The position numbers were made by a program, and so were the translations under genes. Source: Horticoccus luteus (GTDB taxonomy: Bacteria > Verrucomicrobiota > Verrucomicrobiia > Opitutales > Opitutaceae). Taken from it: a stretch of 32,000 bases of DNA. Below, piece after piece: positions 1 to 32,000 of the stretch. How positions within the stretch are numbered: the first letter of the stretch is position 1; each line of letters opens with the position of its first letter. Under the pieces are notes generated by a model. That model saw only the letters and a list, made by a program, of their open reading frames with translations. It did not search any database and was not told the origin of the DNA. The DNA lies in the NCBI RefSeq assembly GCF_019464535.1, contig NZ_CP080507.1, forward strand, positions 3,990,001 through 4,022,000. Direction: 5' to 3'.

Positions 1-935
1 AGTCCGATGCGCGCCGGATCGAGATCGATCTGCACCACCCGCGCCTGGCCCGGCTTCGGCAAAAACTCCATGTAGGGAAACGAGGTGCCGATCATCAGCA
101 GCGTGTCGCACTCCTCCATCGCTTCCTGCGACGGCCGCGTGCCCAGCAGGCCGATGCCGCCGGTCGTATAAGGCGAGTCGTCCGGCACACAGGCCTTGCC
201 GAGTAACGCCTTGATGATCGGCGCCCCCAGCGCTTCCGCGGCCGCGACGACTTCCTTCTCCGCTCGCAAAGCTCCCTGCCCTACGAGAATCGCGACCTTC
301 TTCCCGCGGTTCAACACGTCCGCGGCGTGTTGCACATCGCTCTCCGCCGGCAACGCCGCGCGCCGCGCAAACACTTCCGTCGTCGCGTGCCCCTTCAAGT
401 TGCGCTCCGACCGCGTGCCGCTGCTCACGGGCATCGATTGCGTATCCACGGGGAAATTAATGTGCGCCACACCCCGCCGGGCCAGCGCCGTGCGACACGC
501 GAGATTCGTCACTCCTGCCACGTGCGCCGGGCCCATGACCCGCACGTTGTAAACCGCTACGTCCATATACAGCTTGTCGAGGTCAACGTCCTGCTGCGCA
601 TGCGTGTCGATCAGATCATGAAAGTGATGTCCCGTGATCGCGAGCACCGGCTGACCATCGAGCTTCGCGTCGTAGAGCCCGTTGAGTAAGTGGATGCCGC
701 CCGGCCCCGACGTGCCGAGGCACACGCCGAGGCGCCCGGTGTATTTCGCATACGCACACGCCATGAACGCCGCCGCTTCCTCATGCCGCACCTGCACGAA
801 ACGCAGCGAATCCTCAACCTTCCGGAGCGCCTCCATGATGCCGTTGATTCCATCGCCCGGGATTCCGAAGATAACTTCGACTCCCCAGTTTTGGAGATTT
901 TGCACGAGAACATCAGCGGCGGTGGGTGAGGACAT
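1..935 (-). CDS. Thiamine-diphosphate-dependent enzyme, pyruvate oxidase / pyruvate dehydrogenase (quinone) PoxB-like; N-terminal ~311 aa, 3' end runs off the window
   Basis: Own translation of the minus strand from the ATG at 933-935 gives MSSPTAADVLVQNLQNWGVEVIFGIPGDGINGIMEAL...GTSGPGGIHLLNGLYDAKLDGQPVLAITG. This matches the canonical TPP-enzyme N-terminal and central domains. The frame stays open to position 1. It is missing from the ORF track because it has no stop inside the window. Confidence 0.8.
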   Translation of the reverse strand, partial: MSSPTAADVLVQNLQNWGVEVIFGIPGDGINGIMEALRKVEDSLRFVQVRHEEAAAFMACAYAKYTGRLGVCLGTSGPGGIHLLNGLYDAKLDGQPVLAITGHHFHDLIDTHAQQDVDLDKLYMDVAVYNVRVMGPAHVAGVTNLACRTALARRGVAHINFPVDTQSMPVSSGTRSERNLKGHATTEVFARRAALPAESDVQHAADVLNRGKKVAILVGQGALRAEKEVVAAAEALGAPIIKALLGKACVPDDSPYTTGGIGLLGTRPSQEAMEECDTLLMIGTSFPYMEFLPKPGQARVVQIDLDPARIG

Positions 936-1247
936 AGGGAGACTCGGTTCGAGGCTAAAGTTTTTGAGAACAGAACGGGGCACGACGCGTCCCGTCCTCT
1001 TCAGCGTAAAAGCCCGGCGTGCGGACACAACCGGCCGCCGCATGGCGCGCGTCCGAAATCACCATCGGCACAACCCGAAGCCTGCCCGTGGGAGAAACCC
1101 TCACCGCTCCGCCGCGCGGCTTAACCGCCACCTTGCGTCCGCAACCGCCGCGTGCATTCACGCGCACTTCGTCCGCGCTCTCCCCAACGCAAAACGGGCG
1201 CCACCTCGCCGGTGACGCCCGTCCTCTCTTTCCCCTCGCGCGCCCGT

Positions 1248-2072
1248 TCAGTTCAGCGCCACCGTAAACGCTTCCTGCACGAGTCCGTTTTCCGCGAGAA
1301 ACGCCTCTAGCGAATCATACGTCGCCGTTTGGAATCCCGCCGGATCCATGTCCTCGCGGCTGATCGCGCTCATGAACGTGCTGCCGAAGGATTGCAGTGG
1401 TCCGAGCCGCACCGGCGTCGGCCGGAAGTAAGTGCGGATATCCTGATATATCCGCGCCCGGTCATCCGTTTGATAAATTGCCGCCACGCAGATCTTCAGC
1501 GAATGCGTCACGCAGTTGTCGAACTTGTCCACCCACGGATTCGTCAGCAGATTATATTTCGGCGTGTGGAGCGCTGCATACGCCGGCGAACGAATCACCG
1601 CGAGAATCCGCCGCTGCAACGCCGGCGTCGGCACGCAGATCGCCACATCCGGCTCCATCATGCCCGCCACGAAGTCATACGTATAGTCCTGCTTCAAGTA
1701 ACTGCGATCATCGCGCCCGTCCGCGCCTTGGTAGAGATTATAGACCGTGTAGGTGTTGAACACGCTGCCATCCGGACGCCGCACGGGCTCGAAGACGATG
1801 AACGCCACATGCGTGTAGTTGATGCCCTTCGGCATTTCCGCGCGCGGCCGTCCGGCGCGGGCGATGATCGCCACGCTGACTTTGCGCGCATCGAGCTCGT
1901 CGTTGACCTTCAACGCGAAGTTTCGAATCGCCTCGTCGCCAAATTTCTCGACGCCGAATTTGCTGGCGGCGCTGCCCCCGGCCACGACCGGGTTGTGCCA
2001 CAACGCCAGGCCCGCCAGCAGAAGCGCCGGCCACCGCAGGGAGGTAAGGAAGGATTTCATGGTCGGGAGCAT
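1248..2072 (-). CDS. Secreted hypothetical protein (274 aa)
   Basis: Long ORF with an N-terminal signal peptide (MKSFLTSLRWPALLLAGLALWHNPVVAGG). Composition is non-repetitive and globular-like. It lies 12 bp downstream of the 2085-2558 gene on the same strand. I do not confidently recognise a family. Confidence 0.6.
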   Translation of the reverse strand: MLPTMKSFLTSLRWPALLLAGLALWHNPVVAGGSAASKFGVEKFGDEAIRNFALKVNDELDARKVSVAIIARAGRPRAEMPKGINYTHVAFIVFEPVRRPDGSVFNTYTVYNLYQGADGRDDRSYLKQDYTYDFVAGMMEPDVAICVPTPALQRRILAVIRSPAYAALHTPKYNLLTNPWVDKFDNCVTHSLKICVAAIYQTDDRARIYQDIRTYFRPTPVRLGPLQSFGSTFMSAISREDMDPAGFQTATYDSLEAFLAENGLVQEAFTVALN

Positions 2073-2084
2073 TCGAGCTGCAAC

Positions 2085-2558
2085 TTAGCGCGTGGCCTTC
2101 AACGCCTCCGCCGGCGACGGGTCCGCGGGCAGCGTCGTTTTCGCGGGTGTCACGGACGCCGATTCCGTTGCCTTCACCGGCGGCACCGCCGCTTCGCGAT
2201 CGAGTGGCGGCCGCGCGGTGTCGTCGCTCGTGGCGAAGTCCCACATTTTCGCCGCGCCCTCCGCCGCCGCCTCGCCGCCCTGGGCACTCGCGTCGCCCAC
2301 CGCCGCGAGCACTTTGCCCCCGCTCTGCACGACCGCCCCGCTCATCCACACGGGCACCGCCGCCACGCCCGAAGCGAGTTTCACCGCGCCCTTGGCCGAC
2401 TCGGCCGTCGCCCCGACCAGCTCTTTCGAAGCCGTGCCGGAAGCCACCGCGGCGTTGGATACATGGTTCACCGCAGCGCACGACTGGGCGGATAAAGCGA
2501 CGGTGCCGAAGAGGGCCGCCATCGCGAAGACAGGAATCAATTTGAGGTTGTTTTTCAT
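2085..2558 (-). CDS. Small Ala/Gly-rich secreted hypothetical protein (157 aa)
   Basis: Signal peptide MKNNLKLIPVFAMAALFGTVALSAQS. Probably co-transcribed with 1248-2072 and divergent from the LysR gene. Confidence 0.5.
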   Translation of the reverse strand: MKNNLKLIPVFAMAALFGTVALSAQSCAAVNHVSNAAVASGTASKELVGATAESAKGAVKLASGVAAVPVWMSGAVVQSGGKVLAAVGDASAQGGEAAAEGAAKMWDFATSDDTARPPLDREAAVPPVKATESASVTPAKTTLPADPSPAEALKATR

Positions 2559-2597
2559 AACGCCCCCAGCGTAACCGAACCGCGCGCGCGCCCGTTA

Positions 2598-2636
2598 ATT
2601 GATAAACTCAATGCTGCGTCTCTCGAAAAATTGATA
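2598..2636. promoter_or_regulatory. AT-rich direct repeat ATTGATA-N25-ATTGATA in the LysR divergent intergenic region (candidate operator/promoter)
   Basis: ATTGATA occurs at 2598-2604 and 2630-2636, starts 32 bp apart. Both copies sit in the only AT-rich patch between the divergent genes ending at 2558 and starting at 2768. Confidence 0.3.
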
Positions 2637-2767
2637 CCGCCCGTTGGCGCTCGGGGACCCGCACGCGCCAGCTCAACCCGCGGACGCGAGGGCCCGTCCG
2701 CGCGCTCGCTCCGCGCAGGCGCGAAGACCGTTGTCAGCCGGGGCACGGCTCACCTTCATGAACGCGG

Positions 2768-3646
2768 ATGAACCTCCATCACTTGGAATTGTTCTATTAT
2801 GTCGCGCGGCACGGTGGCATCAGCCGCGCCGTGCGCCATATCCCCTACGGCATCCAGCAACCTGCCGTAAGCACGCAGATCCTCGCGCTCGAACAGGACC
2901 TCGGCACGAAGCTCTTCGACCGCCAGCCGTTTCGCCTCACCGCCGCCGGCCAGGAGTTGTATCAATTCGCCGAACCCTTCTTTTCCAAGGCCGACGAAAT
3001 CAGCGCCCGTTTGCGCAGTCAGCAAGCTCCTCGCCTGCGCATCGCCGCCGCCGAGCTCGTGCTGCGCGATCATTTGCCGCCCGTCATTGCCGCGCTGAAG
3101 GAAAAGCATCCCGCACTCCGCTTCGCGTTGCGCACCGGTTTCCAAGCCGAGATGGAAGCATGGCTGCACGACGGCGAAATCGACCTCGCGATCACGCCGC
3201 TCGATACGCGCCCCCAGCCCGGCCTCAAATGCCTGCCGATCGTGCAACTCCCGCTCGTCCTCATCGTGCCGCGGAGCTCGCCGCTCAAATCCGCCGCGCA
3301 ACTGTGGGCGCAGGAGCGCATCGCCGATCCGCTCATCAGTCTGCCCGCCGCCGAAAGCATCACGCGCGCCTTTCAAAAAGGGTTGAAGGAAATGAAAGTC
3401 GCGTGGCCCACGTCGCTCGAAGCGCCCTCGCCCCTCATTCCGCAATACGTCGCCAACGGTTACGGTCTCGGCGTGACGGTGAATCTCCCCGGCCTCGTGC
3501 AACACCCGCAAGTCCGCGTGCTGCCGCTGCCCGGATTCGCGCCCGTCGAAATCGCCGCGCTCTGGCGCCCGCCGACCACGCCGCTCGTCGACGACCTCCG
3601 CGCCATCATCGCCGCCCGCGCGGAACACCTCTGGCCCGCCGCCTAG
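2768..3646 (+). CDS. LysR-family transcriptional regulator
   Basis: N-terminal wHTH MNLHHLELFYYVARHGGISRAVRHIPYGIQQPAVSTQILALEQDLGTKLFDR followed by a substrate-binding domain. Length is 292 aa. Confidence 0.9.
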   Translation: MNLHHLELFYYVARHGGISRAVRHIPYGIQQPAVSTQILALEQDLGTKLFDRQPFRLTAAGQELYQFAEPFFSKADEISARLRSQQAPRLRIAAAELVLRDHLPPVIAALKEKHPALRFALRTGFQAEMEAWLHDGEIDLAITPLDTRPQPGLKCLPIVQLPLVLIVPRSSPLKSAAQLWAQERIADPLISLPAAESITRAFQKGLKEMKVAWPTSLEAPSPLIPQYVANGYGLGVTVNLPGLVQHPQVRVLPLPGFAPVEIAALWRPPTTPLVDDLRAIIAARAEHLWPAA

Positions 3647-3774
3647 TCGCGACCGCGCGCTTCCGTTCCGCTGCACGAGCGGGCAGTGCCCCGCGCCGCT
3701 CCGGATCTCGCTTTCGCCCGCGCGCAACACGTTCCGCGCTGGCGTCGCGCGCCGCTCCGCGTTGCACTGCCCCG

Positions 3775-4014
3775 ATGAATCTTCCCGTCGGCGAACAGGA
3801 TTTCCTCCGCGCGCTCGTCAAAACCTCCCGTCAACGCCCGCATCACGTTCGCTGGCAGGACCGCGATGGCAGCGAACGCGTCACCACGCTCTCGCCCGCC
3901 GACGCCGCCCGCCTCAACGCCGCCGCGCACACTCTGCACCTGAGCAAGGAGGCCCTCCTTCGCGCGGCCGCGCACCTGCCCGCCGCGCCTCGCCCCTCCG
4001 TCCCGCCATCGTAA
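3775..4014 (+). CDS. Possible small hypothetical protein (79 aa)
   Basis: Internal ATG of the spurious 2644-4014 ORF, in a 440-bp gap between the LysR and SDR genes. The sequence (MNLPVGEQDFLRALVKTSRQRPHHVRWQDRDGSERV...) is non-repetitive. There is no family support. Confidence 0.25.
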   Translation: MNLPVGEQDFLRALVKTSRQRPHHVRWQDRDGSERVTTLSPADAARLNAAAHTLHLSKEALLRAAAHLPAAPRPSVPPS

Positions 4015-4087
4015 ACAACCGGCCGCGGCGCGGCGGCAAAGGCCTCGACCGCGGAACGAACCTCCTCTTCTCGCGGTCGCGTGCGGG

Positions 4088-4975
4088 ATGAAGGCTCAAG
4101 ACCCGCGCGTCACGGATACGCATCCCACCCCGGCCCGCTCATCAACGTCCCTCCCCGCCGCGGCGAAGTCCGAGTCCGACCGCGACCTCAAGACGTCCAT
4201 TTCTCTCAGTGGGAGGCGCGCGCTCGTGACCGGCGGCAGCTCCGGCATCGGCGCCGCCATCGCCGCCGCGCTCGGTGCCGCCGGCGCCAAAGTGGCCGTT
4301 AATTACCACAGTCATCCCGAACAGGCCGACACCGTGGTCCAAACCATCCAGTCCGCCGGCAGCGAAGCCTTTGCCGTCCAAGCCAATGTCGCCAACCCCG
4401 CCGACGTCGCGGCGATGTTTCAAAAAGTCGACGCCACCTGGGGCGGCCTCGACATCCTCATCAACAACTCGGGCATCGATGGCCACCGCATGATGAGCTG
4501 GGAGGCGGACCTCGAGGCGTGGCGCGCCGTGCTCGAAGTGAATCTCTTCGGCGCATTTTACTGCGCACGCGAGGCGTTGCAGCGCATGGTCCCGCAGAAA
4601 CGCGGCGTCATCTTGAGCACCTCGTCCGTGCACGAGGAAATCGCGTGGTCCGGCTACAGCGCCTACGCCGCGAGCAAAGCCGGGTTGTCCATGCTCACGA
4701 AAACGCTCGCTCAGGAAGCCGCGCCACACGGCGTGCGCGTGCTCGCCGTCGGACCGGGGGCCATCAAGACCCCCATCAATCAAGCCGTGTGGAACGACCC
4801 GGAAGGCTTCAAGGATCTGCTCGACAAGATCCCGCTTCGCCGCGTCGGCGAACCCGAAGAGGTCGCGCGTATGGTCGTGGTGCTCGTGTCGGACGTCGCG
4901 TCCTACATCACGGGCCGCACCCTTTTCATTGATGGCGGCATGACGGATTACCCCGGCTTTGCGCACGGCGGCTAA
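4088..4975 (+). CDS. Short-chain dehydrogenase/reductase (SDR), glucose-1-dehydrogenase-like
   Basis: Rossmann motif VTGGSSGIGAAIA, NNSG, catalytic S...YxxSK (YAASK), and a PG motif. The ~40-aa N-terminal extension has no alternative in-frame start. Confidence 0.9.
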   Translation: MKAQDPRVTDTHPTPARSSTSLPAAAKSESDRDLKTSISLSGRRALVTGGSSGIGAAIAAALGAAGAKVAVNYHSHPEQADTVVQTIQSAGSEAFAVQANVANPADVAAMFQKVDATWGGLDILINNSGIDGHRMMSWEADLEAWRAVLEVNLFGAFYCAREALQRMVPQKRGVILSTSSVHEEIAWSGYSAYAASKAGLSMLTKTLAQEAAPHGVRVLAVGPGAIKTPINQAVWNDPEGFKDLLDKIPLRRVGEPEEVARMVVVLVSDVASYITGRTLFIDGGMTDYPGFAHGG

Positions 4976-5186
4976 GCGCCTGCCGCAACAACGGTTCCGC
5001 TCGTGATGGTAAAGCTGCGCCAAAGATGAAATTGAAAGGAGAGACAGCGCAGCCACCCGCATGCGGAAGGCTACGCGTCCGACGAACGAAGGAACGCGGT
5101 GCAGAAAACGTAGTGACGAGGAGGGTGCGGGAAAAATCGGCTTGCGCGGAGAGAGAGCGACCGTAGCGTTCGCCGTTCCGCGGTTA

Positions 5187-5263
5187 GTCCCCATCGTCTA
5201 GCCCGGTTAGGACACCACCCTTTCACGGTGAGAACCGGGGTTCGAATCCCCGTGGGGACGCCA
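5187..5263 (+). tRNA. tRNA-Glu (anticodon UUC), CCA encoded
   Basis: Acceptor stem GTCCCCA/TGGGGAC, T-arm CGGGGTTCGAATCCCCG, anticodon loop CTTTCAC (UUC). Near-identical in layout to classical bacterial tRNA-Glu. Confidence 0.9.
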
Positions 5264-5270
5264 ATCTTCA

Positions 5271-5310
5271 AAAGCCCGTAGCTCTCGCGAGTTACGGGCT
5301 TTTGAATTTT
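5271..5310 (+). terminator. Rho-independent terminator after tRNA-Glu
   Basis: AAAGCCCGTAGCTCG/CGAGTTACGGGCTTT forms a near-perfect long stem and is followed by TTTGAATTTT. Confidence 0.75.
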
Positions 5311-5537
5311 CGGCGACCGTGAAGTAAGAATGCCAGTAAGAATAGATACGTCAAGGCGCGGCGACGTTTGGGGATGACGCCGAGGCTTCTGAACACTCGG
5401 GAACTTGGGTTTGGCAATGCCCTCCCGGTCGGTGGCGAGCACCCATGGAAGCGATGTCTGGTTGGTGTCCTAGGCGGTCGACTACGGGCCTGATATTGTG
5501 GATGTGCATCGACACAATCCACCCAATCGAAAGCACC

Positions 5538-5732
5538 ATGAAAAACTCAGCATCCCAATCAGTCCGTTCAACCCCGATGAACCAGAGCGACGCTGCCCGC
5601 ATCCAATCGGCTACTGCCCGAGTGAATCAGGGCACGGTCTCTAGCGGAAGTTTTGCCGCACGTGCGCAGTCGGCGGCGGCCAAGGCCGCTCCGGCACGGG
5701 GAACTGGTGGCGCGACGCCATCGAGTCGCTAG
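5538..5732 (+). CDS. Small hypothetical protein (64 aa), possibly SMP/LEA-D34-like repeat protein
   Basis: Internal ATG at 5538. Two related motifs are present, DAARIQSATARVN and FAARAQSAAAKA. The assignment is from memory of similar small stress proteins and is not verified. Confidence 0.35.
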   Translation: MKNSASQSVRSTPMNQSDAARIQSATARVNQGTVSSGSFAARAQSAAAKAAPARGTGGATPSSR

Positions 5733-5781
5733 TCTAATCCTCGGCGTTGGTCGCAACGGCCGGGCCAACGCCACTCTCCCC

Positions 5782-6825
5782 ATGCACATCCCCCGTCGAG
5801 GCGAAATCGCCGCCTACGTCGCTAAGCAGTTCGATGTCCCGTTCGGGGCCGAGCAACGGCAGATTGGCCGGCTCAAGGAAGGCGCGGCGAAATCGGATAC
5901 GGCGAACGATCTGGCCAAGCTCCTTGTTAAACGAATCAACCGGCTGATTCTGCCCGATGACGAGTCGTCGCCGGGTAACGAGGTCGAGCGAAAGCTTTCT
6001 AGCCTGCCATACCGGCTGTTTGGCAATGATGCGTCCGATGGAGCGCCCCTTGAATTCCTAGTGCGGGATGCGGCCAAGTTTTTCGCGCACCACGCCGAGT
6101 TGTCCGCACGGACCCAAGAAATCGAAAAAGGACGATTCACGGGACCGTCCCTCGAACTGGAGATTTACCTCTACCTTTTCGCTGTCCCTGTTCTGGCCAA
6201 CAATCTGGTCAAATACTCGGAGCGCGGAAAACTGCTCATGTTAGCGGAGGTGTCCCCGACAAACGGTTACTGGTTTTTGCCTTCCGTGGAGAGTGGTGAC
6301 GGGAGTGGCATCACGCCTCTCTCCAATGCTCTGACTTGGCTGCGCTGGCGGTTAGGCGGACGACAGGATTCATTGCAGGCATTTTTGTGTCCGAAGGCGG
6401 ACTCAGATAGCGCATGTAAAGAAATTGAACGATGGCGTGACGGAGACGTGATCCCAAGCGCGGCCAGGATCGAAGAATGGGCTAACCGCTTCGAGGGTGA
6501 CCGCCGACATTTTCGAACCATCTTCCATCTTGGCGCAGGTATGACGCGCATCTGGCGACACATAGTTAACACTCTCGGGCCTGACCGGGCCGTTGCGCTC
6601 AATCGCCACCTCCTGGCGCTCATACGAGCGCTGCAAGAAGCGCATCGTCAGGCGGCCGGCCCTCGGCCGAATTTTGAAGGCCAGCCTGCGGAAGTAATGA
6701 GGTGTCTGGGATGGCTGTATTCCGGCCCACAAGCGGGCGTCATCTCACTCGGACCAAACTACGGTGCTCTGACCGCGGAGATACATACCGCTTTCATCGC
6801 TGGAGAATCCCCGTTAACCCGTTAG
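5782..6825 (+). CDS. Orphan hypothetical protein (347 aa)
   Basis: Long ORF using the ATG at 5782 (MHIPRRGEIAAYVAKQFDVPFG...). The Arg-rich extension back to 5653 looks non-coding. Composition is balanced and non-repetitive. GC is lower than the flanks by eye. I recognise no motif. Confidence 0.55.
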   Translation: MHIPRRGEIAAYVAKQFDVPFGAEQRQIGRLKEGAAKSDTANDLAKLLVKRINRLILPDDESSPGNEVERKLSSLPYRLFGNDASDGAPLEFLVRDAAKFFAHHAELSARTQEIEKGRFTGPSLELEIYLYLFAVPVLANNLVKYSERGKLLMLAEVSPTNGYWFLPSVESGDGSGITPLSNALTWLRWRLGGRQDSLQAFLCPKADSDSACKEIERWRDGDVIPSAARIEEWANRFEGDRRHFRTIFHLGAGMTRIWRHIVNTLGPDRAVALNRHLLALIRALQEAHRQAAGPRPNFEGQPAEVMRCLGWLYSGPQAGVISLGPNYGALTAEIHTAFIAGESPLTR

Positions 6826-6840
6826 TCGGGCGAAAAATTA

Positions 6841-6875
6841 CCGCCCCGAGGTTGCCCCCGGGGCGGCTGGCCCGT
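6841..6875 (-). terminator. Rho-independent terminator for the RadC-like gene (may act bidirectionally)
   Basis: Stem CCGCCCCG (6850-6857) / CGGGGCGG (6868-6875). On the minus strand it is followed by TAATTTTTC. It lies between convergent genes. Confidence 0.5.
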
Positions 6876-6958
6876 GTGGCAAAACCGTTGGCCGAAATGA
6901 GTCGGAGTCAACGCACGATCCGCCCGCGCGGTATCGTGGATGTCGCGGCAAAAGGGCA

Positions 6959-7411
6959 TCACAAGATGCCTGCCGCACGGAAGGAATAGTGACCGATACC
7001 GTGCGGATCGGCCTTCGCGTCGCCGACGATGACGTGGTCCATGAGTTCGATATCGATCACCTTGGCGGCTTCACGGAGGACTCGGGTCATTTGGACGTCG
7101 GCCGCGCTGGGTGCCGGGTCGCCTGAGGGATGGTTGTGGGCGACCACGAGGGCCGTGGCGCTGGCGAGGATGGCACCGCGGAATACCTCGCGGGGTGCGA
7201 CCAGTGTGGATGTTGCCGTGCCCAAGGTGACGAGATGCCGGCCGAAGGGGTGATTCTTGCGGTCGAGATAGACGCAGTAGAACGCCTCCTGCATCGGGTT
7301 CTCCTCGAAAGCAGAACGGAGGTAGTCGGCAACTTTCTCCGGTCGGTCGAGACGGATATCTTCGCCGAGGGAAATGAGGGAATAAACGATCTTGGCTTCG
7401 TAAACGCGCAT
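6959..7411 (-). CDS. RadC-like JAB/MPN-domain protein (150 aa)
   Basis: Motif VVAHNHPSGDPAPSAADVQMT (H-x-H-x7-S-x2-D) plus the typical RadC C-terminal domain layout. The start is taken at MRVYEAK (ATG 7409-7411), not the Arg-rich upstream extension to 7558. Confidence 0.85.
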   Translation of the reverse strand: MRVYEAKIVYSLISLGEDIRLDRPEKVADYLRSAFEENPMQEAFYCVYLDRKNHPFGRHLVTLGTATSTLVAPREVFRGAILASATALVVAHNHPSGDPAPSAADVQMTRVLREAAKVIDIELMDHVIVGDAKADPHGIGHYSFRAAGIL

Positions 7412-7725
7412 GGTGAGCGCTCGCGCGAGCCGCGTTTCCCTTTCTCGACATAGTGTCGAGTGATCGCGGGTGCTGCCCGGTTGAGCGCCCGCTCGGGATG
7501 GGCGAAAGTCAAAGCGTTGGGTGAAGCGCCGAGGCCGTGTCCCGCGCAGCGGGACCAATCGAGGGGGAAGCGGAACGTTTGCGCGGGGTGGAGCCGCGCA
7601 GCGGACTACCTTGACCGCCCATAAAATGGGGCGCTACCGGACGGGGCAGTGCTGGAAGAATTCGAGCGCAGCGAGCATCCGCTCGGTTGGGCCAGATGCT
7701 TTTCAGGCAGGCTCCGACGAGCTGT

Positions 7726-8286
7726 TCAAACAGCCCCGAGCAATTGCCGGAGCCGCTGGCGCGCATGCGCCACGCGCATCTCGACCGTCTTTGGCGTGGT
7801 GCCGAGAATCTGAGCGGCCTCGTGCTGGGATTTACCTTCGAGGCAGAACAAGACCAAGGCAGCCCTGAGGTTGTGGGGCAGTTTCTCAATGGCGGCTTGC
7901 AAGCGTGAAAAGCGATCCCTCTGCCCTGTTTGTTGATCGGGAGTCGGCCCCGCGTCTTCCACTTCCAACGGGGGCTGGTCGGCAGGGCCCGGCGCGTCAA
8001 GCGAGACCAACCGTTGCCGCTTGGACAGCTTGCGCCCTTCGTCCCGTGCGAGATTTAGAGCGATCGCATAGATCCAGGTTTTGACCGAGGCGCGCGGCGC
8101 AAAGGTCTTGGCCTTGAAAAAGACCCGCACAAAAGTCTCCTGCACCACATCGCGTGCGGCAGCTTCGTCCCGGAGGTAGCGAAAGACGAAATAGAACAGC
8201 GGTTCCCGGTGGCGATCGATCAGCTCATTCAGCGCCGGTTCATTGCCCGCCTGGAGTGCCTCGATTAGCGGCAGGTCGGGGTCCAC
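7726..8286 (-). CDS. ECF (sigma-70 family, RpoE-like) sigma factor
   Basis: Region 2 (LIDRHREPLFYFVFRYLRDEAAARDVVQETFVRVF...WIYAIALNLARD) and region 4 (LPHNLRAALVLFCLEGKSQHEAAQILGTTPKTVEMRVAHARQRL). Confidence 0.9.
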   Translation of the reverse strand: MDPDLPLIEALQAGNEPALNELIDRHREPLFYFVFRYLRDEAAARDVVQETFVRVFFKAKTFAPRASVKTWIYAIALNLARDEGRKLSKRQRLVSLDAPGPADQPPLEVEDAGPTPDQQTGQRDRFSRLQAAIEKLPHNLRAALVLFCLEGKSQHEAAQILGTTPKTVEMRVAHARQRLRQLLGAV

Positions 8287-8291
8287 GGCGA

Positions 8292-8723
8292 TCAGGGCGA
8301 ATGCTCCAGCGCTTGTTGGGCAAGGTTCAGCAGTTTGTCACCCTGCTCCGGGGTTAGCACGGCTCGCATGGCGAAAACGTGCTCAATGGAAACTTTCTGT
8401 AGATCGCCCATGCAATGATGCACGTGCTCGACGGCGGCGGTCACTCGCGGTGTGTAGGCCTTGTCCTCCGCCATCGCCCGGGCGAGCTGCCTGTTGGCAT
8501 CGCGCAAAGCGTCGGCCAGCCGGCGCTGTTTTTCGCCGAAGCTCTGCTCAATCGGCGCCAGCGCTTGGTGCTGAGCGTCGGTGAGCTTCAATTCACGGTG
8601 AAGCCACTCGTGGGAAGCGATGTCATCCGCCGTTGCCCGGGGCTGTGCCACACGAAGCGTGAGATAACATGCAATCGCTGCGACGGCAGCAATGGCCGCG
8701 AGAAACAGCGCCATCTTCTTCAT
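8292..8723 (-). CDS. Membrane-anchored periplasmic heavy-metal sensor (CnrX / Spy-CpxP-like helical protein)
   Basis: N-terminal TM anchor MKKMALFLAAIAAVAAIACYL, then a helical domain with an LTDAQ/LTPEQ repeat signature (LKLTDAQHQAL ... AVLTPEQGDKL) and His residues (HVHH). It sits between the membrane protein and the ECF sigma. Confidence 0.7.
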   Translation of the reverse strand: MKKMALFLAAIAAVAAIACYLTLRVAQPRATADDIASHEWLHRELKLTDAQHQALAPIEQSFGEKQRRLADALRDANRQLARAMAEDKAYTPRVTAAVEHVHHCMGDLQKVSIEHVFAMRAVLTPEQGDKLLNLAQQALEHSP

Positions 8724-9082
8724 CGGCTAGCCTCCCGAGGAGACACGCCCGGCTCAGTGAAAACCGAACCGAGAGGGTTTTGACTGAGCGCAAAGACTTC
8801 GAAGTGGATGGACTGTCGGGCGAGGCGGCGTTCGTTCTGGGTGCGCCCGACCATCGCTGCCGGCACCACGCCTACCAAGGCGGCCACCGCGAGCGCCGCC
8901 AAGGCCATTCGCGGTTCACCGAACAGGTCGCGCACGTCCAACATCGAGAGAACGCGACTCCAGCTTGACTGCTTCCGGCGCTGCTCGATCTCGCCCCAAA
9001 CATCAGCGCGGGACGGACCCTTGAAAGTCGGAAGGGGGTTTTTGGCGTAGTCCGCCAGCATGGAGTCGAGATCGTTGCTCAT
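8720..9082 (-). CDS. Single-pass membrane protein, candidate anti-sigma factor (CnrY-like position)
   Basis: First gene of the operon. It has one TM segment (RMALAALAVAALVGVVPAAMV). Its stop overlaps the start of the sensor gene (ATGA at 8720-8723). The functional call rests on gene order only. Confidence 0.5.
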   Translation of the reverse strand: MSNDLDSMLADYAKNPLPTFKGPSRADVWGEIEQRRKQSSWSRVLSMLDVRDLFGEPRMALAALAVAALVGVVPAAMVGRTQNERRLARQSIHFEVFALSQNPLGSVFTEPGVSPREASR

Positions 9083-9272
9083 GGTTGGTTTAACGTAGGA
9101 AGAAGGGGTTTTCCCTCAAGATTCTATCGTCTTCGGACGCGGGGGGGGGCGCGGTTGGGAAAACGGCGCGGACAAAATATGCGCAGTTCTCGGCAAGAAC
9201 TGCCCGAGGGGCGGCGCTTGGTTGGGGAGTATAACCTCATGTCAACAAGACGAACTCAACCCAATCCCCGCC

Positions 9273-9680
9273 ATGAATACCAAATCATTCCTCAAGCCGG
9301 CCAGTCTCAGCGTTGGCCTGCTTTTCGCCACCCTCTTCGCCAGTAATGCCATCGCCGGCCCCGGCCCCCAGTATTGGGCGGCGCAAGGCAAGCCGAAGGC
9401 CGACCCGGTCGCCAAGGCCGACGTCGCCCCGGTCACACTGTGTGCCGGTGCCGAGGTCGTCACCGACACAATCATGAAGCCTGCAATGGCCAACGGCAAA
9501 GGCCCTCTGGTCGCCACCAAGATTGGCACTAAGACCGTCTGCCACATGTGCCCGGTCACCACGGTCGTTACCAGGAACTCCCTGCCCAACGGCAAGGGGA
9601 CGCCTGTCACCACTGAAGTGACCAAGGTTGGCGCCGAGCACAACTGCGCCAAATGCACCGGCACGCCGGTCAAGGCCTGA
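9273..9680 (+). CDS. Secreted Cys-motif protein with internal duplication (135 aa), putative metal-binding
   Basis: Signal peptide MNTKSFLKPASLSVGLLFATLFASNAIA. Two related modules are present: ANGKGPLVATKIGTKTVCHMC and PNGKGTPVTTEVTKVGAEHNCAKC. It is divergent from the ECF operon. Confidence 0.6.
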   Translation: MNTKSFLKPASLSVGLLFATLFASNAIAGPGPQYWAAQGKPKADPVAKADVAPVTLCAGAEVVTDTIMKPAMANGKGPLVATKIGTKTVCHMCPVTTVVTRNSLPNGKGTPVTTEVTKVGAEHNCAKCTGTPVKA

Positions 9681-9776
9681 TCTGGATCTTTCAGAGCGTG
9701 CTCCAGTGGTCCTCCTAGTCACCCATCCCGCCGCCCGTTGCCGACCGTAGCGGGCGGCCCCCGTCTCGCCCTCTAA

Positions 9777-10427
9777 ATGAAACCATCCTCCGTCGCACTG
9801 CTCCTGTCCGGATTGCTCTTGCTCGTATCAGGCTGCACCGTCCCCCCCTCGGGGGCAGAGAAGCAAGCGCGCAACGAGTCAACCCGCCTCGGACAGGTGC
9901 TGCACGCGGCTGATCAAGCCGTTCCAGCGCCACAGGCTCCGCTCGCCGACTACCTCAGGTTTGCGGTGCTAAGGCATCCGCAAGTGCGCGCCGCCTACAG
10001 CGATTGGCAGGCGACCGTGTTGGCGCACCCACCCGGGCGCTGCCAGATCCACAGCTGACGTTCGAGGCTGACGTGGCGGACACGCTGATGACCTTCATGC
10101 CTGGGCTGATGTTCGACTTCATGACGCCCGGCAAGCGCCGGGCCATGGCAAATGAAATGACCGCGGCCAGCCAGGTCAGCTACCGCACCTACGTTGCATC
10201 TGGGAGCCGCCGATGTCCTGCCGGATGCGACGGTGGTCGGCGGTTCCGACGATTACGAGTATTGGGGAGCCGACTTGAGGCTACCGTATCGTATCTCGTG
10301 GCACACCACTTTGGCCTTGAGTGCACACTACGCTGAGGCAGCGGATGCGGATCGCTACTGGTCGCCCCGTTTGGCTGGTCCGGGCCGAAGGGCCTGGTTT
10401 GGCTTCAGCACCAGCTATACGTTTTGA
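9777..10427 (+). pseudogene. Decayed outer-membrane protein gene(s): a frameshifted N-terminal fragment of a TolC/CusC-type lipoprotein joined to the C-terminal end of a beta-barrel protein
   Basis: Frame 1 gives lipobox LLLVSGC plus ADYLRFAVLRHPQVRAAYSDWQA. The sequence then continues in another frame (LPDPQLTFEADVADTL...MTPGKRRAMANEMTAASQVSYRTYV) and breaks off. A third frame ends ...WFGFSTSYTF-stop, a typical barrel terminus. About 135 aa of an expected ~450 remain. Confidence 0.6.
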
Positions 10428-10503
10428 GGTTTGGGGGCGCGAAAAGTTGAGGGATTGGGGCGATCTGCGGCGTTTAAGGTCCCGAACGCTCAAAATAAAT
10501 CCT

Positions 10504-10893
10504 ATGCAATTCTTCCGCTCTCTCTCTCTCGCAGTGGCGCTCCTCAGCGTCGCTGCCTTCAGCAACACCGCTTTCGCCCACGACGGTCACAACAAGGACA
10601 AGGGACAGTTGGTCCCCGTGACCGAAAAAGATGCCGCGTGGGTCGCGAAAGCCAAAGCCGAGTATCCGACCACCGCTTGCATCGTCTCCGAGGACAAGCT
10701 CGGTGGCGACATGGGCAAGCCCGTGGACTTCATCTACCGCGTCGAGGGCCAGCCTGATCGCCTTATCAGCTTTTGCTGCAAGGACTGCGTGAAGGATTTT
10801 AACAAGGATCCCGAGAAGTATCTGAAGGTGCTTGATGGCGCCGCGGCCAAGAAGGATGGCAGCGCGCACGCCGAGCATCAGCACAAGAAGTAA
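10504..10893 (+). CDS. Secreted YHS/TRASH-domain metal-binding protein (129 aa)
   Basis: Signal peptide MQFFRSLSLAVALLSVAAFSNTAFA. YHS-like motif LISFCCKDCVKDFNKDPEKYL. His-rich tail SAHAEHQHKK. Confidence 0.7.
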   Translation: MQFFRSLSLAVALLSVAAFSNTAFAHDGHNKDKGQLVPVTEKDAAWVAKAKAEYPTTACIVSEDKLGGDMGKPVDFIYRVEGQPDRLISFCCKDCVKDFNKDPEKYLKVLDGAAAKKDGSAHAEHQHKK

Positions 10894-10905
10894 TTCTCTT
10901 CCTGC

Positions 10906-10953
10906 GGGACGCCTCGTGACGCCGATCTGTCGGCCGCGAGGCGTCCCCTTTTC
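10906..10953 (+). terminator. Possible terminator/attenuator hairpin after the YHS gene
   Basis: Perfect 11-bp arms GGGACGCCTCG (10906-10916) / CGAGGCGTCCC (10937-10947), then CTTTTCC. The loop is long (20 nt). Confidence 0.4.
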
Positions 10954-10957
10954 CACG

Positions 10958-11401
10958 GTGCAAATCCCCGAGCTTCTTGGCCGGCTCCATCCGGCGCTGC
11001 TTCATTTCCCAGTGGCATTGCTGGTGTTGGCCTCCGCACTGGAGGGCCTGCGCGGCTTTCGAGACTCGGACTTTCTCGGGCGCGCCGTCGCAAGCCTTTT
11101 TGGCCTGGGTGCACTGGCCGCGCTCCTGGCGGTGGGCAGCGGCTGGCTGCTCGCCGCCCATGAGCATATCCGTTCGGATCAAAAGGCGGTGCTGGAACTG
11201 CACCGCTGGCTGGCTGTGGGCACGGCCGTCTGGGCGATCGGAGCATGGGCCTGCGCCCGCGCTTGGCGCGAAGCGACCACGCCCGGCAGGATCTGGACCC
11301 GGCGGGCGGTGGCGGCGCTTACTTGCGGATTGATCACCGCATCCGCGCACGCCGGGGCAGTCCTCGTTTGGGGCAAAGACTGGTTTACCTTTACGTCATG
11401 A
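10958..11401 (+). CDS. DUF2231-like integral membrane protein
   Basis: LHPALLHFPVALLVLA signature near the N-terminus and about four TM helices. The GTG start at 10958 was chosen because it follows the hairpin and the YHS stop. Its stop overlaps the start of the next gene. Confidence 0.55.
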   Translation: MQIPELLGRLHPALLHFPVALLVLASALEGLRGFRDSDFLGRAVASLFGLGALAALLAVGSGWLLAAHEHIRSDQKAVLELHRWLAVGTAVWAIGAWACARAWREATTPGRIWTRRAVAALTCGLITASAHAGAVLVWGKDWFTFTS

Positions 11402-12858
11402 TGAATCGATCGACCTTGTATTCTCCCGGAGTGTGGCGCGCCGGCCTCCTCGGCATGGCCGGCATAATCTTCCTGGCCGGGTGTGCGACCAACCCCAAGG
11501 CCAGCTTGCCTGCGGTGCAGGAGGCAGTGGCCAGCCGGAGTGGACTCCAGGTGACGTGGCGGCAAACTGAGGCCGAGCGCGACGAGGCTGAGCGGGCGAT
11601 CACGACGTTGCTGGCTGAGGAATTGTCTCCGGAGCGGGCGGTGGAAATCGCCGTGATCAACAATCGCGAGCTGCGCGCGACCTTTGAGGACTTGGGAGTG
11701 TCGCAGTCCGAGCTGATTGCAGCGTCCCGGTTGAGGAATCCGAGTTTCGGCGTCGGCGTGCGCTGGCCCAAGGATCGTCCGCGCGGCCCCAACGTGGAGT
11801 TTTCAATCGCAGCCGACCTGCTCGACAGTGTGCTCTTACCCGTGCGCAGGAGTGTCGCCCGCGAGCAGCTCAGCCAAGCTGAGCAACGGGTAGCCCACGC
11901 GGTGCTCAGTCTCGCCGCGGAGGTCAAGACGGCGGTCTATGCCGTGGAAGCCCGGCAGCAGCTGCGGGTGCGGTTGGCTTCGGTCGTGGACGTAAACGCG
12001 GCGGCGACCGATCTTGCGCAGCGCCAGTTCCAAGCCGGAAACATCAATCAGCTCGAACTCGCGAACCAGCAGATGGCGGAACAGGAGGCGCGCCTGGGGT
12101 TGATGCAGGCGGAGGCGCAATTGCGAGCCGACCGCGAGCAACTCAATCGGTTGCTGGGTTTGTCGGGGAGGCAGACCGGCTGGACGCTGCCCGCGGAACT
12201 GCCTCCGCTGCCCGAAGCGGACGGCTTGCCAGACAATATCGAAGACCTTGCGGTGACACAGCGGCTCGACGTGGCGGCGATGAAGACGGACGTGGCCCTG
12301 GCCGAGAAGGCGCTGCGCTTGAAGCAGAAGACGCGGCTGCTTCCAGCTTCGATCGATCTCGGTCTCGATACTGAGCGCGATTCGGACGGCGGCCGGGTGA
12401 CCGGCCCCCGTCTGGAGTTCGCCCTGCCGATTTTTGATCAGGGGCAAGCGGAGCTGGCACGACTGGCGGCCGAACTGAGGCGCGCGAGTGCTCGCTACGA
12501 GGGATTGGCGAACGACGTTCGCTCGCAAGTCCGGGCGGGTCGCGACGCGCTGCTAGCGGCGCGCGAGGCGGCGGAGTATTATCAAAAGAGTCTTGTGCCG
12601 CAGCGGCGCACGCTGCTGCGGGAAACCCTCCTGCACTACAACGCCATGCAGAAGAGTAGTTACGAGTTACTGGCGGCCAAGGAACGTCTGCTCAACACCG
12701 AGCGAGAGAGTGTCGAAGCGTTGCGGGAGTATTGGACGGCCCGCACCGCCCTCGAAATGTCGTTAGGCGGTCGATTGCGATATGTCCCGGCGGCCGAGTC
12801 CGCGGCAGCCAAGGAAGAAGCGGTGCCCGAACATCAACATCAACACGGCAAGAACTAA
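11398..12858 (+). CDS. TolC-family outer-membrane efflux lipoprotein (CusC/CzcC-like)
   Basis: Lipobox IIFLAGCAT and two tandem long coiled-coil/barrel repeats typical of outer-membrane factors (486 aa). C-terminal tail PEHQHQHGKN. Confidence 0.85.
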   Translation: MMNRSTLYSPGVWRAGLLGMAGIIFLAGCATNPKASLPAVQEAVASRSGLQVTWRQTEAERDEAERAITTLLAEELSPERAVEIAVINNRELRATFEDLGVSQSELIAASRLRNPSFGVGVRWPKDRPRGPNVEFSIAADLLDSVLLPVRRSVAREQLSQAEQRVAHAVLSLAAEVKTAVYAVEARQQLRVRLASVVDVNAAATDLAQRQFQAGNINQLELANQQMAEQEARLGLMQAEAQLRADREQLNRLLGLSGRQTGWTLPAELPPLPEADGLPDNIEDLAVTQRLDVAAMKTDVALAEKALRLKQKTRLLPASIDLGLDTERDSDGGRVTGPRLEFALPIFDQGQAELARLAAELRRASARYEGLANDVRSQVRAGRDALLAAREAAEYYQKSLVPQRRTLLRETLLHYNAMQKSSYELLAAKERLLNTERESVEALREYWTARTALEMSLGGRLRYVPAAESAAAKEEAVPEHQHQHGKN

Positions 12859-12873
12859 ACTGCCCACGCTTCC

Positions 12874-14313
12874 ATGAAACCCGAACTTTCCCGACGTGAC
12901 TTCCTCGCGATGGCGGGCGGCGCCGCTCTCGCGCTGCCCACGGCGACCTTGCTCGCCAGCGGCAGCGAAACGGCACCCAAGCCCACGAGTGACGGCACCA
13001 CCCGTCCCTTTCAGCCGCCCGGATCGCCGGGTTACCGGCCGGTCATCACCCCCAACGGCCTTACCTTGCCGTGGAAGATGGTCGACGGTGTGAAGGTCTT
13101 TCACCTCGTGGCCGAACCGGTGCTTCATGAGTTCGCTCCCGGCCTGGTGGCCAATTGCTGGGGCTACAACGGACGTGTGCACGGCCCGACGATCGAGGCG
13201 GTCGAGGGTGACCGGGTGCGCATCTACGTCACGAACCGACTCGAGGCGCCGACCACGGTCCACTGGCACGGGGTATTGCTCCCGAGCGGTATGGATGGCG
13301 TTGGCGGCGTCAGCCAAAAGGCAATTCAGCCCGGTGAGACCTACAAATACGAGTTCACGCTCCGCCAGCACGGCACGCTGATGTATCACTCCCATCATGA
13401 TGAGATGACCCAGATGCAGCTCGGCATGATGGGGCTGCTTATCATCCACCCGAAAAATCCGAAAGCGCCGCCGCCGGATCGCGACTACGCGATCATGCTC
13501 TCGGAATGGAAGATTGAAGTCGGAGCCAAGCGACCCGATCCGAACGAGATGACGGATTTCAATGTCTTCACCATGAACGGCCGCAGCTTTCCCGGCACAC
13601 AGGCGCTCGTGGCGAGAAAGGGCGAGCGGGTCCGCATTCGCATCGGCAACCTGAGCACGATGAGTCATCACGCGATCCACCTGCATGGCTACTATTTCAA
13701 GGTGGTCGCGACGGATGGCGGCGAGATTCCCGAGAGCGGCCAATGGCCTGAGACGACGGTCCATATGCCCACCGGGAGCACCCGGACCATCGAGTTCGTG
13801 GCTGACGAGCCAGGCGACTGGGTCATGCACTGCCATATGCTCCACCACGTCATGACTCAGATGGGGCATCAGTTCGGAAACCTGATCGGCATCAACACCG
13901 AGGGCCTGAACAAGAAGATCAGACCGTTGGTGCCCGGATACATGACCATGGGCGAAACCGGCATGGGGGACATGGGCGACATGGGGATGACCGTGCCGCC
14001 GAACAGCCTGCCGATGGTGGGAGGACCCGGCCAGTATGACTACATCACGATGGGCGGCATGTTCACGATTCTGAAGGTCCGCGACGAATTGCCGGCCGAC
14101 GGGTCGGAACCGGGTTGGTATCAGTCGCCAGCCGGCACGCTGGCGCTGCCCGCCCCGGAGGAAGACTTGCGGCGCGATGGCATCGCGCTGGTGGCGGCCA
14201 CCGCCAAGCTCGAAGCCCGGGGGCAGCGCGTGGAGATCTGCGACCCGGCGGCCCTGGTCAAGAACGACGGGCCTCGTCAGGCGACGGCCCGGGTCAAGGT
14301 GGCGATACAGTGA
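12874..14313 (+). CDS. Tat-exported multicopper oxidase (CopA/CueO-type)
   Basis: Tat motif SRRDFLAMAGGAALALP. Copper ligand motifs HWHG, YHSHH, HLHG and HCHMLHHVMTQM. Met-rich loop GYMTMGETGMGDMGDMGMT. Confidence 0.9.
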   Translation: MKPELSRRDFLAMAGGAALALPTATLLASGSETAPKPTSDGTTRPFQPPGSPGYRPVITPNGLTLPWKMVDGVKVFHLVAEPVLHEFAPGLVANCWGYNGRVHGPTIEAVEGDRVRIYVTNRLEAPTTVHWHGVLLPSGMDGVGGVSQKAIQPGETYKYEFTLRQHGTLMYHSHHDEMTQMQLGMMGLLIIHPKNPKAPPPDRDYAIMLSEWKIEVGAKRPDPNEMTDFNVFTMNGRSFPGTQALVARKGERVRIRIGNLSTMSHHAIHLHGYYFKVVATDGGEIPESGQWPETTVHMPTGSTRTIEFVADEPGDWVMHCHMLHHVMTQMGHQFGNLIGINTEGLNKKIRPLVPGYMTMGETGMGDMGDMGMTVPPNSLPMVGGPGQYDYITMGGMFTILKVRDELPADGSEPGWYQSPAGTLALPAPEEDLRRDGIALVAATAKLEARGQRVEICDPAALVKNDGPRQATARVKVAIQ

Positions 14314-14323
14314 TTTTCCGTCT

Positions 14324-15397
14324 ATGAAGAAACTCGCATCCCTTTTGTTGCTGGCTGGCGTGGCGTTCAGCTCGAACGCGTTGGCTGGCGAAAAAACCGT
14401 GAGTCGGACGGAAGTCCAGCCGGCGACACAGCCCCAGCTGGCGGCTGACCTGAATGGCGAGGTCTGGCTGACCTACGGTCACGCCGAGGCGATCCTCGTG
14501 CGCCGCTCGGGTGACGGCGGCGAAACCTTTGGGGAGCCGATCAAGGTGGCCACCTTGCCGTCGCTGGCGCTCGGCATGCGCCGCGGACCGCGGATCGCGG
14601 TGCATGGCGATCACGTCACGATCACCGCCATCGGCGACGAGTTGGTATCGTTCCATTCGGGCGACGGCGGTCGGACCTGGTCAGCCGCCGTCACCATCAA
14701 CGATGTGGCCACGAGCGCCCGGGAAGGCTTGCACGACCTCGCCACGGCGCCCGACGGGCGGTTGTTTGTCACCTGGCTCGACCTGCGAGAAGGCGCGATG
14801 ATGGTCTGCGGGGCGGAGTCGGTCGATCACGGCCGGACTTGGAGTAAGAACGAACCTATTTACCGCTCTCCGGACAAGTCCGTCTGCGAGTGCTGCCATC
14901 CGAGCGCGACATTCGACGCGCAGGGAAACCTGGCGGTGATGTGGCGCAACTCCATCGCGGGTTCGCGTGACCTATGGATGGCGACACGAGCTGCCGGGGC
15001 TCGGGAATTCTCGGTTGCCCGCAAACTCGGCCAAGGGACTTGGAAGATTGCCGGTTGCCCGATGGACGGCGGACGGATCGTCGCTTATGGCCACGGCCGG
15101 TTCGGCAGCGTGTGGCAGCGAGCCGGGGAAATCTATTTCACGGCGGACAGCGGCTCAGAAGTCCTGCTTGGCCGCGGCAAACAGCCTGTCGCGGTTGTAT
15201 GCGACGGGAAGGTCTTCGCCTGCTGGCAGGATGGCCCGAACTTGGTCACGGCCCAACTTGGCCAAGGCGCTGCTGCGAAGCACGCGTCCAATGCGAAATT
15301 TGCAACAGCCTTGGCGCTCCCCGGAGGCGGGCTTCTGGTTGCTTATGAGCAGGCGGCCGAGACAAACCCGCCAGGCATTGTGATCGAGCGTTGGTAG
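14324..15397 (+). CDS. Secreted BNR/Asp-box beta-propeller protein (sialidase-fold-like) with Cys motifs
   Basis: Signal peptide MKKLASLLLLAGVAFSSNALA. Asp-box repeats SGDGGETF, SGDGGRTW and SVDHGRTW. Additional CECCHPS and GCPMDGG motifs. Confidence 0.75.
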   Translation: MKKLASLLLLAGVAFSSNALAGEKTVSRTEVQPATQPQLAADLNGEVWLTYGHAEAILVRRSGDGGETFGEPIKVATLPSLALGMRRGPRIAVHGDHVTITAIGDELVSFHSGDGGRTWSAAVTINDVATSAREGLHDLATAPDGRLFVTWLDLREGAMMVCGAESVDHGRTWSKNEPIYRSPDKSVCECCHPSATFDAQGNLAVMWRNSIAGSRDLWMATRAAGAREFSVARKLGQGTWKIAGCPMDGGRIVAYGHGRFGSVWQRAGEIYFTADSGSEVLLGRGKQPVAVVCDGKVFACWQDGPNLVTAQLGQGAAAKHASNAKFATALALPGGGLLVAYEQAAETNPPGIVIERW

Positions 15398-15491
15398 GGT
15401 TCTTGTAAGTGCGGGCCGACCGAGCTTTCGGGTTTGGCGTGAAATCCCATTTCGGTTGAGGGATTTACGAGAATGCCTTCGTTAAAGAAAC

Positions 15492-16139
15492 GTGCAGACG
15501 CTCCCGCAGAGACCAAAGTCAGGAAAAGCCTCTGGTCCGAAGGGGCGAAAACTTTCCATAACGCTGGAGGCGAATAGTGTGCGGGTCTTGGTGGTGGAAC
15601 GGGAACGCTTTCACCGGTTCCTGGCGGCGCGGCTGGGCGATGCGACTGTGGCGGACGATTTGCTACAGGACAGCCTCCTCGTCGCACTGCGCAAAGGCGG
15701 GACCCTGCGTCGGGGTGAGCGGGTGGTCGCTTGGTTTTACCGGATTCTGCGACGGGCGATCGTCGATCACTACCGCCGCCAGGCCCGAGACCGGCTCCGG
15801 CTGGATCGCCTCGGCAAAGAACTTCAAGCGACCGAGAGCGACCGGACGTCGCCGCCCCCGGATTGGGAGGCGGTCGTCTGTGCGTGCTTCGTCGGGTTGC
15901 TTCCGACGCTGAATCCGCGCTACGCCGACGTATTGCGACGGATGGATCTGCGCTCGGGACGCAAAGCTAGCGTCGCCCGTGAGTTGAATCTCACGGTCGC
16001 GACCTTGGATGTCGTGCTGCACCGGGCCCGGGCCCAGTTGCGTGAACGGCTGGAGGTTTTTTGCGGCGCTTGCAGCCGGGAGGGCTGTCTCAACTGTGCC
16101 TGTGAGGTCCGCGAACACCGCCGGACAGAAAAAGTGTAA
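15492..16139 (+). CDS. ECF sigma factor with C-terminal Cys-rich domain (CorE-like)
   Basis: Regions 2 and 4 are recognisable ([13 protein letters not shown]...[16 protein letters not shown]; [44 protein letters not shown]). There is a CAC motif in the linker and a C-terminal [15 protein letters not shown]. No adjacent anti-sigma gene. The start is uncertain (ATG 15492 or an internal GTG). Confidence 0.8.
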
Positions 16140-16168
16140 GGAATCGGTCCAGCGACCGTCAGCCAGGT

Positions 16169-18544
16169 ATGAAGCATCATTCTCCCAAGCATTCCCACTC
16201 GGATCACGGCCACTCTCACGGGGCGGAGGGCGCAGGCCAAACGGCCCGGGACGGCGGGAATGGCCACGCCGGGTGCCGCCATCACGGTTCCGGCGACCAC
16301 CGCGAACACCAGCCGAAGGCCGCGGCGGCCTACTACTGTCCCATGTGCGAGGGCGTCGAATCGGATCGACCCGGGGATTGTCCCAAATGCGGCATGGCGT
16401 TGGAGCGAAATCCAGCCTATCGCGAGCCCGCCAGGTCCATTTGGACCTGCCCGATGCATCCGCAGATCGAACAGGATCAGCCCGGCGACTGTCCCATTTG
16501 CGGCATGGCCCTCGAGCCGAAAGCCGTAACGTCCACGACGGTCGAGGACAGCCATGAACTGCGCGACATGACGCGGCGCTTCTGGGTGGGCGGACTGCTG
16601 GCGCTGCCGGTTCTCGTGCTGGGAATGCTGCATGTCGTGCCTGCGCTGCTGCACGTCGTGAATTCGCCGGCGAGCCGCTGGGCGCAGTTTCTCCTTTCGA
16701 CTCCAGTGGTCCTGTGGGCAGGCTGGCCCTTCTTCGTGCGCGGCGCGAAATCGCTGCGGTCTGGCCATTGGAACATGTTCACACTGATCGCCATTGGCGT
16801 AGGCGCGGCCTGGCTCTACAGCGTTGTCGCCTTCTTTGCGCCGGGCTTTTTCCCGCCCTCGATGCGGACGCATGGTGTGGTCGACGTTTATTTCGAAGCC
16901 GCTGCCGTGATCGTCGTTTTCGTGCTGCTCGGCCAGGTGCTCGAACTGCGGGCCCGGGCGCGCACGTCGACGGCCATCAAGGCCCTGCTCAATCTGGCTC
17001 CCCCGGTAGCACTGCGTCTGACCGCCGAAGGGGATCGCGAAGTCCCGCTCGACGCTGTGCAGGCCGGGGACCGGCTGCGCGTGCGTCCCGGCGCCAAGGT
17101 GCCGGTGGACGGCGTGGTCGAGGAAGGTGCGTCTGCTGTCGACGAATCCATGATCACGGGGGAATCGCTGCCGGTCGAAAAGAAAGTCGGCGACCACGTC
17201 ACGGGCGGCACCGTGAACGCGACTGGGAGCTTCGTGTTTCGGGCCGAGAAGGTCGGCACCGACACGATGCTCGCGCGCATCGTGAACATGGTTGCGGAGG
17301 CGCAACGCAGCCGGGCGCCGATTCAGGGCCTGGCGGATAAGGTGGCGGGGATTTTCGTGCCGGCCGTGGTGATTATTGCGGCGGTGACCTTCGTTGCGTG
17401 GTTTTTCATCGGCCCCGAACCGCGCCTAGCCCATGCCATCGTGAACGCCGTCGCCGTCCTGATTATCGCTTGCCCCTGTGCGCTGGGGCTCGCGACCCCC
17501 ATGTCCATCATGGTGGGAGTGGGCCGGGGGGCGCAGGCCGGAGTCCTCGTCAAGCATGCGGAGGCGCTCGAACTCCTTGGCAAGGTGAAGTGGCTGGTCG
17601 TGGACAAGACGGGCACCTTGACGGAGGGGCGGCCCCAGCTGGTGGATGTGGTGGTGGCCGATGGCACGGCTGAGACGGATCTCGTGCGGTTGGCCGCCGC
17701 GGTCGAGCGAGCGTCGGAGCACCCGCTAGCTGCGGCCATCGTTCGCGGTGCTGAACACCGCGGGATTTCGGTGCCGGAGGCGGCGGACTTTCGTTCGATC
17801 ACGGCCGGGGGTGTGATGGGCAAAGTGGAGGGGCGGTTGGTCCTCGTGGGGAAAGCCAAGTTTTTGGCGGACCAAGGCGTCCCGTCCGATTCCACCCTGA
17901 ACGAACGAGCTACCCAACTGCAGTTGGAGGGTAAGACCGCCCTATTTGTTGCGATTGACGGACGGTCCGCAGGGGCGCTCGCCGTGGCTGATCCGATCAA
18001 GGCGACGACCCGCGAAGCCATGGCGAATCTCCACGCGCTCGGCATTAAGGTGGTGATGGCAACGGGCGACAATCGTCACACGGCAGCATCCGTCGCACGG
18101 CAACTGGGGATCGACCGCTTCGAGGCTGAGGTCGAGCCCGCCCGCAAGATCGCCCTCGTGGAGGAGCTGAAGCGGACCGGAGACCGCGTTGCCATGGCGG
18201 GTGACGGGATCAACGATGCCCCGGCGCTTGCGGCTGCCGATGTGGGCCTGGCCATGGGCACCGGCACGGACGTCGCGATGGAAAGCGCGGGAGTGACGCT
18301 CGTGAAAGGCGACCTCCGGGGGATTGCGAAGGCGGTGCACCTGTCTCGCGCCACCATGGGAAACATCCGGCAGAATCTCTTCTTTGCGTTCGTTTACAAC
18401 GCGCTGGGCGTGCCGATCGCCGCCGGGGCCCTCTATCCTGTCTTCGGTTGGCTCCTGAGCCCGATCCTCGCGGGTGCGGCGATGTCCCTGTCATCGGTGT
18501 CGGTGATCACCAATGCCCTGCGGCTGCGGCGCATGCGGCTCTAA
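16169..18544 (+). CDS. copA: Copper-translocating P1B-type ATPase
   Basis: His-rich N-terminus [16 protein letters not shown]. Two CPMC/CPMH...CPxCGMAL metal-binding modules. TM CPC motif ([13 protein letters not shown]), DKTGTLT and GDGINDAP. Confidence 0.95.
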
Positions 18545-18601
18545 CGGGGACTTGTGCCGCTCCCGTCAACGGACCGATGGACTCCGAGCCGAGCCTGACC
18601 G

Positions 18602-18790
18602 CTACCTCGCCAACGACTTGAGGTGGGCGCTGATCACTTTGATGTCGATCTCGGCGCTGACGACGGTGGCGCGGGCTTTGGCGAGGCGCACCTCGGCTTT
18701 CATCAGCTCGCGTTTGAGCGTGTCGAGTTCGTCGGTCGTGGTGCGTGGGTTGCGTGCGGTAGCGGGTGATTCGGAGGTGCCGTTGTTCAT
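18602..18790 (-). CDS. Possible small coiled-coil protein (62 aa)
   Basis: ATG-initiated ORF in an otherwise empty gap with a helical heptad-like sequence (DELDTLKRELMKAEVRLAKARATVV). No family support. Confidence 0.3.
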   Translation of the reverse strand: MNNGTSESPATARNPRTTTDELDTLKRELMKAEVRLAKARATVVSAEIDIKVISAHLKSLAR

Positions 18791-18814
18791 GGTGAATTTC
18801 TTTGGATTATGAAT

Positions 18815-18881
18815 GCGCCGGTCAGCGGAGTGCTGACCGGCGCCGCTGATTGAAGCGGCTCGCGTGCGCCTGGCACGCGAG
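18815..18881. repeat. Two perfect GC-rich stem-loops (12-bp and 9-bp stems)
   Basis: GCGCCGGTCAGC-ggagt-GCTGACCGGCGC (18815-18843) and CTCGCGTGC-gcctg-GCACGCGAG (18859-18881). Confidence 0.85.
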
Positions 18882-18914
18882 CGCGCCTACCGGAAACGGG
18901 GGATCACGCCTCCC

Positions 18915-18946
18915 GAAAGAAAGGGAGCGGCCCGCAGGCCGCTCCC
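18915..18946 (-). terminator. Rho-independent terminator downstream of the DUF932-like gene
   Basis: GGGAGCGGCC-cgca-GGCCGCTCCC (18923-18946). On the minus strand it is followed by TTTCTTTC. Confidence 0.65.
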
Positions 18947-18956
18947 CGTGTGTGAC

Positions 18957-19692
18957 TCAGTTGTTCGCGAACTCGCTCGCGAGACTCCAGAGCGCCTTGT
19001 TGAGCTTCTGGCCCTCGCTCAAGCCGCCCACCGCGCGCGTCCGGTTGCGGCGGATGCCCATGCCGGCAGTGTAGCCCATGTAGCGGTCACCGCCTCGGAT
19101 CAGGTGTTCCTGAACCACATTGAAGGTAGTCCAGAGGTCCGTGGCGGCATCGCCGTATCGCACCGGCGCCAGCAACTTCTCAGGGCTAAGGAGCTTCATG
19201 ACGGGCTGATCGGCATCCCAACGAAGGCCCGCCGCGCGCCGGGCGAACTCGACGCGGGCGGCCTGCGGGAGCTGAACCGCCTGCCACTTGGCGACGGCCT
19301 CCAGCATGCGCGGCGTGTTCTCGGCGACGGACTGTGCTGCCTTGGCGAAAGCGTCGGCGGAAATGTCCACGTGCCGGATCGAGACATGGGCAAAGTCGGC
19401 ATCCGCGACGGTCAGACCGTTGCGGCACACCAACCGATACAGGCCCGCGGCGAGGCGGCCAAGGTATCACCCAAGCTTCTCCAAGCTGGCGCCGATTTGT
19501 CGGATACGGCGATCCGCTCGGGCGAAACCCACCATCTCACCGAACTCGGCCACGCTGTCGAATTGCTCGCGGGACTCGATCCGCGCCGGTTGCGCGGTGC
19601 TTCGGTTACGCCGATTGGTGAAGCTGCACGCCTTGGTCTACATGCTCCGGCATCCCCGCGAAGCCTACCGCAGCCGCGAAGTGAGGGCGCAT
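18957..19692 (-). pseudogene. DUF932-like (conjugative-element/plasmid-associated) gene, apparently disrupted
   Basis: The C-terminal 158 aa are intact. The family-typical AGLYRLVCRNGL motif lies just after an in-frame TGA (19467-19469). Further upstream the reading frame shifts again, with a candidate ATG at 19690-19692. The family assignment is from memory of the GLFRLVCSNG signature. Confidence 0.5.
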
Positions 19693-20046
19693 TTCGTCAG
19701 ATTCGGTCTTCGGATTAGTTCGCTAGACTTCCGGCGCTTCTGCAAACGCCACGGCATCCGGCACGACGAACGCGCCGGCCGTCCTCGGGATCACGCGAGC
19801 GCGCGAGCTGCCGGCTAACCAGGGGCCAGGGGCCGGACTCGACCCCAGTTAGGCGCTGGCGGCGTTCGGGGCCGCGCGCGCCGTGGCAAAGCGTCGCAGG
19901 GAACGGCGCGCGAAGCTCCGGCGACACCCTCCAAGCCCAGCCCATCTTACGTTGCGCCCCTTCGAAGCTGATCGGGACGGAGACTTGCGCCACGGCAAGG
20001 ACGGCTGAAATCGCTCGCACCAACAACCTAACGCAGGATCAAGCCG

Positions 20047-20490
20047 CTACACTTTTGGCGGTTTGATGCTTCGCCCAATTGCCGCACCGACGGCCGCCCC
20101 GAAGGCAACGCCGACAGGACCGCCAGCCAATCCAAACAATCCGCCGAGTATCCCGCCCGCCGCGGCGTTGTCGTCACGCATTTTGCCCTTCACGGCTTTC
20201 GAGTAGGGGGCGCGACTTGTGCCATTCCATTTTCGCGCGGTTCGGGTGGTGAAATCGCTCTTGTCCCGATTGCAGCGAATACATGCTGGAAACAAGTTGT
20301 TGCGATGGTCGGTGCCGCCACATGCGCGGGGACGCGAATGTTCCACTTCCCATGATCCGCGATTCCCGAGAGACGCGTAGTTTTTGAACGACAATTTGCA
20401 GTGGCAGATATGGCAATACCCGTCGGTGCGTTCGTAGATGGTGCGGAGCAGGGTGACTTCGTAGGGCATAAGAATCGATTGCTTGGTCAA
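20047..20490 (-). CDS. HNH nuclease fused to a C-terminal glycine-zipper hydrophobic tail (147 aa)
   Basis: CHICHC...WEVEHSRPRACGGTDHRNNLFPACIRCNRDKSD (CxxC / H-N / CxxC HNH core). The tail is AAAGGILGGLFGLAGGPVGVAFGAAVGAAIG. Confidence 0.8.
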   Translation of the reverse strand: MTKQSILMPYEVTLLRTIYERTDGYCHICHCKLSFKNYASLGNRGSWEVEHSRPRACGGTDHRNNLFPACIRCNRDKSDFTTRTARKWNGTSRAPYSKAVKGKMRDDNAAAGGILGGLFGLAGGPVGVAFGAAVGAAIGRSIKPPKV

Positions 20491-20512
20491 ATCGTCCGGA
20501 TCGGCGGCGTCA

Positions 20513-21355
20513 TCAGAGTCGGGGAAACAGCAGCAATGTCAGAACTCCGAAAGGGCCGAGTCGCACCGCCTGCTCAACGATCACACAGTTTCGCGGCGAT
20601 GAGGCCGTGACATGCGCGAACCAGAAGCTTGCGGTTGATGGCGCTTCGAAAACGGGGCTCAGGCCGCCACCCGAAACCGCCTCGTGCGCGGTTCTGGATG
20701 CGAAGCCCTCCGGCAGCGCGGTGACTTCGGGTGCATTGCCGTAATCATAGCCAAGTTTTCGCAACATCGGAGAAATCGCGGGCCACGGTCGCTTGCCGGG
20801 TCGGAACATCATCGCCGCACACGGCACCGGGCACTCTTCGACGTAACGGATGGCTGTCGCTTGTGCGGAGACGTTGAAGGTGCTGCTTAGATTGAGGAGC
20901 CCTTGTAGGCCGGGCTTCTCTTTCGTCGCCGCTTTTCTGAAATCGTGCTGCGGCATCAACAGGTGGGAAGAAAATGTGTTGGCTTCCGTTTCGATCACGG
21001 AGTTGCCCGCCTTGTCGATGAACGACCGGTGCGCGGGCACCCGGCCGGATGCGAGTGCGTTCCGGTGCTCGTCGATGAAGTAGTGACCAAGTTCGTGGCC
21101 GACGGTGAAGCGTGCTCGGGTTGAACCTGGGTAATCCGTTTCCCGCACGTTGCAGTAAATGTGAAACTGCCCCCTCCGGTGTTCGAGCACGCCGTCAAAA
21201 GCGTTCCCATAGTCGCCGGTCGAAAAGGTGATGCCCTGATCCTCGATGAGCGGTGTTGGTTGCACTGGAATGACGCTCCCGACATCCGCAAAAGCGGTTT
21301 CAGCGAGGTCGGCGATCCAGCGCCGCCGAGTAACGCTCAACTCCGTGTAGGCCAT
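20513..21355 (-). CDS. ImmA/IrrE-family zinc metallopeptidase with extended C-terminal domain (280 aa)
   Basis: HEXXH motif in FTVGHELGHYFIDEH followed by EANTFSSHLLMP, typical of the family. Confidence 0.85.
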   Translation of the reverse strand: MAYTELSVTRRRWIADLAETAFADVGSVIPVQPTPLIEDQGITFSTGDYGNAFDGVLEHRRGQFHIYCNVRETDYPGSTRARFTVGHELGHYFIDEHRNALASGRVPAHRSFIDKAGNSVIETEANTFSSHLLMPQHDFRKAATKEKPGLQGLLNLSSTFNVSAQATAIRYVEECPVPCAAMMFRPGKRPWPAISPMLRKLGYDYGNAPEVTALPEGFASRTAHEAVSGGGLSPVFEAPSTASFWFAHVTASSPRNCVIVEQAVRLGPFGVLTLLLFPRL

Positions 21356-21741
21356 TAGCGTTTTTTCTTGGCCTTCGCTTCGGCGGCGGCGCGGTGCTCG
21401 TCCATCCGCTGGCGGACCTCGGCATCGATCTCGCCGCCGTTACGGGCGGCCAAGGCGAGATCTTTCGCGAGCGCCGCGCTTTCAAACGGAAGGATTTTAG
21501 AAGCTTCGACTGGCTGGTCGCTCTTTTTGCCCCGCAAAAACTGTCGAAAGCTATTCACGTCGGGCGTGGGCAGTCGGGAATCGTCGACGGCGGCTTCAAT
21601 GCGATCGATGTCTTCCGGCGTTTCGGGAAAGGCGAGGCCGTCCTGCTTCATCATGTCGCGCAGGGCACGCTTCGTAGCGGCGAGGGTGGCTTTGTTCGTT
21701 GGAATGGGCTTGTTCATGTCTTTCGGGTGCTGACGGGGCAT
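21355..21741 (-). CDS. Hypothetical protein (128 aa), partner of the ImmA-like protease
   Basis: The ORF is translationally coupled to the protease gene (TAATG overlap at 21353-21357). It is a charged helical protein with a Lys-rich tail. I recognise no HTH. Confidence 0.55.
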   Translation of the reverse strand: MPRQHPKDMNKPIPTNKATLAATKRALRDMMKQDGLAFPETPEDIDRIEAAVDDSRLPTPDVNSFRQFLRGKKSDQPVEASKILPFESAALAKDLALAARNGGEIDAEVRQRMDEHRAAAEAKAKKKR

Positions 21742-21757
21742 TGGCGGACGAGGGGGA

Positions 21758-22474
21758 TTACTCGTTATCGAGCACGTGTTGCTTCATGCGCTCCAAGAGG
21801 CGGGAGCGTTGAGTTCGAAGTGAAATCTTGGTCATACCCAGCTCGGCGCAGAGTGCTTCCAAGACAGCCTTCGGCATGACGGTTTGCCCGGTGCGGCGGT
21901 CGTAATACTGCATGGTGTTGTAGAGAATCGCTTGGTCGTGGGGTGCCAGGCCGGAAACGAACGCACGAATGAGTGCGATCCGGCGGTGGGTCGGGGGCTC
22001 GGCCGCTTCGGTGTCCACCGGGTCGAGCGCCACGATGGCGCCCACGGTCTCGACATCGAATTCACAACGCTCTTCGCGCTCGGCGTATTCGCTGCGATAG
22101 GCGTCGATGCAGACGTTCTTCAGAATACAATAGAGCCAGAACTTGACGTGCTTGGTTTTCTCCGCGTCGGAGAGTTCCTTTTTTAACGGTCCGAACGTCT
22201 TCGCCGCGCGGAGAGCTTTCTGGAAGGTTTTCTTAACCAAATCCTCATGATTCTGGCGGTAGAGAAGAAAGCTTTTAGCGCACCAGCCGGTCATCTTTTT
22301 GGAGTGGCGCCGATACAACTCGGCCGCGGCGTCTTCGGCCATGATGGGCTCGTCGTCATCGAATCCCATGTAGGTCACCAGGGATTCATCCGTCTCGTTT
22401 TCCATGACTACTTTGTTTGCCGCACGTTCGGGAGGCTCTCGCTGAAGTTTTGGGAGGGATAAACCGTTCATCAC
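21758..22474 (-). CDS. Divergent ECF-like sigma-70 family protein
   Basis: Region-2-like ELYRRHSKKMTGWCAKSF...KFWLYCILKNVCIDAYR and region-4-like LAPHDQAILYNTMQYYD...EALCAELGMTKISLRTQRSRLLERMK. The start is ambiguous (22474/22471 or ATG at 22405). Confidence 0.7.
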   Translation of the reverse strand: MMNGLSLPKLQREPPERAANKVVMENETDESLVTYMGFDDDEPIMAEDAAAELYRRHSKKMTGWCAKSFLLYRQNHEDLVKKTFQKALRAAKTFGPLKKELSDAEKTKHVKFWLYCILKNVCIDAYRSEYAEREERCEFDVETVGAIVALDPVDTEAAEPPTHRRIALIRAFVSGLAPHDQAILYNTMQYYDRRTGQTVMPKAVLEALCAELGMTKISLRTQRSRLLERMKQHVLDNE

Positions 22475-22521
22475 TACTCTAACGAGAAGGCGTTACAGGG
22501 GACCGGCGAAAGGCGGCGTGT

Positions 22522-22535
22522 AACGGGGTCCCGTT
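22522..22535. promoter_or_regulatory. Palindrome AACGGG-GT-CCCGTT in the divergent control region (candidate operator)
   Basis: Perfect 6-bp arms. A related half-repeat GTTACAGGGGACC lies at 22492-22504, compared with GTAACGGGGTCC at 22520-22531. Confidence 0.35.
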
Positions 22536-22590
22536 GTAGGGGTGAAGGACAATCAGTCCTCTCTTTCAAACCATTAACCGAGGCAACACT

Positions 22591-22923
22591 ATGTCAGACA
22601 AGAATCAACCCAACGCCGGCCCCGATGCCGGTCTCGTCGACGAGGTCGATCTGGAGCAGGTCGCTAAAGCGGGCGGAAAGCCGCCGAAGGCCAAGCGTTA
22701 CCGCATCCGCATCGACGATCAATACTACGTCGTGAGCCAAGGCTCCATGACTGGCGCCGAGTTGCTGAAACTCGCCAGTAAAACGCCCCCGGAAAATTAC
22801 ATTCTGACCCAAAAGCTCCGGGGGGGCGTGATCAAGACTATCGGCCTGTCGGATGTCGTGGATTTCACCACGCCCGGCATCGAGCGTTTCAACACCCTGC
22901 CGCGGCAGGTGCAGGAGGGTTGA
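22591..22923 (+). CDS. Ubiquitin-like beta-grasp protein ('multiubiquitin'-type), C-terminus ends in Gly
   Basis: RYRIRIDDQYYVVSQGSMTGAELLKLASKTPPENYILTQKLRGGVIKTIGLSDVVDFTTPGIERFNTL matches the multiubiquitin-domain pattern as I remember it. The last codons are Q-E-G-stop. A GAGG Shine-Dalgarno lies 8 nt upstream. Confidence 0.7.
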   Translation: MSDKNQPNAGPDAGLVDEVDLEQVAKAGGKPPKAKRYRIRIDDQYYVVSQGSMTGAELLKLASKTPPENYILTQKLRGGVIKTIGLSDVVDFTTPGIERFNTLPRQVQEG

Positions 22924-22928
22924 AGCCC

Positions 22929-23312
22929 ATGAGGCATGATTTTTCTTTGCCCGAGGAGGACGAGGAAAGCCTCAATGCCTTGGGCATCCCATGGGAAACG
23001 ATCCGTGACGGGGGCAACCAATGGTTGCTCCTTCACGAGATGCCGTTTCGTGAGGGCTTCAACCATCGCACGGGGTCCGTTGCCGTGCAGATTCCGCCCA
23101 GTTATCCGACCGCTGGCCTCGATATGGCCTATTTCTTTCCCCATCTAGCAAGGCTCGACGGGAAGACTATCGGGCAAACTCAGTGCAAGCAGCCGATTGA
23201 CGGTAAGCAATGGCAGCGGTGGTCCCGGCACTACTCCTGGGTGCCGGGCGTGCACAGCGTCTCAACTCATGTGGTCCTCATCCATCGGTGGCTGGAAGCC
23301 GCCACAAACTAA
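22929..23312 (+). CDS. Prokaryotic E2/UBC-like protein (family-E-like)
   Basis: PPSYPTAGLDMAYFFPHLARLDG...QCKQPIDGKQWQRWSRH matches my memory of the prokaryotic E2 family found with JAB-E1 and multiubiquitin genes. GGAGG lies 10 nt upstream of the ATG at 22929. An alternative TTG at 22920 overlaps the Ubl stop. Confidence 0.7.
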   Translation: MRHDFSLPEEDEESLNALGIPWETIRDGGNQWLLLHEMPFREGFNHRTGSVAVQIPPSYPTAGLDMAYFFPHLARLDGKTIGQTQCKQPIDGKQWQRWSRHYSWVPGVHSVSTHVVLIHRWLEAATN

Positions 23313-24712
23313 TGCTTCGTCAACCCGAGATCATTCTCCGCCTTACGGCGACCCAGCACGACCAACTCAAGCGAACCCTCTTTCCCGGTGACGGCAAAGA
23401 ATCGGTCGCGGTGGCGCTCTGCGGCACGCATCGTAGCGCCCAACGCACCGTGCTCAGCGTGCATCGGATCAACGCCGTGCCGGACGAAAGTTGCACCGAG
23501 CGGAGTGCGGTTTCCGTCGTTTGGCCGACCGAACCACAGGTGCCGCTCTTCTCAGAGGGCGCGAGAAAAAAGATGGTGGTGCTGAAAATTCACAGTCATC
23601 CGTCGGGATTTCCCCGGTTTTCTGGCCTGGATGACAAAGCCGACCGTGCCTTGCTCGGGAGCTTGCTCAAGCTCGCGCCGAACGAAATCGGCCATGCGAG
23701 TGCCGTGATGCTGCCCGAGGGGAAAATCTTCGCGCGTCTCCTCGGGGGTGAGGGGCGATTTTCGAAAATCGCTCGCGTGGTGGTCGTGGGCGATGAAATC
23801 GTCAGCTTTGAGGACAGCCGTTCGATCAAGGGAGCGCTGTTTGATGAAGCCTTCCTGCGGACGCAGCAGGCATTCGGTGCCAGAACGGCTTCGATGCTCT
23901 CGAAAATGCGCGTTGGCGTCGTGGGTTGTTCTGGCACGGGGAGCTGGGTCGTCGAAATGCTGTCTCGACTCGGTGTTGGTGAACTCGTGCTCGTTGATCC
24001 CGATGTGATCGAGCGGAAGAACCTCAACCGTATCCTCAACAGCGTGGCGAGCGACGCCGCGGCGGCGCGCCCCAAAGTGAAGGTGTTCGCCCGTGCCATC
24101 CGACGCCTGGGTCTTGGCACGAAGGTGACGAGTTATCAGACAGACATTCTCCAGCGCAAAGTTGTCCACTCCTTGGCGGGCTGTGATTTTCTGTTCGGTT
24201 GCGTCGATTCTGCCGATGGCCGGGACGCGCTGAATCGGGTCGCTGCCTTTTACATCATCCCCTACGTTGATGTGGGTGTGCTCCTGCAAGCGGATGGGAA
24301 AGGCAGCGTGCAACAGGTCTGCGCCGCGGTTCACTATTTGATTCCCGACGGCTCAAGCCTCCTCAGCCGCCGCGTCATCACTGCTGAGCAGGTGCGCGCT
24401 GAATCGCTACGCCGGCGCTCTCCCGATCAATATGCGGCCTTGCGGAAGGAAGGCTACATTCAGGGCGTAAATGTCGATAGCCCGGCCGTGATCAGCATCA
24501 ACGGGTTTGCGGCGAGTCATGCGGTGAACGAGATGCTGGCCCGGATTCATCCGTTCCGACGCGATGCCAACGGCGAATTTCGTGCGCAGACTTTTTCGTT
24601 GTCTGACGGTGCGTGGTTGAGGATCGAAGACGGTCCGGTATGCCCGTTTCTTAGCAAGCGGACCGGTCGTGGAGATTGTGAGCCGATGCTCGATAACTCG
24701 GAACTGTCATGA
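23312..24712 (+). CDS. JAMM/JAB metallopeptidase domain fused to ThiF/E1-like adenylyltransferase (466 aa)
   Basis: Exact JAMM motif HSHPSGFPRFSGLD (H-x-H-x7-S-x2-D) from 23591. E1 Rossmann MRVGVVGCSGTGSWVVEMLSRLGVGELVLVDPDVIERKNLNR and FLFGCVDSADGRDALN. TAATG overlap with the E2 gene. Confidence 0.85.
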   Translation: MLRQPEIILRLTATQHDQLKRTLFPGDGKESVAVALCGTHRSAQRTVLSVHRINAVPDESCTERSAVSVVWPTEPQVPLFSEGARKKMVVLKIHSHPSGFPRFSGLDDKADRALLGSLLKLAPNEIGHASAVMLPEGKIFARLLGGEGRFSKIARVVVVGDEIVSFEDSRSIKGALFDEAFLRTQQAFGARTASMLSKMRVGVVGCSGTGSWVVEMLSRLGVGELVLVDPDVIERKNLNRILNSVASDAAAARPKVKVFARAIRRLGLGTKVTSYQTDILQRKVVHSLAGCDFLFGCVDSADGRDALNRVAAFYIIPYVDVGVLLQADGKGSVQQVCAAVHYLIPDGSSLLSRRVITAEQVRAESLRRRSPDQYAALRKEGYIQGVNVDSPAVISINGFAASHAVNEMLARIHPFRRDANGEFRAQTFSLSDGAWLRIEDGPVCPFLSKRTGRGDCEPMLDNSELS

Positions 24713-25065
24713 CCAAGAAATTCCTGCGCTGGATCGAACGCCTCTTTCGCACGACCAAGGATAGCGCCGAGGCGTTCCAATGGGCCAAGGTTGAACATTT
24801 GCCGACGCCGTTGGCGGAGAAAAAAATTTACGTGCTGGGAGACGACGAATGTGAATGGGCGGCTGCGATGGCCTGTCCTTGCGGCTGTGGATCGACCATT
24901 CACCTAAGCTTGGCTCCCGATAGTCGGCCCACTTGGCGCGTGCGGCGTCACCGCAACGGCACGGTCAGTCTCTTGCCCTCGGTTTGGAGAACCGTCGGCT
25001 GCCGGAGCCATTTTGTGCTCTACAAGGGCCGAATCTTTTGGTGCCGCAACGAGCCTTTCGAATAG
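24709..25065 (+). CDS. Small Cys/His-rich protein (118 aa), DUF6527-like
   Basis: C56-P-C58-G-C60 cluster plus C98-x-x-H101 and C112. ATGA overlap with the E1 stop. The family name is from memory of this gene neighbourhood. Confidence 0.65.
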   Translation: MTKKFLRWIERLFRTTKDSAEAFQWAKVEHLPTPLAEKKIYVLGDDECEWAAAMACPCGCGSTIHLSLAPDSRPTWRVRRHRNGTVSLLPSVWRTVGCRSHFVLYKGRIFWCRNEPFE

Positions 25066-25117
25066 AAAGGCCGCGTGCCTTATGAGGCCGGCGCGGTGAG
25101 GCTTGCCGCGCGTTACT

Positions 25118-25441
25118 TCACTGCCCTGCGGTCATGGTGTTGGTGCTCCCGGGGTTCATGGTGGTCGCCGTGAGGTTGGCGTTTGTCGTCAGAGGGTTAG
25201 TGTTGGTCGTCGGAAGGTTTAGGTTTGTCGTCAGAGGGTTAAGGTTTGTCGCCACGAGGTTTGTATTGGTCGCCACGGGGTTAGTGTTTGTCGCCGGAAG
25301 GTTAGTGTTGGTCGTCGGAGGGTTAGTTTTGGGCGACGGAGGGTTAGTGTTGGTCGTCCCGAGGTTAGTGTTGGTCGCCACAAGGGTCAGATTGGCACAA
25401 AACGCCGGAATAAGGGCTCCGCCCGAAAGCGTCTGTGCCAA
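25118..25441 (-). CDS. Possible Thr/Asn-rich heptad-repeat protein encoded by the 21-bp repeat
   Basis: The minus frame reads ...LPATNTNPVATNTNLVATNLNPLTTNLNLPTTNTN... using GC-ending codons. However, it only has a TTG (25439-25441) or an internal GTG start and no clear signal peptide. Confidence 0.3.
   Translation of the reverse strand: MAQTLSGGALIPAFCANLTLVATNTNLGTTNTNPPSPKTNPPTTNTNLPATNTNPVATNTNLVATNLNPLTTNLNLPTTNTNPLTTNANLTATTMNPGSTNTMTAGQ
25153..25404. repeat. About 12 tandem copies of a degenerate 21-bp unit (consensus GGTTAGTGTTGGTCGTCGGAG)
   Basis: Units start at 25153, 25174, 25195, 25216, 25237, 25258, 25279, 25300, 25321, 25342, 25363 and 25384, with exact 21-bp phasing. Confidence 0.9.
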
Positions 25442-25800
25442 CGCGTGCGGGAACGTCTTGGCGCCCTCTTCGTGCGTGCGGCAAGTCGGCGATTCGTCGC
25501 GGCGACTTCAAAGGCAGCGCGGACGGACCGCCGACGAAAGCGTTCATGCGCGACGCGTGCCGGACGCCCACTACCATGACCCGCCGCCTGGCGGTCGCGA
25601 TGAGCGAAACGGTTTTCTCCTCCCCGCGGCGGAACGTCGGCCGTTCATTTGCGTGAACCTTCAACGGGGGATACGTTCTCACAACTCTCGGCAACAGAGT
25701 GAGTCAGCCGCTTCCCGCCCCTGCTCCGGACCCTTTCCCGTCCCTCATCCGGCCGGCGAAACCCGGCGGCACCGGCGAAAAACGACCCCTCCCTTTACCT

Positions 25801-26835
25801 ATGAAAAAGAAAAACACGCGGCAGCTCGGCATGATCGGATTGGGGCGGATGGGCGGCGCGATGGTCCGGCGCCTCCTCAAGGACGGCCACCGGTGCGTCG
25901 TCTTCGACCGCTCGCCCAAGGCCGTCCAAGCGTTGACGAAATTCAAGGCCACCGGCGCGTCCTCCCTCGCCGATCTCGTGAACAAACTTCAGCGACCGCG
26001 CGCGATCTGGCTGATGGTCCCGGCGGCAGTCGTCGATGCCACCATCGCCGATCTGACGCCGTTGCTCGATCCCGGCGACATCCTCCTCGACGGCGGCAAT
26101 TCCTACTACGTTGACGATCTCCGTCGCGCCAAGGAGCTCGCGCAGCAGGGGCTGCATTACGTCGATGTCGGCACCAGCGGCGGAGTGTGGGGCGGCGACC
26201 GCGGCTATTGCCAGATGATCGGCGGCGAGGCCGCGATCGTGAAGCATCTCGATCCGATCTTCGCCTCCCTCGCGCCGGGCCGCGGCGATATTCCGCGCAC
26301 GGCAGGCCGGAAGAAACCGGGCAACACCGCCGAGCAGGGCTACCTGCACTGCGGCCCGAACGGCGCGGGCCACTTCGTGAAGATGGTCCACAACGGCATC
26401 GAATACGGCATGATGGCCGCCTACGCCGAGGGCCTCGCGGTGTTGCGCGCGGCGAACGTCGGTCATCAAACGATGAAGGTGAGCGCCGAGACGACTCCAT
26501 TGCGCCACCCGGCAAACTACCAGTTTGACCTGCCGCTGGATGACATCGCCGAAGTGTGGCGGCGCGGCAGCGTAATCGCATCGTGGCTGCTCGATCTGAC
26601 GGCCAACGCGCTGGCGGCCGACACACATCTTACGCAGTTCGAAGGGCGGGTGTCCGATTCCGGCGAAGGTCGCTGGACGGTGAAGGCCGCCATCGACGAA
26701 GGGGTGCCGGTGCCCGTGCTCAGCGCGGCACTTTACGCGCGGTTCAGCTCGCGCGGGCAAGCGGACTATCAGGACAAAATCCTTTCGGCCCTCCGCTTCC
26801 AATTCGGCGGTCACGCCGAGGAGCCCATTCACTGA
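25801..26835 (+). CDS. gnd: 6-phosphogluconate dehydrogenase (decarboxylating), short Gnd-like form
   Basis: [16 protein letters not shown] Rossmann motif, DGGNSYY, and GTSGGVWG...GYCQMIGG motifs. Confidence 0.9.
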
Positions 26836-26849
26836 GAACGCCCCAACCG

Positions 26850-28442
26850 ATGAAATTAAAATCTCCCGCCGCACCGTCCAGGACACCCGACCACGCATCC
26901 GGACAACTCGACCCAACCGTGTTCGCCATCTTCGGCGGCGGCGGCGATCTGACGTGGCGGAAACTGATCCCGGCGCTGTTCGACCTCTCGCAGGATCGCA
27001 GCCTGCCCGGGAAATTTTCGATCATCGTCATCGATCGCATGAAGCTCGGCGATCGCGCGCTGCGGTCCCGCCTGCGCGACGGCGTCGGACGTTTCTCGCG
27101 TTTCGGCAAACCGCCCGCCGCCGCGTGGGACGCGTTCGCCGCGCATGTCTTTTATCAACAGGGCGACTTCAAGGATGCGGGCACCTACACCGCGCTCGGC
27201 AAGCGTTGTCTCGCGCTGGAGAAGTCCTGGGGCACCCGTGCGCATCGCATTTTCTATATGGCGACGCCGCCTTCGATGTTTGGCGAGATCCCCAAATATC
27301 TCGGACAAGCCGGCCTCGCGCAGGATCGGGAGTGGTCCCGCATCGTCGTGGAAAAACCCATCGGCTACGACCTCGAGTCGGCGCGCGCGCTCAACACGGT
27401 GTTGGGCGCCAGCTTCGCGGAGTCCCAGATTTTTCGCATCGATCACTACCTCGGGAAGGAAACGGTGCAGAACATCCTGGCGTTTCGTTTCGCGAATCCG
27501 CTGTTCGAACCGCTGTGGAATCGCCGCTATGTGGAGCATGTGACGATCACCGTGGCGGAAGCGGTGGGCGTTGAGCATCGCGGCGGTTATTACGATCACG
27601 CCGGCGCGCTGCGCGACATGGTGCAAAACCATCTCATGCAGTTGCTCTGCCTCGTCGCGATGGAGCCCATGGTGTCGTTCAAGGCGGACGAGATCCGCAA
27701 CAAGAAGGTGGACGTGCTGCACGCGATCCGGCCGCTCCACCACGACCAAGTGCGGCACCAGACCGTGCGCGGACAATATGGCGCGGGGCGCAGCGCGGGG
27801 AAAAAAGTGGTCGGCTACCGGCAGGAGGATGGCGTGGCGGCGGATTCGCCGACGGAGACCTTCGCCGCCCTGAAGCTGCAGATCGACAACTGGCGCTGGC
27901 AAGGCGTGCCATTCTATCTGCGCACGGGGAAACGACTGCCGCGCCAGGCCTCCGAAGTCGTGATCCAATTCCGCGCGGTGCCGCATCAGGCGTTTCCCTC
28001 CGATACGTCGCTGCGCTGGCAACCCTCGCGGCTGACGATGGTCATCCAACCCGATGAAGGAATCGTGCTGGGATTTCAGGCGAAATATCCCGGCGCGAAA
28101 ATGCAGCTGCGGCCGGTGGACATGCGATTCAACTACCGCGACAGCTTCTCCGCCCCCTCGCCCGACGCCTATGAAACGTTGCTGTGGGACGTGATGAAGA
28201 ACGACGCCACGCTCTTCATGCGCGCCGACCAGATCGAAGCGGCGTGGCGCTTGCTGAAACCGGTGCTCGACATGTGGTCGGCCACGCCGCCGAGCGATTT
28301 CCCCAACTATGCCGCCGGCACGTGGGGTCCGGAAGCCGCGCAAGACCTGCTCGAGCCCGGGCACCACTGGCCGGTGCCAATCGATTTGCGAGCCGTCGAG
28401 GTCAAGACGCCGCCCGCACGCTCCAGGAAGGTGCGCCGATGA
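26850..28442 (+). CDS. zwf: Glucose-6-phosphate 1-dehydrogenase
   Basis: [25 protein letters not shown], and EKPIG motifs. Length is 530 aa. Confidence 0.95.
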
Positions 28443-29092
28443 GAACGCCGCGCCGGATCAAAACATTGTTCGTCGACATCGGCGGCGTGCTGCTCACCAA
28501 CGGCTGGGATCATCCCGCGCGCCGGCGCGCCGCCCGGCACTTCCAGCTCGACGCGGCGGAAATGGAGGCGCGGCATCACTTGAGTTTCGAGACCTTCGAG
28601 ATCGGCCGGCTGACGCTGGACGCCTACTTGAATCGCGTGGTCTTTCACCAACCGCGCCAATTCACCCGCGCGCAATTCCGGCATTTTCTTTTCGCCCAAT
28701 CGCAACCGCTGTCCGACATGCTCGCTTTGGTTCGCGCGCTGAAAGTCCGCCACGGGCTCAAGGTGGTTGTCGTGAGCAACGAAGCCCGCGAGCTCAATGC
28801 GCACCGGATCCGCACCTTTAAGCTCACGGACTTCGTGGACGTGTTTGTCTCCTCCTGCTTCGTGCAGCTCCGGAAGCCCGATCCCGCCATCTTTCGCCTC
28901 GCGCTCGACCTCGCCCAAACGCCCGCGAGCGAAACGATCTATCTCGAGAACACCGCCCTCTTCGTCGACGTCGCCGCGGGCCTGGGCATGCGCGGCATCG
29001 TGCACGCCGACTATGCGAGCACGCGGGTGCAACTCGCGGCGCTGGGTCTGCGCGTCGACGACGACCGTGAGCCGACTCGTAAACACCGCTAA
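28439..29092 (+). CDS. HAD-superfamily hydrolase
   Basis: Motif [15 protein letters not shown], and a K-P-D motif (LRKPDPAIF). ATGA overlap with the zwf stop. Confidence 0.85.
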
Positions 29093-29149
29093 CCCAACCC
29101 CGCTTCCGCGCGGCCCGCGCAACATCGTTTTATAGAGAGGAATTATATC

Positions 29150-30169
29150 ATGCAAAAATCATCATTAAACGAAACGGCGCGCGCCCTCTTCGCGGACGGC
29201 AAGGGACTGCTCGCGATGGACGAGAGCACGCCGACCTGCAACAAACGCTTCGCCCAGCTGGGCATCGCCCAGACCGAGGAAATGCGCCGCGCCTACCGGG
29301 AATTGATCGTCACCGCGCCGGGACTCAACGAAAGCATCGGCGGCGCTATTCTCTATGATGAGACCATCCGGCAGAAGAAGGCAGACGGCACGCCGTTTAT
29401 CAAAATCCTCGAAGCCGCGGGAATCATTCCCGGCATCAAAGTCGATGCCGGCGCGAAGCCCCTCGCCGGCCATCCCGGAGAAAAGATCACCGAAGGTCTC
29501 GACGGCCTGCGCGGCCGTTTGAAGGACTATGCGGGCATGGGCGCGCGGTTCGCCAAGTGGCGCGCCGTGATCGCGATCGATGATCAACGACCCAGCCGCA
29601 GCGCACTCGAAGCCAACGCCCACGCGCTCGCTCGTTACGCCGCGCTGTGTCAGGAAGCGGGCCTCGTCCCGATCGTCGAGCCAGAGGTCTTGATGGACGG
29701 CGAGCACACCCTCGAACGCTGCGCCGCCGTGACCGCGGAAGCGCTCCATGTGGTGTTCGACCAACTGCACGGCCAACGCGTGCGACTCGAAGAAATGATC
29801 CTGAAACCCAACATGGTGCTGCCCGGTCTTGCCTGCCCGTGCCAACCCTCGGCGGATGAAGTGGCGGATGCGACGCTGACGTGCTTTCTGCGCGCCGTGC
29901 CCGCGGCGGTGCCGGCGATCGCGTTTTTGTCCGGCGGCCAATCCGCGGAACTCGCGTCCGCACGGTTGAACGAGATGAACGTGCGTTTCCAATCGCGCGC
30001 GCCTTGGGCCGTGGCGTTTTCGTTCGCCCGGGCGATCCAACAACCTGCGTTGGACTTGTGGCACGGCGATGCCGCCAACGTCGCCGCCGCGCAAAAGGCC
30101 CTCGTGCATCGCGCCCGTTGCAACCGCGCGGCGCGCCGCGGCGACTACAGCGCGGCCATGGAGAAGTGA
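29150..30169 (+). CDS. Fructose-bisphosphate aldolase, class I
   Basis: GKGLLAMDESTPTCNKRF, ILYDETIRQ, and LKPNMV (Schiff-base Lys region). Confidence 0.9.
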   Translation: MQKSSLNETARALFADGKGLLAMDESTPTCNKRFAQLGIAQTEEMRRAYRELIVTAPGLNESIGGAILYDETIRQKKADGTPFIKILEAAGIIPGIKVDAGAKPLAGHPGEKITEGLDGLRGRLKDYAGMGARFAKWRAVIAIDDQRPSRSALEANAHALARYAALCQEAGLVPIVEPEVLMDGEHTLERCAAVTAEALHVVFDQLHGQRVRLEEMILKPNMVLPGLACPCQPSADEVADATLTCFLRAVPAAVPAIAFLSGGQSAELASARLNEMNVRFQSRAPWAVAFSFARAIQQPALDLWHGDAANVAAAQKALVHRARCNRAARRGDYSAAMEK

Positions 30170-30257
30170 GCACGGCGACACCTCGCACCGTGATCCGTTC
30201 GCTGCGCCGTCCGCCCATCCTGGCGACCAGCAGCGTTCTCGGACGGTTCGCCTGACT

Positions 30258-31187
30258 TTACGGGCTGCCCCGGCGTAGCAACGCCTCGATCGCGCGCCGC
30301 GACGGCGCGGAGGGCTGGGCGCCTTGCTTGGTGACGGAAACCGCCGCGGCGGCCCCGGCCCAGCGCACGGCGTCGAGGAGTGGCTGCCCTTCACCCAGCG
30401 CCACCGCGAGGCTTCCGTTGAAAACATCGCCCGCCCCGGTGGTGTCGACCGGCTTCACCTTGAAGCCCGCGATCCGCTGCTGGCCGGCGGCATTCGCGAC
30501 CCAGGCGCCGCGGGCGCCCAGCGTGATGATCACAGTCCCGACGCCGCGCGCCCGCAGACGGTCCGCCGCCCGAGCCGCACTCGCATCGTCGGTGATGGAC
30601 ACGCCGGTCAGCAGCTCCGCCTCGGTTTCATTCGGCGTGAGAATGGAAACCCGGTGCAAGAGCGCATCGGGCAGCGGTTGAGCGGGCGCGGGATTCAGGA
30701 TCGCGCGCACGCCGTGCGCCGCCGCCCACTGAATGGCCGCATTCACACCGGCAAGCGGCGTTTCCAATTGGGCGAGCAGCACGTCGGCGCCGGCGATCAT
30801 CGGCCGTGCGCGTCGGATATCGGCGGGCGAAAGACGCGCGTTGGCCCCGCTCGCGACGGCGATGCTGTTCTCTCCGCCGGCGGCGACGGAGATGAGCGCC
30901 ACACCCGACGGCTCGCGCGCGTCGCGGCTCACGAGACTCACGTCGATCCCGTCGGCCTCGAAACCGCGGACGGCTTGATCGCCGAAGAGATCGCGCCCCA
31001 CCTTGGCGACCAACGTCACGGCGCCGCCCGCCCGCGCCGCGGCCACCGCTTGGTTGGCGCCCTTGCCGCCTGCGGCCGTAAAAAACTTGCCGCCGAGGAG
31101 TGTCTCGCCCGGCCGCGGCAAGCGGTCGAGCCGGACGATCATGTCGGTGTTGGAACTGCCGATGACGACGATGCGCGGTTTGTTCAT
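30258..31187 (-). CDS. rbsK: Ribokinase (PfkB family)
   Basis: VIGSSNTDM, GGKGANQAVAAARAG, and DTTGAGDVFNG motifs. Confidence 0.9.
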   Translation of the reverse strand: MNKPRIVVIGSSNTDMIVRLDRLPRPGETLLGGKFFTAAGGKGANQAVAAARAGGAVTLVAKVGRDLFGDQAVRGFEADGIDVSLVSRDAREPSGVALISVAAGGENSIAVASGANARLSPADIRRARPMIAGADVLLAQLETPLAGVNAAIQWAAAHGVRAILNPAPAQPLPDALLHRVSILTPNETEAELLTGVSITDDASAARAADRLRARGVGTVIITLGARGAWVANAAGQQRIAGFKVKPVDTTGAGDVFNGSLAVALGEGQPLLDAVRWAGAAAAVSVTKQGAQPSAPSRRAIEALLRRGSP

Positions 31188-31231
31188 GCGGGAAACGGTT
31201 CAGTTAAAATGATACAACGTGGTTTCGCTCG

Positions 31232-32000
31232 TCAGCTCGCCGCGCGCACCGCGATGGGCTCGATCGTTCGAATCACACCCAGCCGGCCGATCAGGGCGCA
31301 GACCACGACAAACGCCACCAGATGCACGAACGCGCACACGGCGAAGACGGGCGTGAACGACACGTTCTGCACCGTCCAGCCGATCGCGAGTTGCGTGCCG
31401 ATGCCCGCGACGCCACCGAGCGCCCCCGCGAAACCCGACACCGAACCGATGACGTGATTGGGCAAAACTTCCGCGGGCAACGTCATGTTGGCCCACGCGC
31501 CGTGACTGAACATCGCGATGCTGATCAGCGCCACCGCGAGCGCCGGGCTGGCGACCTGCGTTATCAACAGGCAACAGACCGGCATCAGGCAGGAAGCGAT
31601 CAGCATGACGCCTTTACGGGCGCGGTTGAGCGTCCAGCCGTGCCGGATCAGAGCCGCGGGCACGGCACCGCCGGCGAGGTTGCCCACCGCGGCGGCGACG
31701 AAAGGGATCCAGCTATATAAACCGAGTTCCGCCAGATTGAAGCCGCGTTCCTGTTGGAGGAATTTCGGCGTCCAGAAAATGAAGAAATATGAAATCGGAT
31801 CCGTCAGCACGCGGGCCAGAATGCAGCCCCACGCCTGACGCGTCGCCAGCAGTCTCCTGATCGACACGCGCGGTCGCACGGCGGGCGGCGGCGTGCCTTC
31901 CTCGATCAGTGCCAGCTCCTCGGCACTGAGCAACGGGTGATCGCGCGGCTGGCGGTAGAGGACCGTCCACAACACCAGCCAGACCAGCCCGAGCACGCCG
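31232..32000 (-). CDS. MFS transporter (hexuronate/ACS-family-like), C-terminal part; 5' end beyond the window
   Basis: Multiple TM helices and the motif LARVLTDPISYFFIFWTPKFL. The ORF is open to the window edge. Confidence 0.8.
   Translation of the reverse strand, partial: GVLGLVWLVLWTVLYRQPRDHPLLSAEELALIEEGTPPPAVRPRVSIRRLLATRQAWGCILARVLTDPISYFFIFWTPKFLQQERGFNLAELGLYSWIPFVAAAVGNLAGGAVPAALIRHGWTLNRARKGVMLIASCLMPVCCLLITQVASPALAVALISIAMFSHGAWANMTLPAEVLPNHVIGSVSGFAGALGGVAGIGTQLAIGWTVQNVSFTPVFAVCAFVHLVAFVVVCALIGRLGVIRTIEPIAVRAAS

Follow-up and report, generated by a model that had tools for sequence, protein, structure and literature searches.

A mobile cassette with two divergent operons

The window (the whole 32,000-nucleotide stretch of Horticoccus luteus DNA that we analysed) contains a four-gene minus-strand set that is divergent from a plus-strand operon encoding a ubiquitin-like protein (Ubl), an E2, a JAB-E1 fusion, and a DUF6527 protein. 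The genes and intergenic elements are as follows:

20047..20469, minus strand: small HNH nuclease, 140 aa (ORF reaches TTG 20490), last gene of the sigma operon (PF01844)
20513..21355, minus strand: CapP-type ImmA/IrrE (M78) metallopeptidase, 280 aa, HELGH at 87-91 (PADLOC, Pfam, PDB)
21355..21717, minus strand: HTH-less CapH-like protein, 120 aa (ORF reaches 21741), proposed anti-sigma factor/CapP substrate (family searches, AF2)
21758..22405, minus strand: divergent ECF-like sigma-70 family sigma factor, 215 aa (Sigma70_r2, TIGR02937, AF2/Foldseek)
22466..22497, minus strand: promoter-like element facing the sigma gene, TGTAACGCCTTCTCGTTAGAGTAGTGATGAAC (invariant block, six related loci)
22519..22550, plus strand: promoter-like element facing bubA, TGTAACGGGGTCCCGTTGTAGGGGTGAAGGAC (invariant block, six related loci)
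22591..22923, plus strand: BubA, ubiquitin-like (Multi_ubiq), 110 aa, ending in Gly (PF14452, E 3e-13)
22920..23312, plus strand: BubB, E2-like (Prok-E2_E), 130 aa (PF14462, E 6e-35)
23312..24712, plus strand: BubCD, JAB peptidase-E1 (ThiF) fusion, about 466 aa (ORF reaches 23210; ThiF E 3e-29, Prok-JAB E 1e-4)
24709..25065, plus strand: BubE (DUF6527), 118 aa (PF20137, E 3e-21)

The plus-strand genes constitute a Type I-like Bub (6E/DUF6527) operon, with the same order as in Type I Bub (6E.1/DUF6527): Multi_ubiq Ubl, Prok-E2_E, JAB-E1 fusion, DUF6527. The bubA gene is syntenic in L001, L003, L005, L007, and L008, BubCD homologs are 464-466 aa long and abut the E2 gene, and BubE has been described as a serine protease (PMC11601596). 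All Type I Bub operons are said to encode a BubA-BubB fusion that is cleaved by the JAB peptidase after a Gly (PMC11601596), whereas in the window bubA and bubB are separate genes with a 4-nt overlap and BubA already ends in Gly. The two genes are fused in L011 and L012.

On the minus strand we verified four ORFs, at 20047-20490, 20513-21355, 21355-21741, and 21758-22474, and the spacing given for them in a preliminary description of this DNA (16 bp, a TAATG overlap, and 22 bp) is correct for these longest ORFs. Alignments with homologs indicated that the start codons of three of the genes need correction. The sigma gene starts at ATG 22405, yielding 215 aa, as judged by homolog alignment A7, and the GTG at 22474 falls within a conserved promoter-like block. 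Because of this shift, the intergenic region is 185 bp, and the earlier value of 116 bp between the sigma operon and the Multi_ubiq gene (22591) holds for the longest ORF only. Since 20/20 homologs begin MNKP..., we place the start of the small protein at ATG 21717, so the gene previously reported to encode a 128-aa protein is real but its product has 120 aa; the gap to the sigma gene is then 40 bp, and its stop codon overlaps the capP start (TAATG). For the HNH gene the most likely start is ATG 20469, which gives a protein of 140 aa like those of L007 and L008.

The segment 20045-25050 is a discrete cassette that recurs amid unrelated flanks, being 92% identical to L008 and 77% identical to L007 at the nucleotide level; L001 has only 20513-25052 in common with it, and thus lacks the HNH gene. 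Five unrelated contexts share the seven-gene synteny, and the borders of the cassette are sharp. Co-occurrence of the two operons, on which the earlier proposal had depended, was found in five independent contexts, with both operons moving as one cassette. Positions 20045-25050 of the window make up a mobile immune cassette, in which a Type I-like Bub operon would be under the control of a three-protein variant of the CapH+CapP DNA-damage regulator.

CapP, an ECF-like sigma, and an optional HNH nuclease

The protease is a CapP with full-length architecture, consisting of a peptidase, a linker, and a GAF-like C-terminal domain. The PADLOC capP profile matched residues 14-277 on profile positions 5-241 of 242 (E 3.4e-43), Peptidase_M78 (Pfam) matched at E 5e-13, and the sole PDB match was CapP 7T5T (E 1.9e-9, residues 60-252). 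The HELGH motif (87-91) and E124 are invariant in alignment A3. For the insertion between H91 and E124, where H109 and S111 are also invariant, alignment A3 contains no Cys that could form a cysteine switch; this switch is optional, occurring in part of the CapP family (Lau et al. 2022, Table S1, bioRxiv 10.1101/2022.04.27.489752).

The gene at 21758..22405 encodes a genuine ECF-like sigma, in agreement with the preliminary description, as judged by Pfam, TIGR02937, and matches to the AF2 fold. Profile searches of the two sigma regions gave a split result: region 2, which contains the motif FWLYCILKNVCIDAYR, matched Sigma70_r2 (Pfam) at E 9e-9 (35.5 bits, above the cut-off of 24), but region 4 had no Pfam match at E <= 0.1. 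TIGR02937 aligned over 1-164 of 165 (E 1.6e-8), with a score of 34.3 that lies under the cut-off of 42.9. The AF2 model (pLDDT 85) has C-terminal helices, and a whole-chain Foldseek search with it returned ECF sigmas at probability 1.0. Top matches included SigW/RsiW, RpoE/NepR, CnrH/CnrY, and sigmaE/RseA, many of them solved with an anti-sigma factor.

The last gene of the sigma operon encodes an HNH domain (PF01844, E 7e-6) with a CxxC-bearing CHICHC...EVEH...HRNN...CIRCN pattern, followed by a C-terminal glycine-zipper tail (weak Gly-zipper matches). The preliminary description had counted this gene in its four-gene set, but the gene proved to be no fixed member of it. Of the six closest lineages, three carry the gene (the window, L007, and L008) and three lack it (L001, L003, and L005); in L169 a homolog follows bubE, at the opposite cassette end, and others lead CBASS/Pycsar operons in L173, L174, L180, and L183. 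A search of plasmid records with the HNH protein gave no match. We conclude that the HNH gene is an optional accessory or cargo gene.

The small protein is most likely an anti-sigma factor

The protein coupled to CapP was previously described as lacking an HTH, and this proved correct for its whole family, which comprises 158 clusters: no Pfam HTH was found in any of 70 members (0/70). The window protein itself had no Pfam match of any kind, and a PDB sequence search with it returned nothing significant. Its AF2 model, which has no HTH fold and no PDB fold match, consists of five helices with long linkers between them (pLDDT 85, pTM 0.37); such a combination of high pLDDT, low pTM, and linker-joined helices is the look expected of a protein that wraps around a partner. 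Family, PDB sequence, and fold searches found neither a known anti-sigma domain nor an HxxxCxxC zinc motif, and the protein contains no Cys.

We dropped the claim of a C-terminal domain homologous to that of canonical CapH. Comparison of the small-protein family with CapH by hhalign gave a probability of 0.2%, and an HMM of the CapH C-terminal domain gave the family scores no better than those of shuffled or reversed sequences. Because that HMM was negative, the predicted cleavage site is drawn solely from a series of motifs (FFRD, FRNLE, MFRNEG, LNRNEG, and AARNGG), and we keep the resemblance to CapH at the C-terminus, where the small protein has two helices and an invariant Arg (R100), as a motif analogy and nothing more. 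A 2123-aa repeat protein (P0042) that matched the small-protein profile showed only low-complexity resemblance.

Two hybrid proteins, P0024 and P0028, join the N-terminal 80 residues of the small protein to an Xre HTH and a C-terminal domain. One of these, P0024 (locus L088), directly follows a confirmed sigma, which ties the N-terminal module of the small protein to the sigma. In our reading the small protein is most likely a protease-cleavable anti-sigma factor.

Sigma and the HTH-less partner are coupled across CapP loci

The small-protein alignment has no stretch conserved enough for a genome scan, and we therefore used the CapP alignment, which yielded a comparison set of 80 genomic CapP loci. 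A member of the small-protein family lies upstream of capP in 37/80 loci, and in all of these (37/37) an ECF-like sigma lies directly upstream. Among the remaining 43 CapP loci there was no ECF-like sigma at E <= 1e-3, and the CapP partner was an Xre-HTH CapH in 35 of the 37 that could be tested (HTH_3). The sigma HMM also picks up an unrelated ECF sigma in the window (7726-8286), so these negatives are meaningful.

The two HTH-less exceptions, L047 and L062, each have an upstream protein of ~200 aa. That of L062 matches TIGR02937 at E 1.4e-6, with a similar protein in L183 at 1e-5, and that of L047 has no TIGR02937 match. With both taken as candidate sigmas, hhalign against the close-homolog alignment A7 was negative for each, and an HMM derived from the loci (sig3) gave only marginal scores for the two. 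In the set of 80 loci, sigma and the HTH-less small-protein family are strictly coupled. Modules of sigma, small protein, and CapP adjoin Bub or CBASS cargo and were seen in Planctomycetota, Verrucomicrobiota, Acidobacteriota, Bacteroidota, Chloroflexota, and some viral contigs.

A duplicated promoter-like element accompanies the module

Between the two operons, a promoter-like element is unchanged in six relatives while its flanks vary. Exact TGTAACG-N6-CGTW sites occur twice in the 32-kb window, both in this intergenic region. Across modules the element takes the form of a divergently duplicated TGTMACG-N6-CGTW that points at both the sigma gene and the cargo. A divergent GTMACG pair precedes sigma in 19/40 non-redundant sigma/small protein/CapP loci, 13 of them outside the close family of the window, against an expectation of 0.14 loci from shuffles, and was found in 0/42 canonical CapH+CapP loci. 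The duplicated cis element is therefore specific to the sigma/small protein/CapP module.

The promoter register that we assign to the element is a putative one. A T at +15, which was not part of the selection, carries 1.3 bits. The two best-conserved blocks lie 7 nt apart, where the -35 and -10 boxes of an ECF promoter should be separated by 16-17 nt, and on account of this spacing we rejected TGTAAC + CGTT as a standard pair of this kind. A spacer of ~18 nt would result with a less conserved block, TGA(A/G), located at +24 to +27. A scan of the region for canonical sigma-70 promoters gave no matches.

A candidate protease-gated sigma switch

We think it probable that CapP cuts the small anti-sigma protein, freeing the sigma for its own operon and the Bub operon. 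At rest, the 120-aa helical protein would keep the ECF-like sigma inactive through its N-terminal ~70 residues. Activation of CapP would be the first trigger of the switch; the activator of the characterised E. coli CapP is single-stranded DNA from damage or infection. Active CapP would then cut within the conserved LAxAAR(N/E)G helix near the C-terminus of the small protein, at a predicted site A99/R100 of the 128-aa ORF (A91/R92 of the 120-aa protein), and the freed sigma would bring RNA polymerase to the two divergent TGTAACG-N6-CGTT-N7-GTGA copies. The outcome would be expression of the sigma operon itself, with positive feedback and with the HNH where present, together with bubA-bubE. We infer the binding of the small protein to the sigma, its cleavage by CapP, the cleavage site, the activating signal, and the promoter register. 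The preliminary description had already put forward such a protease-gated switch, in which the small protein could be an anti-sigma factor or a substrate, and the comparative genomics (the 37/37 coupling and the cis element) favours it.

One could instead suppose that the 120-aa protein is a DNA-binding repressor with an unrecognised fold that acts on AACG-N6-CGTT, with the sigma giving only promoter specificity and CapP cleavage causing derepression, like that of canonical systems. Elements of the window's family are indeed partly palindromic (AACG-N6-CGTT), being imperfect palindromes whose half-sites are spaced by one helical turn, in keeping with a DNA binder that acts as a dimer; 40/70 members of the small-protein family weakly match PADLOC capH (E 0.0035 for the window protein), and both termini of the small protein are basic. 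We nevertheless consider a repressor unlikely, as no DNA-binding fold is predicted for the protein, the palindrome is not kept in the clearly asymmetric Bacteroidota copies, and the Xre HTH added in the hybrids would be redundant if the N-terminal module bound DNA. A repressor also leaves unexplained why the sigma is present exactly where the HTH is absent. That the element serves another host factor, such as sigma-54 or a host repressor, while the cassette sigma regulates something else, strikes us as highly improbable. The 7-nt separation of the blocks is a geometry nearer to -24/-12 than to -35/-10, and the sigma-54 consensus is TGGCACG-N4-TTGC. However, every copy has GT in place of the sigma-54 GG, no enhancer-binding ATPase is encoded, and the element accompanies the module across phyla, is missing from the 42 canonical loci, and precedes the sigma's own gene.

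The idea that the four genes are a toxin-antitoxin-like or merely adjacent set, with no regulatory tie to the Bub operon, takes some encouragement from PDB entry 7T5T, which calls CapP a 'toxin', and from the fact that HNH nucleases are common toxins. It is hard to credit given the seven-gene synteny with sharp borders in five unrelated contexts, the dispensability of the HNH, and the common promoter element facing both operons. Finally, CapP might act on the sigma itself, activating or destroying it, with the 120-aa protein as an adaptor, inhibitor, or sensor of CapP. The TAATG overlap of the small gene with capP suggests a protein pair and would fit such a role, but the N-terminus of the sigma aligns with region 2.1 of ordinary ECF sigmas and shows no sign of a conserved pro-sequence, the extensions of homologs not being conserved, and in CapH+CapP, DdrO/IrrE, and ImmR/ImmA the substrate is the upstream small protein (Lau 2022). 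We regard direct action on the sigma as unlikely.

In its general form, the proposal is of a portable switch in which a CapP-type damage-sensing protease cleaves a soluble, new anti-sigma factor to free an auto-amplifying sigma for Bub or CBASS operons, acting through an unusually compact promoter, TGTMACG-N6-CGTW...TGAR; we hold the chances for and against this generalisation to be balanced. CapH+CapP is one of the few understood ties between DNA damage and expression of bacterial immune operons, and the published work mentions a sigma-containing subset without explaining it. If our model is right, the module works by sigma-driven activation with positive feedback instead of by derepression, which would make for a sharper and possibly irreversible switch. 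The small protein would found a new family of soluble anti-sigma factors, and CapP would represent a new class of protease for anti-sigma removal. An orthogonal sigma/promoter pair would belong to every immune cassette, explaining how it functions after inter-phylum transfer and offering useful synthetic parts. For Bub, the model supplies DNA damage as the inducer, a promoter, and the HNH/glycine-zipper protein as a candidate effector.

Comparison with known systems

In E. coli RseA/sigmaE and B. subtilis RsiW/sigmaW, an inhibitor is co-transcribed with an ECF sigma, proteolysis frees the sigma, and the operon is auto-activated. The window module resembles these in having an ECF sigma co-transcribed with a candidate inhibitor and in its proposed release by proteolysis and auto-activation. 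RseA and RsiW, however, are membrane proteins cut by site-1/site-2 envelope proteases, whereas the window candidate is a soluble protein of 120 aa with a cytoplasmic ImmA/IrrE-type protease encoded in the same operon. IrrE/DdrO of Deinococcus and ImmA/ImmR of ICEBs1 and phage are similar in that an M78 protease cleaves a neighbouring regulator upon DNA damage, but these switches do without a sigma, and what their protease cuts is an HTH repressor.

Type III-E CRISPR systems offer another parallel: there the protease Csx29 cuts Csx30, a protein that binds the sigma RpoE through its N-terminal domain (PMC9825189). In Craspase (Csx29/Csx30/RpoE), as in our model, an immune protease cuts a small anti-sigma-like protein and thereby ties threat sensing to transcription. 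The Craspase protease is unrelated (caspase-like CHAT, activated by target RNA), as is the substrate, and the sigma targets there exclude the immune operon itself.

The closest comparison is with CapH+CapP, and the preliminary remark that no described system with this gene combination was known is not supported. CapP belongs to the CapH+CapP regulator family, and both the Bub association and the sigma-70 neighbor are already published (Lau et al. 2022; PMC11601596): CapH+CapP is associated with 6E/Bub operons in 168/544 Bub operons (PMC11601596), and in 24 CBASS systems it is found "alongside a predicted sigma70-family sigma factor", with no mechanism given (Lau et al. 2022, Table S1). As in E. 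coli MS115-1, capP of the window overlaps a small upstream gene, and the pair is divergent from the immune operon. The CapP cysteine switch differs, the window CapP having no Cys in that insertion. Canonical CapH is a repressor that combines an Xre HTH with a C-terminal domain for tetramerisation, whereas its counterpart in the window has neither an HTH nor detectable CapH homology. In E. coli, cleavage of CapH by CapP at F82/R83 derepresses CBASS (Lau et al. 2022, bioRxiv 10.1101/2022.04.27.489752). Thus, the output of CapH+CapP is derepression, whereas the module described here, in which the sigma is always present, would activate its immune operon through a released sigma.

Gene content of the minus-strand arm

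The minus-strand arm of the cassette holds four open reading frames (ORFs), all found where a preliminary description, made before any database search, had placed them:

20047-20490, minus strand, HNH (longest ORF)
20513-21355, minus strand, M78 protease (CapP)
21355-21741, minus strand, small protein, 128 aa (longest ORF)
21758-22474, minus strand, sigma-like protein, 238 aa (longest ORF)

The spacings reported with them (16 bp, a TAATG overlap, 22 bp, and 116 bp to the Multi_ubiq gene at 22591) are right for the longest ORFs. Homolog alignments shift three start codons, those of the sigma, the small protein and the HNH gene. The sigma starts at ATG 22405 (215 aa), the N-terminal extensions of some homologs being unconserved; the GTG that opens the longer, 238-aa ORF coincides with a GTGATG block, consistent with the 215-aa form. 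The small protein starts at ATG 21717 (120 aa), with MNKP... opening every aligned homolog, and the HNH protein probably starts at ATG 20469, which gives the 140 aa seen in L007 and L008, two close relatives of the cassette. Because of these corrections, the intergenic region between sigma and bubA measures 185 bp.

Along its whole length the protease matches PADLOC capP (E 3.4e-43), and its sole match among PDB sequences is the solved CapP 7T5T (E 1.9e-9). Residues 92-124, the peptidase insertion that bears a cysteine switch in some CapPs, contain no Cys; His109 and Ser111 within it are invariant among 24 homologs. Profile search of the sigma-like protein gave Sigma70_r2 above the Pfam threshold and an end-to-end alignment with TIGR02937 (sigma70-ECF) that scored under the model cut-off. 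Its predicted structure has a pLDDT of 85, and the best PDB fold matches are all ECF sigmas.

A small-protein family without an HTH

The partner of the protease had been described as having no recognizable HTH, and this holds for its family: a Pfam HTH was found in 0 of 70 aligned members. The 128-aa ORF matches nothing in Pfam or NCBIfam and PADLOC capH weakly (E 0.0035), and 40 of the 70 members likewise match capH weakly. A word-indexed search returned only 21 close homologs; an exhaustive profile search gave 158 clusters, nearly all of 100-130 aa and matching over their full length. The 70 members conserve an N-terminal motif, G-x-x-F-P-x-T-x-E-D-V, and a C-terminal motif, LAxAAR(N/E)GxxIxxExxxxMxxDR. 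AF2 predicts five helices (20-33, 42-51, 62-69, 89-101, 107-127) with high local confidence and a pTM of 0.37, and the model has no fold match in the PDB. Profile-profile comparison of the family with canonical CapH, the Xre HTH repressor, was negative. An HMM of the CapH C-terminal domain scores the family no better than shuffled sequences, and homology to that domain was not retained as a claim.

Two hybrid proteins, P0024 and P0028, carry the N-terminal ~80 residues of the family together with an Xre HTH plus a C-terminal segment. At locus L088 the hybrid (P0024, 1504-2109) is flanked by the next gene and by a sigma confirmed with TIGR02937 (E 4e-9); it is divergent from a Multi_ubiq gene, and the promoter-like elements described below are found there too. 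This places the tie to sigma in the N-terminal module. Such hybrids may stand midway in evolution between CapH and proteins of the anti-sigma-like form.

The small protein is always accompanied by a sigma

Scanning with a CapP alignment, one genome per species, yielded 80 loci, whose ORFs we searched with purpose-built HMMs. In all 37 loci that have a gene of the small-protein family just upstream of capP, an ECF-like sigma lies directly upstream of that gene; none of the remaining 43 has such a sigma at E <= 1e-3. The sigma HMM also detects a second, unrelated ECF-type sigma gene in the window (7726-8286, minus strand, E 2e-24), and is thus general enough for sigma-negative loci to count. Six of the 43 sigma-less loci were set aside because they lay at contig ends, had short ORFs or duplicated another locus; 35 of the 37 testable upstream partners were Xre HTH proteins (HTH_3), and all 37 matched PADLOC capH strongly (best 5e-32). 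In each of the HTH-less exceptions, L047 (Nitrospira) and L062 (Flavobacteriaceae), an upstream gene encodes a protein of ~200 aa. Upstream proteins of L062 and L183 match TIGR02937 (E 1.4e-6 and 1.2e-5); the sigma-like one of L047 has no profile match, TIGR02937 included.

More distantly related versions of the sigma/small protein/CapP module occur at L047 (6709-8675), L062 (6840-8621), L183 (3111-4820) and L090, L091 and L104 (~4860-6900). The family HMM does not detect the small proteins of these loci, which nevertheless retain an FRN(L/E) or NRNEG motif. Across the 80-locus scan the module was found in Opitutaceae, Phycisphaerae, Kiritimatiellae, Chthoniobacterales, Acidobacteriota, Anaerolineae and many Bacteroidota. 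Among viral contigs bearing CapP, 4 of 80 have a sigma upstream.

A duplicated element between the divergent operons

Among six related intergenic regions, two blocks are invariant while the sequence around them varies. Both blocks are copies of a single ~30-nt element, in divergent orientation:

22519 onward, plus strand, element facing bubA: TGTAACGGGGTCCCGTTGTAGGGGTGAAGG
22497 downward, minus strand, element facing sigma: TGTAACGCCTTCTCGTTAGAGTAGTGATG

They are the only exact occurrences of TGTAACG-N6-CGTW in the window, and the cross-phylum consensus is TGT[CA]ACG[CG]TT-N3-4-(C)GT[AT]. A divergent GTMACG pair lies within 300 bp before sigma in 19 of 40 non-redundant module loci (0.14 expected from shuffles) and in 0 of 42 canonical CapH+CapP loci. 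A T at +15 of the element, not selected for, carries 1.3 bits, and a weak TGA(A/G) block spans +24 to +27. TGTAAC is identical to the -35 hexamer of Bacillus subtilis sigmaX, and (C/T)TGA resembles the sigmaE -10. Taking the weak block as the -10 gives a spacer of ~18 nt; CGTW, inside that spacer, is better conserved than the block, which this register leaves unexplained.

Cargo of the module

Domain search identified Multi_ubiq, Prok-E2_E, a JAB+ThiF fusion and DUF6527 in the plus-strand operon. This is the gene set of the Type I Bub operon (formerly 6E.1/DUF6527) defined in PMC11601596, from which the window operon differs in having bubA and bubB as separate genes. These two genes (22591-23312) overlap by 4 nt, and the last residue of BubA as encoded is already Gly (...QVQEG*). 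They are fused in relatives L011 and L012 and split in L026 and L027. BubE and E1 occur at at least 10 genomic module loci, and a CD-NTase with CBASS E1-E2, JAB, 2TM, patatin or HORMA components at at least 12 of 22 others. With Bub at some loci and CBASS at others, the module is, from gene content, a cargo-independent regulator, as CapH+CapP is.

In the window, L007 and L008 the HNH gene falls inside the border of the cassette. L001, another close relative, lacks exactly this gene, homology there ending at the capP stop, and in L169 a 61%-identical homolog (5001-5423) follows bubE at the other end of the cassette. Further HNH/glycine-zipper homologs stand first in immune operons:

L183, 4947-5414, CBASS operon, CapP trio-like regulator
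L180, 4983-5396, CBASS operon, HTH-M78 fusion as regulator
L174, 5001-5420, Pycsar operon, WYL regulator
L173, 5001-5420, CBASS operon

Missing in one relative, at the opposite end in another and present in CBASS and Pycsar operons, the HNH gene is thus a recurrent accessory outside the switch; it had been counted in a possible four-gene sensing/effector arm, of which it is not a fixed member. The protein looks like an unnamed recurrent accessory of Cap-regulated immune operons.

Surroundings of the cassette

G+C is 0.57-0.60 over 20000-25000 and 0.62-0.67 in the flanks, and the nearest relatives are P0171 (labelled Lacipirellulaceae, 98% identity) and L008 (labelled Opitutaceae, 97%), a pattern that fits recent transfer between PVC phyla. 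TrwC/TrwB and RadC genes near the cassette in L001 and L007 suggest a conjugative-element setting. At the left, a DUF932 homolog (18957-19433 and 19715-20026) matches profile positions 87-227 only and is probably truncated or frameshifted; the homolog adjoining the L001 cassette has 359 aa. About 100 bp past the right border, ~9.7 tandem copies of a 21-bp unit, GGTTAGTGTTTGTCGTCAGAG, occupy 25162-25379. The array is absent from L008, and the ORF spanning it encodes TNTN repeats.

Proposed mechanism and relation to known systems

On balance, we consider it probable that the small protein acts as an anti-sigma factor that activated CapP would cleave, with a predicted cut before R92 (120-aa form). 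The released sigma would then auto-amplify its own operon and switch on the Bub genes and HNH. A protease-gated sigma switch had been proposed in the preliminary description, and its logic largely stands; the novelty it claimed for the gene combination does not.

Other, less likely readings compete with this one. The small protein might be a repressor without an HTH acting on the element, which is partly palindromic. CapP might act on the sigma itself. A host factor might use the element, or the genes might simply be neighbors.

In Lau et al. 2022, CapH is a repressor of the Xre HTH type with its cleavage site at F82/R83, CapP is a protease activated by single-stranded DNA, and the pair adjoins 6E ubiquitin-like operons. 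Table S1 there marks 24 CBASS systems with a predicted sigma as "Sigma-70 present", Bradyrhizobium and Aureimonas among them, with no mechanism offered. CapH+CapP occurs in 168 of 544 Bub operons (PMC11601596), and Dataset EV1 of PMC13373217, on Bub operon regulators, makes no mention of sigma. Given these published cases, the claim of an undescribed system is only partly right. Three findings could not be located in the literature: the family of partners without an HTH, the strict coupling of this family to sigma, and a dedicated promoter-like element present in duplicate. Full-text searches likewise turned up no paper in which an anti-sigma factor is the target of a CapP/ImmA-type protease. 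The proposed logic has a precedent in type III-E CRISPR, with the Csx29 protease, Csx30 and RpoE.

What the first reader, a model, noticed from the sequence alone, without database searches (positions are those of the whole stretch)
22591..25065. Compact four-gene ubiquitin-like conjugation cassette: Ubl, E2-like, JAMM-E1 fusion and a small Cys/His protein
**Seen in the sequence**
- Four co-directional genes are packed with start/stop overlaps: TTGA region at 22920-22923, TAATG at 23310-23314, ATGA at 24709-24712. This implies stoichiometric co-expression.
- The genes encode a beta-grasp Ubl ending in Gly, a UBC-like protein, and a single polypeptide joining an intact JAMM motif (HSHPSGFPRFSGLD) to a ThiF/E1 Rossmann (GCSGTGS...ERKNLNR). 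The fourth protein carries a CPCGC...CxxH cluster.

**Established knowledge**
- Iyer, Burroughs and Aravind predicted bacterial Ubl/E2/E1/JAB operons.
- Two related families, CBASS Cap2/Cap3 and the BilABCD system, were shown experimentally to act in antiphage immunity.

**What differs here**
- The deconjugase is fused to the N-terminus of the E1.
- There is no CD-NTase.
- There is an extra Cys/His protein.
- The cassette sits in an accessory island next to a protease/nuclease operon.

**Inference and caveat**
- I infer a conjugation-based defence or anti-mobile-element system whose target and output are unknown.
- Gene quartets of this type may already be annotated as multiubiquitin / E2 / ThiF / DUF6527, and a recently reported 'Bub' class may overlap with it. 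I cannot verify membership here.
Basis: partly seen in the sequence, partly recalled or inferred. Interest (0 to 1): 0.9.

Follow-up and report, generated by a model that had tools for sequence, protein, structure and literature searches.

The report
Known Bub ubiquitin-like conjugation operon
The four genes are a real bacterial ubiquitin-like protein-tagging operon, but it belongs to the already described and structurally solved 'Bub' family, so it is a new example of a known system rather than a new kind of system.

Summary
Four co-directional, tightly packed genes at 22591-25065 encode a ubiquitin-like protein ending in Gly, an E2-like protein, a JAMM peptidase-E1 fusion and a small Cys/His protein.

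They are BubA, BubB, BubCD and BubE of the Bub ("6E"/DUF6527) pathway (Ye, Gong, Chambers & Corbett, PMC11601596). BubCD matches the Citrobacter BubCD crystal structure over its full length (E=2e-74). BubB matches BubB (E=3e-26; model TM 0.96).

The neighbouring "protease/nuclease operon" is a CapP-type regulator module, already reported beside 31% of Bub operons.

Three modest points go beyond the literature I could read:
- BubA and BubB are separate genes here. This arrangement recurred in every stand-alone context I inspected, across several phyla, yet the JAMM domain stays intact.
- The regulator is an ECF-like sigma factor, a CapH-like protein without a recognisable HTH, and CapP.
- The eight genes move as one 5-kb cassette.

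The biological role is still unproven. Interest is low to moderate.

The parts
22591..22923 (+). bubA: ubiquitin-like protein, 110 aa. It has about 36 residues of N-terminal tail, one beta-grasp domain, and ends in Gly110 directly followed by TGA.
   Evidence: - Pfam Multi_ubiq E=3e-13 over residues 37-104.
- Weak PDB matches to Bub/Bil Ubls: 9cd2 E=3e-5 and 9ea8_B (BubA) E=0.04.
- ...RQVQEG followed by a stop is conserved in the window and L001-L008.
22929..23312 (+). bubB: stand-alone E2-like protein, 127 aa. Predicted active site is D65 / S99 / H101 (QRWSRH).
   Evidence: - Pfam Prok-E2_E E=6e-35.
- PDB 9eae_C Citrobacter BubB E=3e-26.
- AF2 model pLDDT 94; Foldseek to 9eae_C gives TM 0.96 and rmsd 1.1 A.
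- Q96-R-W-S99-R-H101 is invariant in 36 homologues, whereas C86 is not conserved.
23312..24712 (+). bubCD: JAB/JAMM peptidase (about residues 1-165) fused to a ThiF-type E1 (about residues 185-466).
- JAB site: E30, H94, H96, D107.
- E1: GCSGTGS at 205, R240, crossover-loop Y382.
- No Cys in the crossover loop.
   Evidence: - PDB 9ea4_A Citrobacter BubCD E=2e-74, aligned 10-465.
- Pfam ThiF E=3e-29 and Prok-JAB E=9e-5.
- Residue mapping to Citrobacter E28/H91/H93/D104/R227/Y370.
24709..25065 (+). bubE: DUF6527 protein, 118 aa.
- Amphipathic N-terminal extension.
- Cys4 zinc site: C56/C58/C60/C98.
- Ser91-His101 dyad.
   Evidence: - Pfam DUF6527 E=3e-21. Newer Pfam labels name PF20137 'BubE'.
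- Spacing is identical to Citrobacter C57/C59/C61/C99 and S92/H102.
22480..22535 (.). Two operator-like inverted repeats, TAACG-N6-CGTT(A), at 22480-22495 and 22521-22535. They lie in the 119-nt divergent promoter region between the sigma gene and bubA.
   Evidence: - Arms are conserved while spacers vary in L001-L007.
- These are the only occurrences of the pattern in the 32-kb window: expected 0.15, and 0 of 100 shuffles reach 3.
- No sigma-70 consensus promoter was found in 19800-25600.
21758..22471 (-). Divergent ECF-like sigma-70 family factor, first gene of the regulator operon. The ATG is at 22471; the ORF also has a GTG at 22474.
   Evidence: - Pfam Sigma70_r2 E=9e-9.
- NCBIfam TIGR02937 sigma70-ECF E=2e-8 over 48-233, below its cut-off.
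- Conserved next to Bub in L001-L007.
21355..21717 (-). CapH-like small protein. It is 120 aa from the ATG at 21717; the ORF extends to 21741. It has no detectable HTH and carries an invariant LAxAARNGxxI motif. Proposed to be the CapP substrate.
   Evidence: - No Pfam hit.
- PADLOC capH E=0.003 here; 36 of 57 family members hit capH, best 1e-6.
- AF2 gives isolated helices only, pTM 0.25.
- The family has about 150 representatives.
- Always preceded by a sigma-like gene in the contexts read.
20513..21355 (-). capP: ImmA/IrrE-type Zn metallopeptidase with an HExxH motif (HELGH).
   Evidence: - PADLOC capP E=3e-43 over the full length.
- Pfam Peptidase_M78 E=5e-13.
- NCBI name: ImmA/IrrE family metallo-endopeptidase.
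20047..20490 (-). Small HNH endonuclease with a C-terminal glycine-zipper tail, last gene of the regulator operon. It is an accessory member of the cassette.
   Evidence: - Pfam HNH E=7e-6; the Gly-zipper hit (E=0.006) is below its cut-off.
- Present at 64-97% identity in L001-L003 and L005; not detected in L004, L006 or L007.
- An unrelated-length HNH_5 gene follows capP in L013-L015.
20045..25082 (.). Limits of the 5.0-kb eight-gene cassette shared with other genomes.
   Evidence: blastn of the related loci against the window gives 92-96% nt identity over 20045-25082 in L001-L003, and 72-75% in L004/L005. Homology ends sharply at both edges.

Best explanation
This is a Bub (bacterial ubiquitination-like, '6E'/DUF6527) protein-conjugation operon of the Type I kind, carried on a mobile 5-kb cassette in Horticoccus luteus (Opitutaceae).

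**Conjugation cycle (inferred by homology to the Citrobacter system)**
1. The E1 domain of BubCD adenylates Gly110 of BubA.
2. BubA is taken onto the crossover-loop Tyr382 as an oxyester.
3. It is handed to Ser99 of BubB, assisted by His101 and Asp65.
4. BubB transfers BubA to lysines of still unknown targets.
5. BubE, a Zn-stabilised Ser91-His101 protease with an amphipathic N-terminus, removes conjugates.

**What differs here (shown)**
BubA is made as a finished protein with a free C-terminal Gly, and BubB is a separate gene.

**What I infer from that**
The still-intact JAMM domain of BubCD cannot be needed for BubAB pre-protein cleavage. It most likely trims or edits conjugates instead.

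**Proposed control of expression (inferred)**
The divergent operon (ECF-like sigma, CapH-like protein, CapP protease) would set expression. CapP, which single-stranded DNA activates in the CBASS-associated enzyme studied by Lau et al., would cleave the CapH-like protein, possibly at the invariant AA|R. That would switch on the bub promoter. The most likely route is release of the sigma factor.

The biological output (antiphage or anti-mobile-element defence, or a stress response) is not established.
For: **Identity**
- BubCD matches 9ea4_A at E=2e-74 over 10-465.
- BubB matches 9eae_C at E=3e-26, and its model fits at TM 0.96.
- BubE is Pfam DUF6527 (E=3e-21) and BubA is Multi_ubiq (E=3e-13).

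**Mechanism residues**
All published catalytic residues are conserved in the window and in nine relatives. There is no Cys in the E1 crossover loop, and no conserved Cys in BubB.

**The BubA|BubB split is real**
- Gly-stop followed by ATG with an SD sequence is conserved in nine loci at 55-96% protein identity.
- The best 120 BubB homologues are all stand-alone proteins.
- The same split operon occurs in Bacillaceae, Alpha- and Gammaproteobacteria.

**The JAB domain is maintained**
Its catalytic residues are intact, and dN/dS is 0.11-0.38.

**Regulator module**
- CapP matches at E=3e-43.
- Sigma, CapH-like and CapP are conserved beside Bub in L001-L007.
- The same triad lies beside Bil and Bub operons in Bacteroidota.
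- The literature reports CapH+CapP beside 31% of Bub operons, and a sigma factor in 24 CapH/CapP CBASS loci.

**Mobility**
- The cassette limits are sharp.
- GC falls to 0.565-0.60 across 20-25 kb, against 0.62-0.67 in the windows on either side.
- BubCD homologues occur on 124 plasmids and in none of 50,697 phage records.
Against: - No biochemistry exists for this locus. The oxyester chemistry is transferred from a homologue that is about 40% identical.
- The published definition of Type I Bub requires a BubAB fusion, which is absent here.
- The authors of the family suggest the JAB domain acts mainly or only in pre-protein cleavage, so the deconjugation role proposed here is untested.
- No anti-phage phenotype has been found for any Bub operon.
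- The sigma/anti-sigma reading rests on gene order, the absence of a detectable HTH and a low-confidence model (pTM 0.25). Which protein binds the conserved palindromes is not identified. Their half-site spacing does not fit an ECF -35/-10 pair.
Confidence: 0.85

Rival explanations
1. A sulfur-carrier system of the ThiS/MoaD-ThiF/MoeB type for cofactor or thio-compound synthesis, not a protein-conjugation system.
For: The E1 domain hits ThiF/MoeB models: TIGR02356 E=1.5e-19, and MoeB E=4e-14.
Against: - All those scores lie far below the family cut-offs (70 bits against 275).
- The operon carries an E2, a JAB peptidase and BubE.
- No sulfurtransferase or cofactor genes are adjacent.
- It sits on a mobile cassette with a CapP regulator.
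- The full-length best match is BubCD.
Confidence: 0.02
2. A degraded Type I Bub operon. On this reading the BubA/BubB break is a frameshift or nonsense lesion (or an assembly error) in a former bubAB fusion, and the system is inactive.
For: - In the window and L001-L005, BubA and BubB lie in different frames.
- The published family description says all Type I operons have a fusion.
Against: - The stop falls exactly after the processing-site Gly in nine independent assemblies.
- An ATG follows within 1-7 nt, and the QEG codons form AGGAGG.
- L006-L008 have an in-frame stop rather than a frameshift.
- All 120 best BubB homologues are stand-alone.
- Split operons occur in four phyla.
- All four genes keep their catalytic residues.
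Confidence: 0.03
3. A general DNA-damage or stress-response modifier, or a mobile-element maintenance function. The operon would be a working Bub pathway whose targets are host or element proteins and which gives no phage protection.
For: - The describing laboratory found no phage protection and raises this possibility.
- CapP-type regulators respond to DNA damage.
- The cassette lies in a metal-resistance and ICE-remnant island containing RadC and DUF932.
- BubCD homologues sit on 124 plasmids, 60 of them conjugative.
Against: - Relatives sit beside recognised defence genes: an MmeI-type restriction enzyme in L024, and HamA and a reverse transcriptase in L023.
- The related Bil and CBASS conjugation systems are antiviral.
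- This rival concerns the biological role only, not the molecular mechanism.
Confidence: 0.35
4. A Bil-type or CBASS Cap2/Cap3-type system rather than Bub.
For: - PADLOC 'E1-E2' (Cap2) models hit BubCD, best 2e-13.
- BubA weakly matches a BilA Ubl, E=0.03.
Against: - The PADLOC hits cover only the Rossmann segment, residues 190-310.
- There is no CD-NTase.
- The E1 is a single short adenylation domain without the inactive-domain/Cys-domain architecture of BilD.
- The E2 is Prok-E2_E with Ser in place of Cys.
- A DUF6527 gene is present.
Confidence: 0.02

Closest known systems
Type I Bub operon (6E.1) of Citrobacter sp. RHBSTW-00271: BubAB, BubCD, BubE (Ye, Gong, Chambers & Corbett, PMC11601596; PDB 9ea4, 9ea5, 9ea8, 9eae, 9eav)
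   Same: - JAB-E1 fusion of the same length and domain order (E=2e-74).
- Prok-E2_E E2 with the D/S/H site.
- Crossover-loop Tyr, with no catalytic Cys.
- DUF6527 BubE with Cys4 and a Ser-His dyad at identical spacing.
- Ubl ending in a single Gly.
- Location on a mobile element.
   Different: - BubA and BubB are separate genes here rather than a BubAB pre-protein.
- BubA has one beta-grasp domain rather than three.
- The regulator is a sigma + CapH-like + CapP triad with an HNH gene.
- Sequence identity is only about 40%.
Type II Bub operon (6E.2): BubA, BubBD (E2-E1 fusion), BubE
   Same: Stand-alone BubA with a free C-terminal Gly, BubE, and oxyester-type Ser and Tyr residues.
   Different: - Type II fuses the E2 to the E1 and usually has no JAB peptidase.
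- Its E2 site uses Ser with Lys+His rather than Asp+His.
- Here the E2 is free and the E1 carries a JAB domain.
CapH+CapP regulators of CBASS and other defence operons (Lau et al. 2022, bioRxiv 10.1101/2022.04.27.489752), related to DdrO/IrrE and ImmR/ImmA
   Same: - CapP metallopeptidase (PADLOC capP E=3e-43).
- Divergent orientation upstream of the controlled operon.
- A small partner protein encoded just upstream of capP.
- An invariant Arg in a C-terminal helix that could correspond to the F82|R83 cleavage site.
   Different: - The partner has no detectable HTH.
- It is always accompanied by an ECF-like sigma factor.
- Split Bub operons with a canonical HTH CapH (L022, L024) have no sigma gene.
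Bil (bacterial ISG15-like) BilABCD systems
   Same: A Ubl, E2, JAB and E1 gene set, found in mobile or defence contexts. In L013-L015 a Bil operon lies beside the same sigma / CapH-like / CapP triad as here.
   Different: Bil uses a multidomain E1 with a catalytic Cys domain, a Cys E2 and a separate JAB protein, and has no DUF6527.

Membership tests
Bub (6E / DUF6527) pathway | DUF6527 (BubE) gene in the operon, with a Cys4 site and a Ser-His dyad | tested here: met
   Pfam PF20137 E=3e-21. C56/C58/C60/C98 and S91/H101 are conserved across nine relatives.
Bub (6E / DUF6527) pathway | E2 of family Prok-E2_E with an invariant Ser in place of the catalytic Cys | tested here: met
   - PF14462 E=6e-35.
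- S99 and H101 invariant, D65 nearly so, C86 variable.
- Fold match to BubB, TM 0.96.
Bub (6E / DUF6527) pathway | Single-domain homodimer-type E1 with an invariant crossover-loop Tyr and no Cys | tested here: met
   Y382 in the GYI motif is conserved in all relatives and aligns with Citrobacter Y370. No Cys lies in the loop. Dimerisation was not tested.
Bub (6E / DUF6527) pathway | Beta-grasp Ubl of the multiubiquitin family ending in Gly | tested here: met
   PF14452 E=3e-13. The C-terminus is ...QEG followed by a stop.
Bub (6E / DUF6527) pathway | ATP-dependent conjugation through oxyester intermediates | not testable with these tools
   Needs biochemistry. Only residue conservation is shown here.
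Type I Bub (6E.1) | JAB/JAMM peptidase fused to the N-terminus of the E1 (BubCD) | tested here: met
   Full-length alignment to 9ea4_A at E=2e-74. E30/H94/H96/D107 are intact.
Type I Bub (6E.1) | Ubl encoded as a fusion to the E2 (BubAB pre-protein) | tested here: not met
   A stop codon directly follows Gly110 and BubB has its own ATG and SD. This is conserved in the window and L001-L008; a fusion is seen only in L009 and L025. The locus is therefore filed as Bub, Type I-like, split variant.
Type II Bub (6E.2) | E2-E1 fusion (BubBD) and no JAB domain | tested here: not met
   The E2 is a separate 127-aa protein and the E1 carries a JAB domain.
CapH+CapP regulator pair | CapP: ImmA/IrrE-type metallopeptidase encoded upstream of and divergent from the controlled operon | tested here: met
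   PADLOC capP E=3e-43 covering 5-241 of 242 profile positions. The HELGH motif is present. Orientation.
CapH+CapP regulator pair | CapH: helix-turn-helix DNA-binding repressor | tested here: not met
   - No HTH family in Pfam for this protein; among 57 relatives, two marginal hits in single members (HTH_32 E=0.0096; Lac_bphage_repr E=0.001).
- No PDB CapH match.
- The model has no compact domain.
- Only a weak PADLOC capH hit.
- Canonical CapH next to other split Bub operons does carry HTH_3/19/31.
CBASS type II (Cap2/Cap3) | CD-NTase plus an E2-E1 fusion Cap2 | tested here: not met
   No CD-NTase model hit among the eight cassette proteins. PADLOC E1-E2 hits are confined to the Rossmann region.

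The most novel reading that the evidence does not exclude
The cassette may be a distinct, self-contained variant in three linked ways.
1. The Ubl is born mature, so the JAMM domain of BubCD acts as a dedicated deconjugase or editor alongside BubE. This would contradict the suggestion that it serves only to cleave the pre-protein.
2. Expression is gated by a protease-controlled sigma/anti-sigma switch rather than by cleavage of an HTH repressor. DNA-damage-activated CapP would destroy a non-HTH CapH-like anti-sigma and free a dedicated ECF-like sigma.
3. The co-transcribed HNH nuclease is the killing or feedback arm.

The same triad beside Bil and Bub operons in Bacteroidota would make this a general control logic for bacterial ubiquitin-like systems.
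Probability: 0.3. Interest if true: 0.55.

Novelty: new member of a known kind. Interest (0 to 1): 0.3.

Why it matters
Bub pathways are the only ubiquitin-like conjugation systems known to run on oxyester rather than thioester intermediates, and their targets and biological role are still unknown. This locus does not change that picture.

It does give a clean natural experiment. A widespread form of the operon makes BubA already mature yet keeps an intact JAMM domain under purifying selection. That argues the JAMM domain has a job beyond pre-protein cleavage.

The compact 5-kb cassette, with its own sigma factor, CapP protease and HNH nuclease, is also a convenient unit for heterologous testing. 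It could show how DNA damage switches such systems on.

Tried and rejected
- **Programmed -1 frameshift joining BubA to BubB.** Rejected because L006-L008 have an in-frame stop followed by ATG, and the spacing and frame vary among relatives.
- **The TAACG-N6-CGTT sites as an ECF promoter.** I tried to read them as a -35/-10 pair. The 6-nt spacer is about ten bases too short, and no conserved element lies 16-17 nt away. They are left as operator-like sites with an unknown binder. The same palindrome is not found in the distant triad loci, which carry other inverted repeats.
- **Structure prediction of the CapH-like protein.** It gave pTM 0.25, too poor for a fold search. A profile search of the PDB found nothing meaningful.
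- **Scanning metagenome contigs with the CapH-like alignment.** I used exact-protein context look-ups instead.
- **Supplementary tables of the two Bub preprints.** They are not held as text, so I could not check whether split operons are among the 544 catalogued.
- **PADLOC 2023.** It has no Bub models, so its silence on BubA, BubB and BubE is uninformative.
- **Rfam.** No RNA family was found in 19500-25800.
- **Terminator-like sites.** No more frequent than in shuffled sequence.


Full report
**1. Observation**

The four ORFs are present and co-directional:

| Gene product | Coordinates | Length |
|---|---|---|
| Ubl | 22591-22923 | 110 aa |
| E2-like | 22920 or 22929-23312 | 130 or 127 aa |
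| JAMM-E1 | 23312-24712 | 466 aa |
| Cys/His protein | 24709-25065 | 118 aa |

- The TAATG (23310-23314) and ATGA (24709-24712) overlaps are real.
- The TTGA at 22920-22923 exists, but the E2 gene almost certainly starts at ATG 22929. In nine related loci BubA ends ...RQVQEG-stop and an ATG follows 1-7 nt later. The Gln-Glu-Gly codons (CAG GAG GGx) supply an AGGAGG ribosome-binding site. NCBI calls the same 127-aa product.

**2. Identity**

Pfam gives Multi_ubiq (3e-13), Prok-E2_E (6e-35), ThiF (3e-29) with Prok-JAB (9e-5, just under its cut-off), and DUF6527 (3e-21).

The PDB sequence search is decisive:
- The third protein aligns over residues 10-465 with 'Citrobacter BubCD' (9ea4, E=2e-74).
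- The second aligns with 'Citrobacter BubB' (9eae_C, E=3e-26).
- An AlphaFold model of the E2 (pLDDT 94) superposes on 9eae_C with TM 0.96 and rmsd 1.1 A. Eukaryotic E2s follow far behind.

These structures come from Ye, Gong, Chambers & Corbett (PMC11601596). That paper renames the '6E'/'DUF6527' operons of Iyer, Burroughs and Aravind as Bub. It defines Type I as BubAB (a Ubl-E2 fusion) + BubCD (JAB-E1) + BubE (DUF6527). Current Pfam labels already call PF20137 'BubE'.

The window is from Horticoccus luteus.

**3. Mechanism residues**

The paper shows that Bub works without catalytic cysteines:
- A crossover-loop Tyr on the E1 (Y370).
- A Ser on the E2 (S333, with H335 and D299).
- A Ser-His dyad in BubE (S92/H102) next to a Cys4 zinc site.

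Alignment of the window proteins with nine relatives and with the Citrobacter sequences shows every equivalent conserved:

| Protein | Conserved residues in the window |
|---|---|
| BubCD | E30, H94, H96, D107 (JAB); R240, Y382 (E1) |
| BubB | D65, S99, H101 |
| BubE | C56, C58, C60, C98; S91, H101 |

The E1 crossover loop has no Cys. The likely chemistry is therefore the published oxyester relay. This is inferred by homology and not shown for this locus.

**4. What differs from the published description**

The paper states that in all Type I operons BubA is fused to BubB and is released by the JAB domain. It suggests that JAB may act 'primarily or solely' in that cleavage.

Here BubA and BubB are separate genes, split exactly at the processing-site Gly.
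- This is not an error. It is conserved in the window and L001-L008 (55-96% protein identity). Three loci have an in-frame stop and six have a frame change, and all have a restart ATG.
- The best 120 BubB homologues in a 5.8-billion-protein database are all stand-alone proteins of 72-155 aa (most 127-142), none long enough to be a fusion.
- Split four-gene operons occur in Robertmurraya (Bacillaceae), Bauldia, Steroidobacteraceae and others.
- Fused forms also exist: L009 (Saprospiraceae) and a Mesorhizobium plasmid.

In the split clade the JAB catalytic residues are intact. The domain evolves under purifying selection, with dN/dS of 0.11-0.38 against 0.04-0.14 for the E1 domain (dS is near saturation for the deeper pairs). 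I infer that JAB has a role beyond pre-protein cleavage, most simply deconjugation or editing. This is untested.

**5. Surroundings**

The divergent operon encodes four proteins:
- An ECF-like sigma factor.
- A 120-aa protein.
- CapP (PADLOC capP, 3e-43).
- A small HNH nuclease with a glycine-zipper tail.

CapH+CapP pairs were reported next to 31% of Bub operons. A sigma-70-family gene was noted in 24 CapH/CapP CBASS loci. The association is therefore known.

*The 120-aa protein.*
- The 120-aa protein lacks any detectable HTH; among 57 relatives only two single members give marginal HTH-type Pfam hits (E=0.001 and 0.0096).
- It folds only into isolated helices in the model (pTM 0.25).
- It belongs to a family of about 150 representatives with an invariant LAxAARNGxxI motif.
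- In every context I read, this family is preceded by an ECF-like sigma gene and followed by a Peptidase_M78 gene in all but L023, where no Peptidase_M78 gene was called. These contexts lie beside Bil, Bub or other operons in Bacteroidota and Verrucomicrobiota.
- Split Bub operons with a canonical HTH CapH have no sigma gene.

*The model this suggests.* This complementary pattern rests on small numbers. It suggests the small protein is the CapP substrate that holds the sigma factor in check. CapP cleaves CapH at F82|R83, and the invariant AA-R here is a candidate site. This is inference.

*The intergenic region.*
- It carries two TAACG-N6-CGTT(A) inverted repeats whose arms are conserved out to relatives at 55% BubCD identity.
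- They are unique to this spot in the window (expected 0.15).
- No sigma-70 consensus promoter is present.
- Their binder is unknown.

**6. Mobility and context**

- The eight genes form a 5.0-kb block (20045-25082). It is shared at 92-96% nucleotide identity with three other assemblies, and homology ends sharply at both edges.
- GC falls to 0.565-0.60 across the cassette.
- The block lies in a region between tRNA-Glu (5187-5263) and gnd/zwf. That region carries copper and metal-resistance genes, RadC and a DUF932 fragment.
- BubCD homologues occur on 124 plasmids, 60 of them conjugative, and in none of 50,697 phage records.

This fits an accessory, horizontally moving system. It does not prove defence: the describing laboratory found no phage protection for any Bub operon as of 2024-2026.

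**7. Rivals**

- A ThiS/MoaD sulfur-carrier role is excluded by the E2, JAB and BubE genes and by sub-threshold ThiF/MoeB scores.
- A broken bubAB fusion is excluded by the conservation described in section 4.
- Bil and CBASS membership fail on domain architecture.
- Whether the pathway serves immunity or a broader DNA-damage response stays open.

**8. Verdict**

The domain interpretation is right, but the novelty claim is not. This is a new member of the known Bub family: Type I-like, in the common but under-described split BubA|BubB form, with a sigma-type CapP regulator and an accessory HNH gene. Interest is 0.3.

Noticed in passing
window 20513-22471 (-); also L013-L015, L016, L018, L020, L023: An ECF-like sigma gene precedes the non-HTH CapH-like gene (motif LAxAARNGxxI) in every context read, and a CapP peptidase follows in all but L023, beside Bil, Bub and other operons in distant phyla. 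Split Bub operons with a canonical HTH CapH (L022, L024) lack the sigma gene. This suggests a protease-gated sigma/anti-sigma switch.
   Followed up: partly
window 22480-22495 and 22521-22535: Two inverted repeats, TAACG-N6-CGTT(A), lie 41 bp apart in the sigma/bubA intergenic region. Their arms are conserved and their spacers vary out to relatives at 55% BubCD identity, and they are unique in the window. Which protein binds them is unknown, and the spacing does not fit an ECF -35/-10 pair.
   Followed up: partly
window 20047-20490 (-); L013 7461-8480: A 147-aa HNH endonuclease with a C-terminal glycine-zipper tail is the last gene of the regulator operon. It travels with the cassette in L001-L003 and L005. 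A longer HNH_5 gene also follows capP beside a Bil operon in a Bacteroidota conjugative element. It could be an effector or a feedback nuclease.
   Followed up: partly
window 25139-25411: A tandem array of about 9.7 copies of a 21-nt unit (GGTTAGTGTTTGTCGTCAGAG, about 76% matches) lies immediately right of the cassette boundary. On the minus strand it reads as a 107-aa 'TNTNP' heptad-repeat ORF (25118-25441). It is not shared with the related loci.
   Followed up: no
window 5187-25400: tRNA-Glu (5187-5263) is followed by a lower-GC accessory region. It contains RadC (6959-7558), two further ECF sigma genes (7726-8286, 15492-16139), metal-resistance genes (an outer-membrane efflux protein, a multicopper oxidase and a heavy-metal P-type ATPase at 11245-18544) and a truncated DUF932 gene (18957-19433). 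No integrase was identified.
   Followed up: partly
L002 (DASZZA010000115.1, 'Lacipirellulaceae' MAG): A contig binned as a planctomycete carries the cassette at 95% nucleotide identity to the Opitutaceae copies. This is either very recent transfer between phyla or a mis-binned contig.
   Followed up: no
L021 (Robertmurraya sp. P23) 4693-7157: A split Bub operon sits next to Tn7-like TniQ/TnsD genes. Its BubE appears broken into 44-aa and 60-aa pieces, so it may be a decaying copy.
   Followed up: no
window 23288-23312: NCBI annotates BubCD as 474 aa, starting 8 codons upstream at a GTG. Conservation among relatives and the TAATG coupling favour the ATG at 23312 (466 aa).
   Followed up: partly

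What the first reader, a model, noticed from the sequence alone, without database searches (positions are those of the whole stretch)
24709..25065. Fourth gene: a small Cys/His-cluster protein translationally coupled to the E1, a candidate E3-like adaptor, specificity factor or peptidase
The residues C56-x-C58-x-C60, C98-x-x-H101 and C112 look like a zinc-knuckle or treble-clef arrangement (ACPCGCG ... GCRSHF ... WCRN). Its ATG overlaps the E1 stop (ATGA). Bil and CBASS cassettes, as I know them, have no equivalent component. In eukaryotic systems, small zinc-binding domains (RING and similar) provide E3 function. The PS...SH residues (LLPSVW, CRSHF) could alternatively form a hydrolase dyad. 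Its function is unknown.
Basis: partly seen in the sequence, partly recalled or inferred. Interest (0 to 1): 0.6.

Follow-up and report, generated by a model that had tools for sequence, protein, structure and literature searches.

The report
BubE serine protease of Bub operon
The small Cys/His protein is an ordinary member of the already described BubE (DUF6527) family, a zinc-stabilised serine-histidine peptidase that removes the ubiquitin-like tag in bacterial "Bub" conjugation operons; it is not an E3-like zinc finger.

Summary
The ORF at 24709-25065 (118 aa) is real, and its ATG overlaps the stop of the E1 gene (ATGA). It matches Pfam PF20137 (DUF6527, now named BubE) at 75.6 bits against a cut-off of 23.6. 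It is the last gene of a Type I Bub (formerly "6E") operon. The genes upstream match the crystallised Citrobacter BubB (E 3e-26) and BubCD (E 2e-74).

A gapless alignment to the Citrobacter BubE, whose activity Ye et al. 2024 (PMC11601596) tested, pairs the following residues:
- C56/C58/C60/C98 with its C4 zinc site.
- S91/H101 with its catalytic Ser-His dyad.

These six residues are invariant in 39 aligned homologues. The full motif is present in 83 of 85 homologues. C112 is not conserved.

The predicted structure is a beta-sandwich with no RING or other known fold. A complex prediction places the BubA C-terminal tail (103-110) against BubE 90-96 and H101 (score 0.69, best control 0.06).

The E3 reading is not supported. 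This scan has already met Bub operons in at least 34 other genomes.

Local peculiarities lie outside BubE: bubA and bubB are separate genes, and a sigma-factor/M78 regulator module sits upstream.

The parts
24709..25065 (+). bubE: 118-aa DUF6527/BubE protein, the finding itself
   Evidence: Pfam PF20137 at 75.6 bits against a cut-off of 23.6. 36% identity without gaps over 83 aa to the BubE of Citrobacter freundii plasmid pOZ181. That plasmid's neighbouring BubCD is essentially identical to the crystallised Citrobacter BubCD.
24715..24753 (+). N-terminal amphipathic helix (aa 3-15)
   Evidence: AlphaFold2 models a helix at residues 3-15 with low pLDDT, 55-64. The hydrophobic moment reaches 1.12 for KFLRWIERLFR. 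This matches the hydrophobic extension described for BubE in PMC11601596.
24874..24888 (+). CxCxC zinc knuckle (C56, C58, C60)
   Evidence: Invariant CPCGC in 39 homologues. Aligns to C57/C59/C61 of Citrobacter BubE.
24976..24981 (+). P90-S91; S91 is the predicted catalytic nucleophile
   Evidence: Invariant. Aligns to S92 of Citrobacter BubE. Lies in the predicted interface with the BubA C-terminal tail.
25000..25011 (+). C98 (fourth zinc ligand) and H101 (general base of the dyad)
   Evidence: Both invariant. They align to C99 and H102. H101 is in the predicted interface.
22591..22923 (+). bubA: single beta-grasp ubiquitin-like protein ending in Gly110, the predicted substrate of BubE
   Evidence: Pfam Multi_ubiq E 3.3e-13. 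Weak matches to solved BubA/multi-ubiquitin chains. 32 of 33 aligned homologues end in ...EG at the final residue.
22920..23312 (+). bubB: cysteine-independent E2 (Prok-E2_E) with the WSRH Ser/His motif
   Evidence: Pfam PF14462 E 6.3e-35. PDB 9eae_C Citrobacter BubB E 2.9e-26, with the WSRH motif aligned.
23312..24712 (+). bubCD: JAB peptidase-E1 fusion. Its stop overlaps the bubE start.
   Evidence: PDB 9ea4 Citrobacter BubCD E 2e-74 over residues 10-465. The JAB Glu, the HxH motif and the Asp-containing DD motif are conserved, as is the crossover-loop Tyr (GYIQGV against GYITGV).

Best explanation
The gene is bubE, the DUF6527 serine peptidase of a Type I Bub (bacterial ubiquitination-like, formerly 6E.1) operon. 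The proposed mechanism has five steps. (1) Four invariant cysteines (C56, C58, C60, C98) hold a structural zinc ion. This ties the CxCxC loop to the strand that carries H101. (2) The beta-sandwich docks on the beta-grasp domain of the operon's own ubiquitin-like protein BubA. (3) The extended BubA tail (residues 103-110) lies along BubE strand 90-96, which brings the carbonyl of Gly110 to S91. (4) H101 activates S91, S91 attacks the bond after Gly110, and the acyl-enzyme is hydrolysed. (5) The net effect is to strip BubA from targets, that is, negative regulation, editing and recycling of the tag made by BubCD (E1, Tyr oxyester) and BubB (E2, Ser oxyester). The N-terminal amphipathic helix may place the enzyme at the membrane. 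Shown here: family membership, residue equivalence and conservation, operon context, and a controlled complex prediction. Shown elsewhere for the 36%-identical Citrobacter protein: Ser/His-dependent cleavage of BubA-GFP, stimulation by Zn, and loss of cellular conjugates. Inferred: that this copy is active, the zinc binding, the geometry of catalysis and the membrane association.
For: - Pfam PF20137 scores 75.6 bits against a cut-off of 23.6.
- The gene's neighbours match the solved Citrobacter BubB (E 2.9e-26) and BubCD (E 2e-74).
- The Multi_ubiq / Prok-E2_E / ThiF / BubE gene order recurs at three homologous loci, including one with a fused Multi_ubiq-E2 gene. The 4-nt E1-stop/bubE-start overlap recurs at all loci inspected.
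- A gapless pairwise alignment to the Citrobacter plasmid BubE (E 5e-20) has an offset of +1. So C56/58/60/98 pair with C57/59/61/99, and S91/H101 pair with S92/H102. That plasmid's BubCD is the crystallised protein (844 bits).
- These residues are invariant in 39 homologues. The full motif is present in 83 of 85.
- The AlphaFold2 model has mean pLDDT 84.7 and shows an all-beta core plus an N-terminal helix.
- The complex prediction of BubA 30-110 with BubE 20-118 scores 0.69. The best of 3 controls scores 0.06. That mark was reached by 58 of 80 solved complexes and 2 of 110 mismatched pairs. The runs agree in at least 98% of contacts and the partner pLDDT is at least 86. The interface includes BubA 103-110 and BubE 90-96 and 101. 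No BubE chain is in the PDB, so the pass is not recall of a solved complex.
- Published biochemistry (PMC11601596): S92A and H102A abolish BubA-GFP cleavage, Zn stimulates activity, and BubE removes BubA conjugates in cells.
Against: - Nothing was measured for this protein.
- The published peptidase activity is extremely weak (48 h incubations). It rests on a preprint, and no BubE structure has been solved.
- Here BubA is made with its Gly already exposed, and the JAB domain of BubCD keeps its catalytic residues. So two peptidases coexist without an obvious division of labour.
- No biological role, such as phage defence, has been shown for any Bub operon.
Confidence: 0.83

Rival explanations
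1. BubE is chiefly an esterase. It would hydrolyse the pathway's oxyester species, namely BubA~Tyr on the E1, BubA~Ser on the E2, or Ser/Thr/Tyr-linked conjugates. Isopeptide bonds would not be its main substrate, and the weak peptide cleavage would be a side activity.
For: The Bub pathway runs through oxyester intermediates. A Ser-His dyad without an acid residue is a weak amidase, and peptide cleavage needed 48 h in vitro. In this clade BubA needs no processing and an intact JAB peptidase is already present. Loss of conjugates in cells would equally follow from discharging the charged E1 or E2.
Against: The only substrates tested so far, a peptide-linked BubA-GFP and cellular conjugates, were cleaved in a Ser/His-dependent way. 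No ester substrate has been tested, so there is no positive evidence. The predicted docking fits either bond type.
Confidence: 0.09
2. BubE is an E3-like relay enzyme. S91 would accept BubA from the E2 as a third oxyester and pass it to specific targets, by analogy with HECT/RBR ligases. Hydrolysis would be seen only when the true target is absent.
For: [quoted passage not shown] The authors themselves noted that this geometry fits either Ubl transfer or proteolysis. No E3 is known for Bub operons.
Against: Adding BubE removed conjugates in E. coli instead of increasing them, and conjugation proceeds without BubE. BubE cleaves a linear BubA-GFP fusion, which a pure transferase would not do.
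Confidence: 0.05
3. BubE would be a non-catalytic RING-like or treble-clef zinc-finger adaptor that recruits the E2 or substrates.
For: A conserved CxCxC...C cluster and translational coupling to the E1.
Against: Only four conserved metal ligands exist, against the eight that a RING needs. There is no RING-family Pfam match. An invariant Ser-His pair is unexplained by an adaptor role. The published point mutants show catalysis.
Confidence: 0.02

Closest known systems
BubE of the Citrobacter Type I Bub operon (Citrobacter sp. RHBSTW-00271; the same operon is on C. freundii plasmid pOZ181). Source: Ye, Gong, Chambers & Corbett, bioRxiv 2024, PMC11601596.
   Same: Same Pfam family (PF20137). Same position as the last gene of the operon. 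Gapless alignment with identical placement of the C4 zinc site and the Ser-His dyad. Similar length (118 against 113 aa) and a hydrophobic N-terminal extension. Predicted to bind the cognate BubA with its terminal Gly at the dyad (against their AlphaFold 3 models).
   Different: Only 36% identical over 83 residues, and the N-terminal 28 residues are unrelated in sequence. Its substrate BubA has one beta-grasp domain instead of three and is encoded as a separate gene that ends in Gly. In Citrobacter, BubA is a BubAB fusion that BubC must cleave.
Type I Bub / '6E.1' operons as a system (Iyer-Burroughs-Aravind '6E'; Millman et al. 'DUF6527' operons)
   Same: Ubl of the Multi_ubiq family, a cysteine-independent Prok-E2_E with the WSRH motif, a JAB-E1 fusion with the crossover-loop Tyr, and BubE. 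The operon lies beside a CapP-like M78 peptidase in what looks like a mobile element downstream of a tRNA gene (boundaries not established).
   Different: bubA and bubB are split.
Cap3 of Type II CBASS and BilC of Bil systems (JAB/JAMM deconjugases)
   Same: Proposed role: an operon-encoded peptidase that reverses the conjugation made by the operon's own E1/E2.
   Different: Unrelated fold and chemistry. Cap3 and BilC are zinc metallopeptidases in which zinc is catalytic. In BubE the zinc is structural and catalysis is by Ser-His.
RING/U-box and prokaryotic RING-like E3 domains
   Same: Small size, cysteine-rich, and associated with E1/E2 genes.
   Different: One C4 site instead of a cross-braced binuclear site. 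All-beta sandwich instead of a treble clef. An invariant Ser-His pair. No sequence match to any RING family.

Membership tests
BubE / DUF6527 (PF20137) | Sequence match to the family model above its curated cut-off | tested here: met
   75.6 bits against a cut-off of 23.6, covering profile positions 1-63 of 63. A whole-genome scan finds a single copy.
BubE / DUF6527 (PF20137) | Invariant Ser-His catalytic dyad (S92/H102 in Citrobacter BubE) | tested here: met
   S91/H101 align without gaps to S92/H102. Both are invariant in 39 homologues, and the motif is in 83 of 85.
BubE / DUF6527 (PF20137) | C4 zinc site CxCxC...C (C57/C59/C61/C99 in Citrobacter) | tested here: met
   C56/C58/C60/C98 are present, aligned and invariant. 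Metal binding itself cannot be tested here.
BubE / DUF6527 (PF20137) | Encoded next to a Bub E1 (ThiF) with a Ubl and Prok-E2_E in one operon | tested here: met
   Window gene order. The same order is found at homologous loci, and relatives have an E1 next to the DUF6527 gene.
BubE / DUF6527 (PF20137) | Compact beta-sandwich with a hydrophobic terminal extension and no close solved structural homologue | tested here: met
   The model has pLDDT 84.7, eight strands and helix 3-15. Foldseek against the PDB gives no hit at E <= 0.001. VIA-align against 48,161 chains gives a best Z of 3.3. The helix is amphipathic.
BubE / DUF6527 (PF20137) | Binds the cognate BubA with its C-terminal Gly at the dyad | tested here: met
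   This is a prediction only. Score 0.69 against a best control of 0.06 (mark reached by 58 of 80 solved complexes and 2 of 110 mismatched pairs). At least 98% contact agreement and partner pLDDT of at least 86. The interface is BubA 103-110 with BubE 90-96 and 101.
BubE / DUF6527 (PF20137) | Ser/His-dependent peptidase or isopeptidase activity on BubA conjugates | not testable with these tools
   Shown only for the Citrobacter protein (PMC11601596).
Type I Bub operon (6E.1) | JAB peptidase-E1 fusion with a catalytic crossover-loop Tyr and no catalytic Cys | tested here: met
   Full-length alignment to PDB 9ea4 (E 2e-74). GYIQGV aligns to GYITGV (Y370), there is no Cys in the aligned loop, and the JAB Glu, HxH and DD motifs are conserved.
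Type I Bub operon (6E.1) | E2 of family Prok-E2_E with catalytic Ser and His (S333/H335 of BubAB) | tested here: met
   The WSRH motif aligns identically to Citrobacter BubB.
Type I Bub operon (6E.1) | Ubl encoded as a BubAB fusion that BubC cleaves (stated for 'all Type I Bub operons') | tested here: not met
   bubA ends ...QVQEG-stop. bubB starts in another frame with a 4-nt overlap. Stand-alone homologues of about 110 aa are numerous, and 32 of 33 aligned ones end in Gly. A more distant locus, L003, has the fusion. This is therefore a split variant of Type I.
RING / binuclear treble-clef E3 domains | Eight conserved Cys/His ligands binding two zinc ions in a cross-brace | tested here: not met
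   Only C56, C58, C60, C98 and H101 are invariant. C48 and C112 vary, and H30, H65 and H81 are not conserved.
RING / binuclear treble-clef E3 domains | RING-like fold | tested here: inconclusive
   No RING chain appears among the fold matches, and the model is all-beta. Absence from a match list is not proof.

The most novel reading that the evidence does not exclude
BubE is not mainly an isopeptidase. It would be the hydrolase or relay matched to the pathway's unusual ester chemistry. In one version it is a proofreading esterase that discharges BubA~Tyr(E1) and BubA~Ser(E2) intermediates or ester-linked conjugates. In the other it is a third Ser-oxyester carrier acting like an E3. The split-bubA clade seen here is a natural system in which to separate the two peptidases' roles: the tag needs no processing, yet both an intact JAB domain and BubE are kept.
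Probability: 0.13. Interest if true: 0.65.

Novelty: new member of a known kind. Interest (0 to 1): 0.2.

Why it matters
For the finding as posed, it matters little. The gene's family, catalytic residues and probable role were published in 2024, and Pfam now carries the name BubE. The value of this report is in correcting the annotation from "E3-like zinc finger" to "Ser-His deconjugating peptidase with a structural zinc site". It also records a well-behaved, compact Type I Bub operon with a single-domain, ready-made Ubl. Because BubA here needs no JAB processing, this operon variant could help to answer two open questions about Bub systems. One is what BubE and the JAB domain each do. The other is what the pathway tags.

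Tried and rejected
- Sequence search of BubE against PDB chains found nothing below E 0.6, so there is no solved homologue.
- Foldseek against the PDB had a best E of 0.35. VIA-align against 48,161 representative chains had a best Z of 3.3 (ADAM17 prodomain), with all Z below 5. No informative fold match was found, in line with the authors' report.
- NCBIfam and PADLOC have no model matching BubE, BubA or BubB. Only generic ThiF/E1 hits appeared for BubCD.
- PHROGs gave no hit for the window BubE. tblastn against 50,697 phage records gave no hit.
- hhalign of my BubE alignment against the prophage-borne DUF6527-like protein of a relative gave only 2% probability. That link therefore rests on the Pfam model (37 bits) and the shared motifs.
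- The search for related loci with a 7-sequence alignment failed because no stretch was conserved enough.
- A search for an att-like direct repeat linking tRNA-Glu to the far side of the putative island found none, so the island boundaries stay unproven.
- The promoter/terminator scan gave nothing above the shuffled expectation.
- A literature search for later Bub/BubE papers found only the two 2024 preprints.
- I considered and rejected RING/E3, a metallopeptidase with catalytic zinc (the four ligands are all Cys, which is typical of structural sites), and C112 as a ligand (it is not conserved).
Full report
**Observation.**
The ORF at 24709-25065 on the plus strand encodes 118 residues. Its ATG shares three bases with the TGA stop of the upstream gene (GTCATGACC). 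The two further upstream junctions also overlap: GGTTGAAG between the first two genes and ACTAATGCT between the second and third.

I checked the codons on the sequence: TGT 24874-24876, TGC 24880-24882, TGT 24886-24888, TGC 25000-25002 and CAT 25009-25011.

**Identity.**
- The protein matches Pfam PF20137 (DUF6527) over the whole 63-position model, at 75.6 bits against a curated cut-off of 23.6. Newer Pfam releases label this family BubE.
- The three genes upstream are Multi_ubiq (22591-22923), Prok-E2_E (22920-23312) and a Prok-JAB + ThiF fusion (23312-24712).
- The E2 matches the solved Citrobacter BubB (9eae_C, E 2.9e-26).
- The fusion matches the solved Citrobacter BubCD over its whole length (9ea4_A, E 2e-74).

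The cassette is therefore a Type I Bub operon, earlier called "6E.1" or the "DUF6527 operon". It was described by Ye, Gong, Chambers and Corbett (bioRxiv 2024, PMC11601596) and by the companion paper PMC11601603.

**Residue equivalence with the characterised enzyme.**
A tblastn search of plasmids found 119 records carrying DUF6527 genes, 66 of them on plasmids predicted to be conjugative. One is Citrobacter freundii pOZ181. It has a BubAB gene of 362 codons, a BubCD gene of 456 codons and a DUF6527 gene of 113 codons. Its BubCD is essentially identical to the crystallised protein (844 bits, E 1e-253), so its BubE stands in for the enzyme studied biochemically.

The window protein aligns to it without a gap from residue 29 to 111 (36% identity, E 5e-20), with an offset of +1. 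This gives the following pairs:
- C56/C58/C60/C98 correspond to C57/C59/C61/C99, the proposed C4 zinc site.
- S91/H101 correspond to S92/H102, the catalytic dyad. Mutating either to alanine abolishes BubA-GFP cleavage and restores BubA conjugates in cells.

**Conservation.**
A search of 5.8 billion proteins returned 85 homologues, all carrying PF20137. In an alignment of 39 of them, down to 34% identity, the invariant positions are C56, P57, C58, G59, C60, W76, P90, S91, C98, H101, F102 and W111. A pattern test finds CxCxC...PS...CxxH in 83 of 85; the two exceptions are a frameshifted and a truncated entry. C112 is replaced by Ala or Val in 6 of the 39 sequences, and C48 is not conserved.

**Structure.**
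AlphaFold2 with this alignment gives mean pLDDT 84.7 and pTM 0.74. The core has eight strands (residues 24-111, pLDDT mostly above 90), and a low-confidence helix spans residues 3-15. The helix is strongly amphipathic, with a hydrophobic moment up to 1.12. This matches the hydrophobic extension the authors describe.

No solved structure resembles the model. Foldseek against the PDB has a best E of 0.35, and VIA-align against 48,161 chains has a best Z of 3.3. This repeats the authors' own negative result. Nothing RING-like appears.

**Substrate docking.**
I folded BubA residues 30-110 with BubE residues 20-118, each with its own alignment. The results were:
- Score 0.69, against a best of 3 controls of 0.06.
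- This mark was reached by 58 of 80 solved complexes and 2 of 110 mismatched pairs.
- The runs agree in at least 98% of contacts, and the partner pLDDT is at least 86.
- The confident interface comprises BubA 71-83 and 101-110, and BubE 64-72, 90-96, 101 and 112.
- The pairs 106:94-96 and 107:93-94 place the BubA tail antiparallel along the strand that carries S91. The terminal Gly110 then lies next to S91 and H101.

No BubE chain is in the PDB, so this is not recall of a solved complex. It is a prediction and not a measurement. It agrees with the AlphaFold 3 models reported for two other BubE-BubA pairs.

**Mechanism.**
The best-supported reading is a zinc-stabilised Ser-His dyad peptidase. 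It recognises the beta-grasp domain and C-terminal tail of its own operon's Ubl and cleaves after the terminal glycine. This removes BubA from the targets to which BubCD (E1, Tyr oxyester) and BubB (E2, Ser oxyester) have attached it.

In the window, the partner enzymes keep their published catalytic residues:
- The WSRH motif in BubB.
- The crossover-loop Tyr in GYIQGV, with no Cys in that loop.
- The JAB Glu, the HxH motif and the Asp-containing DD motif.

Activity, zinc binding and membrane association of this particular protein are inferred and not shown.

**Rivals.**
The published peptidase activity is very weak (48 h incubations), and the pathway runs through esters. An esterase or proofreading role, or an E3-like Ser relay, is therefore not excluded, and the authors themselves raised Ubl transfer as an alternative. 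Against the relay: conjugation proceeds without BubE, and BubE removes conjugates.

**What differs here.**
[quoted passage not shown] Here bubA ends ...QVQEG-stop, and bubB starts in another frame with a 4-nt overlap.

This split form is common. A search returned 160 stand-alone Multi_ubiq proteins of about 110 aa, and 32 of 33 aligned ones end in the same glycine. Close loci show the same split, while a more distant one has the fusion. The JAB domain nevertheless keeps its active site, so its role in this clade is unexplained.

**Context.**
The divergent upstream module is a sigma-70-family protein, a 128-aa protein with no Pfam match, an M78/CapP-like peptidase and an HNH nuclease. The first three of these recur beside close homologues; no HNH gene was seen there. 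An earlier follow-up in this scan (e1-2726794) read this module as a sigma-factor version of CapH+CapP.

The operon lies at the far end of a probable mobile element downstream of tRNA-Glu (5187-5263). The element carries RadC, DUF932 and copper-resistance genes, and GC content is lower at 20-25 kb. I found no att repeat.

DUF6527 is patchy among relatives: 3 of 24 genomes of the same family and 0 of 16 from other families of the order. This fits horizontal transfer. The copies in those relatives sit next to E1 genes of about 390 aa, a different architecture that may be Type II; I did not check the domain content.

**A lead outside the window.**
One relative (G020) also has a divergent DUF6527-like gene (PF20137 at 37 bits). 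It lies between a dNMP kinase gene and a Caudovirus prohead protease gene, with no homologue of this operon's BubA, BubB or BubCD within the 10 kb fetched. It matches phage family phrog_3362 (E 3.6e-33) and keeps a CxxCxC motif, PS and a C-H pair.

Foldseek of the window's model against viral structure predictions finds two proteins of 88-89 aa: A0A8E7FZU2 (E 1.3e-6, TM 0.83 by target) and A0A7S5UXZ9 (E 5.6e-4). Phage-borne BubE-like peptidases could be counter-defence deconjugases. The link is weak by hhalign, and I did not follow it further.

**Verdict.**
- The E3 interpretation is not supported.
- The gene is a new member of a known family.
- The scan has already reported Bub operons in at least 34 other genomes.
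- Interest is low for the gene itself. The split-BubA variant and the possible phage homologues are the only points that go beyond the literature.

Noticed in passing
window 22591-23312: bubA and bubB are separate, frame-shifted genes with a 4-nt overlap, and BubA ends in a ready-made Gly. [quoted passage not shown] A search returned 160 stand-alone homologues of about 110 aa, and 32 of 33 aligned ones end in ...EG.
   Followed up: partly
window 23312-23800 (JAB domain of bubCD): The JAB peptidase keeps its catalytic Glu, its HxH motif and its Asp-containing DD motif, although no BubAB pre-protein exists here for it to cleave. Its role in this split clade is unexplained.
   Followed up: partly
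window 20047-22474 (minus strand): A divergent module: a sigma-70-region-2 protein, a 128-aa protein with no Pfam match, an M78/CapP-like peptidase and an HNH nuclease with a Gly-zipper tail. The sigma/small-protein/M78 trio recurs beside close bubE homologues. An earlier follow-up covered it (e1-2726794).
   Followed up: partly
L010:5885-6298 (relative genome G020, contig 18): An orphan, divergent DUF6527-like gene in a prophage-like setting (dNMP kinase upstream, prohead protease S78 downstream) with no BubA, BubB or BubCD homologue in the 10 kb fetched. It matches phrog_3362 (E 3.6e-33) and keeps Cys, PS and CH motifs. Two BFVD viral proteins of 88-89 aa share the BubE fold. These may be phage anti-Bub deconjugases. 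hhalign support is weak.
   Followed up: partly
window 5187-25100: A probable mobile island downstream of tRNA-Glu (5187-5263). It carries RadC (6959-7558), DUF932 (18957-19433) and copper-resistance cargo: an OEP, a multicopper oxidase, a P-type ATPase and a second sigma-70-family gene. GC dips to 0.57-0.60 at 20-25 kb. No att direct repeat was found.
   Followed up: partly
window 25139-25411: An array of 21-bp tandem repeats begins 74 bp after the bubE stop. Nine overlapping 105-nt copies are in register. The array is open on both strands, and its function is unknown.
   Followed up: no
L011, L012, L013 (relatives G020, G021, G018): The DUF6527 genes of the window's family-level relatives sit next to E1 genes of about 390 aa. 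One locus also has the sigma/M78 pair. This architecture differs from the window's and may be Type II; domain content was not checked.
   Followed up: partly
L014 (C. freundii plasmid pOZ181, 115578-118374): The experimentally studied Citrobacter Bub operon, or a near-identical copy, lies on a conjugative IncHI2A plasmid next to a gamma-mobile-trio element (gmtX, gmtY). The same BubE match recurs on large Enterobacter, Salmonella, Klebsiella and Serratia plasmids.
   Followed up: no
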